Assembly (NCBI GenBank): GCA_965195345.1
Contig: OZ239628.1
Location: forward strand, 384,001-448,000
Direction of reading: 5' to 3'
Source: an uncultured Thiomicrospira sp.
GTDB lineage: Bacteria; Pseudomonadota; Gammaproteobacteria; CAKMZV01
DNA: 64,000 nucleotides
In this document: piece by piece, positions 1 to 64,000 of the stretch
Layout of the letters: each line of letters begins with the position of its first letter
Position numbering within the stretch: the stretch's first letter is position 1
Position numbers and translations under genes: made by a program
The notes under the pieces: model-generated
The model's input: the letters and a program-made list of their open reading frames with translations, nothing else
Database searches by the model: none
What the model was told of the DNA's origin: nothing

Positions 1-2
1 GT

Positions 3-2788
<2,786 letters not shown>

Positions 2789-2799
2789 AGACGATTGCG

Positions 2800-3231
2800 A
2801 TGAAAACGTGTGTAACCGATGTTTGTGTGTATGATTGGTTGAATTCTTTGAAGGAACCAGTACGCAAAGCAGATTGTATTCAATTAGTTGGTTTAATGAA
2901 GCAAGTTTGCGATTGTGAACCACGAATGTGGGGGAATAGCATCGTTGGGTTTGGACACTATCATTACAAGTACAGCTCAGGGCATGCAGGCAGCTGGTTT
3001 CTTACGGGCTTTGCATCACGTAAAAATAATCTTGTTGTTTATATTATGGATGGTGTTAACGAATATTCTGATTTACTTGAAAAACTCGATAAAGAAGGGA
3101 AAAAAATAAAGTCGGGTGTATCCTGTCTATATCTTGGTTTATTGAGTCGGTTGGATATGGAGCTACTTGAGCAAGTCATTCGAGTGTCCGTTGATAATAT
3201 GCAAACAATCTACCCTGAAAATCATTGCTGA
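2800..3231 (+). CDS. DUF1801 (YdhG-like) domain protein
   Basis: PRMWGNSIVGFGHYHYKYSSG..GFASRK..YIMDG..GVSCLY pattern typical of DUF1801. Confidence 0.75.
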   Translation: MKTCVTDVCVYDWLNSLKEPVRKADCIQLVGLMKQVCDCEPRMWGNSIVGFGHYHYKYSSGHAGSWFLTGFASRKNNLVVYIMDGVNEYSDLLEKLDKEGKKIKSGVSCLYLGLLSRLDMELLEQVIRVSVDNMQTIYPENHC

Positions 3232-3232
3232 T

Positions 3233-4084
3233 ATGTACGTATCAAGTCTGAATATCTTTCCAGTCAAGTCATTGAGAGGCGTCGCTTTGGAACAAAGTAT
3301 GCTGACTAAAAGAGGATTAGTGGATGATCGATTATGGATGGTAACGGATGCTAATTATGGTTTTATAACACAACGACAAATTCCAAAAATGGCAACTATT
3401 GAGGTCGATCTTTGTGAAAGTGCATTAGTCCTTTCTCATTTAGGGAAATCTCCTTTGATTGTTAAACGTAGTCGGGTATTGCAACACTTGGTATGCGCTC
3501 AAGTTTGGGCGGATAAATGTGCGGCATTTGATGAAGGAGAGCAAGCATCGAAATGGTTGACTGAAATTCTTGGACCGTGGAAAAAAAAACCACTTCGGTT
3601 AGTTCGCTTTGATGATACAAGCATAAGAGAAGTTCACTCTAAATATCTTCAAGGGGAAGAAGCTCACGCAACTTTTGCTGATCAATATCCATTACTAATA
3701 ACTGTAACTTCCAGTCTCCACGCCTTAAACGATAATTTAGTAGAGCGCGGTAATGCACCAATAACGATGGATCGTTTTCGAGCCAATGTTGTTGTCAATT
3801 CAAAACAGCCCTTTACAGAGCACTCACTCGATAATGTTAGAGAAATTAGTGGGCAATATACCATTGGGATGAGGAAAGCTTGCGAGCGATGTTCTATTAC
3901 AACCACCGATCAAGAAAGTGGAGAAATAATTGATGCATTAGAACCTATAAAAACACTGCGCAAAATTAACCCACAACCTAATAAAAAAGGTGCGTATTTT
4001 GGACAAAACGCAACGCTTTTATATGGAGAAGGATGCACTATTAAAGTAGGCGATATGTTGGTCCCGAGTGCGCAGTTGGCGTAA
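3233..4084 (+). CDS. MOSC domain protein (YcbX/mARC-like)
   Basis: IFPVKS, DRLWM, FADQYPLL, RFRANVV and CERC motifs; ATG at 3233 just after the upstream stop is the likelier start. Confidence 0.88.
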   Translation: MYVSSLNIFPVKSLRGVALEQSMLTKRGLVDDRLWMVTDANYGFITQRQIPKMATIEVDLCESALVLSHLGKSPLIVKRSRVLQHLVCAQVWADKCAAFDEGEQASKWLTEILGPWKKKPLRLVRFDDTSIREVHSKYLQGEEAHATFADQYPLLITVTSSLHALNDNLVERGNAPITMDRFRANVVVNSKQPFTEHSLDNVREISGQYTIGMRKACERCSITTTDQESGEIIDALEPIKTLRKINPQPNKKGAYFGQNATLLYGEGCTIKVGDMLVPSAQLA

Positions 4085-4123
4085 TACGTATATATAAATA
4101 TTTAATAAAACGAGAGTTAAAAA

Positions 4124-4588
4124 ATGGAAAAAGCATGTTTTGGAGCAGGGTGTTTTTGGGGTATTCAACAACGGTTTGCTCGTTTAGATGGTGTCATTGA
4201 TACCCAAGTTGGCTATAGTGGGGGGAATACCAACAATCCAACCTATAAGGAAATTTGTTCGGGAACTACCAATCATGCAGAAGTGTGTGAAGTACATTTT
4301 GATCCGCAGAAAAATTCTTTTGAACAGCTTATTGAAGTCTTTTGGAAGATGCATGATCCAACCACGTTAAATCGTCAGGGTCCAGATTTTGGCACGCAAT
4401 ATCGATCGGCTATTTTCACATATAGTGACGAACAAGAACAAATAGCTCAACAGGCAAAAACGGAGGCCGCAAGTCGGTTTAGAAATCCCATAGTGACGCA
4501 AATTGCGCCCATTAATGTTTTTTGGCCAGCTGAAGACTATCATCAACACTATTTTCAGAAGCGCGGCATGGTTGGCGGTTGCCATTAG
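4124..4588 (+). CDS. msrA: Peptide methionine-S-sulfoxide reductase
   Basis: GCFWG active site, HDPT..NRQG.D.GTQYRS and AEDYHQ motifs. Confidence 0.97.
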   Translation: MEKACFGAGCFWGIQQRFARLDGVIDTQVGYSGGNTNNPTYKEICSGTTNHAEVCEVHFDPQKNSFEQLIEVFWKMHDPTTLNRQGPDFGTQYRSAIFTYSDEQEQIAQQAKTEAASRFRNPIVTQIAPINVFWPAEDYHQHYFQKRGMVGGCH

Positions 4589-4663
4589 TGGAGTGCATAT
4601 AAGACGAGCCTCTCTTCGGAGAAGAAGTAGATATGCTATCGGCTGTATGGGCGAAGTGTTCGC

Positions 4664-6622
4664 TTAGCGTATATCCAACACTTGGTTAAGGTCTTGGCAA
4701 ACATTTTGGTCATTGCTATTGCACACCCTAATCGTTATTGTTGAAATGCCCGTTGCTACAGTACTGCTTGCTGCATAGGTAATCCTAGAAAAGGGTGTAG
4801 CAGAAAAGCCACCATTGTCATCCATCGTTGCTATTGATGAATTCGATGCCTCGATACCTTCAGGTAAATTTTGGTATTCAACACTCCATGAGTTGGTTGA
4901 ATCAGGGAAACCTATATCATAAGGCAAAAATGAATAGCTATTAGTAACCGAACTACCACGAACTATCTGACAACCATCTGCGCAAGGCAATCTACTGGTT
5001 ATCCTTACGGGTATTTTCCTAGTAGGAATTATTGGACTTAACCGAAGATCAAACGATATTCTCTCGTCATCAGTATGACGAACGAGATTCTCGACATAAA
5101 CTCCGAGTGCCTCAGCGATATAACCATCAGATGTTAGTGCAATGTTCAATTGATCCGGAAAGCTGTGCTCATACATTCCGATTATCGGGTTGTACCTCAC
5201 AGGAGTGTTTGTCCCTGTGCTGAATTGGACTGAAGCTGGAGAAGCATCTAACAACATATTTCCTTGATAAACCAAGAGTCCATTCACTGAATTAGTAAAT
5301 GATGAATGTCTTAGACTATAGTTGATCGTACTCGCCGCGATATTTTGTATCCATAAATCGCTCGCCCAATACCCTTGAAAATCAATTCTAATTGAATTAT
5401 GGCCTAAGGTGCTGTTCTCAGGATATAAGGTTACACTATATGTCTGAGTCGCCTCATTAGGAGGTGTGGCTTTTATTATTCTTGTTGAAGAACTATCAAA
5501 CCAGCCAGACATATTACGATTAAGTGGATTCAGGATATTGGAAAATATTCTAGATGAACCCATTAAGTCATAGAAATTAAAACTGTGGTTTACACAGATG
5601 TCACCTATGGGGGAAGTTGGACTATTACAGCTTAATAGCGCTGGATGGATGGCATTGCCCTTAGTGTGTATATATTCATGCACTAGAACACTGTCAATGT
5701 TGAAAAAACCATTGTTGCTGCTAATACACTCATCGCTTTGAGTAAATAGAACTTGGTGGCCAAAGCATTGGTCAGTCAATAAAGAGGAAGTAGAGCCATA
5801 AATGCCTATCACCGCAGTTTCGCCATAGCTCGTTCCAGCAATATTCACAGGTTCTTTTGCCGCTCCAGTATTTCCCATCAACCCTCCTGTATCAGTGCTT
5901 TCGTAGACGGCATAAATAATGTCATAATTTTGTGGGATGAACTGATTGGTCTGAACAGCCAAGATCACATCAGCGTTTGTCATCCAATAGTCTGGACCAA
6001 CTCTTGTGGCAGTAATCGTTGATATATTTTCAGCGGATAGGAAATAAGGTCCGAAACTATCAATTGTGCCGACTGACTCTTGATTCAAGCTCGCCGATTC
6101 TAGAAGTGTTCTCGCATTATTACTACCATTGTCTGCAAAACGACTGCTGATGGAAGTGGTTGTCAATCCAGTGGTGCTTCCTGTTTCTTTGAACAAAATA
6201 ACAGCTATACTTTGATCTCGTACAGCATCCTTAATCATTGAGAAACCAGCATTGATTGTTTCATTAAAACTCATGGAGATGGTTAAAGTACCATCAGCGA
6301 GGCTGGCTATATCTATATTTGGAAGCAGGAGTCTTGGGGTAAGTTGCATACCACTGCCATTGACGGTATTAGAGTTTTGGTCAGTAATTGAGTAGGTATA
6401 TCTTGTATCGGAGGGAATATTGCTAAAAATAATATCCAATGAATTTAATGGATATCTAGGAGAAATACTAATCTCTGGCGCGATCTCATTTCGTAGGTCG
6501 ATCATAGGATCAGTGCCATTTCCTAAATTCCCCGAACCGCCTTCTGTGCCGTCTGAACCACCACAACCACTGATGATAAGGAAACTCAAGGTGATAAGCA
6601 GTATTCTATTAAATCTTAACAT
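4664..6622 (-). CDS. Putative lipoprotein zinc metallopeptidase (metzincin-like, M6/M11-like) with Ig-like domains
   Basis: Lipobox LIISGC then Gly/Ser linker; VLVHEYIHTKGNAIH zinc motif; downstream YDLMGS Met-turn-like segment; beta-rich N- and C-terminal regions. Confidence 0.55.
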   Translation of the reverse strand: MLRFNRILLITLSFLIISGCGGSDGTEGGSGNLGNGTDPMIDLRNEIAPEISISPRYPLNSLDIIFSNIPSDTRYTYSITDQNSNTVNGSGMQLTPRLLLPNIDIASLADGTLTISMSFNETINAGFSMIKDAVRDQSIAVILFKETGSTTGLTTTSISSRFADNGSNNARTLLESASLNQESVGTIDSFGPYFLSAENISTITATRVGPDYWMTNADVILAVQTNQFIPQNYDIIYAVYESTDTGGLMGNTGAAKEPVNIAGTSYGETAVIGIYGSTSSLLTDQCFGHQVLFTQSDECISSNNGFFNIDSVLVHEYIHTKGNAIHPALLSCNSPTSPIGDICVNHSFNFYDLMGSSRIFSNILNPLNRNMSGWFDSSSTRIIKATPPNEATQTYSVTLYPENSTLGHNSIRIDFQGYWASDLWIQNIAASTINYSLRHSSFTNSVNGLLVYQGNMLLDASPASVQFSTGTNTPVRYNPIIGMYEHSFPDQLNIALTSDGYIAEALGVYVENLVRHTDDERISFDLRLSPIIPTRKIPVRITSRLPCADGCQIVRGSSVTNSYSFLPYDIGFPDSTNSWSVEYQNLPEGIEASNSSIATMDDNGGFSATPFSRITYAASSTVATGISTITIRVCNSNDQNVCQDLNQVLDIR

Positions 6623-6734
6623 TCGTATTTTGAAAATAATGAACTATCTTTATTAATAACTCTGTGCCTCCACAAGCAGTACATTGTACAGGATATACTT
6701 TTTAACTGCCCTTAGTTTAAAGATTAAGGATTTT

Positions 6735-9164
6735 TCAGCTTTTCAGACGAGCATTGTCGGGGTCAAAAACAGGATTTAGTTCAACGTGACCATGGCGCAT
6801 GCCAAGTGTTGTTAGCACTTGTAAAGGCAAAGATTGTTGATTTATTTCAGGCGAAACATAAGCAAAAGCGAGACTGCGCCCGACACGATGACCAAATGCG
6901 CCACTGGTTGTCAAGCCAACAAGGATACCCTCAGAATAGACGGCCTCGTTGCCCCAGCATTCGCAAGGAATGTCATCATCAAAAACAATAAAGACTAATT
7001 GCTGATCAACGCTGTTTTGCATACGTTGAACGAGATTGTCTCGACCAATAAAATCTCGGGATGTATCAACAAATCTTTGCATTCCAGCTTCTACTGCGCT
7101 TATTTCTTCAGTGAATTCATGCCCCCAAGCACGATAGGCTTTTTCCATGCGCATGCAATTCATGGTGTATCCGCCAAAGTGGCAGAGACCTTTACTTTCT
7201 GAGCAGACTTTTTCCCCTGCCTGTTGCAGTGATTCATAAATTGACATCAATTGCCAAGTGGGCATGTGCAACTCGTAGCCTAACTCGCCAACATAGGATA
7301 CCCGTGTTAGCTGCACAGAGGCACTGTCGAATATTACATTTTTAGAGGAAAGCCAAGGCATAGCGGCGTTTGATAAATCTGCTTCAGTACAATGTTGTAA
7401 TACATCGCGTGATTTTGGACCTGTAACTAAAACGGCACCTATTGAGTCAGTAACGTTCTCTAAATGAATGTTAAAGTTTTTTGCATGCGTTTGCAACCAA
7501 TGAAAATCACGATGCTCAGCGGCGATTGCGCTTTGTAAATAGTAGTTTTCTTCATCAATGCAAGTAATGGATAATTCGGATACGATGCCACCATTTCGGT
7601 TATGTAGTAAGGTTAATCCGATGCGCCCTTTTTTTGGTAATTTATTAGCAGATAATTGATTTAAAAATATATTTGCATCTTTACCAGTCACTTTAAACTT
7701 CGCTGATCCAGATACATCAGATATTCCAGCTGAATTGTGAATTGTTTGACATTCTTGGGCAACGGCATAGTGCGCTTCACTGCGAGACCATGTAGATGCT
7801 TCTTTTGGTGTTTCAAGTGTCTTAAACCATAAGGGTTTCTCGTAACCTTGTACAACCCCGTGTTCAGCACCATTAGCAGCCAATTCAGCATAGAGCGGAC
7901 TAGTACGTTTTGCGCGGGCAACGTGTCGGTTTTCATTAGCGCCCATAGCAGTGTACATAACCTCATAAGATTCAATGCCTTTTGTAATGCAATAGTCTTG
8001 ATCTGCCCAATTACTAAAACGGCGAGAATCGAGGGGTGCCATATTGATTTCAGTTTGTCCGTGTACCATCCACTGCGCCATAAACTTGCCAACTCCACCC
8101 TGAGCAATGCCGATGCTTGATCCGCATAAATTCCAAAAATTTTGTAGCCCTGCTTGTGGACCCGCTAATAAGTTATCATCTGGTGTGTGTGTAATCGGAC
8201 CGTTGATGATAGTGCTAACACCGACTTCAGCAAAGGCAGGAGTGAGTTCCATGCAACGTTCAAGAAAAGGCATTAATCTTGTTAAATCGCCTTGAAATAA
8301 CTCCCGATCAAAGCCCCAGTCGACGCCATTCAAAGCCCATGGTTTTGATCCAAATGTTTCGTAAGGACCAACTAAAAAGCCGTCCCCTTCTTGACGAATG
8401 TATGAACATGAATAAGAGTCGCGGCATACTGGAAGCTCAAAATCAAGCGCTTTAATTGCTTCGTGCGCGTCTGTGACTAAATATTGGTGCTCCAAATTTA
8501 CAATTGGTAATTGCACACCTACCATATTAGCAACTTGAGGGGCAAAACAACCTGCCGCATTGACCACATGTTCGGCAATAATGGTGCCTTTTTCAGTCAC
8601 TACTTGCCACTCACCGCTATCTAGTGGATTGATTTCTAAAACTCTATTAAAGCGTTCAATAGTTGCACCGTTAGCGCGTGCCAATTGCGATAAAGGCATA
8701 ACTACAGAGGTCGGATCCACATGCCCATCATCTGGGGTGCTGACGATGGTGCGCGCACGTGAGAAATCCATTAAAGGGTTTAATTCTTGAGCCTCTTCTT
8801 TGCTAATAAAGTTAAAAGCACAGGGAACGTTTTTAGAACGACTCAACAAATTGTTAAACCATTCTTCTTCCAATGCGCTGTAACCAATTCTCAAACTGCC
8901 TGTCGTATGAAATGGCGTTGGTTCACCTGTTTCTTTGGGAAGAATGTCTCTATACAATTCAATCGAATATTGATGGATTTTTGCCACCGTCATGTTGCCA
9001 ATAAAATTGGAGCAAAGACCCGCAGCATGCCAAGTTGATCCGCTTGTAATTTCGCCTTTTTCAACAAGCATGACATCAGTCCAGCCTTCTTTGGTGAGGT
9101 GATAAAGCAGACTTACTCCAAGGGATCCTCCACCAATGATTAAAACTTGAGTATGTGTTTTCAT
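6735..9164 (-). CDS. GcvT-family FAD-dependent oxidoreductase (dimethylglycine/sarcosine dehydrogenase-like)
   Basis: IIGGG FAD motif, GSTWHAAG covalent-FAD motif, NGPITHTPD, and a C-terminal THF-binding GcvT domain (RVSYVGELGYELH, RMEKAY). Confidence 0.9.
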   Translation of the reverse strand: MKTHTQVLIIGGGSLGVSLLYHLTKEGWTDVMLVEKGEITSGSTWHAAGLCSNFIGNMTVAKIHQYSIELYRDILPKETGEPTPFHTTGSLRIGYSALEEEWFNNLLSRSKNVPCAFNFISKEEAQELNPLMDFSRARTIVSTPDDGHVDPTSVVMPLSQLARANGATIERFNRVLEINPLDSGEWQVVTEKGTIIAEHVVNAAGCFAPQVANMVGVQLPIVNLEHQYLVTDAHEAIKALDFELPVCRDSYSCSYIRQEGDGFLVGPYETFGSKPWALNGVDWGFDRELFQGDLTRLMPFLERCMELTPAFAEVGVSTIINGPITHTPDDNLLAGPQAGLQNFWNLCGSSIGIAQGGVGKFMAQWMVHGQTEINMAPLDSRRFSNWADQDYCITKGIESYEVMYTAMGANENRHVARAKRTSPLYAELAANGAEHGVVQGYEKPLWFKTLETPKEASTWSRSEAHYAVAQECQTIHNSAGISDVSGSAKFKVTGKDANIFLNQLSANKLPKKGRIGLTLLHNRNGGIVSELSITCIDEENYYLQSAIAAEHRDFHWLQTHAKNFNIHLENVTDSIGAVLVTGPKSRDVLQHCTEADLSNAAMPWLSSKNVIFDSASVQLTRVSYVGELGYELHMPTWQLMSIYESLQQAGEKVCSESKGLCHFGGYTMNCMRMEKAYRAWGHEFTEEISAVEAGMQRFVDTSRDFIGRDNLVQRMQNSVDQQLVFIVFDDDIPCECWGNEAVYSEGILVGLTTSGAFGHRVGRSLAFAYVSPEINQQSLPLQVLTTLGMRHGHVELNPVFDPDNARLKS

Positions 9165-9289
9165 GAGTCGTTATTTAGATTTTGTACGCATTATACGCAT
9201 TTAGAATTGTCACATAAAAGCGTTTTTTGTACGATTGATTACAATCAGTATGCAGAATTGGGAACCGCAGATGCGGCATAAGCTCAAAA

Positions 9290-10672
9290 TTAAAGCGATT
9301 TTAAAACTTCATCAAGGCATGTTTGAGCATTGCCAAATAACATACGAGTGTTAGGCATATAAAACAAAGGATTATCAACGCCAGCATAGCCAGTTGCCAT
9401 TGATCGTTTAAGCACAACACAAGTCTGACTTTTCCATACTTCAAGTACAGGCATGCCAGCAATAGGACTATCGGGTTGATCTAAAGCAGATGGATTGACG
9501 ATATCATTCGCACCAACAACTATCGTGACGTCAACATTTGGAAAATCATCGTTAATTTCTTCCATTTCAAAAACAATATCATAAGGTACTTTTGCCTCAG
9601 CTAACAGAACGTTCATATGTCCAGGCATACGACCAGCAACAGGATGAATAGCAAAACGTACATCAATGTCTTTCTTTTTAAGTGTTTTGGTGATCTCGGA
9701 AACCGTGTGCTGCGCTTGTGCTACAGCCATACCATAGCCAGGAACGATGACTACTCGTTTGGCGTTTTTGAGAAGTTCTGCCACTTCGTTGGCATCGGTT
9801 GGTGTTACTTCGCCCTCAATTTTAGTCGCTGCTGAAGGTTTGGAAATGCCAAAGCCACCAGAAATCACAGAGAGAAAATTACGATTCATTGCTTTACACA
9901 TGATGTAGCTAAGGATCGCACCAGAAGAACCTACCAGCGCACCAGTCAAAATAAGCAAATCATTGCTTAACATGAAGCCCATAGCAGAAGCTGCCCATCC
10001 TGAATAGCTGTTAAGCATAGAAATGACCACAGGCATGTCTGCGCCACCTATTGAGGCAACGAGATGAATGCCCAAGATCAAAGCCATAACCGTTACTAAA
10101 ATAAGCCAAATAAGTGCAGTATTTGAATCTGCTGTCGAGACAAATTGAATGCATCCATAAATGGCTACTGCAATAATTATTAAATTTATGACATGTTTTA
10201 AGGGCAATACTAAAGGATTACCGCTTATCTTAGCACTTAACTTGAGATAAGCAACGATTGACCCTGAAAAAGTAATTGCACCGATAAGAATACCAATACT
10301 TGTTTCAACCAGATTAATAGTGTATTCGACACCTACGTGCTTAATAATTGGGTCAAAGAAGTTCCCAAAACCAACGAGAATAGCAGCCATGCCTACAAGG
10401 CTATGGAGGACAGCTACAAGCTCTGGCATTTGGGTCATTTGTACTTTACGTGCCAATACAACGCCAATCGTTCCGCCAACGACCAGCCCCCCAATAAGAA
10501 TTACAATGTTATTGGAAGTGAGCGCAACGGTTGCTACTATAGCGAGTGCCATACCAATCATACCGTACAGATTGCCTAATCGAGCGGTTTCAGGGTGGCT
10601 GAGACCACGAAGAGTTAGTATAAATAAAATGGCGGCGCCAAGATAAGTAGCAGTTACTAAAGTTTCTAACAT
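9290..10672 (-). CDS. pntB: NAD(P) transhydrogenase beta subunit
   Basis: [41 protein letters not shown] and [18 protein letters not shown] motifs. Confidence 0.98.
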
Positions 10673-10709
10673 TATTCTTCCCAGATATTAATTTATTCGT
10701 TTAATTGGA

Positions 10710-12266
10710 TTATCTTTGAAACATGCCAAGCATGCGTTTGGTTACAGCAAAACCGCCAAAGATATTGATAGCAGTGATCGTACAGGCAATAGCAGCAAGT
10801 ATCAACACGATGTTTTGTTGAGAATCTATTTGTAAGACAGCTCCGACAATGATGATACTACTAATGGCATTGGTGACACTCATCAATGGCGTGTGTAGTG
10901 CTGGTGTCACATTCCAAACAACCATGTAGCCAATGAAGCAAGATAATATAAATACGGTAAAGTGTGCCATAAAGGACGCAGGTGCTGTCAAACCGACTCC
11001 AACCAAACACAACGCCCCCAATACAAATGCCCATGCAGACTTATTGGATGATTCAGGTTTTTCAGGGACAACAGGTATTTCCTTTGGTTTTGCAACTGGT
11101 GGAGCAGATACTTTCACTTCGGGAGGTGGCCAAGTAACTTTGCCATCGTGTACAACTGTCAAGCCACGAATAACGTCATCTTCCATATCAACTACGAGCA
11201 TTCCGTCTTTTTCTGGACACATGTCATTAAGAAGATGGCGAACATTGGTTGCGTAAAGTTGGCTCGCTTGTGTTGGCATACGACTGGGCAGGTCTGTGTA
11301 ACCAATAATGCTAACCCCATTTTTGACGACTACCTTATCCATTTGAGTGAGTTCGCAATTGCCGCCTTGTTCGGCAGCCAAGTCAACAATAACACTGCCA
11401 TTTTTCATGAGTGCAACAGTATCCGCTGTAATTAACTTAGGTGCAGGGCGTCCAGGAATGAGGGCAGTGGTAATGATAATGTCGACTTCTTTTGCTTGTT
11501 CAGCAAACAATGCCATTTCAGCCTTAATAAATTCATCACTCATTACTTTGGCATATCCACCTTCACCAGAGCCATCTTCTTCAAACGCCAATTCGAGAAA
11601 CTCAGCGCCCATGCTTTCAACCTGCTCTTTAACTTCAAGGCGCGTATCAAAAGCACGAACTATTGCCCCCATGCTGCCAGCCACACCAATAGAAGCAAGA
11701 CCAGCCACACCCACTCCAATGACCATTACTTTAGCGGGTTGAACCTTTCCAGCAGCGGTGATTTGTCCTGCAAAAAAACGGCCAAAATGTTGAGCGGCTT
11801 CAATAACTGCTCGATAACCTGCAATATTTGCAGTCGAGCTTCTAGCGTCAAGTTTTTGTGCTCTGGAGATTCTTGGAACATTGTCCATTGCCAAAGCCAA
11901 TAATCCTTTTTCCGCAAATTTTTTCAATAAATCTGGATTTTGGGCGGGCCAGATATGGGTAATTAGTGTTTGTCCTTTTTTAAGAAGATCAATTTCTTCA
12001 CAACCGAGATTTGACTGGAAACCTAATTCACCGACTTTAATAATAATGTCGTTGTTCTCCCATAAAGAACGCGCGCAGGAATCAATAGTGGCACCGGCTT
12101 CTTGATAGTCTGCATCACTGTATTTCGCTTCTTTCCCAGCGTCCTTTTCCACATTGACTTGAAAACCAAGTTTGATTAAATGAACGACCACTTCAGGGGT
12201 GATGGATACCCGTTTTTCCGCCGGGTTGGTCTCAAGTGGGATTCCAATTTTCATTCCAGAACTCAT
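10710..12266 (-). CDS. pntA: NAD(P) transhydrogenase alpha subunit
   Basis: EKRV..TP, RISRAQ, AGYRAV, GVGVAGL and LHTPLMSVTNAIS motifs; start placed at ATG 12266 downstream of a GAGG RBS. Confidence 0.97.
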   Translation of the reverse strand: MSSGMKIGIPLETNPAEKRVSITPEVVVHLIKLGFQVNVEKDAGKEAKYSDADYQEAGATIDSCARSLWENNDIIIKVGELGFQSNLGCEEIDLLKKGQTLITHIWPAQNPDLLKKFAEKGLLALAMDNVPRISRAQKLDARSSTANIAGYRAVIEAAQHFGRFFAGQITAAGKVQPAKVMVIGVGVAGLASIGVAGSMGAIVRAFDTRLEVKEQVESMGAEFLELAFEEDGSGEGGYAKVMSDEFIKAEMALFAEQAKEVDIIITTALIPGRPAPKLITADTVALMKNGSVIVDLAAEQGGNCELTQMDKVVVKNGVSIIGYTDLPSRMPTQASQLYATNVRHLLNDMCPEKDGMLVVDMEDDVIRGLTVVHDGKVTWPPPEVKVSAPPVAKPKEIPVVPEKPESSNKSAWAFVLGALCLVGVGLTAPASFMAHFTVFILSCFIGYMVVWNVTPALHTPLMSVTNAISSIIIVGAVLQIDSQQNIVLILAAIACTITAINIFGGFAVTKRMLGMFQR

Positions 12267-12608
12267 GTTAACCTCTTGTAAAAATCTTTCCTGTGTTTGG
12301 TAATGCGTATTCAACGTATTTGTATTTCAGCATGCAGCAAAAACTTATCCGTTACGCGTTTTGGTATTGCCTCTATAGGCAAAGGGTTGGGTATTTTACT
12401 TTGTTCTGGCATGTTAGTTGGGTCAAAAAACGACAGTCATCAAAAAATTGCATTGGAAGACTTATGAAAAACATTTTGGTTACATCTTACAAAAAGCTGT
12501 TTTAAATTTAATTTAGCAGTAATTTCAAATGAAATGACGAGGCTATAGAAAGTAATAAAATTTGCGCTTTTAGTCGAGTACCGACTCAGATTATTAAATC
12601 TCTACTAT

Positions 12609-12663
12609 GCATTGTGCACAACGCGCTACTCGTTTCTCACATCAACTATATTGGTACTATAAT
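12609..12663 (+). promoter_or_regulatory. Putative sigma70 promoter of the fdh operon with an upstream palindromic operator
   Basis: TATAAT at 12658-12663, weak -35 TTCTCA, perfect palindrome TTGTGCACAA at 12612-12621. Confidence 0.4.
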
Positions 12664-12709
12664 GCGCTATATATTTTTTTAATTTTTCAATTTAAAATAT
12701 GTAGTAGTT

Positions 12710-13516
12710 ATGACGGTGCAAAAATTTGACATAAAGGTTTTTGAAAAGGGCGTAATGTCGAGACGCGCTGTTGAACCTGTGGCAATTGAAAGCGCAGTAA
12801 GCATCACAGTTTATGAACGAGACGAAGAACATGTTTTGGTTACTACTTTATGCACGCCGTGTGATTTAAAGCAGATGGTTTTGGGTTTTTTGTTTTCGGA
12901 AGGTTTAATCAGCAGACATTCCGATGTTAATATTACTTTTAACGATACCAACCCTTTTCAAGCGCAAGTGAGATTCGTGCAAAAGGTTCATTGGAAGCAA
13001 TCTATACGATCTTTTGTGCAACATGGCGGTTGTGGTTTATGCAGTAAAGCAGTGTTGGAAAAAATTAATAAGCCAGTGCAAGGAATGGCAAAAGAAGCGA
13101 GGCTGCAAGTATTAACTCCAAGTAATATTATTCATCTTTATCAGCAGTTATCCCTCAAGCAACCACTATTCTCTGATACTGGAGGGACACACGCTGCAGC
13201 ACTATTCGATTTTAAGGGTAAGATTCTGGGTGTTTATGAAGATGTGGGTCGACATAATGCAGTTGATAAAGCAATCGGACATGCTTTACAAAATGATTGG
13301 GAAATTCATAATAAAATTTTATGGGTGAGTGGGCGCGCAGGATTTGAATTGGTTCAAAAGGCAGTGAATGCCAATTTTGCTGTGATGTTATCAATTGGAG
13401 CGCCTACGTCGATGGCGGTCGAATTGGCAGCGGGAACGGGATTGGTGTTAATTGGGTTTTTTAAATATGGAGAGGAAGGGCTCTCTGATAGTTCGTATAA
13501 CATTTATAATGAATAA
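12710..13516 (+). CDS. fdhD: Formate dehydrogenase accessory sulfurtransferase FdhD/FdsC
   Basis: GFLFSEG, CGLC, TGGTHAAALF, EDVGRHNAVDK and SGRAGFELVQKA motifs. Confidence 0.95.
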   Translation: MTVQKFDIKVFEKGVMSRRAVEPVAIESAVSITVYERDEEHVLVTTLCTPCDLKQMVLGFLFSEGLISRHSDVNITFNDTNPFQAQVRFVQKVHWKQSIRSFVQHGGCGLCSKAVLEKINKPVQGMAKEARLQVLTPSNIIHLYQQLSLKQPLFSDTGGTHAAALFDFKGKILGVYEDVGRHNAVDKAIGHALQNDWEIHNKILWVSGRAGFELVQKAVNANFAVMLSIGAPTSMAVELAAGTGLVLIGFFKYGEEGLSDSSYNIYNE

Positions 13517-13558
13517 TTATGTAAATTAGAATATTTTTGATTTGTTTTTCAAACTAAA

Positions 13559-13939
13559 ATGAACACTATGAAATTAAGAATTTGGGGGAATAAGATTCGC
13601 TTGCGTCTTAGAACGGATGATTTTGATGCATTGCTCAGTGGTGATGGGGTTGTTGAACATATGCTTGAGATGCCAAGCGAGCAAAGTTTCATGTATCGAT
13701 TGAAGGTAAGCAATGGCGAAAAAAAGGTCGATCCAATTTTTAAAAATGGTGTGCTTGATGTAGTCGTACCGATGAAAGCATTAGAGGCTTTGCTCAATTC
13801 GCCCGAACAAGAAGGACTGCATTATCAATTTGATACAGCAGGTACGCCATTAAAGGTTGCTGTTGAGAAAGATTTTCCGTGTCAACATGACCATGTTGAT
13901 GAACCGAATGATTATTCAACGTGCTTTGACAGATTTTGA
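13559..13939 (+). CDS. Conserved hypothetical protein inside the fdh operon (DUF7009-like)
   Basis: MKLRI.GN.IRLRL N-terminus and L.V.VEKDF.C C-terminal motif, recalled from a DUF family; sits between fdhD and fdsG. Confidence 0.6.
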   Translation: MNTMKLRIWGNKIRLRLRTDDFDALLSGDGVVEHMLEMPSEQSFMYRLKVSNGEKKVDPIFKNGVLDVVVPMKALEALLNSPEQEGLHYQFDTAGTPLKVAVEKDFPCQHDHVDEPNDYSTCFDRF

Positions 13940-13962
13940 AGCCAATAGTTAGAGAGAATGCA

Positions 13963-14403
13963 ATGAGTATTGAAGCTATTATTGATAAATGGATTGACCA
14001 GTCAGGTCCTTTGTTGCCTATTTTGCTTGATGTCAAGAAAGAATATGGCTCTATCAGTGATGAGGCAATCGATGAGATAAGTAAAGGGCTAAATTTAAGC
14101 CGTGCTGAAGTATATGGAGTGGTTAGCTTTTATGAAGATTTTCATCGTGACTCCCTCGTAAATTCTAAGGCAAAGCGCATTATAAAAGTATGCACTGCTG
14201 AAGCTTGTCAAGCTCAGGGTTGTCGTACGCTGGTCAACCAGTTGGAAGAAAAACACAAGCAGAAACTCAATGAGAAAGGAACAGATATCACTATTGAGTC
14301 GGTGTATTGTCTAGGAAACTGTGCGTTAGGTCCGAGTGTGATGTTAGGAGATTGCGTTTTTGGTAGAGCAACTTTGGAGAAAGTAGATAAATGGATAGCG
14401 TAA
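13963..14403 (+). CDS. fdsG: NAD-dependent formate dehydrogenase gamma subunit (NuoE-like)
   Basis: GPLLPIL, LNLSRAEVYGVVSFY, VCTAEAC and YCLGNCALGP [2Fe-2S] ligands; ATG 13963 preferred over TTG 13936. Confidence 0.93.
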   Translation: MSIEAIIDKWIDQSGPLLPILLDVKKEYGSISDEAIDEISKGLNLSRAEVYGVVSFYEDFHRDSLVNSKAKRIIKVCTAEACQAQGCRTLVNQLEEKHKQKLNEKGTDITIESVYCLGNCALGPSVMLGDCVFGRATLEKVDKWIA

Positions 14404-15917
14404 AATTTTATATTCCATTCGACACCAGTGCAGTTTCTGTAGGAGCAAGCGCGGTGGCTGAGGCTGTGATGAAGGCTTATCCAAACACAACGATTGTACG
14501 TAATGGATCACATGGTGCTTTATGGCTTGAGCCTTTGGTTGAAGTGGAAAGCAAAGGCGTTCGATATGCTTTTGGCAATTGTTCTGTTGAATGCGTTAGC
14601 ACATTGATTCAAAATGGTGCGATTAATACGCAACATGAAAACTATCTGGGTGAGACAAAATCTCTTGATTTCTTTGCTAGTCAAAAGCGGGTAGTGTTTG
14701 ATAAGTGTGGCTGGATTGATCCTTTTGATTTCTCTCAGTGGTCAGCATATGGAGGAGGCGTTGGTTTAAGACATGCTGTTCAAATATCTGGTCAAGAAAT
14801 TATAGACAATGTTAAGTCTTCAGGACTGCGCGGACGTGGAGGCGCAGCGTTTCCAACGGGAATAAAATGGCAGACGGTACATGATGCGCAAGCAGATCAG
14901 AAATACATAGTGTGCAATGCCGATGAAGGTGATAGCGGAACGTATGCTGATCGAATGCTGATGGAAGGGGATCCACTAACACTCATAGAAGGGATGGCAA
15001 TTGCTGGCGTTGCAGTCAATGCAACAGTAGGATTTATTTACATTCGCTCAGAATATCCAATTGCCATTAAGCACTTTAAGAAAGCCATTCTGTTGGCTTA
15101 TGAGAACAACATGTTAGGGCGCGATATATTCGGTAGCGGCAAGCACTTTGATATGGAAATTCGCGAGGGGGCGGGTGCGTATATATGCGGTGAAGAAACA
15201 TCGTTATTGGAAAGCCTTGAAGGAAAACAAGGCACGATTCGTTTTAAACCACCATTGCCAGCTTTGGAAGGGATGCTGGGTAAACCAACGGTTGTTAATA
15301 ATGTCATTAGCCTTGCGAGTTGTCCGTATATATTGTCTAATCCGGGAAATTTTGAAAAGCTAGGTTGCAATCGTTCAACAGGAACGTTGACTGTACAACT
15401 ATGTGGGAATGTTAGACATGGTGGTTTGTATGAAATGGAATTTGGTTTTAATTTGAAAGATATGGTTGAGCAGATAGGTGGCGGTACGCTAACTGGCAAA
15501 CCAGTGCGTACTATGCAAGTAGGAGGCCCGCTTGGTCCGTATTTGCATCCAGACGAATTTGATACTCCGTGTGATTATGAAGAATATGCAGCGAAGAAGT
15601 TGATGATTGGACATGGAGGAGTAGTTGTTTTTGATGATGATGTTGATATGAGTGAACAAGCTAAGTTTTCTATGCAATTTTGTGCGGATGAGTCTTGTGG
15701 AAAATGCACTCCTTGTCGCATTGGGTCAACGCGTGGGGTAGAATTGATTGCTGCTATTCAAAAAGGTGAGAAAAGACAGCATTACAAATTAGTTTTAGAA
15801 GAATTGTGCGATACGATGGAAAAAACATCTTTATGCGCAATGGGGGGGCTGACACCGATGCCCGTTATGTCAGCAGTAAATAAATTCCCTACTGACTTTG
15901 GGTTTGAAAAAGATTAG
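14391..15917 (+). CDS. fdsB: NAD-dependent formate dehydrogenase beta subunit (NuoF-like)
   Basis: RNGSHG..WLEPLVEV N-terminus, SGLRGRGGAAFPTGIKW, NADEGD, GAYICGEET and ESCGKCTPCRIG motifs. Confidence 0.95.
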   Translation: MDSVKFYIPFDTSAVSVGASAVAEAVMKAYPNTTIVRNGSHGALWLEPLVEVESKGVRYAFGNCSVECVSTLIQNGAINTQHENYLGETKSLDFFASQKRVVFDKCGWIDPFDFSQWSAYGGGVGLRHAVQISGQEIIDNVKSSGLRGRGGAAFPTGIKWQTVHDAQADQKYIVCNADEGDSGTYADRMLMEGDPLTLIEGMAIAGVAVNATVGFIYIRSEYPIAIKHFKKAILLAYENNMLGRDIFGSGKHFDMEIREGAGAYICGEETSLLESLEGKQGTIRFKPPLPALEGMLGKPTVVNNVISLASCPYILSNPGNFEKLGCNRSTGTLTVQLCGNVRHGGLYEMEFGFNLKDMVEQIGGGTLTGKPVRTMQVGGPLGPYLHPDEFDTPCDYEEYAAKKLMIGHGGVVVFDDDVDMSEQAKFSMQFCADESCGKCTPCRIGSTRGVELIAAIQKGEKRQHYKLVLEELCDTMEKTSLCAMGGLTPMPVMSAVNKFPTDFGFEKD

Positions 15918-15934
15918 GAAATCTGGAGATCGCC

Positions 15935-18718
15935 ATGAAATATATTGACTTGACAGACTACGGAACGCCTGTTTCAAAAAATACTACTATGGTCAATTTG
16001 ACTATAGATGGCGTTAATGTTAGGGTTGCAGAAGGGACGAGTTTGATGCGTGCTGCAATCGAAGGGGGAATTCATATCCCTAAACTGTGCGCAACGGATT
16101 CACTTAATCCTTTTGGCTCATGTCGTTTGTGTATGGTTGAAATAGTCGGTCGTCCTAATCCAGTTGCTTCGTGTCATACGAATGTGACTGAAGGGCTAAT
16201 TATTCGCACACAAAACGAACAATTGGCGAAGTGGCGTAAGAATCTTATGGAGTTGTACATATCTGATCATCCTTTAGATTGTTTGACTTGTGCCGCTAAT
16301 GGCGATTGTGAGCTACAGGATATGGCAGGAGTGGTTGGCTTGCGTGATGTGCGTTATCCTAAAGGAGGCATAACGCATTTGGAGCAAGAAAAAGACGAAT
16401 CCAATCCTTATTTCACATTTGACCCAAGCAAGTGTATTTTGTGCTCTCGTTGTGTGCGTGCTTGCGATGAGGTGCAAGGAACATTAGCGTTAACCATAGA
16501 AAAGCGAGGATTTAACTCAAAAGTTTCAGTGGCAAATGTTGACTTTATGGCTTCTGATTGCGTTTCGTGTGGCGCATGTGTTCAAGCCTGTCCAACAGCT
16601 ACGTTGATGGAAAAAAGTGTTATTGCATTCGGTTTGGGTGAGAACAAAACAATTACCACTTGTGCTTATTGCGGAGTAGGTTGTAATTTTGTTGCACACA
16701 CTCAAGGCGAACAAGTGACGCACATGGTGCCTTATAAAGACGGGAAAGCGAACCATGGTCACTCTTGTGTTAAAGGGCGATTTGCTTGGCAATATGCGAC
16801 CCATGAAGAACGAATAACAAAACCTTTAGTCCGTGAGAGTATTCATGATGAATGGAGAGAGGTTAGTTGGGATGAAGCTTTTGAGTTTGCTGCAACAAGG
16901 TTGAAGAATATCCAAGAAAAATACGGTGTTGATTCGATTGGAGGTATTACTTCGTCGAGGTGTACTAATGAGGAAACCTATTTGGTGCAAAAACTCGTAC
17001 GAGCTACTTTTAAAAATAACAATGTTGATACTTGTGCTCGAGTTTGTCATTCACCCACAGGATATGGACTAAAACGTACTTTTGGAGCATCGGCAGGCAC
17101 TCAAAATTTTGACTCAGTACAGCATACTGATTTGATCTTTGTAGTTGGAGCCAACCCTACGGATGCGCATCCAGTGTTTGGATCTCGTATGAAACGTCGT
17201 TTGCGTGAAGGGGCGCAGTTAATAGTGCTTGATCCACGGCAAATAGATTTGGTCAAAAGTCCTCATATTAAAGCGAATGTGCACTTGCCCCTAACTCCAG
17301 GAACAAATGTTGCTGTTCTTAATGCTATCGCTCACACGATCGTTAAGGAAGGACTGCAAGATCAAGATTTTATAAGCAAACGCTGTGATTTAGACACCTT
17401 TAAAGATTGGCTAACCTTTATTCAACATGAAAAAAATGCACCTGAGACGATCGCCTCTCAATCAGGACTGGACGTAAATGACATTAAAAAAGCAGCAAGG
17501 CTGTATGCTAAAGCACCGAATGCTGCGATTTACTATGGGTTGGGAGTTACGGAGCATTCGCAAGGGTCTTCAACAGTAATGGCAATAGCTAATTTGGCAA
17601 TGTTGACAGGGAATATTGGTCGAGAAGGTGTTGGTGTTAACCCATTACGTGGACAAAATAATGTACAGGGCGCATGTGATATGGGTTCTTTCCCTCATGA
17701 GTTGCCCGGTTATCGTCACGTTGGTGATCCTAAAGTACGCGAATTATTCGAATCAGAGTGGGATGTTGAATTGTCCGCTGATCCTGGATTGCGCATTCCT
17801 AATATGTTTGATGCCGCCACTGCTGGTTGGTACAAAGGCATGTATATTCAGGGTGAAGACTTAGTGCAATCTGATCCGAACTCTCATCATGTGATAAAGG
17901 CCTTTGAAAACATGGAGTGCGTTATAGTCCATGATCTGTTTTTGAATGAAACGGCTAAATACGCACATGTTTTTTTTCCAGGAGCTTCCTTTTTGGAAAA
18001 AGATGGAACATTTACTAACGCAGAAAGGCGTGTTAATCGTGTTCGTAAAGTCATGTCACCGTTAGGTGGTATGTCAGAGTGGGAAGTAATCTGTGCTTTA
18101 GCAAAAGCAATGGGGTACTCAATGGAGTACAACCATCCTAGTGAAATCATGGATGAAATTGCGCGAACTACTCCAGGATTTGCTAATGTAAGCTATGACT
18201 TGCTTGATGAGAAAGGAAGTATTCAATGGCCTTGCAATGACGCATCACCAGAAGGGACGCCTATTATGCACCAAGAATATTTTGTGCTTGGTAAAGGACA
18301 TTTTATCAATACTGAATACGTGCCCACAAGTGAAAAAACCAATCGTAAATATCCCTTATTACTTACTACTGGACGAGTATTGCATCACTATAACGTAGGC
18401 ACACAAACGAGGCGCACGGCCAATTCAAAGTGGCAACCAGAAGACATATTAGAAATTCATCCAAGCGATGCGGAGTCAAGAGGTATTGTTGACGATATGC
18501 GCGTTGCAGTCACTTCACGCTCAGGTGAAACTTATTTGCACGTGCGCGTTTCAGAAAAAATGGAACCAGGTGTTGTTTATACAACTTTTCATTTTCCAGA
18601 AAGCAATACCAATGTTATTACTACGGATAATTCAGATTGGGCAACAAACTGTCCCGAGTACAAGGTGACGGCTGTGGAAGTTCGTCCTCATGATCAGGCT
18701 ATTCCTAAAGTTGGGTGA
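15935..18718 (+). CDS. fdsA: NAD-dependent formate dehydrogenase alpha subunit (Mo-bis-PGD, Cys ligand)
   Basis: N-terminal Fe-S motifs, TCAYCGVGC, CVKGRF, active site DTCARVCHSP, PLRGQNNVQGACD and PEYKVTAV. Confidence 0.96.
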   Translation: MKYIDLTDYGTPVSKNTTMVNLTIDGVNVRVAEGTSLMRAAIEGGIHIPKLCATDSLNPFGSCRLCMVEIVGRPNPVASCHTNVTEGLIIRTQNEQLAKWRKNLMELYISDHPLDCLTCAANGDCELQDMAGVVGLRDVRYPKGGITHLEQEKDESNPYFTFDPSKCILCSRCVRACDEVQGTLALTIEKRGFNSKVSVANVDFMASDCVSCGACVQACPTATLMEKSVIAFGLGENKTITTCAYCGVGCNFVAHTQGEQVTHMVPYKDGKANHGHSCVKGRFAWQYATHEERITKPLVRESIHDEWREVSWDEAFEFAATRLKNIQEKYGVDSIGGITSSRCTNEETYLVQKLVRATFKNNNVDTCARVCHSPTGYGLKRTFGASAGTQNFDSVQHTDLIFVVGANPTDAHPVFGSRMKRRLREGAQLIVLDPRQIDLVKSPHIKANVHLPLTPGTNVAVLNAIAHTIVKEGLQDQDFISKRCDLDTFKDWLTFIQHEKNAPETIASQSGLDVNDIKKAARLYAKAPNAAIYYGLGVTEHSQGSSTVMAIANLAMLTGNIGREGVGVNPLRGQNNVQGACDMGSFPHELPGYRHVGDPKVRELFESEWDVELSADPGLRIPNMFDAATAGWYKGMYIQGEDLVQSDPNSHHVIKAFENMECVIVHDLFLNETAKYAHVFFPGASFLEKDGTFTNAERRVNRVRKVMSPLGGMSEWEVICALAKAMGYSMEYNHPSEIMDEIARTTPGFANVSYDLLDEKGSIQWPCNDASPEGTPIMHQEYFVLGKGHFINTEYVPTSEKTNRKYPLLLTTGRVLHHYNVGTQTRRTANSKWQPEDILEIHPSDAESRGIVDDMRVAVTSRSGETYLHVRVSEKMEPGVVYTTFHFPESNTNVITTDNSDWATNCPEYKVTAVEVRPHDQAIPKVG

Positions 18719-18745
18719 ATACAGGAAACTAAAAGGTATTATTTC

Positions 18746-18958
18746 ATGAAACAATCACGATTTGACCCCGATCGCATTGTATCGCTCGCTAATCAAATAG
18801 CTGAAAATCAATTTGGTATGAGTGAGACTGAGGCAGTGAAGATGGTGGCGACGCATATTAATGCTTTTTGGAACTCCAGCATGAAACAAGTTTTACATTC
18901 GTTGGACGAAAAAAAACTACACCCATTTTGTGCAAAAGCGCTTGAAGATATTAACTGA
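18746..18958 (+). CDS. fdsD: Formate dehydrogenase delta subunit
   Basis: ANQIA...VATHINAFW..MK motif; last gene of the fds operon. Confidence 0.88.
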   Translation: MKQSRFDPDRIVSLANQIAENQFGMSETEAVKMVATHINAFWNSSMKQVLHSLDEKKLHPFCAKALEDIN

Positions 18959-19103
18959 TCTTACCAATAATGTATTTGCTGAACTAAATAGAATGATGAG
19001 TGCCGAATCAAAATAAGTTATTCATCGTACTAATGTCCATAAAATCGTCATAGAGGGAAGGGTTAACTTTAATCTGTGATTTTAAAACTACTTTTCTAAT
19101 ACT

Positions 19104-20333
19104 ATGTTTTTTTCATGTAATAAGATAAAGAAAGATGTTTTTAAATCTTCAAAGATGCTTTTTTTGGGAGCATACTTTGTTATTTTATTGTCATCTGCTT
19201 TCATGACATTACCCGCGAATGCCGACGAACACGAACAGGCTACAGAAACCTCAACAAATACTATTCAGCCAAGAGAACAAGCAAAAAAAGAAAATCCAGA
19301 GGTGCTGCCCTCTCACTTGCCGATTAAGAATATTCAATTCACTCCCTCTAAAAAAGAAAAAATTTTCTTTCATCATAACGATGAAAGAGACGAAGAACTT
19401 AGGGTGATCATATTGCAACAATTATTTGATCCTCTATTATGGGAAAAGGCAAAAGTGAGCGCCATACAGTCAAAAATTGAATCTGCTTATATTGTTTATG
19501 ATGATTCTAAAGGGGAGCGACAACATAGCCCTGATTTTTACGATAGCTTAGAAAGCGCTCTGCTTAAAAAGATGGTTCAAACTACAGATATATCATTCAA
19601 AGGATGTGCTTACTCTTGTGTGCAGAAAAAAACAATCACCATAACACAAAGTCGCTTGATTATTAGTACGAAGAACTTAAATAGACGCATTCGAAAAGAA
19701 ATTGAATCGGGTGAAGTACAGGGCATTTTAAAATGGAGTTTCTTCTCAAATGCAGCTGGCAGTAAAGGAGGAATATCTGTTAGCCTACTCAATGCAAACA
19801 ATAAGATTGTTTGGACCGATACGATTTTTGCAGACATTAATGAGTTAATAGTAGCTGACGAAAACAAAGCGTCAGAAGGTGAAAGCCAATTAGGTATAGC
19901 ATTGATGAGTCAGAGAATTCAGTTTGAAGAAGGAACGGATCCAGTAACAGAATCAAACCAAAATGTTGTGGTGAGTTTTGGTTATAGAGAACGCATTACA
20001 CCGTTCACCAGACTTAAATATTATTTAGGGGGGCGTGTGCTGTATAGCACTGGTTTAGCAAATAACTATTTTGCCATTTCAGCGAGTGCTCGTATAGGTT
20101 ATACCATTTTTAATCTGCCCAAACGCGACGTTGATTTTTTCATAGGATTCGAGCAAGACCTCATATTAGTTCAAGGATTTAATGGCACACTTGCTGTAGA
20201 TTGGCAGCTGAGTGATGCTTTTTATTTGCGAGGGATTTATGAGCTGCCGTTGGATTCAGAACGCACAGATAATTTTGGTCAAGAGTATACCCTTAGTCCG
20301 GGTTTTTTGTTAGAAATGGGGGTTAAACTGTGA
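19104..20333 (+). CDS. Hypothetical exported protein: periplasmic alpha/beta (CsgG/FlgO-like?) domain plus C-terminal outer-membrane beta-barrel
   Basis: Signal peptide ending LPANA; about 8 amphipathic beta strands in the last ~150 aa, ending FLLEMGVKL; central SLESALL...GILKW..ISVSLLNANNKIVWTDT segment. Confidence 0.5.
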   Translation: MFFSCNKIKKDVFKSSKMLFLGAYFVILLSSAFMTLPANADEHEQATETSTNTIQPREQAKKENPEVLPSHLPIKNIQFTPSKKEKIFFHHNDERDEELRVIILQQLFDPLLWEKAKVSAIQSKIESAYIVYDDSKGERQHSPDFYDSLESALLKKMVQTTDISFKGCAYSCVQKKTITITQSRLIISTKNLNRRIRKEIESGEVQGILKWSFFSNAAGSKGGISVSLLNANNKIVWTDTIFADINELIVADENKASEGESQLGIALMSQRIQFEEGTDPVTESNQNVVVSFGYRERITPFTRLKYYLGGRVLYSTGLANNYFAISASARIGYTIFNLPKRDVDFFIGFEQDLILVQGFNGTLAVDWQLSDAFYLRGIYELPLDSERTDNFGQEYTLSPGFLLEMGVKL

Positions 20334-20899
20334 ACGGGCTTAAAATATTATTTATCATCTCTGCAGTGATTTTTTTGTCAGGCTGCAGTTCAACAGAAGA
20401 GTTACAAACTTTGGATGCGGGCAGAGCAATCAAAGAGGGAGACGGTAAGGAAAATCTACCCTCGTCATTAATTGTTGAAAATGGCGTTATTTTTTTTAGA
20501 AAAGAAAGTGGTGGTGAAAAAATCGAATTTATTTTTAATATTGGTGAAAATGAAAACATCGAGTACGAGATAGAATTTGCTCCCCCTGAGAAAGAAAAGA
20601 GCGATCATCTTCCTGCCCAAAATAGTACCTCTGTAAGTGGCGAGTCTAAAAAGCTTGCGGATCGATTATTCCTATCTGCACAAGGCTATTTTTTAGAAGG
20701 AAATTATCGTCGAGCTTTGGTTGAGGTTAATCGAGCGCTACGAGAAGACATGAAGTCTGGACTTCTTTGGGCTTTAAAGGGTTCCATACACTATAAGCTT
20801 AATGAATTTGGATTGGCACGCAATGCATGGAGTAAGTCGCAGGAATTAGACAAAGATATTACAGGCGTTCGAGAAATGTTATTAAAAATAGGGACGTAA
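20330..20899 (+). CDS. TPR-repeat lipoprotein
   Basis: Lipobox FLSGC; TPR-like helices AQGYFLEGNYRRAL..AL and WALKGSIHYKLNEFGLARNAWSKS; GTGA overlap with the upstream gene. Confidence 0.8.
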   Translation: MNGLKILFIISAVIFLSGCSSTEELQTLDAGRAIKEGDGKENLPSSLIVENGVIFFRKESGGEKIEFIFNIGENENIEYEIEFAPPEKEKSDHLPAQNSTSVSGESKKLADRLFLSAQGYFLEGNYRRALVEVNRALREDMKSGLLWALKGSIHYKLNEFGLARNAWSKSQELDKDITGVREMLLKIGT

Positions 20900-20927
20900 T
20901 TAAGAATTAATTTGTGAGTATGAAACC

Positions 20928-23111
20928 ATGAAAAGTTTTTTTGTAAAAATCATAGCAAATGTAGTCACTATTTTTGTGATTGCCGTTACGGGGGTACATG
21001 CACAAGAGATTGAACGAGCAGGGCAAGTAGATGCCATAAAGCAGAGTGTTTTTGAGCGGGATTTGGAAAATAATATTAGCAGTGCGCTCAGGTTACAGCT
21101 CGGTAGCATTCCTTTTTTGGTTCAAGTGAGTGCTGAATTGCGCTCGATAAAAACATACGCGATTGATACTGTCTCCATATATCAGCCGAGTTCTGTTGAA
21201 GCGCCTTCTCTTGAAAGTAAAAAAACAATTGTGAGACAACAGCTGCAAGAAGTTGATGCTGGTAGAACGAATCAAAACATTGATCCTGCTGACGATGGAG
21301 GCCAAGGTATTTCAAATGCTTTGCCAGGAGCCCCAATTCTTTTGACGAATAGTGACGATGGATCTGAGCAAAATCAGCCGAGAAGAAGTCAACCTATAAC
21401 TGAGGTCATTCAATCAACTGAGCCTATCAGTGAAGCGTCAGAAAGTCAACCGAGAAGTGTTGGTCGATTTGTGAATACCACCCGTGAAACGTTCATTGAA
21501 AGTCATGTGTTAATTGACAGAATTGACGTCAAGCTATGGCTTCCATCTGATTTGGAACCTAGTAGAATTCGTTTTCTCAAACACTTGGTTTCTGAAAAAG
21601 CAAGAATTAATTTAATAAGGGGCGATCAGTTTACAACTATTTTAACAAATTTTCCAGAAACTGAAAAAAAGGAAGATACCCTAACAACTAACCAGAATAG
21701 CTCAACTGAGTCTATAAATATTGATAATATTGGTCGGAGAATAGGATTAGATAGAGTAGTAAGTGAGCTGAGTCAAAACAATTGGTTACCTTGGGCGCTT
21801 GCTGGGTTACTCTTTTTATGGTTATTGTTTTTGCTTTTCCGCAAAAAAAGAACCGCGCATCACCAACCGCCGATCGCAACGTACCATCACAGCGATGTTC
21901 CATTTAACCCTCCATCATTAACGAACATCAACCCTCCTGAATCCGCATCTCTTGAAGATAAACAACAAGATCACGAACATAAACAGCGATTGAAAATTCT
22001 TAATGAAGACATAGTGAGTAATATCATGCTGCATGAAGGGTTGTTGCTGAATGCGCTAAATAACCCTAACCTTGCAATAGAAAAAGTACGATTTACGGCT
22101 TGGTTGATTAAATTGCTTGGCACAGCCGTGGTTGCAAAGTATGCATATGATCAGCTTAATGAAAGCGAATTAAAAAACGCGAATGCGTTGCAAGAAGTTA
22201 TTGAACAAAGCACATTGATAGAACAATGTGAATGGGCAGCAAAGGTGCATAGAAGCTTACGCGATAGTGAGTCGCTTTCTAATAAAAATATTTCCCAACC
22301 TTTTGATTTCTTAAATGAAATGAATGATCAGAAATTGAAACGCTTGCTAAATGAAGAGCATGTGCAGGCAAAAGCACTGATACTTTCTCAAATTGATCAA
22401 CGACGCTCGGCAGCAATCCTTGCTATGTTTTCTGCTGAGGAACAAGCAAGTATTGCCATAGCAATGGGGAAACTTACGACACTTCCAGTATCTTCATTTC
22501 ATGACATAGCTAATCAATTAGCTCGTAAGGCTCAAAGCATTCCAGAAGTAAATGAGCTTAACATTGATGGAACGGAAGCGCTAGTGCAGATGATAGAGTC
22601 CATGGATTTGGCGAATGGAACAGCGTTCCTGAATGAATTGAGAAAACAAAATCCTGATCAATATTATCGCATTAAGAAATTGTATATGGGCTTTGAGGAT
22701 ATTCCAAAAATTCCGAAGGCTATATTGAAAAACTTTTTGCGTGAAATTGAACGAGAAGAGTTGGTTACGGCACTGTACGATGAGGAAGATGCTTTTAGAG
22801 AACAGTTACTCAGTGCGCTTCCTGATCGAGCAAAGGCATTAGTTCAGCAGTTATTGAGTGAAATACAAACACCAACTGCAGCAAAGATTATGCAATCGAA
22901 AAAAATGATTAGCACCAAAGCAAGGCAGTTATTGCGAGCTAAAGTATTTGAATTACCAACAGATGAAGAGACCTTCACAGCGTCTTCAACATCTGAAGCA
23001 GGGCTACAAGAAGAGTCTATAGTTCCCTCTATAGAGGTTGAGTCAAGGCTTTCGGAAGAGTCAAACACAGGGTCAAGAAGCTCCTCAAACCTTAATAACT
23101 TAGAAAAATGA
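20928..23111 (+). CDS. FliF(RBM3/S-ring)-TM-FliG single-chain fusion; putative rotor of a non-flagellar motor
   Basis: Signal peptide (VHA|QE); FliF RBM3-like motifs (ERDLENNISSAL..LG...VQVSAEL, LPGA, IDRIDV, RGDQFTTILTNF); one TM plus RKKR; FliG-M/C motifs (PFDFL, EEHVQ, YMGFEDI, LREIE..LVTAL, DRA). Confidence 0.85.
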   Translation: MKSFFVKIIANVVTIFVIAVTGVHAQEIERAGQVDAIKQSVFERDLENNISSALRLQLGSIPFLVQVSAELRSIKTYAIDTVSIYQPSSVEAPSLESKKTIVRQQLQEVDAGRTNQNIDPADDGGQGISNALPGAPILLTNSDDGSEQNQPRRSQPITEVIQSTEPISEASESQPRSVGRFVNTTRETFIESHVLIDRIDVKLWLPSDLEPSRIRFLKHLVSEKARINLIRGDQFTTILTNFPETEKKEDTLTTNQNSSTESINIDNIGRRIGLDRVVSELSQNNWLPWALAGLLFLWLLFLLFRKKRTAHHQPPIATYHHSDVPFNPPSLTNINPPESASLEDKQQDHEHKQRLKILNEDIVSNIMLHEGLLLNALNNPNLAIEKVRFTAWLIKLLGTAVVAKYAYDQLNESELKNANALQEVIEQSTLIEQCEWAAKVHRSLRDSESLSNKNISQPFDFLNEMNDQKLKRLLNEEHVQAKALILSQIDQRRSAAILAMFSAEEQASIAIAMGKLTTLPVSSFHDIANQLARKAQSIPEVNELNIDGTEALVQMIESMDLANGTAFLNELRKQNPDQYYRIKKLYMGFEDIPKIPKAILKNFLREIEREELVTALYDEEDAFREQLLSALPDRAKALVQQLLSEIQTPTAAKIMQSKKMISTKARQLLRAKVFELPTDEETFTASSTSEAGLQEESIVPSIEVESRLSEESNTGSRSSSNLNNLEK

Positions 23112-23887
23112 AAACACTAATTAGTCGATTAATAGCAATGGCTTTGGTAGGGTACGCAGCTTACAGCATTATTGTTTTTCCAGAGCATACAGCTCTTTTT
23201 ACGCATGCAGAATCAGTGATTTTGGTATTGGGTGGTACATTCGCAGCAAGCCTGATGAGCTTTAATATTGAGACAATATTGAAGGCATTTTTAAGCTTTT
23301 TTAAAGGTCTTATTTATGCCTCAGACAATCAGTCAAAGATCAGAGAAATAAAAGAAATCATTACAATTGCAGAACGCGTTAATGAAACAAACGGATTCGG
23401 ATGTATTGATGATATGTTAGAACAAAAAAAAAAATATTCAGATTTTGTGCGATTAGGATTAGAGCTGATTTCTGCGGGTTACAGCGAAGTTGGACTTAGA
23501 GTACAGCTAACAAATTTTGCAGATGAACTAGATGAAGAAGAGCGTTTGATGGAAGACGTTTGGTTTCAATTTGCAAACTATGCTCCAGCTTTGGGAATGG
23601 TTGGAACAGTTATAGGGTTGATTCTTATGTTGGATAATCTTGATGTCAATAGTTTAAATATTGGAGCTGGACTTTCATTGGCACTGTTGACTACTTTGTA
23701 CGGTGTTTGTATAGCGAACTTTATTTTCAAACCAACTGCTCGGTTTTTAGCTGAAGAACGATTGAAAAAATCCAGAAATTTAGCACTTTATTTAGAAGCA
23801 ATGCTAATGGTACAAAAAAAAACAAGTCCAATTTTAATGAAAGATTACTTAAATAGTAGCTTGCCTATTAAATTGCAATTAAAGTAA
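23108..23887 (+). CDS. motA: MotA/PomA-family stator A subunit
   Basis: S.ILVLGGT in TM2, APALGMVGTVIGLI in TM3, ALLTTLYG..ANFIFKP in TM4; 259 aa; ATGA overlap with the FliF-FliG gene. Confidence 0.92.
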   Translation: MKTLISRLIAMALVGYAAYSIIVFPEHTALFTHAESVILVLGGTFAASLMSFNIETILKAFLSFFKGLIYASDNQSKIREIKEIITIAERVNETNGFGCIDDMLEQKKKYSDFVRLGLELISAGYSEVGLRVQLTNFADELDEEERLMEDVWFQFANYAPALGMVGTVIGLILMLDNLDVNSLNIGAGLSLALLTTLYGVCIANFIFKPTARFLAEERLKKSRNLALYLEAMLMVQKKTSPILMKDYLNSSLPIKLQLK

Positions 23888-23953
23888 TGTTAAGAATAAG
23901 CCTAAAATCAACTTCTGTGAAGATTGATTTTTCGTAACTAAGGATACGGCTTC

Positions 23954-24673
23954 ATGAATTCAGTTTTACGCAAAAAAAAGTCTATCAATAGAACAGATAA
24001 CCTTTGGTTAATAACCTATTCAGATGTTGTGACGTTACTGTTGGTTTTTTTTGTGCTAATCATCGCTTTTTCAGTCGTTGATCAATCTAAATTTGAAGTG
24101 ATTGCTGAAGCCATAAAAGCAAATAAGTTCGATGGGAAAAAGACGCTTCCTTTTCAAAAATTTGAACAAGAATTGCAAAAAATTATCGAAAAAAATGATT
24201 TAGAAGAAAAGGTTGTTGTAAATAAACAACCTCTAGGCGTTAGTATTGAACTTTCTGGTGAAAGTCTATTCCAATCTGGAGAAGCTATTTTGAATGCAAC
24301 GGGTAGCCTCGCAATAAAACAATTAGCGAAGGCTATAAAAAACATTGAATATCCTAACTATCAAGTAGAGATTGAAGGACATACCGATGATGTGCCAATA
24401 AATAATGAGAAATACTCTTCCAATTGGGAATTGTCTGTCTTTCGCGCCATTGATGTGCTTAAGCTGTTAACAGAGCAGGGAATACCCAATGATAAATTCA
24501 AAATAGCTGGTTACGGAGAAACAAAACCTAAATATTCAAATGAAACGGCTGATGGTTTACCTAATGTCGCTAACAGAGCTAAAAACAGACGAATAGAGAT
24601 TAATGTTTTTCGTAAGGAGCGGCGTTATAGGGAATCGTCAACAAAAGAGGAAAATCAAAACACAGAAAAGTAG
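23954..24673 (+). CDS. motB: MotB/PomB-family stator B subunit with OmpA-like peptidoglycan-binding domain
   Basis: WLITYSD(24)VVTLLLVFFVL TM with the catalytic Asp; IEGHTDDVPI, SNWELS..RA, GYGETKP and KNRRIEI motifs. Confidence 0.94.
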   Translation: MNSVLRKKKSINRTDNLWLITYSDVVTLLLVFFVLIIAFSVVDQSKFEVIAEAIKANKFDGKKTLPFQKFEQELQKIIEKNDLEEKVVVNKQPLGVSIELSGESLFQSGEAILNATGSLAIKQLAKAIKNIEYPNYQVEIEGHTDDVPINNEKYSSNWELSVFRAIDVLKLLTEQGIPNDKFKIAGYGETKPKYSNETADGLPNVANRAKNRRIEINVFRKERRYRESSTKEENQNTEK

Positions 24674-24733
24674 TTTTTATAATATTTTTTGATTTTTGGC
24701 ACGCATTGAGACTATTTTTAAGCAGGTTCTAAA

Positions 24734-26149
24734 ATGCAAAGAAAGGGTATGGGATTCATATTTAACCGAATAAATGCTCTTACTTTTTCTAGTATGAGAA
24801 AAAAAAATCCAATTCTACTGGTCTGCTCTTTTGTGGTGTTTCTCTCCTTCCCTATAAAAGCAACGAGCAATTTTCAACCTTCCCAATTGAGAACTTTGTT
24901 TAATCCTGCCGCTGAGAATCCATCAGCAGCAGTTATCTACAGTTACTTATTCAATGATAGTGATATCGGGTTGCAAGTATATGGAGAAGCGCAAGGACTA
25001 GTAGAAAACACCATAGATGAGAATCAACTTCTAATGGAGTTGAACGGTATTATAAATTCTAATATTGGCGTTAATTCTATTAATCAATTTGAAACACAAA
25101 TAAATAATTTCCTTAGAACTACTCAACCTATTCTTCGTGGTAATGCAAACGCAATCCTCGCTTTTCGAAAAGGATCAAATACAAAAAAAACTGCTGTCAC
25201 TCTTAGTTATGATGATAGTCTCTTGTACTATCAACAATTGCGATTTATCAATGGCGTTGATGTTGATGTGCCGGCAGTAACAGCCTTAATTGCGGGCAAC
25301 ACGACCATTGATTCTGCAGATTTTTTGAACGCTATTGATACTGATGTGGGCATTAATAATACATTGGCACGTATCAGAACGTTCAGCTTAGGATATAGCC
25401 ATCGCTACACGATTAATCCAATAATTAAATTCAGCTATGGTGTGCGTTTTAAAGCACAATCGGCATCTATTTCTTCAAACTTGGTGGACTTTCGAACAGT
25501 TATATCCACGACCAATGAGGTAGTTCAGTTAGAAAGTGCTGATATATTTGGAAATTTTGACACAGCAAACGAGCATATATATGGTAATGTTGATTTAGCT
25601 CTAACATTGCATGGAAGACAATATTTTATAAGCATATACTCACTGGATACCATACCGCAAAGGTTAGCATTACCAAGTTTTTCCGATACATGCGAGTCTG
25701 TAAATGATTGTGCTATATCAGCACTGTATCCAAATGGGAATGAGTTTTTTTATATCGACCCTAAAGTGCGTTTTGAATACAGCTATCTGTCACGACGCAA
25801 GCAATTTCGCTTTAGCTTTTTGTACGATATACTCCCTTGGAGAGATGGAAGTACTGCCGAGCGCCAACTGCTAACTATCCATACTGAAATTGCGACGACT
25901 AAGCGAAACACTAATAGACCCTATTGGGGACATCCCTCCCCTTCGATAAGGCTATCTGCTTTTATAGATGATGCTTCTTCTTTCGTGAATGATACTCTTA
26001 TTCAGACAGGGTTCAGTGCATGGTTTATAGATTTAAACTTCACATTTGGCTTTAGAAAACCAGGTATATTAGTCTCTAGACCATCTAGAATTGAGAACAG
26101 CAGGACACTTCTACGCGGCATTCAGTTGGGAGTTAACGTTGATTTTTAA
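24734..26149 (+). CDS. Predicted outer-membrane beta-barrel protein (TraF_2/FadL-like?)
   Basis: Signal peptide, NPA motif near the mature N-terminus, many alternating beta strands, C-terminal beta-signal QLGVNVDF. Confidence 0.6.
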   Translation: MQRKGMGFIFNRINALTFSSMRKKNPILLVCSFVVFLSFPIKATSNFQPSQLRTLFNPAAENPSAAVIYSYLFNDSDIGLQVYGEAQGLVENTIDENQLLMELNGIINSNIGVNSINQFETQINNFLRTTQPILRGNANAILAFRKGSNTKKTAVTLSYDDSLLYYQQLRFINGVDVDVPAVTALIAGNTTIDSADFLNAIDTDVGINNTLARIRTFSLGYSHRYTINPIIKFSYGVRFKAQSASISSNLVDFRTVISTTNEVVQLESADIFGNFDTANEHIYGNVDLALTLHGRQYFISIYSLDTIPQRLALPSFSDTCESVNDCAISALYPNGNEFFYIDPKVRFEYSYLSRRKQFRFSFLYDILPWRDGSTAERQLLTIHTEIATTKRNTNRPYWGHPSPSIRLSAFIDDASSFVNDTLIQTGFSAWFIDLNFTFGFRKPGILVSRPSRIENSRTLLRGIQLGVNVDF

Positions 26150-26163
26150 AAGCGATATTCTTA

Positions 26164-26751
26164 TTATTTTACAGAATCGATTAATTCCATTAAATTGCCT
26201 TTATGCATTCTAATTTCATCTTCAGATAAGCCGACTAATTCGTGAGGGAATACTAGCCAGTCGGTTGTTTTATGCACGTGAAAATCGGGTTCAATAACTG
26301 TTTGATTATTATTTGGTTTGTAATAAGCAGTGGCAATCTTTATTTTGGGAGTGTTTTTTCGGCAATGAAGTTTGATGTCATTTACCACCTGCTGGATACT
26401 CAAACCAGTATCAAAAACATCGTCAACGATGAGTAAAGAATCGGTATCATTAACGTTTTCAATAATATAGTGTAGGCCATGAACGCGGATATTACGTTCA
26501 CGCTCAGCAATACCAGTATAAGAAGAAGTACGTATGGCGATGTGATCGGTTTTAATGCCAAGATATTGTAGCAACTCCTGTACGGCAATACCGACGGGTG
26601 TTCCTCCACGCCATATTCCGACAATGTAGTTTGGGACGAAGTTGCTTTTGTGGATTTCAATGGCTAGTTGGTAAGAAACATCAAGCAATTCTTGGCTGCT
26701 TAAGTATACTTTAGGGACGGTTTCCTTGTTGTCTGGGTGGTTAGTTGACAT
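26164..26751 (-). CDS. Type I phosphoribosyltransferase (purine salvage-like)
   Basis: GIWRGG, PRPP loop LIVDDVFDTG and WLVFPHE; ATG 26751 with a GGAG RBS. Confidence 0.88.
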   Translation of the reverse strand: MSTNHPDNKETVPKVYLSSQELLDVSYQLAIEIHKSNFVPNYIVGIWRGGTPVGIAVQELLQYLGIKTDHIAIRTSSYTGIAERERNIRVHGLHYIIENVNDTDSLLIVDDVFDTGLSIQQVVNDIKLHCRKNTPKIKIATAYYKPNNNQTVIEPDFHVHKTTDWLVFPHELVGLSEDEIRMHKGNLMELIDSVK

Positions 26752-26752
26752 A

Positions 26753-27364
26753 TTACTCCATGTTTTTTTTGTGCTGATTGTAAACAATAAGGCTATGAAA
26801 AATAATTTGGGCAAGTAAAGAAGTTATGATTTGTTGAGTAAAAGCAGAGATGATGCAAAATATAAGTCCACCGATTGCCGCACTCAACCATTCTTTGCTT
26901 GGGCAGAAACGCCAAAGAGACCAAGCTAAAGTACTGACTATGATGACTTTCCAAGAGGGCAGTTCATAGAACCAATTAAAGATGCTTGCACGAAATAGTA
27001 ATTCCTCACCAAGAGGAATTAAGGCAACAAATACAAAAATTGCGATAGGGTTTTTACCGCCACAAAAAACAGGTAACTTGAAAAAGTGAAATGAAAGCAT
27101 GAACAAAACCGCACCCAAGAAAATACCCAGCAGTAATGCTAATGGCATGCTCGAAGTGAATAAGTAATCTTCAAAGTCAAATACAAAGTCTTCGCGTGTG
27201 AAAAACCATGCAAAGTAAAACCCAATCAAAATGACGAAGCGCAAGCGCATGATAGAAACGGATAGAAGATCGCTTTTTTTACTAATTTTAGCCAACAAAA
27301 ATATTGCTAATATAAGCATTCCAGGTGTAAAAAGCCAAATTAGATTAAGAATTGTTTCGGTCAT
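26753..27364 (-). CDS. CPBP (CAAX/Abi) family intramembrane protease-like protein, partly degenerate
   Basis: Multi-TM protein with PLGEELLFR motif 1; later His/Asn motifs are altered. Confidence 0.7.
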   Translation of the reverse strand: MTETILNLIWLFTPGMLILAIFLLAKISKKSDLLSVSIMRLRFVILIGFYFAWFFTREDFVFDFEDYLFTSSMPLALLLGIFLGAVLFMLSFHFFKLPVFCGGKNPIAIFVFVALIPLGEELLFRASIFNWFYELPSWKVIIVSTLAWSLWRFCPSKEWLSAAIGGLIFCIISAFTQQIITSLLAQIIFHSLIVYNQHKKNME

Positions 27365-27486
27365 GAAGAGTGCTCGTTTTTGTCAAAGTATATTTTAAGA
27401 AGCTTAGTTATGAGAACCATAAGCACGACACCTAACGCTATTATGGTGATTGCTATGATGAATAGTGAACCGTGGGTGATAAGCAT
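27361..27486 (-). CDS. Small 41-aa single-TM protein (not in the ORF track)
   Basis: Hand translation MLITHGSLFIIAITIIALGVVLMVLITKLLKIYFDKNEHSS*; fills the gap between trhP and the CPBP gene and its stop overlaps the next start (ATGA). Confidence 0.55.
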   Translation of the reverse strand: MLITHGSLFIIAITIIALGVVLMVLITKLLKIYFDKNEHSS

Positions 27487-27497
27487 AGGAGTTAAAC

Positions 27498-28784
27498 TTA
27501 CAAATAACGCGCTAACATGACAAATGGGCCGTTGATTTCGGGAAGTGGTAATTTTATAGTGACTCCGCCACCTTTTGCTTCCTCAATTTTTTGTCCCTTG
27601 TCCGTTTCAATGTGCTCTACATGAATATCAAAATTACCTTGCGGTTGGACTACTTCAAGGCGATCTCCAGTCTTTATTTTGTTTTTGGTGAGTACAGTTG
27701 CAATACCATTGTTGTAATCTGTAACTTCAGCACAAAATTGTTGCTGACGAGAGGTTGAATGTGAATCAACATAATTCTGATAGTCAGCGTTATGATGTCG
27801 CTGAAAAAAACCATCGGTATAACCTCTATTAGATAAGTTTTCTAAGTCGGAGATAAGGTTAGGGTCGAATGGCTTGTTTGAACAAGCATCATCGATAGCT
27901 TGACGGTAAGATTGGGCAGTACGGGCTACGTAGTAATGTGATTTAGTGCGTCCTTCAATTTTCAAACAATGCACACCAAGTTTGGCTAGTGCATGGACAT
28001 GTTCGATTGCGCGCAAATCTTTGGAGTTCATGATGTATGTGCCATGATCATCTTCTTCAATTGGAAGGAATTCACCAGGACGGTTGCTCTCTTCCAATAA
28101 CCACGTTTTCTGTGGAGGTGGACTAATTTCTTTGATGATGGTGCCTTTTTGTTCATCATTGACGCCTTCATGGACCTGATAGTTCCAGCGACAAGCATTA
28201 GTACAAGTGCCTTGATTTGGATCGCGATGGTTAAAATAACCTGATAAAAGGCACCGTCCTGAATAGGCAATACATAGGGCACCGTGGACAAAAACTTCCA
28301 GTTCAACTCCAGGACAGTGATCTTTAATAGATTCAATTTCGGTTAGTGAAAGTTCTCGAGAAAGAATGACACGTTCGATGTTTGCAACTTCATGCCAAAA
28401 GCGTACGCTTGCCCAGTTGACGGCATTGGCCTGTACTGAAAGGTGAATTGGAATGTCGGGCCAATTTTCTCTTGTAAGTGCTATCAATCCAGGGTCGGCC
28501 ATGATTAGAGCATCTGGATTACAGTCAATGATTTCCTCTATATCTTTAACAAACGTTTTAAGTTTAGAGTTGTGAGGTAAAAGATTAACGGTGCAGTAAA
28601 ATTTCTTGCCTTGAGCATGCACTTCTTCAATGCCCTTTGCAAGATTAGGAATAGTAAATTCATTATTGCGGGCACGCAGTGAATACCGAGGAGGCCCAGC
28701 GTATACTGCATCTGCTCCAAAGGCCAATGCAAAGCGCATGTTCTTTAAAGTTCCAGCGGGTGAGAGGAGTTCAGGTTTTTGCAT
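27498..28784 (-). CDS. trhP: tRNA 5-hydroxyuridine modification protein, U32 family (YegQ)
   Basis: PELLSPAG, GADAVYAG, HGALCIAYSGRCLLS, GTCTNACRW, MNSKDL and LKIEGRTKS motifs. Confidence 0.93.
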   Translation of the reverse strand: MQKPELLSPAGTLKNMRFALAFGADAVYAGPPRYSLRARNNEFTIPNLAKGIEEVHAQGKKFYCTVNLLPHNSKLKTFVKDIEEIIDCNPDALIMADPGLIALTRENWPDIPIHLSVQANAVNWASVRFWHEVANIERVILSRELSLTEIESIKDHCPGVELEVFVHGALCIAYSGRCLLSGYFNHRDPNQGTCTNACRWNYQVHEGVNDEQKGTIIKEISPPPQKTWLLEESNRPGEFLPIEEDDHGTYIMNSKDLRAIEHVHALAKLGVHCLKIEGRTKSHYYVARTAQSYRQAIDDACSNKPFDPNLISDLENLSNRGYTDGFFQRHHNADYQNYVDSHSTSRQQQFCAEVTDYNNGIATVLTKNKIKTGDRLEVVQPQGNFDIHVEHIETDKGQKIEEAKGGGVTIKLPLPEINGPFVMLARYL

Positions 28785-28823
28785 AGTAATGGTTAGAAGG
28801 GTAAGAGGGAAGCTATATGATTG

Positions 28824-29429
28824 CTATTTAAAACTATCCAAGATAGACTTCAACTCCTTTGGATTAGGGTTCGTATGTTTCAAATTATTAAAGATACCTT
28901 TTAGTTGATCGCAAGCACTTTTAAAATCGGCGTTAATTATTAAGTAGTCGTATTTTGTATGGTTTTTAATCTCATTACGCGCTTCTTGTAAACGTCGTGA
29001 TATGACATCAATCGCATCGGTAGAACGCGCACGTAGGCGAGTTGCTAAAGTTTGAAAATTAGGAGGGATGATGAAAATACTTTGGGTATCACTTTTCTTT
29101 GAGCGAATTTGATCCGCGCCCTGCCAGTCAATTTCAAGTACAACATGCTTACCATTATCTAAGTTTTTTTCCACAGTGCTTCGTGCAGTGCCATAAAGAT
29201 TACCAAACACATAAGCATATTCCAAAAAAGCATCTTGTTCGATGAGTTCTAAGAATTTTTGTTCATTAACAAAGTAGTAATTTTCGCCATCAGTCTCATT
29301 ATTGCGAATAGGTCGAGTCGTGTGAGAAATAGACAAAACCGTATTGTTCAACTCACTAAGAGCACTTGCAAGAAGGGAGGATTTGCCTGTTCCAGAAGGA
29401 GCAGATACTATAAAAAGTGTCCCTCGCAT
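28824..29429 (-). CDS. gmk: Guanylate kinase
   Basis: SAPSGTGKSS P-loop, SHTTR, FLEYAYVFGNLYGT and LEIDWQGA motifs. Confidence 0.97.
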   Translation of the reverse strand: MRGTLFIVSAPSGTGKSSLLASALSELNNTVLSISHTTRPIRNNETDGENYYFVNEQKFLELIEQDAFLEYAYVFGNLYGTARSTVEKNLDNGKHVVLEIDWQGADQIRSKKSDTQSIFIIPPNFQTLATRLRARSTDAIDVISRRLQEARNEIKNHTKYDYLIINADFKSACDQLKGIFNNLKHTNPNPKELKSILDSFK

Positions 29430-29443
29430 ATTCTAAAAAGGAG

Positions 29444-30568
29444 TTATATGGTCATCGGCATGATGACGTGCTGCAAGTGTACATCATCATCTTTTTCTTC
29501 AATAAGAACGCTGGCAGTGGGCGTGGATATTTTTATATTGATGATGGGTTGACTTAATGTGCTTATCGTTTGCTGTAGGTAGCCTTCATTAAAGGCAATT
29601 TCAAGATGTTCACCATCATAAGAAGCAGACATGACAACTTCGGACTTTTCCTGCTCGGCATTTAAGCAAGTTATCGTAGCAGTGTCGTCTTCTTTGGCTA
29701 TTAAGCGCACCTGCCTCGTAGAATCTTTGTTAATAAGCGTCGCCTGTTTCAATGTTTTTGAGAAGCTGTCGCAATCAGCACTGAAGGTGTAATCATTATT
29801 TTGAGGGATAACACCGGCGTAGGAAGGAAAAGAACCAACGATTAATTTGCTGGCAAACGTTAGGTTTTCTGTGCGCTTTAGCTGAAATGAAATGAAATTG
29901 TCACTGATTGAAAGAGTCAGGTCTCCTTTTTCATCTTCAAGCAATCTTTTAATTTCAGTGACTGCTTTGAGCGGAATAATAATACTACAATCGCTATCAA
30001 TTTCTTTTTCTAAAGAAGATACCGCACTTGCTAAACGATGACCATCGGTGGCGACTACTCGGATTTGAGTTCCTTGGGCTTCAAGTAACATGCCTCGCAA
30101 AGGCGCTCTGATATCCTTAGTTGAAATGGCAAAAGATACTTTATTGATAAGTGTTTTTAGTGTTTTCTTAGAAACAGTTATTGATTGATCAAAGTTGGTA
30201 AGGTCTAGCTGCGGAAATCCTTCGGAAGGCAAGGTTGAAAGATTGTAGCGTGCGTAATCAGTATGAATGACCGCTTGTGTATCAGAAAATTCAATGGCGA
30301 TGGTTTCTGCTGTGGTGCTTGACACGATGTCGAGAAGTTTTTGAGCTCCAAGTGTCGTATCAAATTTACCTCCAGCGATCTCTCCTTCAGGCATTGGTAG
30401 TTGAGCAACCATTTGCAATTCAGTATCTGTAGTGGTGAGGACCATTCCAGATTCATCAACTTGCAGTTTTACGTTGCCAAGGATCGGCAAAATTTTCACA
30501 CGATCAATAACACTTGCTATATTTTGTAGCACTTGATAGAGTGGCTTTCTCTCAAATAATAGTTTCAT
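29444..30568 (-). CDS. dnaN: DNA polymerase III beta sliding clamp
   Basis: LPILGNV, TDTE, VATDGHRLA, IAFN..YL and VIMPM motifs; directly downstream of dnaA. Confidence 0.96.
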   Translation of the reverse strand: MKLLFERKPLYQVLQNIASVIDRVKILPILGNVKLQVDESGMVLTTTDTELQMVAQLPMPEGEIAGGKFDTTLGAQKLLDIVSSTTAETIAIEFSDTQAVIHTDYARYNLSTLPSEGFPQLDLTNFDQSITVSKKTLKTLINKVSFAISTKDIRAPLRGMLLEAQGTQIRVVATDGHRLASAVSSLEKEIDSDCSIIIPLKAVTEIKRLLEDEKGDLTLSISDNFISFQLKRTENLTFASKLIVGSFPSYAGVIPQNNDYTFSADCDSFSKTLKQATLINKDSTRQVRLIAKEDDTATITCLNAEQEKSEVVMSASYDGEHLEIAFNEGYLQQTISTLSQPIINIKISTPTASVLIEEKDDDVHLQHVIMPMTI

Positions 30569-30576
30569 GGGTTAGT

Positions 30577-31902
30577 CTAGTTGGACAAGGTTATAAAAAG
30601 ATTGTTAAAGTCGTTCTCAAAATTGGTATTTTCTTTTCGCAATCGTTCAACATTACGACAAGCATGCAAAACAGTGGTATGGTCTCGAGCGAATGCATCT
30701 CCAATTTCTGACAAACTTAGATTGGTGAGTTGTTTTGCCATAGCCATAGCCATATGGCGTGCACGAACAACAGGTTGACGGCGGACTTTACCAAGTAAGT
30801 CGGTTGAGCGTAAACGGAAGTAGGAGGCAACGGTTTTAATGATTTGGTCCACTGATACAGCGCGCGAATGTGAAGCAAAAACATTATCCAATGCTTCATG
30901 AGTGCTAAGCAGTGTCATAGGTTTACCACTGAAGTCGTGGTAGGCTTTGAGTGTCGCAAGTGCGCTCTGAAGTTCGCGAACGTTCGAACGAATTTTTTGG
31001 GCGACTAAGAAAGCAATTTCTTCTGGTAGGTCAAGGGAAACTTCGCGAGCTTTTGCCTTAAGTATGGCTACACGGAGTTCGAGCTCTGGTGGTTTAAGCT
31101 CAATAGCTAATCCAGCTCCAAAGCGCGAGCGCAACCGATCACTAAATCCACTCAGATCTTTCGGATAGCGGTCACAAGTAAAGACTACTTGTTTATGACC
31201 TTCAAGCATAAGATTGACTATTTGAAAAAGCTCTTCTTGTGTGCTGGCTTTTTCTGCGAAAAAATGCACATCATCAATCAAAAGAACGTCAAAGCTACGA
31301 TAAAACCTTTTGAACTGTGGCATTGTCTTCTCGTTTAGAGAAGCGATGAAGTTAGAAACAAAACGAGGAGCGTGCTGATAGAAAACTTTTGTGTTTGTAT
31401 GGCGAATCATATGATTGCCAATTGAATAAAGTATGTGCGTTTTTCCTAGTCCAGAGCGACCATATATAAAGAAAGGGTTGTAAATGCTCGCTTGAGTGTT
31501 TTCGGCAATTTGTTTGGCAATAGATGACACCATAGTATTGGACTCGCCAGTAACAAAATTGCTAAATGAAAATTGTGGTTGCAATCCTGCTTCTTTAATG
31601 CGCTCATTGACATCGGCATGATTAGCGCGCGCTTGTAGTCGAGAAATTGAGTTTTCTTCAATATCTTCTTCGGCTTCTAGGTGTATGTGCAAAGTTTGGG
31701 GGCTTGCAGAGTCAATCGTGCTTTTTAGTATTTCCCAATGAGCATTGGCATGTAAGCAATCTGCGAAATGTTCGTTTGGAGCTATGATGTGAAGTTTATT
31801 TCCATTAAGCTTTGCTCTTAAGGGAGCGACCCACCGCTCAAAGTCATGTTGCTCTAACGTATTCTCAAGTAGCCTAACACATCTGTTCCAGATGTCACTC
31901 AT
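30577..31902 (-). CDS. dnaA: Chromosomal replication initiator DnaA
   Basis: YNPFFIYG.SGLGKTH Walker A, LLIDD Walker B, RLRSRF, SNVREL and RDHTTVLHA motifs. Confidence 0.98.
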   Translation of the reverse strand: MSDIWNRCVRLLENTLEQHDFERWVAPLRAKLNGNKLHIIAPNEHFADCLHANAHWEILKSTIDSASPQTLHIHLEAEEDIEENSISRLQARANHADVNERIKEAGLQPQFSFSNFVTGESNTMVSSIAKQIAENTQASIYNPFFIYGRSGLGKTHILYSIGNHMIRHTNTKVFYQHAPRFVSNFIASLNEKTMPQFKRFYRSFDVLLIDDVHFFAEKASTQEELFQIVNLMLEGHKQVVFTCDRYPKDLSGFSDRLRSRFGAGLAIELKPPELELRVAILKAKAREVSLDLPEEIAFLVAQKIRSNVRELQSALATLKAYHDFSGKPMTLLSTHEALDNVFASHSRAVSVDQIIKTVASYFRLRSTDLLGKVRRQPVVRARHMAMAMAKQLTNLSLSEIGDAFARDHTTVLHACRNVERLRKENTNFENDFNNLFITLSN

Positions 31903-32146
31903 TCGTTCTCCTATTTGTTGGTCGGTTTTAAAAAAAGCCTCACGGTTTGCTTTTCTTTGAAAATATTATAGATGTCAAGTTATTTTTATATTTCTAAAAC
32001 AGCATTCAAAAACAAGATTTTATTGATGGTTTTTATGCGTGACTATCAGGTCAGTATTTTGCATTATTTGCCGATGAAATGTTGTAAAAAATCACGTAAA
32101 AAAACTTTTCATTTCATCACAAATTGTTAAAAAAACGTTAATAATT

Positions 32147-32155
32147 TGTGCATAA
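32147..32155 (-). promoter_or_regulatory. DnaA box upstream of dnaA
   Basis: TGTGCATAA (reverse complement TTATGCACA) matches TTWTNCACA, in an AT-rich 300-bp intergenic region. Confidence 0.6.
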
Positions 32156-32201
32156 CTTGAAGAAAAGGAATAAAAGCGTATCGTTGTACCTTTGCAACGA
32201 T

Positions 32202-32822
32202 TTATTTTTCCAGTGGAAAAATATTTTGAGATATTTTTAGTGCTAATTTATCTGCTATTACAGCAATCGATTCTGTGATTCCGAAATGATGCATGTCGAT
32301 TACGTTCTGCTTTAACCCGCAAGGAGCAATGGAGCTGAAAGGGCTTAAATCCATAGAAACATTAAGACTGATACCATGATAGGTCCCTCGTTTTTTACAA
32401 CTCAGTCCAAGTGCTGATATTTTCCCTGCCTCAGTATACACTCCCGGCAAATTGGCTTTGCGAAATCCCTCAATATTGTAGTGTGCTAGAGTGTCAATGG
32501 CTGAACCTTCCAAAGCGTTGATTAAGGTTTTAATGCCGATATTTGCCCTAAAAATATCGATGAGTACGTAGATGATAATTTGACCGGGTCCATGATAGGT
32601 AACTTTTCCTCCACGGTCCGTTTGAATTACTGGAAGAGTAGTTTTCTTTAAAAAATGCTTTGGATCACCAATGCGACCCAAAGTGTAGACAGGATGATGG
32701 TCGGTTATCCAAAGTTGGTCGGAACTTTTTTCATCACGTGTAAGCGTGTATTCGCGCATTGATTTGAAGCAAGTTTCGTAATCAACTGTCCCTTTACGAA
32801 TTATTTGAAGCGGGGGGTGCAT
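32202..32822 (-). CDS. lipB: Lipoyl(octanoyl) transferase
   Basis: HHPVYTLG, TDRGGKVTYHGPGQ, KISALG, HGISLNV and IAPCG motifs; start at ATG 32822. Confidence 0.95.
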   Translation of the reverse strand: MHPPLQIIRKGTVDYETCFKSMREYTLTRDEKSSDQLWITDHHPVYTLGRIGDPKHFLKKTTLPVIQTDRGGKVTYHGPGQIIIYVLIDIFRANIGIKTLINALEGSAIDTLAHYNIEGFRKANLPGVYTEAGKISALGLSCKKRGTYHGISLNVSMDLSPFSSIAPCGLKQNVIDMHHFGITESIAVIADKLALKISQNIFPLEK

Positions 32823-32838
32823 TTCTAAGGATGCTAAA

Positions 32839-33450
32839 TTACCGTCTTTTTGACAAAACTTCGTCAACCAATCCGTATTCTTTGGCTTCCTCTGCGCTTA
32901 AAAAGTTATCTCTATCAGTGTCTTTGCTCACTTGATTGATGCTTTTCCCAGTATGGTGAGACATGATGTTATTCAAGGTTTCTCGGGCTTTTAATATTTC
33001 TTTCGCATGAATTTCTATGTCACTTGCTTGTCCGTGAAATCCGCCCAAAGGTTGGTGGATCATCACGCGCGAGTTTGGTAAACAAAAACGTTTGCCAGTT
33101 GTACCAGCCGCTAATAGTAGAGCACCCATGCTGGCAGCCTGCCCTAAACACATTGTGTTAACTTCAGGTGTAATGTATTGCATGGTATCGTATATAGATA
33201 GACCAGCAGTGACTGAACCACCAGGAGAGTTTATGTAGAAGTGGATGTCTTTTTTTGAGTTTTCAGATTCGAGGAAAAGGAATTGAGCAACAATCAAATT
33301 TGCTGTTTCATCGGTGACTGGACCAACTAAAAAAATAACACGCTCACGCAGAAGTCTGGAATAAATATCAAATGAGCGCTCCCCTCTACCACTCTGTTCA
33401 ATAACCATTGGTACAAGGGTATTGTTTTCAATTGGTCGATTTTTGTTCAT
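32839..33450 (-). CDS. clpP: ATP-dependent Clp protease proteolytic subunit
   Basis: [35 protein letters not shown] and MIHQP motifs; ATG 33450 with an AGGA RBS. Confidence 0.98.
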
Positions 33451-33484
33451 ATCTGATCCTTGAGACACTACTGTTTTATTTGGT

Positions 33485-34789
33485 TTAATTCCTAAGCGAA
33501 CTGAGAGGAATCTGTTCAAAAGTTGCTTTGACACTTTCCATCAAAACGTTGATGATTTGTTTTTCAAGAACGGAATTTTCTAAATCAGCCCGCACATTTT
33601 TATTTTCAGTGAAGTATTTGCGAGCCTCTTCACGGTTTGGATAATGAACTATTTGCTCCTCAATGGTTTGGTTTAGCAAATCTTCGTCCAATTTAATGTC
33701 ATGATGAACGATTAACTCACGTAATATCAATCCTAATTTCACGCGTTTGACTGCATCTTCTTTTGCCCCTTGCTCCTTTAAATCCTCATCGCTTGAAACG
33801 GGGGATTGAGACATTTTTTGGCGGTCCTGAATCTGTTTTATTATGCTTTTTATTTCCTCATCAATCATATGCTGAGGAATGGGGAAGTCGTGTTTTTCAA
33901 GCAGCAGATCGAAAAGACTTTGTCTATTGTTGCGATAGCTGAGTTGTTCAGCTTCATTTTCAAGACGTTTTTTAATGTCTTCTCGTAATGCTTCAACAGT
34001 CCCTTCTTTAATTCCAATGGATTGGATATATTCTTCGTTAATCTCAAACGGCTTGGGGGCTTCGATGTTTTTAACGATGCAACGAAACTCAACGTTTTCT
34101 CCAGCCAAGTCCTTTGCATGATAGGTTTCGGGAAAGGTTAGTGAAAAGGTTTTATTGTCTCCTTTACTCTGACCAAGCAAAGCATCTTCAAAACCTGGAA
34201 TCATTTGTCCTTTACCAAGGACAAGTTTAAAATCGGTTGCTTGCCCGCCTTCAAAAGGCTTGTCGTCTTTAAATCCTTCGAAATCAATTGTTATTTGATC
34301 GCCATCAATCGCCGCACGATCCACCTCACTCCAAGTGGTATTGTTATCCTTAAGACTATCCATAGTGGCGTCAATGTCAGACTCCTCAACAACTGGTTTG
34401 ACAAGCTTAATTTTGAGTGTTGCTGTTTTAGCGAGAGTAATTTCTGGAAATACTTCAAATGTAACAACGAACTTAACGTTATCATCCTCAAGATTTTCGA
34501 TGCTAGTAATTTTTGGTGCGCCAACAATACTTAGCTTGTTTTCTTGGATGGCTTTGTATGTGTTTTGATCAATTTGATCATGAATGATTTCGTCTCGAAT
34601 TTCTTTCCCGTAGCGCTGTTGCAGGAATGAAAATGGAACTTTACCCGGTCGAAATCCGTCAATACGAGTACGATTGCCGATTTTCTGCAAACGCTCTTTC
34701 ATTAAAGCAGGCAGATTTTTTACAGGAAACTCAATCGTTAATGTTTTTTCAATGGGACTGTTAGGGGAATTTTCAACGTTTGCTTTCAT
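33485..34789 (-). CDS. tig: Trigger factor
   Basis: GFRPGKVP ribosome-binding motif and FKBP domain ([20 protein letters not shown]). Confidence 0.96.
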
Positions 34790-34919
34790 CAACTAGCTCA
34801 AAAGGGAGAGGGACTTAAATATTAAAGTGTGCCTTTTCGGTTTTTTTGATAAAAAACACCGTAAGACATGCGGAAATTGGAAATCAATAATCAGCTGAAA
34901 CGATTAAGTTGTTTCGTGT

Positions 34920-35045
34920 TCAACGCTGACGCGCCTTAAATCGAGGGTCAGACTTACAAATCACAAAAATCTTGCCACGGCGGCGTACAACTTGACAATC
35001 TTTGTGGCGTTTCTTTGCAGATTTCAATGAGGATACAATTTTCAT
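34920..35045 (-). CDS. ykgO: 50S ribosomal protein L36 type B (zinc-ribbon-lacking; not in the ORF track)
   Basis: Hand translation [41 protein letters not shown], matching the bL36B pattern. Confidence 0.95.
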
Positions 35046-35075
35046 AATGCAACTAATGTGTTGGTAAAATTAGAA

Positions 35076-35089
35076 CGGCGTGCATTATA
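35076..35089 (-). promoter_or_regulatory. -10 element and GC-rich discriminator for L36/tig
   Basis: Minus strand reads TATAATGCACGCCG about 40 nt upstream of the L36 ATG. Confidence 0.55.
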
Positions 35090-35279
35090 CGGTGCGAACA
35101 CGATGAAAATTTGTTTTTTTTAGCTTAGATTACAGATAAGAGTTGAAACTTGGTACATTCTGTCGTAATATTTGCACATTGATATGCTAATTAGTTCACT
35201 TTGAAAATTTTTTCCCATTCTGTCTTGGCAGACTTTCTGTTCATTCGAATAGCTTTGCTATACATTTTACATACTGCGT

Positions 35280-36254
35280 ATGCTCGATCATAAAATCCAA
35301 CTTCTCCCCGAGAATAATGATTATTTGCGGTGTTTAGGGGGTGTTGAGAATAATCGAATTTCTTTTTTGGAAGTGCATTATGACGTTCGTATTTCTCAAA
35401 GAGGCTTTAAAATGCGCATACAAGGGAATGATATTGACTGCATACGTGCTGGAAAAGTTATATTAGGGTTGTATGAAGAAGCAAAAAAGGGAGAGATTGA
35501 TGATAAGAGCATGTTCAGTATGTTAAATCAATTTGATAAAAAAGGAAATCAAATTTTGCCAATTGTATATGCAACGTTTCAAGCCGGAGATAAGACTATT
35601 AAGGCGCGAAATACTTCTCAACAGCGCTTTATTGAGCTAATGAACGAAAAAGATGTTGTATTTGGCATCGGACCTGCGGGAACAGGTAAGACCTATTTGG
35701 CGGTGGCTAAAGCAGTGGAGTCTTTAGAGCGTCGAGACATAAAGCGCATTGTGTTGACACGCCCTGCCGTTGAAGCTGGGGAGAAATTGGGTTTTTTGCC
35801 TGGAGATTTAAGTCAAAAAATTGACCCGTACCTGCGCCCCTTATATGATGCATTGTTTGAAATGTTGGGTTCGAGGAAAGTTGAAAAATTGATCGCTAAA
35901 AATATAATTGAAATAGCACCATTGGCTTTTATGCGTGGTCGCACACTAAATGATTGCCACATGATTCTTGATGAAGCTCAGAATACAACATTGGCTCAAA
36001 TGAAAATGTTTCTAACTCGGATAGGTCATAATGCTAAGGCAGTAGTTGTAGGAGATTCCTCTCAAATTGATCTGCCCAATCAAAATTTATCAGGATTGAA
36101 GGATATTCAAGCAATTTTCAAAGGAGTAAAGGGTGTTGGGACAGCAATATTTGATTCGTCAGATGTTGTTCGTCATCCAGTAGTCAAAAGAGTCATTGAT
36201 GCTTTTGATCATTATCAGAAATCACAATCTATGACATTTTCTAAGCATGGGTAA
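35280..36254 (+). CDS. phoH: PhoH-family ATPase (YbeZ)
   Basis: GPAGTGKTYLA, RPAVEAGEKLGFLPG, PLAFMRGRT, LDEAQN and DVVRHP motifs. Confidence 0.95.
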   Translation: MLDHKIQLLPENNDYLRCLGGVENNRISFLEVHYDVRISQRGFKMRIQGNDIDCIRAGKVILGLYEEAKKGEIDDKSMFSMLNQFDKKGNQILPIVYATFQAGDKTIKARNTSQQRFIELMNEKDVVFGIGPAGTGKTYLAVAKAVESLERRDIKRIVLTRPAVEAGEKLGFLPGDLSQKIDPYLRPLYDALFEMLGSRKVEKLIAKNIIEIAPLAFMRGRTLNDCHMILDEAQNTTLAQMKMFLTRIGHNAKAVVVGDSSQIDLPNQNLSGLKDIQAIFKGVKGVGTAIFDSSDVVRHPVVKRVIDAFDHYQKSQSMTFSKHG

Positions 36255-36735
36255 AGTGAACGTCAGCTATGCATCGGAGACAGATAAGCCTCCATCGATC
36301 AGAGCAGTCTTAAATTGGACTGCGCAAATTTTTGATCATTTGCCATTTGAGCAAAAACAAATGGATAGAAGCGTCAACGTTTACTTTTGTGGAACCAAAG
36401 AAATTCAAGAAATAAATAGTCTTTATCGTGCAAAAAACGATGTGACGAACGTGTTGTCTTTTGCTGTGTCTGAAGAGGATCAATTGTTGCAAAGTCATAC
36501 AGATGATGTGCCCTCAATTGGGGATATTATTATTTGTTCACGGGTTGTAGCTGATGAAGCGAAATCTTATGGTCTGGCCTATGAAGAAAGGTTGGTTCAC
36601 ATGTTGCTTCACGCGCTGTTGCATCTATATGGGCATCAACATGATAATGAAAAAGAGAGAAATATTATGGAAACAGAAGAAAGTAGAATTTTACAAAGTA
36701 TGGGGTTTGCTGATCCATGGAAAGGGAATGAGTAA
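36247..36735 (+). CDS. ybeY: rRNA maturation endoribonuclease YbeY
   Basis: YR.KN..TNVLSF, GDIIIC and HALLHLYGHQH metal motif. Confidence 0.93.
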   Translation: MGKVNVSYASETDKPPSIRAVLNWTAQIFDHLPFEQKQMDRSVNVYFCGTKEIQEINSLYRAKNDVTNVLSFAVSEEDQLLQSHTDDVPSIGDIIICSRVVADEAKSYGLAYEERLVHMLLHALLHLYGHQHDNEKERNIMETEESRILQSMGFADPWKGNE

Positions 36736-37558
36736 TATAGAGCAAGAGCCTTTAATAAGGCGCGGTTTTTTTGTTAGCCTGTTTGGATCATTGATCAATA
36801 GAAAGCCTGAAGGATCTGCTTTGTTTCGCGAGCAGCTTTCTGATGCAGTGAGAGAAGGGGTTGTTGATTCTCAAATGAGCGGAATGATTGAAGGCGTTTT
36901 GAGAGTCAATGAGATGCGCGTGCGCGAAGTGATGATTCCTTTCCCTGAAATGAAAGTTTTCCAAACATCGACCCCACTCAAAGAAGTGGTTAATGAAGTT
37001 ATTAAAACGCAACACTCACGTTATCCTGTTATGTCTGGAGATAAAATTGCAGGTATTCTTTTTTCCAAGGATTTACTTGCAAGTATTTGGCAATCTAATA
37101 AAGATATTGAATTAGAAAAAATGGTGCGTGACGCCAAGATTGTTCCTGAAGGACAATTTCTTGATAAATTATTGAGTGAGTTCAAAGACTCAAAACAGCA
37201 CATGGCAATTGTCGTTGACGAGCATAATGAGATTGCAGGTTTGGTCACAATTGAGGATGTTTTAGAGCAAATCGTCGGAGATATTGAGGATGAGCATGAT
37301 CCAATGAAAGGGATTTGGATTTTAAACCATGGATACCAATACACAGCGAAGGGGCTTACACCATTAGCCGAATTTCGCGAGCAACTTGGATTTGACTTTA
37401 AATCGGATTCTGATACGGTTGCTGGGTTATTGTTTGAGCGATTTGAGCGATTTCCAGAGCAGGGTGAAAAGATTGAATTTGATGGGTATCAGTTTCGCAT
37501 TGTTAAGGTCGATGGACGACGTATTCAGCTGGTAAGTGTGAAAAAAACAAACCGATGA
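36728..37558 (+). CDS. corC: CBS/CorC-HlyC domain protein (YbeX)
   Basis: VREVMIP, HSRYPV, HMAIVVDE and TIEDVLEQIVGDIEDEHD motifs; ATG 36728; conserved position after ybeY. Confidence 0.9.
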   Translation: MSNIEQEPLIRRGFFVSLFGSLINRKPEGSALFREQLSDAVREGVVDSQMSGMIEGVLRVNEMRVREVMIPFPEMKVFQTSTPLKEVVNEVIKTQHSRYPVMSGDKIAGILFSKDLLASIWQSNKDIELEKMVRDAKIVPEGQFLDKLLSEFKDSKQHMAIVVDEHNEIAGLVTIEDVLEQIVGDIEDEHDPMKGIWILNHGYQYTAKGLTPLAEFREQLGFDFKSDSDTVAGLLFERFERFPEQGEKIEFDGYQFRIVKVDGRRIQLVSVKKTNR

Positions 37559-38310
37559 GACTGACACTTAAAAAGTACGGTGAAGGAGATTCTTTGGTTT
37601 TGCTGCATGGCTTATTTGGAGATGGTGATAATTTGCGGGCGGTTGCAAATACTCTGAAAGATTCTTGGACAGTTTATTGCGCAGATTTGCCAAATCATGG
37701 TACTTCACCAAGAATAGACAACATGTGCTTTACTCAAATGTCTGCTCTTCTTGAAGGAAGTCTCATTGAGATTGATGAAAAAGTAGTTTTAATTGGGCAT
37801 TCATTGGGCGGGAAGGTAGCTATGCGGTACGCTTGTGATAATCCTGAGAGGGTTGCACATTTAATCGTTCTTGATATTGCGCCCAAAAAAACCGATAGTC
37901 GCTTTAATAAGATTATTGGTGCACTTAATGCGATTGATTTGTCCACCCTTGAATCGCGAAAGAAAGCGGATGAGGAATTGTCTCAGGGCATAGAAACGGT
38001 AGCGCTAAGACAGTTTTTGTTAAAAAGTTTATGGCGGGACGAAAAAGGATGGAAATGGCGTTTTAATCTTGATGTCATTACTCGGTGCGCAGAGCAGTGG
38101 ACGGCTGCTGGTATTGCAGGAGAAGATATTTTTACGGGCAAAGTGGATTTTATTCGAGGTGGAGACTCAGATTATATTACCAATGACGATAGCGTGAAAA
38201 TTTCCAAGCACTTTCCCAATGCAAGACATCATACATTAGAGCATGCAGGGCATTGGTTGCATGCTGAACAACCTAAGAAATTTATTGAGCTGCTAAAAAG
38301 CATTCTATGA
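37555..38310 (+). CDS. Alpha/beta-fold esterase (YbfF-like)
   Basis: LHGLFG, DLPNHG.S, GHSLGGK, LDIAP and AGHWLHAEQP motifs. Confidence 0.88.
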   Translation: MRLTLKKYGEGDSLVLLHGLFGDGDNLRAVANTLKDSWTVYCADLPNHGTSPRIDNMCFTQMSALLEGSLIEIDEKVVLIGHSLGGKVAMRYACDNPERVAHLIVLDIAPKKTDSRFNKIIGALNAIDLSTLESRKKADEELSQGIETVALRQFLLKSLWRDEKGWKWRFNLDVITRCAEQWTAAGIAGEDIFTGKVDFIRGGDSDYITNDDSVKISKHFPNARHHTLEHAGHWLHAEQPKKFIELLKSIL

Positions 38311-38393
38311 AGTTTTGCTATGAACTTCTGCGATGGGGTGTGGTCGAGTATGTACCATTGACTAAGATACTTGTTAAGTATTGGATATTAATG

Positions 38394-38428
38394 CCAACTC
38401 CACGCATGGAGTTGGTATAATGCGCGAC
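38394..38428 (+). promoter_or_regulatory. rpsT promoter (extended -10) overlapped by an inverted repeat
   Basis: TGG-TATAAT-GCGCGAC at 38413-38428; CCAACTCCA-cgca-TGGAGTTGG at 38394-38415. Confidence 0.55.
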
Positions 38429-38506
38429 CTTTCATTTTACAGCCCAAAAGATTTTCACTGTATTTTATTTAGGGCGCAACAAACAAAGCACAGACTGGAG
38501 TAACGG

Positions 38507-38779
38507 GTGGCAAATATTAAATCTGCTATAAAGCGAGCACGACAAGGCGTTGGTTTACGTAAACACAATATGGCAATGAGATCACGAGTGCGTACTTTTT
38601 TAAAGAAAGTCGACGTGGCTATAACTGAGGGGAAAAAAGAGGAAGCCGCTGAGTTTTTTAAACAAGCTCAATCGGAAGTGGCGCGTGCAGCAAATAAAGG
38701 CATATTTAAAAAAAATAAAGCTTCAAGAGATATTTCGCGCTTAAGCTCTCGCCTAAAAGGAATGGGGCAACAAGCCTAA
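38507..38779 (+). CDS. rpsT: 30S ribosomal protein S20
   Basis: MANIKSAIKRARQ, RSRVRT..KKV and KG..KKNKASR motifs; GGAG RBS. Confidence 0.97.
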   Translation: MANIKSAIKRARQGVGLRKHNMAMRSRVRTFLKKVDVAITEGKKEEAAEFFKQAQSEVARAANKGIFKKNKASRDISRLSSRLKGMGQQA

Positions 38780-38787
38780 AAGTCTTG

Positions 38788-38813
38788 AAAAAAGGATGCT
38801 AAACATCCTTTTT
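38788..38813. terminator. Probable bidirectional intrinsic terminator
   Basis: AAAAAAGGATG-ctaaa-CATCCTTTTT directly after the rpsT stop. Confidence 0.75.
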
Positions 38814-38819
38814 ATATTT

Positions 38820-39150
38820 AAGCTATCACCTAGTTTGATCTAAACAAAGCATTCGATTATTGTTGCATTAGTGTGACATAAACAACGATTACATCTATCT
38901 TTGCTTATTGCTTGAGGAAACGTTTGTTCACGCAATAAACTTTTAAGGGTAAAAGTTGGCAACCTTCTCCTAACCTCCTTCCTAACTTGGTACCATTACC
39001 AAGATGAAATGTCAGTTATTTTGTTCCGTGCACGCTTGCTTTTCATTGCTATCGTTCGCGAGGTAACGATACAGTGCATACAAGAATCATTCGTCAAAAA
39101 ATCATTTGCTATTGTAAAATGGTTTCTTAGAGAAACGTTTTTAACTAAGC
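38820..39150. ncRNA. Candidate structured non-coding RNA (unassigned)
   Basis: Run of about 6 adjacent hairpins in a ~500-bp gap with no convincing ORF. Confidence 0.3.
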
Positions 39151-39322
39151 GTTCACAAATCGCTTATATTTCTATGAGTGGGCGTAATGACTTTGGTTGG
39201 GCTTGCTATAACAATCAAGCGTCGATGGACGCGGGTTGTCTGTTGCAAAGGATCAAGCAAGTTTCTTTGCGAATACTACAGTAATACATCAAACCTATGA
39301 GAATAATGCAGGAGTGTACAAA

Positions 39323-40174
39323 GTGAAGAAAATAATTACCCTTTTGTTGATTGTTATGACAACAGGAGCCTTTGCAGATTCAGTTAAAACAACGTTTAGA
39401 GACCTAAAGCTAAACGGAGAATTAGTGCAAGCTGATGGAGAAAGTCTTGAGGGCAGTGATGTCGTCCTCATACTGCATGGGACATTAGGGCATAGCAAAA
39501 TGGAAGTGATTGAAACGATTCAAGACTTGTTCGCTGAAGAGGGTATGAATTCTTTGGCAATTACTTTGTCCTTGTCAAAAAATGATCGCACTGGTTTTTT
39601 CTCATGCGAACAAGCTCATTATCATCAACATGAGACGGCAGCTCTAGAGATCGCTCATTGGGTTGAGTGGTTGAAATTGCACAAAGTGAAACGGATTCAT
39701 TTGTTGGGGCATTCACGTGGAGGCAATCAAATAATAAACTACTATGGTAATAATACTAAGCACAATGGCCATGTTGCAACACTTGCCCCTATGATGGATT
39801 CTGGTAAACGAAGCCCAGCGATTGAAAATAAGCTTAAAATCGCAGAGGAAAAAATCGAAGACGGAAACCCAAATGCGCTTTTCGATACGGATGCGTTTTT
39901 GCATTGTGAAGATTCCAGAGTCTCTGCAAAAAGTTTGGTGTCTTACTACGGGCGCGATCTCCTAAAAGACACGCCGTTAGCGCTTGGGGAAATTAAAAAT
40001 CCCACGCTTGTAATTACTGGTAGTAGCGATGAAGTCGTTCCTGGATTAAAAGAAAGAATGACGCTTAAAGCACCACTTCATAAAACAATTGTGATAGATG
40101 GTGCCGGTCATTTTTTCAGAGATCTATACGCAGAAGAAGTTGTTGAAAATCTTATGGATTGGTATTCTCAATAG
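39323..40174 (+). CDS. Secreted alpha/beta hydrolase
   Basis: GTG start with GGAG RBS, signal peptide (GAFA), HG oxyanion motif, GHSRGG nucleophile, D(EVVP) and GAGHFF. Confidence 0.8.
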   Translation: MKKIITLLLIVMTTGAFADSVKTTFRDLKLNGELVQADGESLEGSDVVLILHGTLGHSKMEVIETIQDLFAEEGMNSLAITLSLSKNDRTGFFSCEQAHYHQHETAALEIAHWVEWLKLHKVKRIHLLGHSRGGNQIINYYGNNTKHNGHVATLAPMMDSGKRSPAIENKLKIAEEKIEDGNPNALFDTDAFLHCEDSRVSAKSLVSYYGRDLLKDTPLALGEIKNPTLVITGSSDEVVPGLKERMTLKAPLHKTIVIDGAGHFFRDLYAEEVVENLMDWYSQ

Positions 40175-40195
40175 GGATTAAGACAACTTTATGAT

Positions 40196-43105
40196 GTGCT
40201 AATGAAAGTTCACTTTTCAAATTGTCCAAGTACCTTCCCAGCAATTATTGCTCAAGAATTAAGTGGAAATTCAAAGAAACCGCTCACACCGCTTCATTTT
40301 GTAGTTGAGGATTTTGCCACTGAGCAATGGCTGATTGAGGCATTGAGTCAATCCTTAAATACGATCGCAAATACTCGTATGCGTTATTGGAGAACGCTTT
40401 CTGGGGAATTAGCAGAACTCATGCAGATAGCTCCTACGCATTCTTTTGAAAAACGCAAACTTGCATGGAGGATTTATGACCTGCTGGTTGATCAGAAGGA
40501 AGTAAAACCTTATTGGCATGATCAAGCAAGCAGCGAAATTAAACGTTGGGGTTTAGCAAAAAAAATCAGTATCCTTTTTCAAGATTATCAAACGTACAGA
40601 GTAGATTGGCTGAAGCGTTGGGAGAGGGGCGAATTGCTGGGGCTTGGTAAGGAAGAAATTTGGCAAAGTAAATTGTGGCAACGCTTAGCAATCGACACAA
40701 AGGATGACAATATTCCTATATTTAAGCAGCACGAAGAAATACTTAATACTGCAATGCAAAAAAGAAGCGAAATGCGCAGATTATTTGAAAATCATTTTGG
40801 AGAGCGTTTTTTTGTAATAATCACACCAGAAATGCTTCCGATTTGTAACATATTACAGGCAGTCGATACATTTGTTGATGTGCATGTATTTTGGTTGAAT
40901 CCTTGTAAAGAGTATTGGGGAGATTCGCCAAGGTGGTGGTTAGAGAAGAGTTTGGGTTTGGAAAGTAAAACGCAATTACCCCCCCCAGAGTGCAATCCTT
41001 TGCTTGCTAACTGGGGGCAACAATCGGCTCGCCTGCTGGATCGATTGATTGGAATGACTGATTCAATTGAAGAATATTATCGAACACTCGATGACAGCAA
41101 ACAATTAGGTTATTTAAAACATACGCTACTGGAAGATAGTCCTTTGCAGATTGAGTACGTTGATGATTCCTTGCAAATAATTGAAACCGATTCAATTGTC
41201 AATGAAATTGAGCTGGCGCGACAAAAAATAGAAATTGAGCTTGCTGAAGACCCCTCCATAGCCTTGCACGAATGCACCGTTGCACTGGCTAACTATGAAG
41301 AATATGCTCCATTCATTTCAGCAGTTTTTCATGATGTCCCCCACAGCACTGTACACAACTCACTTGATGAAGTATCTGTTGCACTTCTTCAACTATTGGA
41401 TTTTATGGTTTCGCCTGTTCAACTTTTATGGAAATGGCAAGTGTTTTTGAAATCGGATTCGGTTTTAGAAAAACTAAACGAAAATTTAAGAGAAACAGAG
41501 TCATTTACACCTAAACACATAGATGATATTTGTGAAGCGTTGTTTCAAATTGGCGTCCGTGAAGGGCCTTTAACTGGAAAGGATGGGTTGAGTGGTCTTG
41601 ATTGGGATAATGCATTTTCTGTCCTTACTTCGAGTATTTTAAAAGGAGATGATTTAGATTCGGGGAAACGATTGTCAGGTTTAGTATCTTTAAAAAAGAT
41701 ACCGTTGTTGCGCTCGATATTCGCCTATATAGAAAAATTACGTACGCATTACGGTCAATTCAATCAAATACGAGATGCAGCCCATTGGAATCAATACCTT
41801 ACACAAGTTAGCCAAGATGCTTTTTCAGGCAAAATGAATGGTCTAAGTTTATTATTGGGGAAATGGCAATCAGAAAGCACAAGTAATCATATTCATTGGG
41901 AAGTAGCTGTGCAAAGTTTGCAGGATTATGCACTACGCGATAAACTTAGTGCTTCTCCACGCAATAATGGTGGAATTCGCTGTGCGCCGTTAAGTATGGC
42001 GCATGCTATCCCTAGCAAAATAATGGTGGTTTTAGGAGCAAAAAATGTTGATAAAAGCATATGGGGTGAAGTGGACCTTATGCAAAAAAATCCTAGAATT
42101 GACGACAGCACGCTTATGGGGACGTTAACCAAACAACTCATTAATACCATTCTTGTTGCGCAAAAAAAATTGATTTTTATCCGAAGCCGTAATCACCAAA
42201 GCAGTTTGCTCATGCCAATTGAGCAGTTAGTGGGGAAAATAAATAAATGCCCTGAAAAAAGAAAGCTCGCATCAGAATATTTAGAAACTGATTGTGCAAT
42301 AACGCCCAGAGTTAAGAAAATCCTAAAAATTAATAGAATGTTTCATGTTGATAAGCTCGTTCAGTTTATGCAGAACCCATTAAGAGCTTATTTAAGTCAT
42401 CAAGGGATAAGAGATATTTACTCTACGCCGAAAGAAGTTGATAGAACTAAATGGGAAAAGGATGAATCTAAGTCGGCTGAATTGATGCGTGTTCATGATC
42501 TGCTTATGCACAGCCCTAATAAAGCATTAGAAATTAGAGCTAAGGAGCAACTTGTTCCTGATGTTGAAGTTTTAAAAAAGATATTTCATAATATGGAGCA
42601 ATGGTTGAAGAGTCGCACCAACATGCAAACAACCCCTTTGCAGAAAGTTCGCTTAAGTGATTGGTGTTGTTATGGGAGTGATTTTTGTGAGGATAGTGAA
42701 AGTTATTGGCTAATAACTGGCGCTACTGATCTGGAAGCATACATAAAAACGAAGGCAGATGTATGGCATAATTTTTTGTGCGCAACAGGTGAAGAAAAAC
42801 CTATGGGAGTGGTTCTGCTTAGGGAGAAAAACAAGAAAACAATAGTGTTTGACTCCATTGATTGCAAGGATGCCAAGCAGACGTTGCAAGAAATGTGCGA
42901 AAAGTGGCAAAATGGATTAAATACTCCTTGGCACTTCTACCCCAAAGCATACCATAAAAAACAGAGAAAAGAAGAGAGGCAGCAAGGCGATTTTGAGCGT
43001 GCAGTAATAAATGCATTGTATGGAGAAAAAGGTGATATGCACGATTTCAGTATCAAGCAACTGAGCAAGGACAGGACGATAGCTGACATTCTTGCAGATA
43101 TTTGA
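40196..43105 (+). CDS. recC: Exodeoxyribonuclease V gamma subunit (RecC-like), divergent
   Basis: QWL...LSQ...IAN, LFQDYQTYR.DW, WQ..LW, NPCKEYWGD, NPLLANWG and F..NPLRAYL motifs. Confidence 0.78.
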   Translation: MLMKVHFSNCPSTFPAIIAQELSGNSKKPLTPLHFVVEDFATEQWLIEALSQSLNTIANTRMRYWRTLSGELAELMQIAPTHSFEKRKLAWRIYDLLVDQKEVKPYWHDQASSEIKRWGLAKKISILFQDYQTYRVDWLKRWERGELLGLGKEEIWQSKLWQRLAIDTKDDNIPIFKQHEEILNTAMQKRSEMRRLFENHFGERFFVIITPEMLPICNILQAVDTFVDVHVFWLNPCKEYWGDSPRWWLEKSLGLESKTQLPPPECNPLLANWGQQSARLLDRLIGMTDSIEEYYRTLDDSKQLGYLKHTLLEDSPLQIEYVDDSLQIIETDSIVNEIELARQKIEIELAEDPSIALHECTVALANYEEYAPFISAVFHDVPHSTVHNSLDEVSVALLQLLDFMVSPVQLLWKWQVFLKSDSVLEKLNENLRETESFTPKHIDDICEALFQIGVREGPLTGKDGLSGLDWDNAFSVLTSSILKGDDLDSGKRLSGLVSLKKIPLLRSIFAYIEKLRTHYGQFNQIRDAAHWNQYLTQVSQDAFSGKMNGLSLLLGKWQSESTSNHIHWEVAVQSLQDYALRDKLSASPRNNGGIRCAPLSMAHAIPSKIMVVLGAKNVDKSIWGEVDLMQKNPRIDDSTLMGTLTKQLINTILVAQKKLIFIRSRNHQSSLLMPIEQLVGKINKCPEKRKLASEYLETDCAITPRVKKILKINRMFHVDKLVQFMQNPLRAYLSHQGIRDIYSTPKEVDRTKWEKDESKSAELMRVHDLLMHSPNKALEIRAKEQLVPDVEVLKKIFHNMEQWLKSRTNMQTTPLQKVRLSDWCCYGSDFCEDSESYWLITGATDLEAYIKTKADVWHNFLCATGEEKPMGVVLLREKNKKTIVFDSIDCKDAKQTLQEMCEKWQNGLNTPWHFYPKAYHKKQRKEERQQGDFERAVINALYGEKGDMHDFSIKQLSKDRTIADILADI

Positions 43106-43110
43106 CCGCT

Positions 43111-43596
43111 CTAAAGATGCGAAATGGGCAGTGCGGTTGTGTCTTTAGAGCGCTCGAGAACCATGGTTGCAGAAACCAATTTGATGCATAGTAATCCAGC
43201 AAGTTTGTGGTAGAAAATATCGTAGCCCTTCTTGTCTTTAAAAACAGCATGTATCACAAAATCGGTTGCGCCCATTGTGCGAAAACAAGTTAGCACATTT
43301 TCTGAAGATTGGGCGAATGCGTTTATTTGATCAATGTATTCAATACTGTGTTCTTTAAGCGTAAGCGAAATGAGAACTTCAATTTCAAGCTCTAGCTTTT
43401 CCCATGAAAGCAAAGCAACTTCTGACGCTATATAACTGCCATCCTCCAAATTCTTAATACGTTTCCAAACCGCAGCCGTAGATAAATTAAGATGCTGTGC
43501 TAATTTGGCAGTAGACTGGGCGCTGTTTTTTTGCAGATGCTCCAGTATCTTTTTATCAAAATCATCGATTTTTTTCTGGGAATTTTTTTTCGTCAT
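43111..43596 (-). CDS. Lrp/AsnC family transcriptional regulator
   Basis: DDFDKKIL..LQ.N, LA..LNLS..AVWKRIKNLE..YI HTH, RAM domain and C-terminal K.TTALP. Confidence 0.92.
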   Translation of the reverse strand: MTKKNSQKKIDDFDKKILEHLQKNSAQSTAKLAQHLNLSTAAVWKRIKNLEDGSYIASEVALLSWEKLELEIEVLISLTLKEHSIEYIDQINAFAQSSENVLTCFRTMGATDFVIHAVFKDKKGYDIFYHKLAGLLCIKLVSATMVLERSKDTTALPISHL

Positions 43597-43742
43597 TTAA
43601 GGCATTTGGTAAATCAATCATCGAATAAGTCGATGAAAAAGGAAAAATATTTTTATTTTCATGATTATATTTCAATTAGTATTGTAATCGTGTTTAATGC
43701 GATTTTTTCAAATGGATAACATTATTTTAAAAGGAGCTTGTT

Positions 43743-44375
43743 ATGAGTTTACAGTTAGGAGACGTAGTTCCTGATTTTAGTCAGGATTCATCTGAGGGGA
43801 CGATTGATTTTCACGAATGGCTTGGGGATAGTTGGGGTGTTTTATTTTCACATCCTAAAGATTTTACTCCAGTATGCACCACCGAATTGGCAAGGGCAGC
43901 ATATCTGAAGCCAGAGTTTGATAAACGAAATGCCAAAATTATTGGAGTTTCGGTCGATTCAACAAAGAATCATCAACAATGGTTTGAAGACATTGCGGAC
44001 ACTCAAAATCAAAAAATGAATTTCCCAGTACTGGCGGATCATGATCGTAGAGTGGCAAATGCTTACGGTATGATTCACCCGAATGTCGATGATACGTTCA
44101 CTGTACGAACAGTATTTGTTATTGATCACAATAAAAAATTGCGATTGACCTTCACATATCCGCCAAGCACAGGGCGTAATTTTGATGAAATATTGCGTGC
44201 CATTGACAGTTTGCAGCTTACTGACAACTATAAAGTAGCGACTCCAGTCGATTGGCAACAAGGCGATGATGTCATCATCTTACCTTCCGTAAACAGTGAA
44301 GATGCACAGAAATTATTTCCACAAGGGTGGGATGAAAAGCGTCCTTATTTACGTCTTGTTAAGCAACCGTCTTAA
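43743..44375 (+). CDS. 1-Cys peroxiredoxin (Prx6/LsfA-like)
   Basis: FSHPKDFTPVCTTE, TGRNFDEILR.IDSLQLT and ATPVDW motifs. Confidence 0.95.
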   Translation: MSLQLGDVVPDFSQDSSEGTIDFHEWLGDSWGVLFSHPKDFTPVCTTELARAAYLKPEFDKRNAKIIGVSVDSTKNHQQWFEDIADTQNQKMNFPVLADHDRRVANAYGMIHPNVDDTFTVRTVFVIDHNKKLRLTFTYPPSTGRNFDEILRAIDSLQLTDNYKVATPVDWQQGDDVIILPSVNSEDAQKLFPQGWDEKRPYLRLVKQPS

Positions 44376-44394
44376 CTATCTGAGCAATAAATAG

Positions 44395-46134
44395 ATGTCT
44401 GAATATCAAGCAATAATTCAACGGGTTGTTGTCCTTGAACGCGATAATTTGTTACGACTGAGTGGTTTTTTGGAAGGACTTCTGTCAAGTAACACTCCAT
44501 CAATTGCGGGATTAGAGGCTGCGGCGTTATCGACAGAACAGACGCAAAAGCTGGTTATAGTCTATGCAAGTCAATCGGGCAATGCGCAAGAAGTTGCAGA
44601 GAAGGTGGGCGCAGATTTTAGTGGCAAAAATACTTCAGTGGAGTTATTAAATATTTCAGAAGTTCGACTAAAGAAAATGTCTGCATGGACCCATGCGTTG
44701 TTTATCGTAAGCACGCATGGTGAAGGCGAACCTCCTGATTCAGCACTTGCCTTCTTTGATCAAATGAACGGAAAGCGCGCTCCAGATGTTGCTAATTTAC
44801 ATTATGCGGTGATTGCTCTTGGAGATAAAAGTTACGATCAGTTTTGCTCTTTTGGTGTTTGGATCGATGAACGGTTTCATGCACTCGGGGCGACTCGTTT
44901 GCATCCTCGTATTGATTGTGATGTTGACTATCAAGAGGCAGTAGATGGTTGGTTGCAAGAGTTCGAAGGCCATCTTAATAAAAACAAAACCGCTCATGCT
45001 TCTACAACAATGCCCGTAAAAAGTGGGGTGGTTGTCGATGCCAATTCTCCTGTTGTCTGCGAGGTTATTAGCTGTATCAACCTATGCACTGATGAGGCGG
45101 ATAAAAAAGTTTTCCACGCTGAGCTTGAAGCTCCGGGTTTAGTGTACAAGCCAGGTGATAGTCTGGGAGTATTGGTTGAGAATCCGCCAGAATTGGTTGA
45201 GCAATTATTAGATATTACTAAGTTTGATGCGAAAGCCATTGTTCAACTTGGTCAGAATCAGGGCGAATTGGTAGATATTCTTACGCATCATGCGGAGCTA
45301 TATCGTTTGACAGAACGTCAACTGACCAATTTGGTAAAACAATATCCGCAAGATTTTTTAAGTGAACAATTGGAAGATGCGACTATACGGTCCGATTTTA
45401 TTTTCACAAATGATTGGTTATCGTTGCTGCAAGTATATGGACATTCTCCATTTCCCAATGCCCAACAGTTTGTAGATGCATTGCAAGCACAGTCAAGACG
45501 TCTATACTCCATTAGTTCAAGCCCTGCGATGCATGAGGATGAAGTTCACCTAACAGTACGCTTGCGTGAGTTTGGCGAAGATCATCGATTTGGATTGATT
45601 TCTGGAAGCATTGCTCGTTGGAAAGAGGGAGATAAGGCACGCGTGTATTTGAAGGCGAATCGAAATTTTCGTTTGCCAACAGACACCGCATTACCAATTG
45701 TTATGATTGGTGCTGGTACAGGATTGGCACCGTTTCGTAGTTTTCTTTTTGAACGCCAAGAGCTCGGGTTGAAATCGCCTTCGTGGTTGTTTTTTGGTGA
45801 GCAACATTTCAGAAGTAGTTTCTTGTATCAAAGCGAATGGTTGAAGCTTCTTGAAAAAGGTGGATTGAGTAAATTGACAACTGCCTTTTCGAGGGATGGC
45901 GAGTCATCGAGCTATGTGCAAGATCGAGTGGTTGAAAATGGAGAAGAGTTATTTGATTGGATCAAGCAAGGTTCGGTAATTTATGTTTGTGGTAGCGCAG
46001 ATGGGATGGCACCTATGGTGCATCAAGCACTAATGCAAGTGCTACAAAAATGGGGCGGAGTAAGTCAGGAAGAAGCAACGCAGCGTTTGCAAATGATGTT
46101 AGCGGAAGGACAGTACAAGAGAGATGTGTATTAA
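44395..46134 (+). CDS. cysJ: Sulfite reductase (NADPH) flavoprotein subunit
   Basis: YASQSGNA flavodoxin motif, STHGEGEPP, RLYSISS, MIGAGTGLAPFR and C-terminal YKRDVY. Confidence 0.93.
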   Translation: MSEYQAIIQRVVVLERDNLLRLSGFLEGLLSSNTPSIAGLEAAALSTEQTQKLVIVYASQSGNAQEVAEKVGADFSGKNTSVELLNISEVRLKKMSAWTHALFIVSTHGEGEPPDSALAFFDQMNGKRAPDVANLHYAVIALGDKSYDQFCSFGVWIDERFHALGATRLHPRIDCDVDYQEAVDGWLQEFEGHLNKNKTAHASTTMPVKSGVVVDANSPVVCEVISCINLCTDEADKKVFHAELEAPGLVYKPGDSLGVLVENPPELVEQLLDITKFDAKAIVQLGQNQGELVDILTHHAELYRLTERQLTNLVKQYPQDFLSEQLEDATIRSDFIFTNDWLSLLQVYGHSPFPNAQQFVDALQAQSRRLYSISSSPAMHEDEVHLTVRLREFGEDHRFGLISGSIARWKEGDKARVYLKANRNFRLPTDTALPIVMIGAGTGLAPFRSFLFERQELGLKSPSWLFFGEQHFRSSFLYQSEWLKLLEKGGLSKLTTAFSRDGESSSYVQDRVVENGEELFDWIKQGSVIYVCGSADGMAPMVHQALMQVLQKWGGVSQEEATQRLQMMLAEGQYKRDVY

Positions 46135-46137
46135 ACT

Positions 46138-47904
46138 ATGAATCATTCATCAGAACAGGACAAGAAAAAATTAACGTTAAATCAATTGGTTGAGAATCCA
46201 AGTGAGAACGAGAAAATCAAGGATAAAAGTAATTATCTGCGAGGAACTATTGTTGAAGATTTGGCAGTGGGAGTGAGTGCCAATATCTCTGCAGATAATG
46301 CACAACTAACTAAGTTTCATGGTACATATATTCAAGATGATCGTGATCAGCGGTTGATTAGACAACAGAAAAAACTCGAACCAGCGTGGTCTTTCATGAC
46401 ACGAGTTCGCATTCCAGGAGGCGTTTTATCTGCTAAACAATGGGTGGCAACGGATGATATAGCGGATAAATGGGCGAATGGGCGAATAAAGTTAACCACT
46501 CGCCAAGCCGTTCAGTTTCATGGCATTATTAAGTTTGACTTGAAAAAATCAATGCAAGATTTGCATGCCGCAAGCATGGATTCGATTGCCGCTTGTGGCG
46601 ATGTTAATCGAAATGTTATGTGTTCTTCGCTTCCAGATGAACATTCCATTCATGCGCAGACGTTACCTTGGGCAGACGCCATCAGCGCTCATCTTTTACC
46701 GCAAACATCCGCTTGGTATGATATATGGATTGATGGTGCGAAGCAGGAACAAGCATCGTTAGAGAGTGAAAGTGTTGAACCAACATCTGAACCAATATAC
46801 GGCAAGCACTACTTACCGCGTAAATTCAAAATAGCTATTGCTATTCCACCCTTTAATGATACGGATATTTATTCCAATGACATTGGATTGGTGGCAATAG
46901 GCAATAAAGGTAAATTAGCAGGCTTTAATGTCTTTGCTGGTGGCGGGCTTGGCACAACTCATGCGGATGACAGCACTTATGCACGACTTGCCTCAGCGAT
47001 GGGTTTTTGCAAACCAGATCAAGTTTTGAAAGTATGTGAAAACATCATGACTATACAGCGTGATTACGGCAATCGTAGTGTGCGCAAGAATGCTCGTTTG
47101 AAATACACCATTGATAAATTGGGCGTGGAGTGGTTTAAGGAAGAACTTCAAAAACGCTGTGGCTTTTCTCTAACTGGGATTAAACCTTTTGTATTCGAGC
47201 ACAATGGCGACCATTATGGTTGGAGTACAGATGCGCAAGGGTTAGGTTATCTTCTATTACATATAGAGCATGGACGAGTTTATGATACAGGCACTTCTCA
47301 AGTGAAGAAAGCCTTGCGCGAGATTGCAGATAAGGGGATTTGTGACTTTAGGCTAACAGGCAATCAGAACCTCATATTGGGAGGAATTCAACCAAAGCAT
47401 AAAGCAAAAGTTAGCGCTGTTTTAGCCAAATATAAAGTCAACGAGAATGCAAATGACATCAGTGCTATGCGCCGCCATGCCATCGCTTGCGTTGCGCTAC
47501 CAACGTGCGCATTAGCAATGGCAGAAGCACAGCGCTACTTGCCTGAGTTGATTGGAAAAATCGAGCCTATATTATCGAAATACGAGTTATTACAAGATGA
47601 CATCAATATTCGTATGACGGGCTGTCCAAATGGGTGCGCTCGCCCTTGGCTTGGAGAAATAGCATTTATTGGTAAATCATTGAATCGCTACAATATGTAT
47701 TTAGGTGCTGCATTTGATGGCTCACGTATGAACGCCCTATATCGAGAAAACATCGATGAAACAATGATCTTAGATGAATTAGAGAGCTTGATTGAGCAGT
47801 TTGCTAAAAAGCGGCGAGCAGGGGAGCATTTTGGTGATTTTGCTATTCGTGAGAAATGGGTAGACCCCTCGTTAGCAGGCAGAACAATCATTCCTTTGGT
47901 ATAG
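46138..47904 (+). CDS. cysI: Sulfite reductase hemoprotein subunit
   Basis: SNYLRGTI, KFHG.Y.QDDRD, YLPRKFK, CVALPTC and RMTGCPNGC siroheme/Fe-S ligands. Confidence 0.96.
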   Translation: MNHSSEQDKKKLTLNQLVENPSENEKIKDKSNYLRGTIVEDLAVGVSANISADNAQLTKFHGTYIQDDRDQRLIRQQKKLEPAWSFMTRVRIPGGVLSAKQWVATDDIADKWANGRIKLTTRQAVQFHGIIKFDLKKSMQDLHAASMDSIAACGDVNRNVMCSSLPDEHSIHAQTLPWADAISAHLLPQTSAWYDIWIDGAKQEQASLESESVEPTSEPIYGKHYLPRKFKIAIAIPPFNDTDIYSNDIGLVAIGNKGKLAGFNVFAGGGLGTTHADDSTYARLASAMGFCKPDQVLKVCENIMTIQRDYGNRSVRKNARLKYTIDKLGVEWFKEELQKRCGFSLTGIKPFVFEHNGDHYGWSTDAQGLGYLLLHIEHGRVYDTGTSQVKKALREIADKGICDFRLTGNQNLILGGIQPKHKAKVSAVLAKYKVNENANDISAMRRHAIACVALPTCALAMAEAQRYLPELIGKIEPILSKYELLQDDINIRMTGCPNGCARPWLGEIAFIGKSLNRYNMYLGAAFDGSRMNALYRENIDETMILDELESLIEQFAKKRRAGEHFGDFAIREKWVDPSLAGRTIIPLV

Positions 47905-47911
47905 CTCAATA

Positions 47912-49282
47912 ATGCGCTACTTTCCTTTTTTCTTTAAATTAGATGCGCTTTCTCTTTTAGTCGTCGGGGGCGGTGATATTGCATTATCAAAGGTACGCCT
48001 GCTGCTCAAATCTAAGGCAAATATATTATTAATAGCCCCGAAAATCAGAGAGGATTTGCAAACGCTTTTAAAAGATAAGGGTGCCTCATTTGAACAGCGC
48101 ACCGTATGTGAGGAGGATATTCGTTGTGCCAATCTTATTATTTGTGCGACTGACGATGCAACTATCAATGACGAAGTGTATCGATGGGCGAAACACCACC
48201 ACAAGCTTATCAATGTAGTAGACAGTATCCCACATTGTGATTTTATTTTTCCAGCACTTGTAGAGCGAGGGGAGTTAACCGTAGCAATTTCTACGGGTGG
48301 TGTTGCGCCTGTGTTTGCTAATTGGTTGCGTACCCGTATTGAACAGTCTTTGCCTAAAAATGCCGAAATTGTATTAGAGGTTTTACAAAAATTGAGACAG
48401 CGGATCAAAAGCGCTATCCCAAATGTGCGAAGCAGACGTACATTCTATGCCCAAACAATTGAAGGTGGTTTGTTGGCTAATAATAAGGTTGAATTTGCAG
48501 CACAAGTTGAGCAACGACTAAGCCCTTTTGATGCTTCACAAAAAGACCATGTTGTAAAAACCCAAAAAGGGAAAGTGTTCTTAGTCGGAGCAGGGCCGGG
48601 AGATCCAGAGCTGTTGACTTTAAGAGCGCATCGTGTTCTTCAGCAAGCTGACGTTATCCTTTATGACCGCTTAGTGGGTGAAGCCGTTTTAGACCTTTCG
48701 AGACGTGAAGCAAAACGAGTGTTTGTTGGGAAAGCGCGTAGCAATCATTATAAAAAGCAAGAAGAAATCAATCAACTATTGGTTGATTATGCAAACAAAG
48801 GCGATATGGTGGTGCGCCTTAAGGGAGGGGATCCATTTATTTTTGGGAGAGGGGGAGAAGAGTTGCATCAGCTTAATCAACATGGCATAGACGTTGAAGT
48901 AATACCTGGAATTAGTGCGGCGAACGGATGTGCTGCACGCTTTAAAATACCCCTAACGTTGCGTGGAGTATCTGATAGGCTGACATATTTAACGACCTTT
49001 GATGATGGTTTAGATGATTTAGACTGGCAACAGTTGGCACGATGCACTCACACATTAGCACTCTATATGAGCCTTGCAACTCTCCCAAAAGTATGTCAAA
49101 AATTGATCGAATTCGGTGCTTCTTTAGATCATCCGTTGGCGATTATTGAGAAAGGGACACTTGAAAATGAAAGAATTCACTACAGCAACCTTTCCGATAT
49201 TGCCACAAATGGCACCAAAAATTTTCAATCCCCAGCATTAACAATCATAGGATTAGTTGCCACTAATAAATTCATCGTTTAG
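47912..49282 (+). CDS. cysG: Siroheme synthase
   Basis: VVGGG dehydrogenase domain plus LVGAGPGDPELLT and RLKGGDPFIFGRGGEE methyltransferase motifs. Confidence 0.95.
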   Translation: MRYFPFFFKLDALSLLVVGGGDIALSKVRLLLKSKANILLIAPKIREDLQTLLKDKGASFEQRTVCEEDIRCANLIICATDDATINDEVYRWAKHHHKLINVVDSIPHCDFIFPALVERGELTVAISTGGVAPVFANWLRTRIEQSLPKNAEIVLEVLQKLRQRIKSAIPNVRSRRTFYAQTIEGGLLANNKVEFAAQVEQRLSPFDASQKDHVVKTQKGKVFLVGAGPGDPELLTLRAHRVLQQADVILYDRLVGEAVLDLSRREAKRVFVGKARSNHYKKQEEINQLLVDYANKGDMVVRLKGGDPFIFGRGGEELHQLNQHGIDVEVIPGISAANGCAARFKIPLTLRGVSDRLTYLTTFDDGLDDLDWQQLARCTHTLALYMSLATLPKVCQKLIEFGASLDHPLAIIEKGTLENERIHYSNLSDIATNGTKNFQSPALTIIGLVATNKFIV

Positions 49283-49379
49283 TCACAAAAAAAACCGTTA
49301 TAACATGCTTTATATGTATGGCATGTTAAGCTATGTATGATGCAACATCATATCCCCACTAGCTACTCAAGAGGACGCA

Positions 49380-49862
49380 ATGAAAAATGTTATATTTATA
49401 GGCGTTGCCATATTTTATTTATTAACAGGTTGTTCAGCAACAGTTCCGATGGCAACAAATGAAGAAGCAAAAAGAGTACAACAACTCAATGAACCCAGCC
49501 CTGGAATGGCAGGGATTTATGTTTATCGTGGAGATAAATTCGTTGGAAGAGGTATTACAAGAGACGTGTGGATCAATAATGAATGCATCGGTGCAATTGC
49601 GCCTGAGACATTTCTTTATCACGAAGTCGAGGGAGACAAAGAGAATGAAATTGTTACGGAATCAAAGTCAGGATATAATAAACTAGTTCTTCTTACGAAA
49701 AAGGGAATGCTTTACTTTATAGAACAGTATGTAAAGGTAGGTTTTTTCACGGCTGGGGCAAATCTGAAAATTATTCATGAAGCTGTGGGCAAAGGTCTGG
49801 TGAGTCAATATGGGTTAGCTCAAAAAGGTAATTGTGATAATTCCCCGCCAAGTGAGGAGTAA
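49380..49862 (+). CDS. DUF2846-like lipoprotein
   Basis: Lipobox LTGC; GIYVYR...G and YFIEQYVKVG.F..GANL patterns. Confidence 0.7.
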   Translation: MKNVIFIGVAIFYLLTGCSATVPMATNEEAKRVQQLNEPSPGMAGIYVYRGDKFVGRGITRDVWINNECIGAIAPETFLYHEVEGDKENEIVTESKSGYNKLVLLTKKGMLYFIEQYVKVGFFTAGANLKIIHEAVGKGLVSQYGLAQKGNCDNSPPSEE

Positions 49863-49978
49863 AGGATAGAGATAACAGTTTTTTCTGTTGCAGTACACAT
49901 GGCTTTACCATGAAAGTTTTGATGTAGTAAGGTTTTGTAGTTGAAGTTCGTTTTGAAAAATTGTGTTGGCTGACATAT

Positions 49979-49997
49979 AATGTAACGTTGTAACATT
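49979..49997. promoter_or_regulatory. Putative Zur box
   Basis: AATGTAACGTTGTAACATT resembles the gammaproteobacterial AATGTTATAnTATAACATT box; 20 bp upstream of the merC-like/zur-like pair. Confidence 0.55.
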
Positions 49998-50017
49998 ACT
50001 TTTTCAAAAGGCGCGCT

Positions 50018-50389
50018 ATGAAAAGAGACTTATGGGGCATTTCCTGCTCAATTCTTTGTTTGGTTCATTGTTTGATTACATTGCTCGCAAGTATTGGCGG
50101 TGTGGCGATTCTTGCTGAGTTAGCTCATGGGGGGGATCACGACGTGCATCTGCACGCTGTCCTCATTATTCCTATCGCATTATTCGCGTTATTAAGCTTC
50201 CCTGCTTGCTATAAAAAACATCGCAACCACTTTCCCTTAATAATGGCTATTATAGGTTTGGTTGGCATAATGATTGCCTTACTGTTGCCTCCAGTATGGG
50301 AAACCGTATTTACCGTCGTTGGAAGTTTGTTTTTGGTGGCTGCTCATGGTTGGAATTATCGGTTGAATTTTACTGCCCAATGTCTTTAA
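50018..50389 (+). CDS. MerC-domain membrane protein
   Basis: D..GI..S.LCLVHC motif, 4 TMs, His-rich loop and AAHGWN. Confidence 0.8.
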   Translation: MKRDLWGISCSILCLVHCLITLLASIGGVAILAELAHGGDHDVHLHAVLIIPIALFALLSFPACYKKHRNHFPLIMAIIGLVGIMIALLLPPVWETVFTVVGSLFLVAAHGWNYRLNFTAQCL

Positions 50390-50856
50390 TAAGTCAAACA
50401 CTAATAAACCAAACACTTCAAGCAGCTCAGCAACATTGTCAAGATAAAGGGTTGCAGTTTACAAATAAACGATCTGAAATATTAGAACTTATTCTGCAAT
50501 CAGATAAGCCACTTTCGGCTTATGACATCATCAATATTTATCAAAAACAGTTTGCTAAGGTAATAGCGTCTGTTTCTGTTTATCGAATTTTAGATTTTTT
50601 AATTGACGCACAGCTCGTACATAAACTACAAAGTAGTAATAAGTACTTTGTGTGTGCGCACATACGTTGTACGCATGCACATCAATTGTCTCAATTTTTA
50701 ATTTGCGACCGTTGCCATCAGGTTAGGGAAATTGATATGCAACCGATGCTGACTAAAATGTTAAAAGAAGCAGTCTCCACCGTTGATTTCCAATTAATTG
50801 ATAAAGCAATAGAGTTGCACGGGATTTGTTTCAACTGCCAACAGAATGAAGCTTGA
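50380..50856 (+). CDS. zur: Fur-family regulator (Zur-like)
   Basis: TNKR..IL, PLSAYD, VYRILDFL, C.H..C.H.H, FLICDRC and ELHGICFNC motifs; ATG 50380 overlaps the merC-like gene. Confidence 0.8.
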   Translation: MSLISQTLINQTLQAAQQHCQDKGLQFTNKRSEILELILQSDKPLSAYDIINIYQKQFAKVIASVSVYRILDFLIDAQLVHKLQSSNKYFVCAHIRCTHAHQLSQFLICDRCHQVREIDMQPMLTKMLKEAVSTVDFQLIDKAIELHGICFNCQQNEA

Positions 50857-51035
50857 TTTGTTTGAAGCGTTTGCTTGAGATGTGATTTTTTATCATAACC
50901 GACATTTAATATTTTAAATGTCACTTTACTGAAATGGCACTATAAGCGGTAGCTTAAGAGCAACAATTCTCATTTATTCTGCTGTAAAGTTGGTATAAAA
51001 ATCAGGTGTATTTCAGGTGCTGAAATTTTACGTAA

Positions 51036-51148
51036 AAGAAAATTAAAAAGAAAGTGAAAAAACACTTGCCAAGCGCGGAGTATGTGTATACAATGCGCGC
51101 CTCTCTTGAAAGGGACTTAGGTTCATGAAGAGAGATGTTCTTTAAAAA
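51036..51148 (+). promoter_or_regulatory. rRNA-type promoter and boxA antiterminator
   Basis: A-tract UP element, TTGCCA(51066)-17 bp-TACAAT(51089), GCGCGCC discriminator, boxA-like TGTTCTTTAAAAA at 51136. Confidence 0.85.
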
Positions 51149-51302
51149 TTTGGTAGAGCCAAGAACACGGATCAAAAGCGATTTTCAAATTTAAATCAAT
51201 TTTGTGAAAGTTAATTCAGCGAGTTTAACTTATATTAGTTATTAGTTAGAAAAAATAGTGACGTAGAGTCTCAAATTACTGAAAGGTGATTTGGGGTTAT
51301 AT

Positions 51303-54170
<2,868 letters not shown>

Positions 54171-54296
54171 GTAACACCTAAATCACTTTAGTGATTTGAG
54201 GCTACATAGTTCACTAATCTCAAAAGATTAATTTTTAACGTGGACTTGGCGTTTACCGAATAATGAGGGCTTGCATTGCAAGTGCTCGTACCAGTT

Positions 54297-54414
54297 TGCC
54301 TGGTGACCATAGCAAGATCGAACCACCTGATCCCATACCGAACTCAGAAGTTAAAGGTCTTAGCGCCGATGGTAGTGTGGGAGTTCCCATGTGAGAGTAG
54401 GACATTGTCAGGCA
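54297..54414 (+). rRNA. rrf: 5S ribosomal RNA
   Basis: TGCCTGGTGACCATAGC..CCACCTGATCCCAT.CCGAACTCAGAAG..GCCGATGGTAGT..GAGAGTAGG..CAGGCA. Confidence 0.97.
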
Positions 54415-54428
54415 TTGAACATCCCCCT

Positions 54429-54461
54429 GGGGTGGCAGCTTTTAGTTGTCGCCCCTTTTTT
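54429..54461 (+). terminator. Intrinsic terminator of the 23S-5S unit
   Basis: GGGGTGGCAGCT-ttt-AGTTGTCGCCCC followed by TTTTTT. Confidence 0.85.
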
Positions 54462-55301
54462 ATGGGAGAATCTCACTGTGTTATGTGTCTTTTTTTCGTA
54501 GTAGTAGCAAAGAGCTTGTATTGAGGAACATGTCAACATTACTGATGCGTTCCGAATGCTTTGAAAAAACACAATAAACATTCATTAACGGTAGTGGAAA
54601 TGTGCCAATTGGAAGCGGAAGTGAGGCATGAATTTGGAGTACCAAAAAGCATGATATACCCTCAACCTTTATTGTGATGTGCGGTTAGATTCTTATTAGC
54701 ACCAAATATGTCATTTTCAATATTGATATCTTAATATACTTTTTTTTATAACTTCATGTTTGCGTTGTTCATATATTTTGGTATTAACGTCACGTCATTT
54801 TTGGTTGCACTACGATTCCGATCAGCTACTGAACTCTAGTGTGATAGTCATAGTATTTGCGTGATAATCTCACCATCCAAATTGGTAGTGTAGTCGTTGG
54901 GCTATTTCATAGGAATAGTAGAACCTCCATCTTCTGTGGTATTTTCATCGCCAAAGGAATTGCCATTTAAACTTATGATTGCGAAGATATCAAAAAAATC
55001 TTCAACGTTTCAATCGGCGATGAAAATTGCCCAGTTGATATCCATGTCTGAAAATTGGTCAATATGCGCTGAATGTGTTGCTGTGAAAGTATTATGTTTA
55101 AAAAACTATATGCATATTTCATGCGGATTCAATTAACGGTTCTTTGAAGAGCTGATTAAAAAGAAATCGTTCCCCCATTTAACGAGCGTTTGTATGTAAG
55201 TATTGACTACTGATGCTAGGAAAAACTGCGAGTGAAGTATGGTGGTATTGATGAATTCATACAAAGGTATGCGAAGTGATGATTATTCGCCAGTCGTTGC
55301 T

Positions 55302-55805
55302 CTAAATATTTCGTGAGTCGTAAGCCCAATGCAACAGTGCTTGCCTTTGTTTTTTGCGACAATTGAGATCAAATGGTTCGCAGTATTTTTTTAATGCGCC
55401 GATGTGGCGTTTAAAAGCACGCCAACGGTTTATTTGGTGCATGTCTTCTATTTCGGTTCTTCGACCTAAGTAATATCTGCAATACCATTGAAACCATCCA
55501 CGAGGGTCTTGAGGGTGTATCCAGCCTTTATTCATCCAAACAGATAGAGGCTGCGAGGCATCAATAGCAAAATAATTTAAGCGGATGTCTTTTTTAGTGG
55601 GACTGAGCTTTGCGTTGGCGAACCAATGTGCAGGAAACTCTTCGGTGCAGTCAGTTAAATATTTCCCTCCAAACACCCCCAACGATAGCATGTCTTTGGG
55701 GGTTAGTTCGGGGGTGAAATCAGACTGAAAATTTTTACCGCTGGGTTCAACGCAAATATAATAATATCCTTGTTGCATTTTGTCATGAACATGAATTTTC
55801 TTCAT
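55302..55805 (-). CDS. Conserved hypothetical Trp/Arg-rich protein
   Basis: PELTP..ML.LGVFGGKY, DPRGWFQWYCRYYLGRR, QI.RW..F.RH and RQALLHWAYD motif blocks. Confidence 0.75.
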   Translation of the reverse strand: MKKIHVHDKMQQGYYYICVEPSGKNFQSDFTPELTPKDMLSLGVFGGKYLTDCTEEFPAHWFANAKLSPTKKDIRLNYFAIDASQPLSVWMNKGWIHPQDPRGWFQWYCRYYLGRRTEIEDMHQINRWRAFKRHIGALKKYCEPFDLNCRKKQRQALLHWAYDSRNI

Positions 55806-55842
55806 AGTGTCTATTATTAATGGTTGTATATTGTGGACTTGG

Positions 55843-57102
55843 CTATGAGTTTAACAGGTTCGTTTCAAAAGGAAATTGCGATAGTAACTCGATCCCATTT
55901 TCTTTGATGAGTACTTGCTCTTCTAACTTGACGCCTTCGTGTCCGCCTTCTTCACCGATGTAGCTCTCTACGCAAATGGTCATTCCTGCTTGTAGTATTC
56001 CATTGTAGCCCGCATTGGGAAAGTCACTGTGGTGATATAGATATGGAAATTCGCCAGTCATACCCACACCATGAGCCGACAAGTAATATCGATTAGCATG
56101 ATATTTTGGGGGGATGTCCCAAGCTTTTTCTGCGTACTCTCGAAAGGTCATGCCTGCTTTTAAAATGCTAAGATTGTGTTGAACTTGTTCGTAGGCTACT
56201 TTATAAAGAGTGCGTTGATCTTCAGTCGGATCATTAGGTCCTGCATGGAAGGTTCGGGAAAAGTCAGCGTAATATCCGTGACAACCAACCACATCGGTAT
56301 CAAGGGCGATTAATTCATTTTCGCCAATGATTTTGGGTGATGTTTCTTGAAACCAAGGATTTGTGCGCTCTCCAGAATTCAATAATCGTGTTTCTACATA
56401 GTCGCCATTAAGGGCAATTATTGTCTGATGCAAAATAGACCACAATTGATTCTCTGATAATCCCGGTCGAATAGATTCACGCAATTTGCCAACACCGATT
56501 TCTGTAGCACGCAGCGAGGCGACGACGCATTTCATTTCCTCATCAGACTTGATTGCTCTTGCCATTTCAACGGATTCTTGGGCGTCTACCAACTGTGCAC
56601 CTTCTTCAGCCATTGCCAATGTTACTCCAGCATTCATCCTTTCCATACCGATTATGGGGTTTTTACCAACCAATTCACCGATGGTGTGCATTATGTCTTT
56701 CGCCCATGTTTTCTCACGTATGGTAATGCCTGAACCTGCAGCAACAAAACTTGCAGTTAAGGCTGGGCGTACTTCGCTAATGGTTTCATAGCCATCTGCA
56801 AGGTGCATACAACCAGTAAACTCATACAATATGGATTCGTTTTGAGTTAATAATAGATAGCGAGACGGTGCATTTCTTGCTGAGAATACTTGCATATTTC
56901 TTGTTCCCGTTGCATATCGAATGTTGACGGAATCTGAAAGTATAAGGGCATCAATATTACGAGATGCCATTTCTTTACGGACACGCTGTAGGCGGTATTG
57001 ACGTACCGATTTTAAATCAATTGTTTGGTTATCTGCTACGCTGTCGAGTTGTGCTAAAAGCGCGAGGTCTGCGCGTTCAGCATGCCAATCTAAATTTGCC
57101 AT
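55843..57102 (-). CDS. M24-family metalloenzyme, DddP (DMSP lyase)-like
   Basis: NIRYAT..RNMQ, RTNPWFQE, DTD..G..GY.ADFSR, HGVG..E.P, CVESY.G and KLEEQV motifs. Confidence 0.75.
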   Translation of the reverse strand: MANLDWHAERADLALLAQLDSVADNQTIDLKSVRQYRLQRVRKEMASRNIDALILSDSVNIRYATGTRNMQVFSARNAPSRYLLLTQNESILYEFTGCMHLADGYETISEVRPALTASFVAAGSGITIREKTWAKDIMHTIGELVGKNPIIGMERMNAGVTLAMAEEGAQLVDAQESVEMARAIKSDEEMKCVVASLRATEIGVGKLRESIRPGLSENQLWSILHQTIIALNGDYVETRLLNSGERTNPWFQETSPKIIGENELIALDTDVVGCHGYYADFSRTFHAGPNDPTEDQRTLYKVAYEQVQHNLSILKAGMTFREYAEKAWDIPPKYHANRYYLSAHGVGMTGEFPYLYHHSDFPNAGYNGILQAGMTICVESYIGEEGGHEGVKLEEQVLIKENGIELLSQFPFETNLLNS

Positions 57103-57256
57103 AATTGCCTTTTAAAATTCTTACTTGCATTTTTTTATTTCAATATTCATCAAATACTCTTGCATGCTGAATTCTACACTGCTTGGTATAGTAATGGCTT
57201 TAGAGGGTACAATTCCTCTTTATATATTTTCTACTACTTTACTACAGGATGACATT

Positions 57257-57685
57257 ATGTTACGAGGGTTCAAGTGTTGGTTGTTGGTCGGTTGTTTTTT
57301 ATCAACAGGGGTGCTTGCAGAGCAAACAGCACTGACGGTGGTTGTTAAAAAAGTAGAATCCAATGAAGGAGAGATTGCTATAGCAATCTATAGAGACAAA
57401 GACAACTGGTTGGATACAGACTTTGCTTTTCTCAAGAAAAGAGTTAAAGCTCAAAGCGGAGAAACGCGCATTTTTTTCCCGTCATTACCTATCGGGGAAT
57501 ACGCCATCGCCGTTTATCATGATGAAAACGGTGATGGCTCGATGGATACTAATTTCATAGGAATTCCAACGGAAGGGGCTGGTGCCAGTCGTGACGCGGA
57601 AGGCAACTTTGGACCGCCATCTTTTGAAGATGCTGTTTTCAATTTTAAGGAGTCATCCACTACGGTTATACATCTTAATTATTGA
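57257..57685 (+). CDS. DUF2141 family exported protein
   Basis: Signal peptide; GEYAIAVYHDENGDG..D.NF.GIP.EG.G.S and FGPPSF motifs; ATG 57257 with an AGGA RBS. Confidence 0.85.
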   Translation: MLRGFKCWLLVGCFLSTGVLAEQTALTVVVKKVESNEGEIAIAIYRDKDNWLDTDFAFLKKRVKAQSGETRIFFPSLPIGEYAIAVYHDENGDGSMDTNFIGIPTEGAGASRDAEGNFGPPSFEDAVFNFKESSTTVIHLNY

Positions 57686-57759
57686 AGGTTGTCTTAATCA
57701 ACAGAGATGATTACGTTTAAAAAGAGAAATTAAAGAGTGTTAGTAAGTAAAATGCGATT

Positions 57760-58248
57760 ATGAGTCAAGAAATAATAGCAGTTTATCCTGGTACTTTTGA
57801 TCCTGTTACTAATGGTCATGTAGATGTAATTCAGCGCGGTGCTCGATTATTTAAACGTTTGGTGGTGGCAGTAAGTGAACACAATCAAAAGCAGACGCTA
57901 TTCGATTTGCAAGAGCGCATAGCGATGGTTGAGCATGTGTGCAGCTCAATGAGCAACGTATCGGTAGCAGGTTTTAGCGGTTTGTTGGTTGATTGTGTTA
58001 AACAACATCAGGCGGGTGTGCTAATACGTGGACTACGCGCCGTCTCAGATTTTGAATATGAATTTCAACTGGCAACAATGAATCGCCGTCTTAGCTCTAA
58101 TGTTGAAACTATATTTCTTACGCCTGCTGAGCATAATACCTTCTTGTCAAGCACGTTGGTTCGAGAAATAGCGGGTCTTAAAGGCGATGTGTCCTCTTTT
58201 GTTGATCCATTTGTAGCGGATAAATTGAGCAAGCGTTTCCAAGTATAA
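57760..58248 (+). CDS. coaD: Phosphopantetheine adenylyltransferase
   Basis: [24 protein letters not shown] and SSTLVREIA motifs. Confidence 0.98.
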
Positions 58249-58256
58249 TAAGAGCT

Positions 58257-59276
58257 ATGTTAACATTTATAAACCCTAATCGCAAGTGGGGCGAAGTTTG
58301 TAATGATTGGAAGATCGAAGAAGTTCGAGCAATCATGACAAAACCATTTTCTGATTTAATATTCCTTGCCCAGCAAGTTCATCGTCAACACTTTGATCCC
58401 AATGAAGTACAGGTAAGTACTTTATGCAGTATTAAAACGGGCGGTTGTGCCGAAGACTGTGCTTATTGTGCGCAAAGTGCGCGCTATCAGACCGATGTTG
58501 AAAAGGAACGGATGATGGCTGTTTCTGAGGTGGTTGAAAAAGCCAAAGCTGCAAAAGAAGCTGGCGCTACTCGTTTTTGTATGGGGGCTGCTTGGCGTAA
58601 TCCTAAACAACGTCAATTAGCCGACGTTGCAGACATGGTGCGCGAAGTGAAAGCGCTTGGATTGGAGGTGTGTGCAACGTTGGGCATGCTGACCCCCGAA
58701 CAAGCAAAGACTTTGCATGATTCAGGACTTGATTATTACAACCACAATCTTGATACCTCAGAGGCGTACTATCCTAAAGTCATTACCACGCGAACTTTTC
58801 AAGATCGATTGGACACTTTGGAAGCAGTGCGTATGGAAGGGATGAAAGTGTGTAGCGGTGCCATTATTGGTTTGGGCGAAGAACACAAAGATCGCGCTGA
58901 ATTATTGCGAACGTTTGCCAATTTAGAACATCATCCAGAGAGTGTGCCGATTAATTTGTTGGTACCTATTGAGGGAACTCCTTTGGCGCATATGCGCGAT
59001 AAAACGGATGCTTTTGAGTTTGTTCGAGTGATAGCTACAGCGCGCATTTTAATGCCTAAGTCACGTGTTCGTCTATCGGCGGGGCGTAATGAGATGAGTG
59101 ATCAAACGCAGGCTTTATGTTTCCTCGCAGGGGCAAATTCTATTTTTTATGGTGACCAATTATTGACCACGGATAATCCAGATACCCAAGCAGACAAAGA
59201 GTTACTTAATCGATTAGGGATGTACATTCAAAGCGGCGAGGCTGCTCTCGAAGAAGCGCGTGTAGCTTCAAAGTAA
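58257..59276 (+). CDS. bioB: Biotin synthase
   Basis: [15 protein letters not shown] radical-SAM motif, YNHNLDT, PESVPIN and RLSAGR. Confidence 0.98.
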
Positions 59277-60422
59277 ATGGCACCTCTCTTAGAGCGGGCA
59301 AGGGATATAGTCAACAGTAGCAAGGCGAAACGTTTGTATCGACAGACGTACGCTACTGTTGCATCAAAAAACGCACGTTTCACTCATGATGGGAAAGAAT
59401 ATTTGGGTTTTTGTTCCAATGACTATCTTGGTTTAGCAAATCACAAAGCACTCATAGTAGCCCAGCAAGATGGCGTTAAAAAATATGGACTTGGAGCAGG
59501 ATCTGCGCATCTAATTATTGGGCATAGTGAGGCACACGGGACGCTTGAAAAACTTTTTTCTCAATATTTAGGCGTTGAGGATGCTTTGTTGTTCTCTACG
59601 GGTTATATGGCAAATATTGGGGTGATGAGTGCATTGGTTATGCGTGATGATGTGCTTTATAGCGATCGGTTAAATCATGCATCACTTATCGATGCGCAAC
59701 GCTTGAGCCGAGCAAAGGTACATCGTTATGGGCACCTTGATCTTGCTTGGGTCAAAAAGCATTTTGATGACAGGCGAACAAATTGGATTGTCAGCGATGG
59801 TATTTTTTCAATGGATGGTGATAGCGTCGATACTTCCGAATTGTTAGCATTGAGCACGCGCTGTAATATTTATATTGATGATGCTCACGGCTTTGGCGTT
59901 ATTGGTGGTGGGCGTGGGGTACTGGGCGACCATAAGATTCCAGATAATTTATTGTATATGGCAACGCTTGGAAAAGCAGCAGGCGTAAGTGGTGCTTTGG
60001 TTGGAGGAAAGGCTGAAATTATTGATGCTCTACGGCAAGTAGCGCGCACGTGGATGTTTACTACAGCGATGCCTCCGTCGCTCAGTTGTGCTGCACAAAA
60101 AAGCATGGATTTGATTTTTAGTGATGAGGGGAGTGCTTTAAGGCAAAAGTTGCAAGCAAATATATCGCATCTCCGTGAAGGATTGCTTCAACAAAAATGG
60201 GTTATGATGGATTCACAAACACCGATTCAGCCGATATTGGTTGGGTGCGCTGAAGATGCGTTGGAATTGTCATTTAAGTTACGTGAACAAGGTTTTTGGG
60301 TTCCTGCCATTCGCCCTCCAACCGTTCCCGAAGGCGAAGCGCGTTTGCGTATTACACTAAGCGCGGCACACAGCAGCGATGATATTGATGCATTTTTGGA
60401 TGCTATGGAGAAGGTGTTATGA
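59277..60422 (+). CDS. bioF: 8-amino-7-oxononanoate synthase
   Basis: SNDYLGLA, GYMAN, DRLNHASLID, FSMDGD, DDAHG, TLGKA and IRPPTVP motifs. Confidence 0.96.
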   Translation: MAPLLERARDIVNSSKAKRLYRQTYATVASKNARFTHDGKEYLGFCSNDYLGLANHKALIVAQQDGVKKYGLGAGSAHLIIGHSEAHGTLEKLFSQYLGVEDALLFSTGYMANIGVMSALVMRDDVLYSDRLNHASLIDAQRLSRAKVHRYGHLDLAWVKKHFDDRRTNWIVSDGIFSMDGDSVDTSELLALSTRCNIYIDDAHGFGVIGGGRGVLGDHKIPDNLLYMATLGKAAGVSGALVGGKAEIIDALRQVARTWMFTTAMPPSLSCAAQKSMDLIFSDEGSALRQKLQANISHLREGLLQQKWVMMDSQTPIQPILVGCAEDALELSFKLREQGFWVPAIRPPTVPEGEARLRITLSAAHSSDDIDAFLDAMEKVL

Positions 60423-61024
60423 TTGAAAACCAGAACAAGTCGTTTATTCTTGCCTCGTCATCGCCCACACGTAAGCAGTTGCTTGAGCGTTTGGTGTTGC
60501 CTTTTGAATGTATTAGCCCCAACATTGATGAGAGCCGCTTGTCGAATGAACTAGTAGAGGATTTTGTTGTTCGGTTGGCGCGCTCAAAAGCTAAGAAAAT
60601 CAGCACTGAAAATCCGCATGCATTGGTTGTAGGTTGTGATGAGGTTGTGGTTAATCTTGATGTGGACGCTCAAATCCACTTAGGTAAACCTGGCAACCAT
60701 GAAGTTGCGATAACTTATTTGCAACAGGCATCAAATTGTCGTTTGCGCTTTTTAAGTGCTATGAGCGTCTGTTATATGGGTGAGGAGCGTAATTTTTTGG
60801 CTAATACTTATGTTCAATTTAAAAAATTGACTGCCGATGAGATTGAGTATTATTTGCAATCAGACAAACCGTATCAGTGCGCAGGAGCGTTTAAGTCGGA
60901 GACATTAGGTGTGGCGCTTTGTGAATCAATCGTGGAAGACGAACCGGGTGCGTTGATGGGATTGCCGTTGATTAGCTTGTGTAAGGTTTTGACGGAGTTT
61001 GGACTGAGCCCGCTTCGGGCTTGA
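60419..61024 (+). CDS. Maf-family nucleotide pyrophosphatase (YceF-like)
   Basis: ILASSSP.R..LL, IDE, LGKP, CAGAFKSE and GLPL motifs. Confidence 0.92.
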   Translation: MIENQNKSFILASSSPTRKQLLERLVLPFECISPNIDESRLSNELVEDFVVRLARSKAKKISTENPHALVVGCDEVVVNLDVDAQIHLGKPGNHEVAITYLQQASNCRLRFLSAMSVCYMGEERNFLANTYVQFKKLTADEIEYYLQSDKPYQCAGAFKSETLGVALCESIVEDEPGALMGLPLISLCKVLTEFGLSPLRA

Positions 61025-61089
61025 TTTTCTGAAAAATTGCTACCGTTCTGATAGCAATTGAATGCAGTTTTCGGGTTTAATTTGAGGTT

Positions 61090-61533
61090 TTAGCTCAGGC
61101 GCTTGCGGATTTCTTCGCTAACAAATTTCATGTCGGCGCGCGTGCCTAAAGCAGTTTTTGCCAGTCCCATTACTTTGCCCAAATCTTTTATGCCTTCGGG
61201 TTTGGCTTGTTTCATTAGATCGTCTATTTTGGATTTTATTTCTTCTTGCGTATAAGGTTTTGGAAGGAACGATTCAACAATTTCCATCTCCGACTGTTCT
61301 TTTATCGTTAGATCTTCTCGACCAGCTGCATCAAATTGTTTGATGGATTCTAAGTACTGTTTTTTCATTTTATTGATTATGTCCAGTACACCACCATCAT
61401 CCAATTGCAAACGACCATCAATTTCTTTTTGTTTGATTGCTGAGTTTATCATGCGAATTGTGCCAGAGCGCATTTTATCTCCAGCCTTCATGGCTTCATG
61501 CATCTCGTTATTTAATCGCAGTTTTAAAGACAT
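61090..61533 (-). CDS. GatB/YqeY domain protein
   Basis: AMKAGDK, IKQKEID, SI.QF..AGREDL and DLGKVMG motifs; follows rpsU. Confidence 0.93.
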   Translation of the reverse strand: MSLKLRLNNEMHEAMKAGDKMRSGTIRMINSAIKQKEIDGRLQLDDGGVLDIINKMKKQYLESIKQFDAAGREDLTIKEQSEMEIVESFLPKPYTQEEIKSKIDDLMKQAKPEGIKDLGKVMGLAKTALGTRADMKFVSEEIRKRLS

Positions 61534-61573
61534 GGTTTTTTGCTGACCTGTAACTTTGTGCAAGCTTTCTTAA

Positions 61574-61786
61574 TTATCGACCGCTCAACATAGCACGTTC
61601 ACGACCAAGGCGAATGTGAAGCCGCTTGCGTGCCATTGCTTTGGTACGCTTCTTTGCCCAAGTAGGCTTTTCATAAAATTCACGAACTCTTGATTCAGCA
61701 ACGATTCCTGCCTTATCGCAAGAGCGTTTGAAGTGGTGTAAAGCTGACTCAAAAGAATCGTTTTCGCGGATAGTTATGCTTGGCAT
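61574..61786 (-). CDS. rpsU: 30S ribosomal protein S21
   Basis: MP.I.IRENDSF..AL..FKRSC.KAG and REFYEKPT motifs. Confidence 0.96.
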
Positions 61787-61989
61787 TTGTGGATAATCCT
61801 TAAAGTATTTTGTGCACTTAACAGTGTTGAATAAATCAACACCCCGTAAATAAAAAGGAGGGGATTATACCAGATGAGATGATAAATCTCCAAAAGCTGA
61901 ACGCGTTGATCGATAAAAGGTTGTGCTTTAAGTGCAGATATAGGGGTGGCGATTTAGAAAAGGTTTAGAAGATGGGGATAATTTTTTAT

Positions 61990-63684
61990 TTAAGAGTATT
62001 GTTTTAGCAGTTTTTGAAGGCTTGCAATTAATGTGTTGAAAGAGGAATTATTAACTTTTTTATTGATGTCGTAGCTTAATTGATGGTGGTAGTACCAAGG
62101 CAATGCTTCTCCTATTCCTACACCGAGAATAGGAAGAAGTGGGGTGAATCGTTGAATGACTTGTTGCAGGTGTTTGCTGAGGATGTCATCTTGGTTTTGC
62201 AGTCGTGTGCACGTGTCTGAAGGATAGCTGTCCGATAAAATGATTAGGCAACGTTGTCCTTCCTGTTTGATTAAACGTTTGCATGCCCAATCGAGGCTCT
62301 CACCGTCTATGCTCTCTTTGTATATGTTATCTTTAAGTAATCCTGCCATATGCGTTTTCCTACTAGTGTAGGATTGCTCATAAGATTTGAATTGGATGAG
62401 CAGGCGTTCATTTAATCGGCCGGGATTGTTTGGTTTCCCTTGTTGTTCCCAAAGTTTTAAAGCGTTGCCACCTTGCCAAGTGTTAGTTGTAAAGCCTATA
62501 ACTTCGGTTTTGATGTTTGCTATATTGCAAGCACGGATGATTGTTTCTACAAAGCCAGCCAGCCATCGGTTATGTGGACGGATGGAGCCAGAACAGTCAA
62601 TTAATACGCATAAGGAAGCATGGACTTCGGGTTGGGTAATGGGCTGAAGGAATGCGTTGTCAGACGCTTTTGCTAATGCAATTTGTACGAGTTGAGCGCC
62701 ATCAATGTATCCAGAATCATACCTATCGTGCATCAGAGGTACTTCAGGCTTTAAAAACAGTGACTTTAAACGTTGCGCAAGATGAATAACGTTGATTGGA
62801 TTTGCTATTATGAGTTGTTCAAGCTCATCACGCAACGTTTTCAAAGCTAATGGGCGAGCGATTTCTTCAATGGGCTTTTCAAAGTCATAAAGCGTGGTAA
62901 AGATTTTGTAATTGGGGTAGGCGCTGTCTAAAAGGGATACGGATTTTTGTAGACTACTTTTAGGATTTGGTCGTTCGATTTTTGCATCAAAAGCATTGAC
63001 ATCTAACCAATTCAGTAGGGCGTTGTTGATGCTGTCTTTATCTTTCTCATTCTTGCGCATATTTCGCTCTTGGTACACCATTTCTTCAATGATTTGGATA
63101 ATGGTGAGCGCGCATTTTGCATAGAGGCGTTGATCATGCCGATTGGCAAGCATTTTACTGAGTGCAATGCCAATTAGAGGGGCAATGCTTGAGCGTGTTT
63201 CTTCGATAATCCCTTCGGTTTCTTCAATGACAGCTCGAGCGTTTAGGCGCGCATAAACAATTTGTATAACGGAGTAGAGCAGAACTCCAATGTGCTGCTC
63301 AAGAAATCCATCAGCATGGCATTGGTGCGACCAACGTGTAAAGTTTGCCTCGATGTTTGAACGCATTCCTTTGTAGGTTGTGTCACAAATGGATTCAACA
63401 CGCAATTGCTCAAAGCAATCAAATAACCATTGACCTATTAAAGACTGTGGAGCCATTTCTTGGTGAAGGTCGGCATTAGAAAGTTGCTCGCGTAATGCAA
63501 TAGCGTCGATACGCCCACGCAAGGATGCGAAGCTCCCACTTTTATCAGGCTTTTTTAAGTGAAAATTGTAAACGCGACGCTGTTGTTGAAAATAAATGTC
63601 TTCATCAAAAATATGCAAATAAGGGTTATTTGCAAGCCCTCGCAGGGTGGCAGAATTTATTTGATTGAACTGGCTACTGCCCAT
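61990..63684 (-). CDS. CobT-like VWA-domain protein
   Basis: RG..DA.ALR, EQLRVES, MIDAS motif LIDCSGS, EVIGFTT, PGRLN, E.IDGE and LSD..P.D. Confidence 0.82.
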   Translation of the reverse strand: MGSSQFNQINSATLRGLANNPYLHIFDEDIYFQQQRRVYNFHLKKPDKSGSFASLRGRIDAIALREQLSNADLHQEMAPQSLIGQWLFDCFEQLRVESICDTTYKGMRSNIEANFTRWSHQCHADGFLEQHIGVLLYSVIQIVYARLNARAVIEETEGIIEETRSSIAPLIGIALSKMLANRHDQRLYAKCALTIIQIIEEMVYQERNMRKNEKDKDSINNALLNWLDVNAFDAKIERPNPKSSLQKSVSLLDSAYPNYKIFTTLYDFEKPIEEIARPLALKTLRDELEQLIIANPINVIHLAQRLKSLFLKPEVPLMHDRYDSGYIDGAQLVQIALAKASDNAFLQPITQPEVHASLCVLIDCSGSIRPHNRWLAGFVETIIRACNIANIKTEVIGFTTNTWQGGNALKLWEQQGKPNNPGRLNERLLIQFKSYEQSYTSRKTHMAGLLKDNIYKESIDGESLDWACKRLIKQEGQRCLIILSDSYPSDTCTRLQNQDDILSKHLQQVIQRFTPLLPILGVGIGEALPWYYHHQLSYDINKKVNNSSFNTLIASLQKLLKQYS

Positions 63685-63694
63685 AAGTGCTATT

Positions 63695-64000
63695 TTATAG
63701 TATCGACAGCATTGATTCAGGAAGCTCTTGATTAAACATTCTTTGATAGTATTCTGCTACGATAGAGCGTTCGGATTCATCGCATTTGTTAAGGTATGCT
63801 AGGCGAAAAGAAATGGCTAAATCATTAAAAATAAGGTGGTTTTCAGCCCAAGATATAACTGTTCTTGGAGACATTAGTGTTGTAAGGTCGCCATTTTTCA
63901 ATCCTTGACGTGTCAGGTTTGCTACTGCTATCATGCCTTTTAGAGTTTCATCAAGGGCACTGTTTTCTCTAAAACCAGATACTTTTGCCTTCACAACTTG
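63695..64000 (-). CDS. CobS-like MoxR AAA+ ATPase, C-terminal part (truncated by window edge)
   Basis: MIAVANLTR.G...GDL.TLMSPRTVISWAEN and FRL.YLNKCDE.ER..VAEYYQR motifs; directly upstream of the CobT-like gene. Confidence 0.85.
   Translation of the reverse strand, partial: QVVKAKVSGFRENSALDETLKGMIAVANLTRQGLKNGDLTTLMSPRTVISWAENHLIFNDLAISFRLAYLNKCDESERSIVAEYYQRMFNQELPESMLSIL

Follow-up and report, generated by a model that had tools for sequence, protein, structure and literature searches.

In ExbBD-TonB, TolQR-TolA-Pal, AglRQS, GldLM, and ZorAB, ion-driven 5:2 motors whose output is not flagellar, a MotA/MotB-family unit is coupled to envelope partners, and to our knowledge none of them uses a FliG/FliF ring. 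The six-gene locus (g1-g6) analyzed here resembles these systems in combining such a unit with a TolB-N-like domain in g1 and with the lipoprotein g2. According to an mBio 2025 article, B subunits of the Exb/Tol/Agl clade lack the plug and the OmpA-like anchor, whereas plug, linker, and OmpA-like domain are features of flagellar-clade B subunits; g5 has both plug and OmpA-like anchor.

The nearest precedent for the rotor protein is the Chlamydiaceae FliF-FliG, which is a different fusion. Bergeron 2016 (PMC4768692) describes it as a protein of ~330 aa with RBM2, one RBM-like element, and a FliG-M-like region only, without a SpoIIIAG-like (RBM3) domain, and proposes that it acts together with the injectisome; the Chlamydiaceae flagellar genes listed there are only FliF, FliL, and FlhA. 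Compared by this description, both proteins are natural fusions of a shortened FliF with FliG-like sequence in hosts regarded as non-flagellated. In contrast to the chlamydial case, g3 keeps RBM3/collar, has a complete FliG, and is linked to MotAB in a genome without FlhA. Engineered Salmonella and Vibrio FliF-FliG fusions assemble MS-ring-type rings, as reported (PMC6079021, PMC10941966, PMC11481574), and a natural fused rotor is therefore plausible, although those are full-length laboratory constructs in a flagellar system whereas g3 is natural, shortened, and without a flagellum. Our literature search found no description of an architecture comprising a FliF-FliG fusion, MotAB, and envelope partners. 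The sequence-only reading had stated that no characterized system of this kind was known; the search agrees with this for the whole architecture, but the chlamydial fusion without a flagellum is a precedent with different domain content.

Layout of the locus and the FliF-FliG fusion

Within the window, i.e., the whole stretch of 64,000 nucleotides that was analyzed, six intact and co-directional open reading frames lie on the plus strand. They overlap by 4 bp at 20330 and 23108, are otherwise separated by gaps of 28, 66, and 60 bp, and are flanked by an FdsD gene (18746-18958; Pfam E 2.2e-12) and a PRTase gene on the minus strand (26164-26814). This layout agrees with the sequence-only reading in gene number, coordinates, overlaps, gaps, and flanks. 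The AT-richness it had noted is real but modest: the GC content of the locus is 0.373 compared to a genome mean of 0.398, which places it at the 5.5th percentile among 7-kb windows.

g3 (20928..23111, plus strand; 727 aa), the proposed rotor subunit, is a natural FliF-FliG fusion that consists of FliF RBM3/beta-collar, one TM helix, and then the whole of FliG. The periplasmic RBM3 and beta-collar part spans residues 25-245 (21000..21662, plus strand) and contains a disordered loop (93-176) with a conserved LPG.P motif. The TM helix, equivalent to FliF TM2, covers residues 287-305 (21786..21842, plus strand), is immediately preceded by RGD and followed by RKKR, and is based on a hydrophobicity scan, the model helix H287-305, and the alignment with TM2. 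Residues 383-677 (22074..22958, plus strand) form a complete FliG with N, M, and C domains and the torque helix.

Pfam detected FliG_M (E 6.2e-12) and FliG_C (E 9.8e-17) in g3, both exceeding the Pfam cut-offs. Using the g3 family alignment as a profile, hhalign matched 24 canonical FliG sequences at 99.9% (E 5.5e-31), covering FliG 6-327 of 336, and nine FliF sequences at 97.2% (E 3.5e-11), with g3 193-305 corresponding to FliF 391-494 of 586; the profile also matches fliF ORFs upstream of canonical fliG. In the AF2 model, 10-residue blocks spanning 31-80 and 191-240 reach pLDDT values of 95-98. Foldseek searches with this model returned FliG at ranks 1-13 (e.g., 8wiw_3, E 6.8e-11 over 309 columns) and FliF MS-ring, S-ring, or RBM3-collar structures at about ranks 14-31 (E 4.5e-5 to 3.9e-4). 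FliG_C is present in all 40 family members analyzed and YscJ_FliF_C in nine of them. Pfam, hhalign, the AF2 model, and Foldseek thus bear out the proposal of a fused FliF-FliG rotor. As to the claim of a FliF-type ring, four tests confirmed the RBM3/collar part, whereas Pfam YscJ_FliF had no match in g3. FliF RBM1/RBM2 are missing and the FliM-binding motif of FliG is not conserved. In all solved relatives matched by Foldseek, the RBM3/collar fold builds rings, and homology together with the monomer model suggests that g3 may form rings.

Stator genes and flagellar inventory

g4 (23108..23887, plus strand; 259 aa) encodes a MotA/PomA-like stator A subunit and g5 (23954..24673, plus strand; 239 aa) a MotB. 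g4 matches Pfam MotA_ExbB (E 2.4e-17) and, as its best NCBIfam match, PomA over the full length (E 3.3e-33), at 115 bits and thus far under the equivalog cut-off of 341; the channel residues Pro160 and Pro209 do not vary, and neither do the glycines. g5 matches MotB_plug (E 2.3e-15), OmpA (E 3.4e-19), and best MotD/MotB in NCBIfam (E 1.4e-48). Its Asp24 in the TM helix was read directly from the translation, and the Asp is retained in 6/6 fusion-linked MotBs. All elements of the complete stator that had been proposed, MotA as well as MotB with Asp and peptidoglycan anchor, were found. Plug, Asp24, OmpA-like anchor, and full-length PomA alignment mark the stator as flagellar-type at the sequence level. 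Fusion-linked MotAs, g4 included, group together in a tree (UFBoot 74 / SH-aLRT 92) whose root is unreliable because the outgroup branch is long.

The residues at the rotor-stator interface are partly retained on both sides. R634 of g3 corresponds to FliG R281, and 90% of 40 long forms carry a positive residue there; in the MotA loop, the acidic residue is retained in 6/6 fusion-linked MotAs. At the two acidic torque-helix positions g3 carries Q641 and L642, two more canonical charged positions are not retained, and g4 has N92 in place of the MotA Arg that is invariant in flagellar motors; therefore, this genome preserves only half of the classical electrostatic interface. Covariation between MotA and FliG is weak across loci that are kin, with four fitting, one contradicting, and one ambiguous.

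Compared to the flagellar motor core, folds and domain order are the same, including RBM3/beta-collar, TM2, FliG N-M-C, the MotA channel prolines, and MotB plug, Asp, and OmpA-like anchor, and the R281-type Arg and the acidic MotA loop residue are kept. The locus differs in that FliF and FliG are one polypeptide that lacks RBM1/RBM2, the FliG EHPQ motif, and most torque-helix charges; that the genome yielded no export-gate, FliM/N, rod, hook, or filament genes; and that the partners are a TPR lipoprotein and a barrel protein, not flagellar families.

The absence of flagellar genes noted for the window extends to the whole closed genome (1.92 Mb, 99.71% complete) for the families searched. The genome-wide inventory that had been suggested gave no match to FHIPEP (FlhA), YscJ_FliF (FliF-N), Flagellin_N, Flg_bb_rod (rod/hook), FliP, or FliMN_C, and FliG_C matched g3 only. 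This supports the conclusion that the genome holds no flagellum for the motor to serve. FHIPEP is also absent from four of the five other TPR-linked carrier genomes, so that 5/6 lack FlhA when this genome is included; in G071, the fusion module coexists with full flagellar FlhA and canonical FliG.

Envelope partners and recurrence

g1 (19104..20333, plus strand; 409 aa) had no match in Pfam or NCBIfam. It is predicted to contain a signal sequence, a disordered linker (~28-92), a TolB-N/LpoB-type alpha/beta domain (~93-250), and a small C-terminal outer-membrane beta-barrel (~260-408). Its AF2 model (mean pLDDT 63.7, from a 5-sequence alignment) matched the 8-stranded barrels Ail, OmpW, OmpA-TM, and OmpX in Foldseek (probability 1.00, TM about 0.5) and also TolB and the LpoB C-domain. 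G004 carries an ortholog with 35% identity, and the position-1 ORFs of G071, G301, and L088 match g1 by hhalign in shallow alignments (84.9%, E 6.4e-6). g2 (20330..20899, plus strand; 189 aa) is a TPR lipoprotein with the lipobox LSGC, Cys19 followed by Ser at +2, a linker of ~90 residues, and a C-terminal TPR domain, matching TPR_2 (E 2.5e-6) and LPAM_1. It is probably tethered to the outer membrane, and 6/7 g2 homologs of TPR-linked loci have a lipobox.

g6 (24734..26149, plus strand; 471 aa), which had no match in Pfam, NCBIfam, or PDB sequences, is a probable outer-membrane beta-barrel. Its language-model look-alikes are the TraF_2 / PorP_SprF / DUF5723 clusters (0.95-0.97), it starts with a hydrophobic segment (signal sequence), and it ends in VNVDF with Phe last; the only ortholog found is in G004 (34% identity). 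Of the two outer-membrane barrels proposed, g1 thus has a moderate-confidence model plus fold matches, while look-alikes, signal sequence, and C-terminal Phe are all that backs g6.

The gene content of related loci indicates that the recurring module is g1-g5, i.e., barrel protein, TPR lipoprotein, fusion, and MotAB, an order that genomes of distant lineages and a metagenome contig share. A TPR homolog lies directly upstream of the fusion gene in 7/7 TPR-linked loci, all of which have MotAB (adjacent in six, unlinked in G130), and a g1-family ORF is present in 5/7, on a shallow profile match. g6 occurs in only 2/7, recurs only in one sister genus, and is lineage-restricted. It is outside the widely conserved module, and the six-gene set is not the conserved unit; the expected recurrence of this set, and of barrel and TPR genes with the motor genes, holds for TPR, MotAB, and g1 but not for g6. 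The fusion family is large in metagenomes, with 2227 matches at E<=1e-3 in an exhaustive search, and of the best 150 matches 122 have at least 500 aa, 119 of at least 500 aa having a mid-protein TM. It is rare in representative genomes (6/300, then 0/400).

Proposed machine and alternative readings

On balance, we think that the locus probably encodes a flagellum-independent rotor-stator machine built of flagellar motor parts, for which we infer ring assembly, rotation, a coupling ion, contacts of g1 and g2, and an envelope or surface output. Many g3 copies would form an inner-membrane ring, with the periplasmic half building a FliF-type S-ring and beta-collar and the cytoplasmic half a covalently attached FliG ring; the parts of FliF that serve the export gate (RBM1/RBM2) are absent from g3. 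Plug-gated g4/g5 units, anchored to peptidoglycan via the OmpA-like domain, would conduct ions via the channel that contains Asp24 and make the ring turn or step by pushing on the FliG C-terminal domain. In the periplasm, g2 and g1, the co-conserved partners, would receive this work. The g2 TPR domain may hold the conserved disordered loop of the ring or scaffold the stator like MotX, and g1, with a TolB-N/LpoB-like domain on an 8-stranded barrel, would be the second partner.

The TolB-N/LpoB-type domain on the g1 barrel and the lipoprotein g2 also recall Tol-Pal and LpoB systems, and the locus may, with clearly lower probability, encode a non-rotary PMF-using envelope system. A fixed FliF-FliG docking platform, either a ring or smaller oligomers, would then unplug MotAB for Tol-Pal/Ton-like work or ion-motive-force sensing via g2 and the g1 TolB-N-like domain, with no continuous ring rotation. 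The partial retention of the classical torque-helix charges and the lack of a rod or axle that a rotor could drive are consistent with this. However, with its plug and OmpA-like anchor the stator belongs to the flagellar rather than the compact Exb/Tol type, FliG is kept complete across the family, as the ubiquity of FliG_C illustrates, and the ring-building nature of RBM3/collar in all matched structures argues for a ring. Defense against phages of the Zorya kind, with a MotAB-like unit that senses envelope perturbation and signals inward, seems very unlikely. Zorya employs MotAB homologs, g5 matches ZorB models (E 5.6e-23), and a paralogous fusion in G002 adjoins a KAP NTPase matching the candidate defense family PDC-S20 (E 4.7e-92), but ZorB matches are expected of any MotB. 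g4 matches ZorA only at E 6.7e-4, through the channel helices, and at 259 aa lacks the long ZorA-specific tail of the 545-position model. Moreover, g1, g2, g3, and g6 had no PADLOC match, the locus contains no nuclease or helicase effector, and its divergence from G004, the locus compared, is like that of neighboring housekeeping genes.

An evolutionary relic, i.e., the last remnants of a former flagellum that have no present function and either persist by chance or are on their way to being lost, would fit the small non-flagellated genome, the slightly low GC content, and the sister species G001 and G002, which do not have the locus and one of which carries an interrupted FliG-like ORF. We consider it highly improbable, since none of the six ORFs is disrupted, the Asp, the prolines, the plug, and the anchor have been preserved, and the motor proteins diverge no faster than neighboring genes between two genera: g2-g5 share 42-57% identity with G004, compared to 42-73% for 12 neighboring ORFs with a clear match. 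The check for relaxed selection that had been proposed therefore gives no sign that the motor genes are decaying. The fusion architecture, without RBM1/2 and without a conserved FliM-binding motif, is itself that of a conserved family (the 119 long matches above), the gene order is shared by distant lineages and the metagenome contig, and G071 has the module alongside its flagellar FlhA and canonical FliG. G001 and G002 hold a divergent long-form paralog, and no MotA was found there with g4 as query; hence this stator is not needed for a FliF-FliG fusion to be maintained.

For the rotor-stator machine, a further possible likeness concerns the Vibrio T-ring protein MotX, a Sel1-repeat periplasmic stator scaffold. 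TPR/Sel1-type periplasmic proteins accompany stator-rotor genes here as well, although g2 differs from MotX in that it is a lipoprotein and its TPR domain is only short. A Sel1+SPOR protein adjoins motA in G071, and a Sel1 protein adjoins the second FliG_M protein of this genome.

The fused rotor protein and its stator

The third gene of the motor locus, g3, encodes a protein of 727 aa that matched FliG_M and FliG_C above the Pfam cut-offs in its C-terminal half. When we compared a profile of the g3 family (alignment A1, 40 members) with 24 canonical FliG sequences using hhalign, the alignment (99.9%, E 5.5e-31) covered FliG residues 6-327 of 336, and therefore all three FliG domains (N, M, and C) are present in g3. 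Foldseek matched the g3 model to full-length FliG; the NCBIfam fliG equivalog cut-off was missed by g3 (75 vs 226.7 bits).

In the N-terminal half, a hydrophobic leader precedes about 260 periplasmic residues and a single transmembrane helix at residues 287-305, and four independent tests tie its periplasmic part to FliF. The A1 profile matched (E ~1e-11 to 1e-17) ORFs that immediately precede canonical fliG in flagellated genomes, and Pfam YscJ_FliF_C was matched by 9 of the 40 family members, g3 itself not being among them. Against nine FliF sequences, taken as the ORFs directly upstream of canonical fliG, hhalign (97.2%, E 3.5e-11) paired g3 193-305 with FliF 391-494 of 586, a stretch that takes in a common RGD motif and TM2. 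The AF2 model of g3 (mean pLDDT 77.4, with 10-residue blocks of 95-98 in the structured periplasmic parts) has a periplasmic layout of beta-alpha-beta, long hairpin arms, and alpha-beta. Foldseek placed FliG at ranks 1-13 and FliF at ranks 14-31 for this model; the entries at ranks 15-31 come from MS-ring, S-ring, or RBM3-collar structures, and the FliF S-ring/RBM3-collar chains matched with E 4.5e-5 to 3.9e-4 and TM ~0.5.

Among the FliF traits, the RBM3/beta-collar, the RGD segment, and TM2 are present in g3. The SctJ-like RBM1/RBM2 region (Pfam YscJ_FliF) was matched neither in g3 nor elsewhere in the genome, and the g3 model contains a single RBM-type domain. The free C-terminal tail of FliF that binds FliG-N is absent; instead, the two parts are covalently linked, with TM2 (287-305) followed by a helix (339-368) and FliG from residue 383. 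By the profile, Pfam, model, and Foldseek tests for both parts, together with the missing YscJ_FliF match, g3 is a FliF cut down to its S-ring/collar domain and joined to a complete FliG, which bears out the FliF-FliG rotor in one chain that the sequence-only reading had claimed. The most conserved periplasmic motifs of the g3 family include LPG.P (g3 132-136, window ~21321-21335), located in a disordered collar loop, and the RGD preceding the transmembrane helix (g3 231-233, window ~21618-21626). In this rodless system they mirror 'GVPGALSN' and 'RGD' in the alignment of canonical FliF.

The putative stator is encoded by g4 and g5. The g4 protein (259 aa) carries a MotA_ExbB domain (Pfam) and aligns over its full length to the PomA model (E 3.3e-33) but scores well short of the equivalog cut-off. 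It possesses the channel prolines and the large charged cytoplasmic loop of flagellar-type MotA/PomA, and both prolines, P160 and P209, along with glycines, are invariant among the six fusion-linked MotAs. All traits of flagellar-type MotB/PomB are present in g5, i.e., the plug (MotB_plug, E 2.3e-15), the transmembrane Asp (Asp24, kept in all six fusion-linked MotBs), and the OmpA-like peptidoglycan anchor (E 3.4e-19), confirming the claim of a complete MotAB pair with catalytic Asp and anchor. The NCBIfam MotD/MotB cut-offs were missed by g5 (166 vs 283 bits). According to an mBio study from 2025 (PMC12505986), such B-subunit features characterize the flagellar clade and not the Exb/Tol-like clade. 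The six fusion-linked MotAs formed one group (UFBoot 74 / SH-aLRT 92) in a tree of 32 MotA homologs and a TolQ-like outgroup, for which the comparison sequences were taken by homology and the root is unreliable.

We matched g3 positions to E. coli FliG numbering via alignment to canonical FliG, and the residues compared here are presumably equivalent. The site of the FliG EHPQR motif reads E-H-V-Q in g3, and across the 40 long forms (fusion proteins of at least 500 aa) Glu alone is kept, in 95%; the FliM-binding EHPQ motif is not conserved in the family, and FliMN_C is absent from the genome. The GG linker of the FliG part reads DG. The torque-helix Arg, equivalent to E. coli R281, is R634 in g3, with a positive residue in 90% of the family, and the acidic torque-helix pair is inconsistently retained, reading Q641/L642 in g3, with these positions being acidic in 28% and 57% of the family vs 100% of canonical FliG. 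The E. coli residues of this helix that face MotA are R281, D288, and D289, as cited in PMC12505986. On the stator side, all six fusion-linked MotAs retain the acidic loop residue and three of them the flagellar-invariant Arg, the corresponding residue in g4 being N92. These patterns fit a co-evolving g3-g4 interface, in which the pairing of R634 with the acidic loop may have been retained and the other pairing jointly lost in the window's genome and in G004, a genome from another genus of the same family. Covariation between MotA and FliG over the six loci, which are kin, is only suggestive, with four loci that fit, one against, and one ambiguous.

The locus in a genome without flagellar genes

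The layout read from the sequence proved exact: six plus-strand ORFs occupy 19104-26149, with 4-bp overlaps between g1 and g2 and between g3 and g4, and gaps of 28, 66, and 60 bp. This tight packing is the one sign of an operon. Promoter-like and terminator-like sites were at chance level in our scan (24 vs 22.6 expected and 5 vs 5.3 expected, respectively). The claimed AT-richness is real yet modest, since the GC content of 0.373, compared to a genome mean of 0.398, lies at the 5.5th percentile of 7-kb windows.

On one side, the locus borders the fds formate-dehydrogenase operon (12710-18958; FdsD at 18746-18958), on the other a minus-strand PRTase gene. The fds operon is kept with 54-82% identity (loci L091/L092) in the two sister species G001 and G002, which are both without the motor locus, and synteny with them stops directly after this operon, where the locus starts in the window's genome. 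The genes downstream of fds differ in the sister species, and no clean empty insertion site was definable in the comparison of the three genomes. The PRTase ORF (TTG start at 26814) overlaps the ORF of an Rce1-like CAAX protease (26753-27364) by 62 bp, both lying at 26164-27364 on the minus strand, and its true start is probably further downstream.

The remaining genes of the locus encode candidate envelope proteins. The sequence LSGC, with Ser at +2, marks g2 as a lipoprotein, in which a long linker leads to a short TPR domain at the C-terminus. No family matched g1, for which a moderate-confidence model shows a TolB-N/LpoB-like alpha/beta domain and then an eight-stranded barrel, with Foldseek matches to Ail, OmpW, OmpA, OmpX, TolB, and LpoB. 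Sequence searches of Pfam, NCBIfam, and PDB returned nothing for g6; language-model look-alikes give, as a lead only, a resemblance to the TraF_2/PorP_SprF/DUF5723 barrel families. Complex prediction for the periplasmic part of g3 with g2 yielded a score of 0.12.

The absence of flagellar genes, claimed for the window, extends to the whole genome, which is a single contig of 1,920,693 bp and 99.71% complete. We detected no match to FHIPEP, YscJ_FliF, Flagellin_N, Flg_bb_rod, FliP, or FliMN_C, and control genomes scored as expected. FliG_C was matched by g3 only, and MotA_ExbB by g4, a TolQ/ExbB-type gene, and one weak site. Outside the window, the genome encodes a second protein with g3-like topology (L089:3916-5844, minus strand; G000:C1 ~1257915-1259843), comprising a leader, ~300 periplasmic residues, a transmembrane helix (residues 323-341), and, on the cytoplasmic side, a FliG_M domain (E 2e-12) with no FliG_C match. 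It adjoins a secreted Sel1-repeat (TPR-like) protein (L089:5863-7341, minus strand), and the two may represent another TPR-plus-FliG-like pair, one that is more divergent and has no stator of its own.

Distribution of the fusion family and its partners

An exhaustive search returned 2227 proteins at E<=1e-3, of which 289 reached E<=1e-10 and 31 reached E<=1e-30; these totals include canonical FliG. Among the best 150 of the 2227, 122 are at least 500 aa long, and in 119 of these 122 a hydrophobic segment begins between residues 150 and 420. Among representative genomes the long form is rare: of the 300 scored from the class, 6 have it, with the window's genome counted in, and it occurred in none of 400 other genomes sampled phylum-wide. 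Source labels of the family include MAGs of Gammaproteobacteria, Saccharospirillaceae, Pseudomonadota, and 'Deltaproteobacteria', together with one cultured Vibrio isolate, a marine strain that is the source of the family protein P0024. Word-based homolog searches found two matches for g3, only the query itself for g6, and almost nothing with the A1 profile. Related-locus scans found none in genome contigs with g3 or the query protein P0024, and one locus in the metagenome with the query protein P0031.

In G004, all six genes are present in the same order with 34-57% identity, in another genomic context. The TPR gene lies directly upstream of the fusion gene, with MotAB adjacent, in the carrier genomes G033, G071, and G301 and on the metagenome contig L088; G130 has the TPR-fusion pair and, elsewhere in its genome, a MotA-MotB pair. 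The proposed trans-envelope six-gene unit is supported in part: among the seven TPR-linked loci, the TPR gene accompanies the fusion in 7/7, MotAB is present in 7/7 and adjacent in 6/7, and an ORF of 350-410 aa stands upstream of the TPR gene in 5/7, but g6 is present in only 2/7. The upstream ORFs of G071, G301, and L088 aligned with g1 and its G004 ortholog (hhalign 84.9%, E 6.4e-6) in shallow alignments with a common Cys pair.

The set, which is without g6 outside the window's genome and G004, recurs mainly in non-flagellated genomes as judged by FHIPEP, which is missing from five of the six carrier genomes, namely the window's genome, G004, G033, G130, and G301 (93% complete, fragmented), and is present in G071 alongside a canonical FliG. 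Therefore, the motor module mostly occurs without a flagellum yet can coexist with one.

In the sister species we found a divergent long-form paralog of 771-774 aa, 26-27% identical to g3 by BLASTP. It is followed by a KAP-family NTPase matching the candidate defence family PDC-S20 (E 4.7e-92), the two genes lying at L018:8861-12569 in G002 and on L019 in G001, and no MotA was found in either species with g4 as query. G002 also contains an interrupted FliG-like frame (G002:C1:583021-583734, minus strand; one or two stops within the match, open frame ~650-680 aa), possibly a copy in decay. A relaxed tblastn search with the locus proteins detected nothing else around it.

Some loci have further neighbors. 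In G033, a MoxR AAA+/DUF58/DUF4381/VWA set, which we take to resemble a Bat-like operon, lies directly after motB (L020:11829-15372), followed by a type IV pilin gene, to which a pilin ORF near the G301 locus is related. The linkage may be due to chance. Directly upstream of the fusion-linked motA in G071 lies a gene (L052:12974-14545, minus strand) whose 523-aa product combines Sel1 repeats with a SPOR peptidoglycan-binding domain; a partial relative is found near the G301 locus.

A probable rotor-stator pair outside the flagellum

The fusion rotor and the flagellar-type stator support the motor part of the sequence-only interpretation, and we read the locus as a flagellar rotor-stator variant employed outside the flagellum. 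The whole torque-generating core of the flagellum has a counterpart here, and the rest of what would make it a flagellum is missing. The g3 subunits would form a ring driven by MotAB (g4/g5), with g2 and g1 as its putative periplasmic and outer-membrane partners; ring assembly, rotation, ion type, partner contacts, and output are what we infer for this machine. With doubt slightly outweighing belief, we propose that g1-g5 represent an unrecognised class of ion-driven rotary machine, widespread in uncultured bacteria, in which a self-contained FliF/FliG ring is turned by MotAB with no export apparatus, axle, or filament, and the work passes to an outer-membrane complex. Such a machine would be the first system outside flagella to use the FliG-MotA torque interface. 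It would either descend from the flagellar motor by reduction or serve as a living model of a rotor-stator stage that preceded flagella.

Alternatively, the locus could be a non-functional evolutionary leftover, and relaxed selection had been named in advance as a sign that would count against a working motor. Between the window's genome and G004, g5, g4, g2, and g3 are 57, 49, 43, and 42% identical, as compared to 42-73% for neighboring genes (12 ORFs of the G004 locus with a clear match in the window's genome); g1 and g6 are 35% and 34% identical. Since this divergence of g2-g5 resembles that of the neighbors, all ORFs are intact, functional residues are kept, and the fusion architecture itself defines a conserved family, we rate the probability of a relic as low. 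A role in anti-phage defence as a Zorya system was rejected. The 259-aa g4 matches ZorA (E 6.7e-4) over residues 152-224 only and is without the long tail, and effectors of the ZorC/D or ZorE type are missing; no other locus protein has a PADLOC match, which also counted against this assignment.

Our literature searches turned up no account of non-flagellated bacteria in which a FliF-FliG fusion is linked to MotAB. The classification of MotAB homologs in PMC12505986 makes no mention, in the passages covered, of such fusion-linked loci; its supplementary trees may include stators of this kind. The natural FliF-FliG fusion of Chlamydiaceae, as described in PMC4768692, joins an RBM2-containing short FliF to a FliG-M-only tail and by this description differs from g3 in the domain content of both halves. 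FliF-FliG fusions engineered in the laboratory have also been reported.

If the ring turns, the FliG-MotA interface also serves purposes other than motility, and the 5:2 motor family gains a new output class. By separating rotation from type III export in a natural, minimal rotor-stator pair, the system would bear on flagellar evolution, and a one-protein rotor with a two-protein stator would suit structural and single-molecule study. Members of the fusion family are annotated as 'hypothetical', 'FliG C-terminal domain-containing protein', or 'flagellar motor switch protein FliG', and the first and last of these pipeline labels can mislead motility predictions from genomes.

Follow-up and report, generated by a model that had tools for sequence, protein, structure and literature searches.

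By textbook account, FliF and FliG are separate proteins. In the window, meaning the whole 64,000-nucleotide stretch of DNA from an uncultured Thiomicrospira sp. that was analyzed, one gene encodes a fusion of the two, called FliFG here (P0001), and is accompanied by genes for a flagellar-type stator and for proteins of the cell envelope. Positions 19104-26149 tentatively form a six-gene operon, and the membership of its 471-aa protein is itself tentative. In window coordinates, the genes and the parts of FliFG are as follows.

19104-20333, + strand: OMP409, a secreted protein of 409 aa (no Pfam or NCBIfam match; c4-like by hhalign)
20330-20899, + strand: TPR lipoprotein of 189 aa (Pfam LPAM_1 lipobox at 5-20, TPR_2 at 146-176)
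20928-23111, + strand: FliFG, a fusion protein of 727 aa (ORF, Pfam, family profile)
20928-21002, + strand: signal peptide of FliFG, aa 1-25 (hydropathy; cleavage probably after VHA)
21039-21662, + strand: FliF RBM3/beta-collar-like periplasmic domain, aa 38-245 (family profile, hhalign)
21783-21839, + strand: single transmembrane (TM) helix, aa 286-304, equivalent to FliF TM2 (hydropathy, profile alignment)
21978-22277, + strand: equivalent of the FliF C-terminal FliG-binding helix and of FliG_N, aa ~351-450 (profile alignment)
22290-22955, + strand: FliG middle and C-terminal domains, aa 455-676, with the torque helix at about aa 630-650 (Pfam, PDB matches)
23108-23887, + strand: MotA/PomA-type A subunit of 259 aa (Pfam MotA_ExbB, E 2.4e-17)
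23954-24673, + strand: MotB-type B subunit of 239 aa (Pfam MotB_plug, E 2.3e-15; OmpA, E 3.4e-19)
24734-26149, + strand: OMP471, a secreted protein of 471 aa that ends in Phe (no Pfam or NCBIfam match)

The stop codon of the OMP409 gene overlaps the start of the TPR lipoprotein gene by 4 nt, and the FliFG stop overlaps the MotA start by the same length, which suggests translational coupling. A scan of the locus for promoters and terminators gave results no better than shuffled sequence.

Integrity of the gene and spread of its family

A preliminary description of this DNA had claimed a single uninterrupted frame of 727 aa, and ORF analysis confirms that FliFG is unbroken. The notion that an assembly or frame artefact has fused two genes deserves almost no credence, and nothing among the evidence examined speaks in its favor. 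The host genome is one contig and is 99.7% complete, another record holds a 727-aa protein 98% identical to the window FliFG, and four other genomes carry orthologues of 670-774 aa. Furthermore, one contig from run X1 spans 20511-24700 with zero differences from the window, and contigs from a second sample tile 20860-22480, including the FliF/FliG junction, with no difference or indel. A check for a chimera across that junction had been proposed at the outset; the second-sample contigs, the 98% identical copy and the orthologues exclude one.

Far from being a one-off, the window protein belongs to a widespread family that numbers at least 125 long proteins and reaches into at least six phyla, with Bdellovibrionota, Balneolota and Bacteroidota among them. 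Throughout this report, the family profile and the counts of conserved positions refer to those 125 long members, and counts of Pfam domains refer to 75 members. All 125 have the same truncated architecture, and the frames stay intact in lineages just 24-44% identical. In a phylogenetic tree, 60 fused FliFG rows fall on one side and 36 canonical FliG rows on the other, with SH-aLRT values of 76 for the split and 99 for the canonical clade. In source annotations, relatives appear as 'flagellar motor switch protein FliG' or 'hypothetical protein', just as had been anticipated of automated pipelines, which were expected to call only the FliG domain. Such labels can make non-flagellate genomes seem to carry flagellar remnants.

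The FliF-like and FliG-like parts of the protein

The proposed order of parts, from signal peptide through an RBM3-like region, a TM helix and FliG-N-like helices to FliG-M/C, is supported by the family profile and is colinear with an engineered fusion. Hydropathy of the window FliFG gives an N-terminal hydrophobic stretch and one internal TM segment from residue 286; the former is found in 116 of the 125 family members and the latter in 124. Composition and hydropathy also agree with the remaining layout as first described, namely a Pro/His-rich linker (305-350; 7 Pro and 5 His among 46 residues), the TM helix at 286-304 and an acidic, Ser-rich tail (677-727; 12 Ser and 10 Glu among 51 residues). 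Within the periplasmic domain, aa 38-75 are followed by a variable Ser/Gln/Thr-rich loop (76-195) holding an LPG motif and by aa 196-245 holding an RGD motif. Compared with the orthologue in the related genome G004, these three segments have 16/38, 23/95 and 33/50 identical residues, respectively. Over the whole protein, folded domains are 42-66% identical to this orthologue and the loops and tail 8-24% or not alignable, a pattern that points to constraint.

The FliF likeness of the window protein is transitive, visible only via the family profile. By itself, the window FliFG has no Pfam match to YscJ_FliF or YscJ_FliF_C even at E<=10, and a purpose-built FliF HMM does not match it either; the seven closest relatives checked are likewise matched neither by this HMM nor by YscJ_FliF_C. 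Positions 26-605 of the family profile align as a single colinear block with 8z4d, the engineered Vibrio FliF-FliG, over its residues 269-937 (E 1.6e-54), and the profile also matches residues 222-558 of Salmonella FliF (E 2.2e-14). When the family was compared by hhalign with a profile of 35 FliF sequences, the match had Prob 97.7 and E 2.1e-12, against E 0.53 for a reversed control. Of 75 members, 18 match YscJ_FliF_C (PF08345). When an HMM was built from the periplasmic part, it matched 35 of 271 ORFs from 36 fliG loci, always the ORF entering from the upstream edge, and all three of these that were checked are FliF by Pfam.

The profile alignment begins at FliF residue 222 (Salmonella) or 269 (Vibrio), and the RBM1-RBM2 model (YscJ_FliF, PF01514) finds nothing in the window FliFG at E<=10 or genome-wide at E<=1. 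The RBM3-like region of the preliminary description is supported through the family profile and hhalign, but not by any FliF model applied to the window protein alone, and it comes without RBM1 or RBM2. Judged by these alignments, the window FliFG would combine a complete FliG with the portion of FliF that starts at RBM3. The earlier comparison of LPGA with VPGA, and of the RGD segment with FliF, has held up well: no periplasmic positions of the family are more conserved than those of LPGA (132-135; L in 115, P in 120 and G in 116 of the 125 members) and RGD (231-233; R in 103, G in 116 and D in 119), and the two motifs align with VPG and RGD of FliF. Past the TM helix, the profile aligns through the C-terminal FliG-binding helix of 8z4d.

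Turning to the FliG half, the HMM search suggested for FliG_M and FliG_C was run on the window protein, and both are above their curated cut-offs (FliG_M at 468-539, E 6.2e-12, 46 bits against 25; FliG_C at 570-671, E 9.8e-17, 61.6 bits against 23.3). Matches to FliG structures in the PDB reach E 5.4e-13. For the FliG-N-like helices the outcome is divided. The family profile matches full-length FliG 3hjl over residues 12-327 and FliG_N in 5tdy_B, and Pfam FliG_N is matched in 56 of 75 members, but there is no direct Pfam FliG_N match on aa ~351-450 of the window FliFG; its lone FliG_N match (21.7 bits, below the cut-off) falls on the M domain at 479-543. The NCBIfam FliG equivalog TIGR00207 is not reached (75.1 bits against a cut-off of 226.7). 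The EHPQR motif for FliM binding is absent; the window protein has EHVQ at 477-480, positions 478-480 vary in the family, and of the equivalent positions only E477 is kept (115/125).

The classical charged torque-helix residues that face MotA, which we take to be E. coli K264, R281, D288, D289 and R297, were placed on FliFG by a provisional mapping of motifs. On this mapping, the window protein keeps one of the five charges, R634 (equivalent to R281), with Y617, Q641, L642 and Ala elsewhere. Position 634 aligns with the Arg of the KRAA motif in the FliG torque helix; R or K stands there in 108 of 125 members and in all 18 cassettes. At position 642, 42 of 125 members have E. In PMC12505986, the MotA-FliG charge pairs are given as R90/D288-D289 and E98/R281. 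A possible covariation was noticed, in that the MotA Arg and the acidic residue at FliFG 641/642 are both lost in the window and in G004; with one lineage behind it and genome G467 as an exception, it is a hint only.

Among known systems, flagellar FliF and FliG, including the engineered fusions (Salmonella; Vibrio 8z4d/8z4g), have their parts in the same order as FliFG from RBM3 through the last FliG domain. The flagellar rotor and FliFG also have the VPG/LPG and RGD motifs in common, and flagellar-type stator genes adjoin the latter. In contrast to the flagellar rotor, FliFG lacks RBM1, RBM2 and the N-terminal TM helix, and has a signal peptide in that place. Unlike the engineered fusions, it is natural, its family stands apart from canonical FliG, and most of its torque-helix charges are changed.

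Stator genes and envelope neighbors

Judged by model scores, the cassette MotA is far closer to PomA, MotP and MotA than to ExbB or TolQ. Its best NCBIfam models are PomA (E 3.3e-33), then MotP and MotA, with ExbB at 1.9e-3 and TolQ at 6.7e-3, and it aligns over its full length with Vibrio PomA 8brd (E 1.2e-24), with four TM helices. All 18 cassette homologues retain the two channel prolines, the threonines and the MotA acidic site; 16 of the 18 also have the cytoplasmic charge-pair Arg, which the window MotA lacks. MotB has a plug, a channel Asp (D24) and an OmpA-like peptidoglycan-binding domain, with NCBIfam MotD/MotB matches down to E 1.4e-48, and the Asp of its TY[SA]D motif is present in 17 of 17 homologues. 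The pair therefore resembles PomAB, MotPS and MotAB in its four-TM A subunit, plug, channel Asp, prolines and OmpA-like anchor. It differs from them in its non-flagellate genome, in the missing Arg of the window MotA and in scores below every curated NCBIfam cut-off (at best 115.1 bits against 341, for PomA). Flagellar stators are viewed in PMC12505986 as one group tied to flagella, the 'FIT' clade. In genomes G001 and G002, a FliFG-like gene is present and a MotA homologue was not found with the cassette MotA as query, and G523 has no MotAB beside its FliFG copy; such members may therefore work stator-free or be decaying.

The most constant neighbor of FliFG is the TPR lipoprotein, for which only generic TPR matches were found in the PDB. 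In 19 of 23 loci, the gene immediately before FliFG encodes a homologue of this lipoprotein, and homologues are also present in G467, G523 and G686. The set of TPR lipoprotein, FliFG, MotA and MotB is kept together in G004, G033, a marine metagenome clade, G467 (in another gene order) and G686.

In OMP409, an N-terminal domain, periplasmic and carrying a conserved pair of Cys, is followed by a C-terminal half that by eye resembles an outer-membrane beta-barrel. It is apparently a distant homologue of c4, a protein that holds the same place in other cassettes: hhalign of OMP409 and its G004 orthologue against ten c4 proteins gave Prob 81.5 and E 1.1e-5 across 122 columns, in which the Cys pairs are matched to each other; a comparison of fewer sequences had before fallen short of significance (E 0.15). 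FlgO and FlgT are outer-membrane flagellar ring proteins of Vibrio (H-ring). Weak matches to FlgO occur in 7 of 10 c4 members (best E 0.0041) and to FlgT_M in 3 of 10, all below the Pfam cut-offs; OMP409 itself has no Pfam match to FlgO or FlgT, and an NCBIfam search of c4 gave nothing useful. Like FlgO and FlgT, c4 is encoded beside a lipoprotein, and it is to this c4 region that OMP409 aligns; unlike them, c4 has an extra C-terminal, barrel-like half. OMP471 may be an outer-membrane protein. An orthologue with 34% identity occupies the same place in G004, it was not found in cassettes other than these two, and hhalign gave no relation to c4, c13 or c14.

Functional reading of the cassette and its alternatives

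One thing that the preliminary description missed is the lack of a flagellum. The host genome has no FHIPEP/FlhA, FliP, FliMN_C, flagellin, YscJ_FliF or CheW, and genes for an export gate, rod, hook, filament, FliM/N or chemotaxis are missing; therefore, FliFG is not a flagellar rotor. With neither FHIPEP nor FliP in the genome, there is no flagellar type III export gate for a FliFG ring to house, as the ring of FliF does. FHIPEP is likewise missing from eight of nine carrier genomes, the exception being G467, which carries a flagellar FlhA.

Domain homology, intact stator residues, a conserved cassette and absent flagellar genes are the observations from which a function can be proposed. On balance, the cassette is probably a flagellum-independent, motor-like envelope machine made from flagellar parts, with FliFG as a ring rotor and MotA/MotB as its stator. 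The signal peptide would export FliFG so that the RBM3/collar-like domain ends up in the periplasm, one helix would span the inner membrane, and a complete FliG would sit in the cytoplasm. In flagella, the RBM3 of FliF builds the S-ring. By analogy with FliF, many copies of FliFG may form a ring with a built-in FliG ring at 1:1. The PomAB-type MotA/MotB, anchored to peptidoglycan, would pass ions, contact the FliG C-terminal domain and push it, and thereby turn the ring. Since the genome has no FliM/FliN or chemotaxis genes, no switch is expected. Coupling to the outer membrane would come from the periplasmic face of the ring, which may act on the TPR lipoprotein and on OMP409/c4 at the outer membrane, or by way of them; candidate outputs are moving a surface or periplasmic component and energizing an outer-membrane process. 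Known 5:2 ion motors outside the flagellum are ExbBD-TonB, TolQR-TolA, AglRQS, GldLM and ZorAB. As proposed here, the cassette would be like these in having a MotAB-like ion motor do envelope work other than flagellar rotation. They couple through a protein in or beside the stator and without FliG or FliF, whereas the FliFG cassette pairs a rotor protein of flagellar type with a flagellar-type stator. ExbBD, TolQR and AglRS are named among ion-driven motors in PMC12505986.

A further-reaching possibility, which we hold to be rather less likely than not, is that the module has always been a rotary motor in its own right, with no need of a flagellum, and consists of a one-polypeptide MS-ring/FliG rotor, PomAB-type stators and outer-membrane partners, spread over at least six phyla. 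Its relation to the flagellar motor might then be that of an old sister or of an early offshoot. Any motor reading has to contend with the four of five torque-helix charges and the MotA Arg that are missing in the window, the lack of FliM/FliN to brace a FliG ring, and the members without MotA or adjacent MotAB (G001/G002, G523).

These same torque-helix losses and stator-free members would fit a static scaffold or sensor, in which a non-rotating FliFG anchors or gates a MotAB-type channel, or binds a protein via FliG/MgtE_N-like helices, for example to report envelope state. Also consistent with this idea, FliG_M cross-matches MgtE_N in 54 of 75 members, and a paralogue in the host genome carries the FliG_M part only. 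Nevertheless, we consider a static role unlikely: the stator is of the flagellar, torque-generating type and retains all residues required for ion-driven rotation, every one of the 18 cassettes keeps both the acidic site of MotA and a basic FliFG residue at 634, and the ring-building LPG and RGD motifs of RBM3 are nearly invariant. The cassette could instead be the decaying, functionless remnant of a lost flagellum in which fliF, fliG and motAB were fused by accident, as the absence of other flagellar genes from the genome and its relatives and the absence of MotA from some relatives might indicate. This is very unlikely given frames that remain intact at 24-44% identity, a truncated architecture common to all 125 members, a fused clade separate from canonical FliG (SH-aLRT 76 and 99, as above), cassette partners that include non-flagellar genes, and a carrier, G467, that also has flagellar FlhA.

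MotB matches ZorB models (E 5.6e-23) and MotA matches ZorA weakly (6.7e-4), as would be expected of a Zorya-like or other MotAB-based anti-phage defence module. However, the ZorA match covers the shared TM core only, the 259-aa MotA is without the long ZorA tail, models of flagellar stators give far better scores, ZorC/D-like genes are missing, and neither FliFG nor any other neighbor has a PADLOC match, so that a defence role is highly improbable. A natural FliF-FliG fusion has already been published for the Chlamydiaceae, where it is proposed to meet the injectisome (Bergeron 2016, PeerJ, PMC4768692). It and FliFG are both natural single-chain proteins of bacteria building no flagellum. According to that paper, the chlamydial protein has about 330 aa, RBM2 and one further RBM, no SpoIIIAG-like RBM3 and only a FliG_M-like end, and sits with FlhA/FliI and an injectisome; the window FliFG, in contrast, has 727 aa, an RBM3-like part, FliG N-like, M and C domains and MotAB. 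As its genome has no type III genes, with FHIPEP (FlhA/SctV), FliP (SctR), FliMN_C (SctQ) and YscJ_FliF all missing, a FliF-FliG of the Chlamydia type serving a type III secretion system is scarcely conceivable here. The chlamydial fusion is the nearest, shorter precedent in the literature searched, in which, passages of PMC12505986 included, no description of the FliFG family was found.

In the FliFG cassette, a flagellar-type stator stays linked to a natural FliF(RBM3)-FliG and to outer-membrane partners, and in most of the bacteria concerned no flagellar export gate (FlhA) is found. If the favored reading of a motor-like envelope machine is true and the module turns, it would be a minimal natural rotor, with one rotor protein and a fixed 1:1 ratio of FliF to FliG, lacking both a switch and an export apparatus. 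A far simpler system would then be at hand for tests of ring assembly, symmetry and torque generation, and the origin or reuse of the flagellar motor would be seen in a new light. If the further-reaching possibility of a motor without any need of a flagellum is true as well, the flagellar rotor-stator core would exist in nature as a free-standing module. It would then be the simplest natural setting in which to study the assembly and turning of a FliG ring free of FliM/FliN, rod and export gate, and would point to a new kind of envelope work or motility.

The fusion gene and its reading frame

The FliF-FliG fusion protein (FliFG; P0001) is encoded at 20928-23111 on the plus strand by 727 codons in one open frame, unbroken as the preliminary description had read it. 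The predicted layout was largely borne out. By hydropathy, the N-terminus is hydrophobic as far as VHA/QE, in agreement with the proposed signal peptide, and a single internal membrane helix occupies residues 286-304; the linker is rich in Pro and His, the tail in Ser and Glu. The Pfam domains that exceed their curated cut-offs are FliG_M at 468-539 (E 6.2e-12) and FliG_C at 570-671 (E 9.8e-17). The NCBIfam FliG equivalog model reaches 75 bits where its cut-off lies at 226.7, and P0001 is therefore not an ordinary FliG.

The gene is not an artefact of assembly or frame. The genome is one contig of 1.92 Mb, 99.7% complete; a second record carries, on another contig, a 727-aa protein 98% identical to P0001, and four other genomes hold orthologues (670-774 aa) that share its layout. 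One contig of sequencing run X1 spans 20511-24700 with zero differences. Contigs of a second sample tile 20860-22480 with zero differences and zero indels, so the junction, at which a chimera had been considered, is real. A separate low-depth contig of X1 (depth 2.9) links 20327 with 20935 through 7018 letters of other sequence; its shorter side is only 20 letters, the main contig is colinear at depth 31.8, and the join probably comes from a different organism or from chance matching.

The protein family and its FliF-like part

An exhaustive protein search with P0001 returned 2227 homologues at E<=0.001, of which 289 reach E<=1e-10 and 31 reach E<=1e-30. From these, 125 members of at least 530 aa were aligned (P0004, P0155 and P0157 excluded), with a median length of 622 aa and a median membrane-helix position of 223; an N-terminal hydrophobic stretch is present in 116 and one internal membrane helix in 124. 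Among the 75 scanned singly with Pfam, all carry FliG_M and FliG_C, 56 carry FliG_N and 18 match YscJ_FliF_C (best E 7.2e-8). Named relatives are called 'flagellar motor switch protein FliG' or 'hypothetical protein', much as had been expected of automated pipelines. In the Atlas, look-alikes of member P0052 form clusters of 500-840 aa with FliG_C and FliG_M, and three of the clusters have YscJ_FliF_C on 22-55% of members; the phyla most often represented are Balneolota, Bdellovibrionota, Pseudomonadota, Bacteroidota, Elusimicrobiota and Myxococcota.

Against the PDB, the top match of the family profile is an engineered Vibrio FliF-FliG fusion (8z4d, E 1.6e-54), aligned in a single stretch (profile 26-605 to chain 269-937) that covers the VPG and RGD motifs, the membrane helix, the FliF C-terminal helix and FliG_N. 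Further matches are Salmonella FliF (residues 222-558, E 2.2e-14), residues 12-327 of the full-length FliG 3hjl and the FliG_N of 5tdy_B. An HMM of the periplasmic part matched 35 of 271 ORFs at 36 fliG loci of flagellated Pseudomonadota, each being the ORF that enters from the upstream edge of its locus, and the three checked all carry YscJ_FliF and YscJ_FliF_C. Profile against profile, the periplasmic part matched FliF over 144 columns (Prob 97.7, E 2.1e-12; reversed control, E 0.53).

The RBM3-like region is thus recognised through the family profile and not from P0001 alone, which neither FliF Pfam family matches even at E<=10. A FliF HMM matches 35 of the 125 members, with no match to P0001 or seven of its closest relatives; P0001 is tied to FliF transitively, through full-length matches to the HMM-positive P0012 (E 1.7e-48) and P0014 (E 2.2e-44). 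The motifs singled out earlier proved apt, LPG 132-134 and RGD 231-233 being the best conserved periplasmic positions in the family alignment. Judged by these comparisons, the periplasmic part of the family corresponds to FliF beginning at RBM3, and lacks RBM1 and RBM2.

For a quick tree of FliG M+C (122 rows), 60 of the 123 fused proteins were taken, the first 30 and another 30 chosen at random, together with the complete sets of 36 canonical FliG and 26 short matches. Every fused row and 13 fragments fall on one side and every canonical row on the other; the split is weakly supported (SH-aLRT 76) and the canonical clade strongly (99). The window's gene did not arise by recent fusion of a gammaproteobacterial fliF with a fliG. 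Six short FliG-like proteins of about 305-312 aa (P0041, P0057, P0076, P0132, P0140 and P0143) form one clade (SH-aLRT 97), apart from canonical Pseudomonadota FliG and from the fused family, and score better against P0001 than ordinary FliG does.

Structures have been solved for engineered FliF-FliG fusions (PDB 8z4d), and a natural fusion has been described for Chlamydiaceae (PMC4768692). According to that paper, the chlamydial protein differs in its length of about 330 aa, in having RBM2 rather than RBM3, in its FliG_M-only end and in the type III genes alongside; a type III partner of this kind is an unlikely identity for FliFG. A literature search with partial coverage of main texts, including the available part of PMC12505986, found no published account of the family.

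Gene neighbourhood and absence of a flagellum

FliFG is the third gene of a tight row with two 4-nt overlaps:

OMP409, 409-aa secreted protein (no Pfam or NCBIfam family found)
TPR lipoprotein
FliFG
MotA
MotB, with plug and OmpA-like domain
471-aa secreted protein (no Pfam or NCBIfam family found)

The row is complete and in the same order in genome G004; G033 has the lipoprotein, FliFG, MotA and MotB; G686 and G467 share the same five cassette genes, in the usual order in G686 and a changed one in G467; G523 has the lipoprotein and FliFG only. A metagenome scan yielded 19 loci, mostly from one marine clade and so not independent. Across all 23 loci, with several misses at contig ends, the lipoprotein occurs at 19, MotA at 18, MotB at 17 and c4, the 354-aa counterpart of OMP409, at 14. 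The family is carried by seven of 401 genomes sampled from the window's class and by four of five in its small order; in a phylum sample of 401, the whole profile matched the window's genome only and FliG matched 296. Weak similarity links c4 to FlgO (7 of 10 members, best E 0.0041) and FlgT_M (3 of 10). OMP409 aligned to the FlgO-like part of c4, Cys pair included (Prob 81.5, E 1.1e-5); a first, smaller comparison was not significant.

Other arrangements were noted. In G033 (L025 10218-13295, +), genes for MoxR (AAA_3), DUF58, DUF4381 and a VWA protein, a Bat/MoxR-VWA-like set, lie directly 3' of MotB in this one lineage; two family members have weak DUF4381 matches and one a BatA match. At L061 2053-7827 (+), and in the same place at L082 (G757), a TPR lipoprotein is followed by a 430-aa protein with the FliF-like periplasmic part only, a full FliFG of 789 aa and a Sel1-repeat protein, with no MotAB adjoining. 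In G002 (L023 7992-11700, +) and G001 (L024), of the same genus, a FliFG-like gene of 771-774 aa, sharing 27-30% identity with that of the window, precedes one for a KAP-family P-loop NTPase. The window's own genome holds, outside the window, a more diverged 642-aa paralogue (L017 5916-7844, -; about 1257915-1259843) with signal peptide, periplasmic part unmatched by the family HMM, membrane helix, long acidic linker and FliG_M part only (E 1.4e-22). Adjoining it (L017 7863-9341, -) is a Sel1-repeat protein of 492 aa that matches MotX weakly (4.7e-7) and is 26% identical to that of L061/L082. Within the window lie:

12710-18718 (+): formate dehydrogenase-like set upstream of the operon, with FdhD-like protein, NuoE/NuoF-like subunits and a 927-aa molybdopterin subunit (by eye)
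29444-31902 (-): dnaN- and dnaA-like genes (by eye), which would place the operon near the replication origin
51303-54413 (+): 23S and 5S rRNA genes

No 16S rRNA was found in any part of the window, and the ~2 kb preceding the 23S gene hold no rRNA sequence; a split rRNA operon is possible.

Genome searches for YscJ_FliF, FHIPEP, FliMN_C, flagellin, FliP and CheW, each of which gave matches in control genomes, found none here, and FliG_C occurs in the fliFG gene only. By gene content, FliFG is not a flagellar rotor. FHIPEP was found in carrier G467 and not in the other eight (G000, the window's genome, G001, G002, G004, G033, G523, G686 and G757); the nine represent six taxonomic families and are not independent cases.

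Stator and possible function

The stator is intact. MotA matches PomA/MotP/MotA models at E 3.3e-33 versus about 1e-3 for ExbB and TolQ (NCBIfam), and the whole of it aligns to Vibrio PomA. All cassette homologues (17/17 or 18/18) retain the Asp of MotB and the prolines and threonines of MotA. A decaying remnant is an unlikely reading of FliFG. That the row is a defence system is also unlikely: PADLOC recognises the generic MotAB core only, so Zorya was rejected as an identity.

Charged residue pairs of the torque helix are quoted in PMC12505986. Aligned with Thermotoga and Vibrio FliG, P0001 retains the KRAA-motif Arg as R634, with Q and L at the acidic pair and Y and A at the two other basic positions. 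The position assignments follow the E. coli numbering. All 18 cassettes compared have R or K at position 634 and D or E at the MotA acidic site. The MotA Arg is missing only in the window and G004, where the FliFG acid is missing too; G467 is an exception to the pairing. The pattern fits a retained rotor-stator contact, as one event only. The main rival is that FliFG is a non-rotating scaffold or sensor, for which speak the lost torque-helix charges of P0001 and the relatives without a stator (with the query used, no MotA was found in G001 or G002). We regard this reading as rather improbable.

On balance, from the homology, the intact stator, the gene linkage and the lack of a flagellum, we lean towards a rotary machine. 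Copies of FliFG would probably assemble into a ring resembling the S-ring of FliF and including a FliG ring in a 1:1 ratio. Stators of PomAB type, anchored in peptidoglycan, would drive this ring, which would have no switch, and its periplasmic face may engage the lipoprotein and OMP409/c4 or work by way of them.
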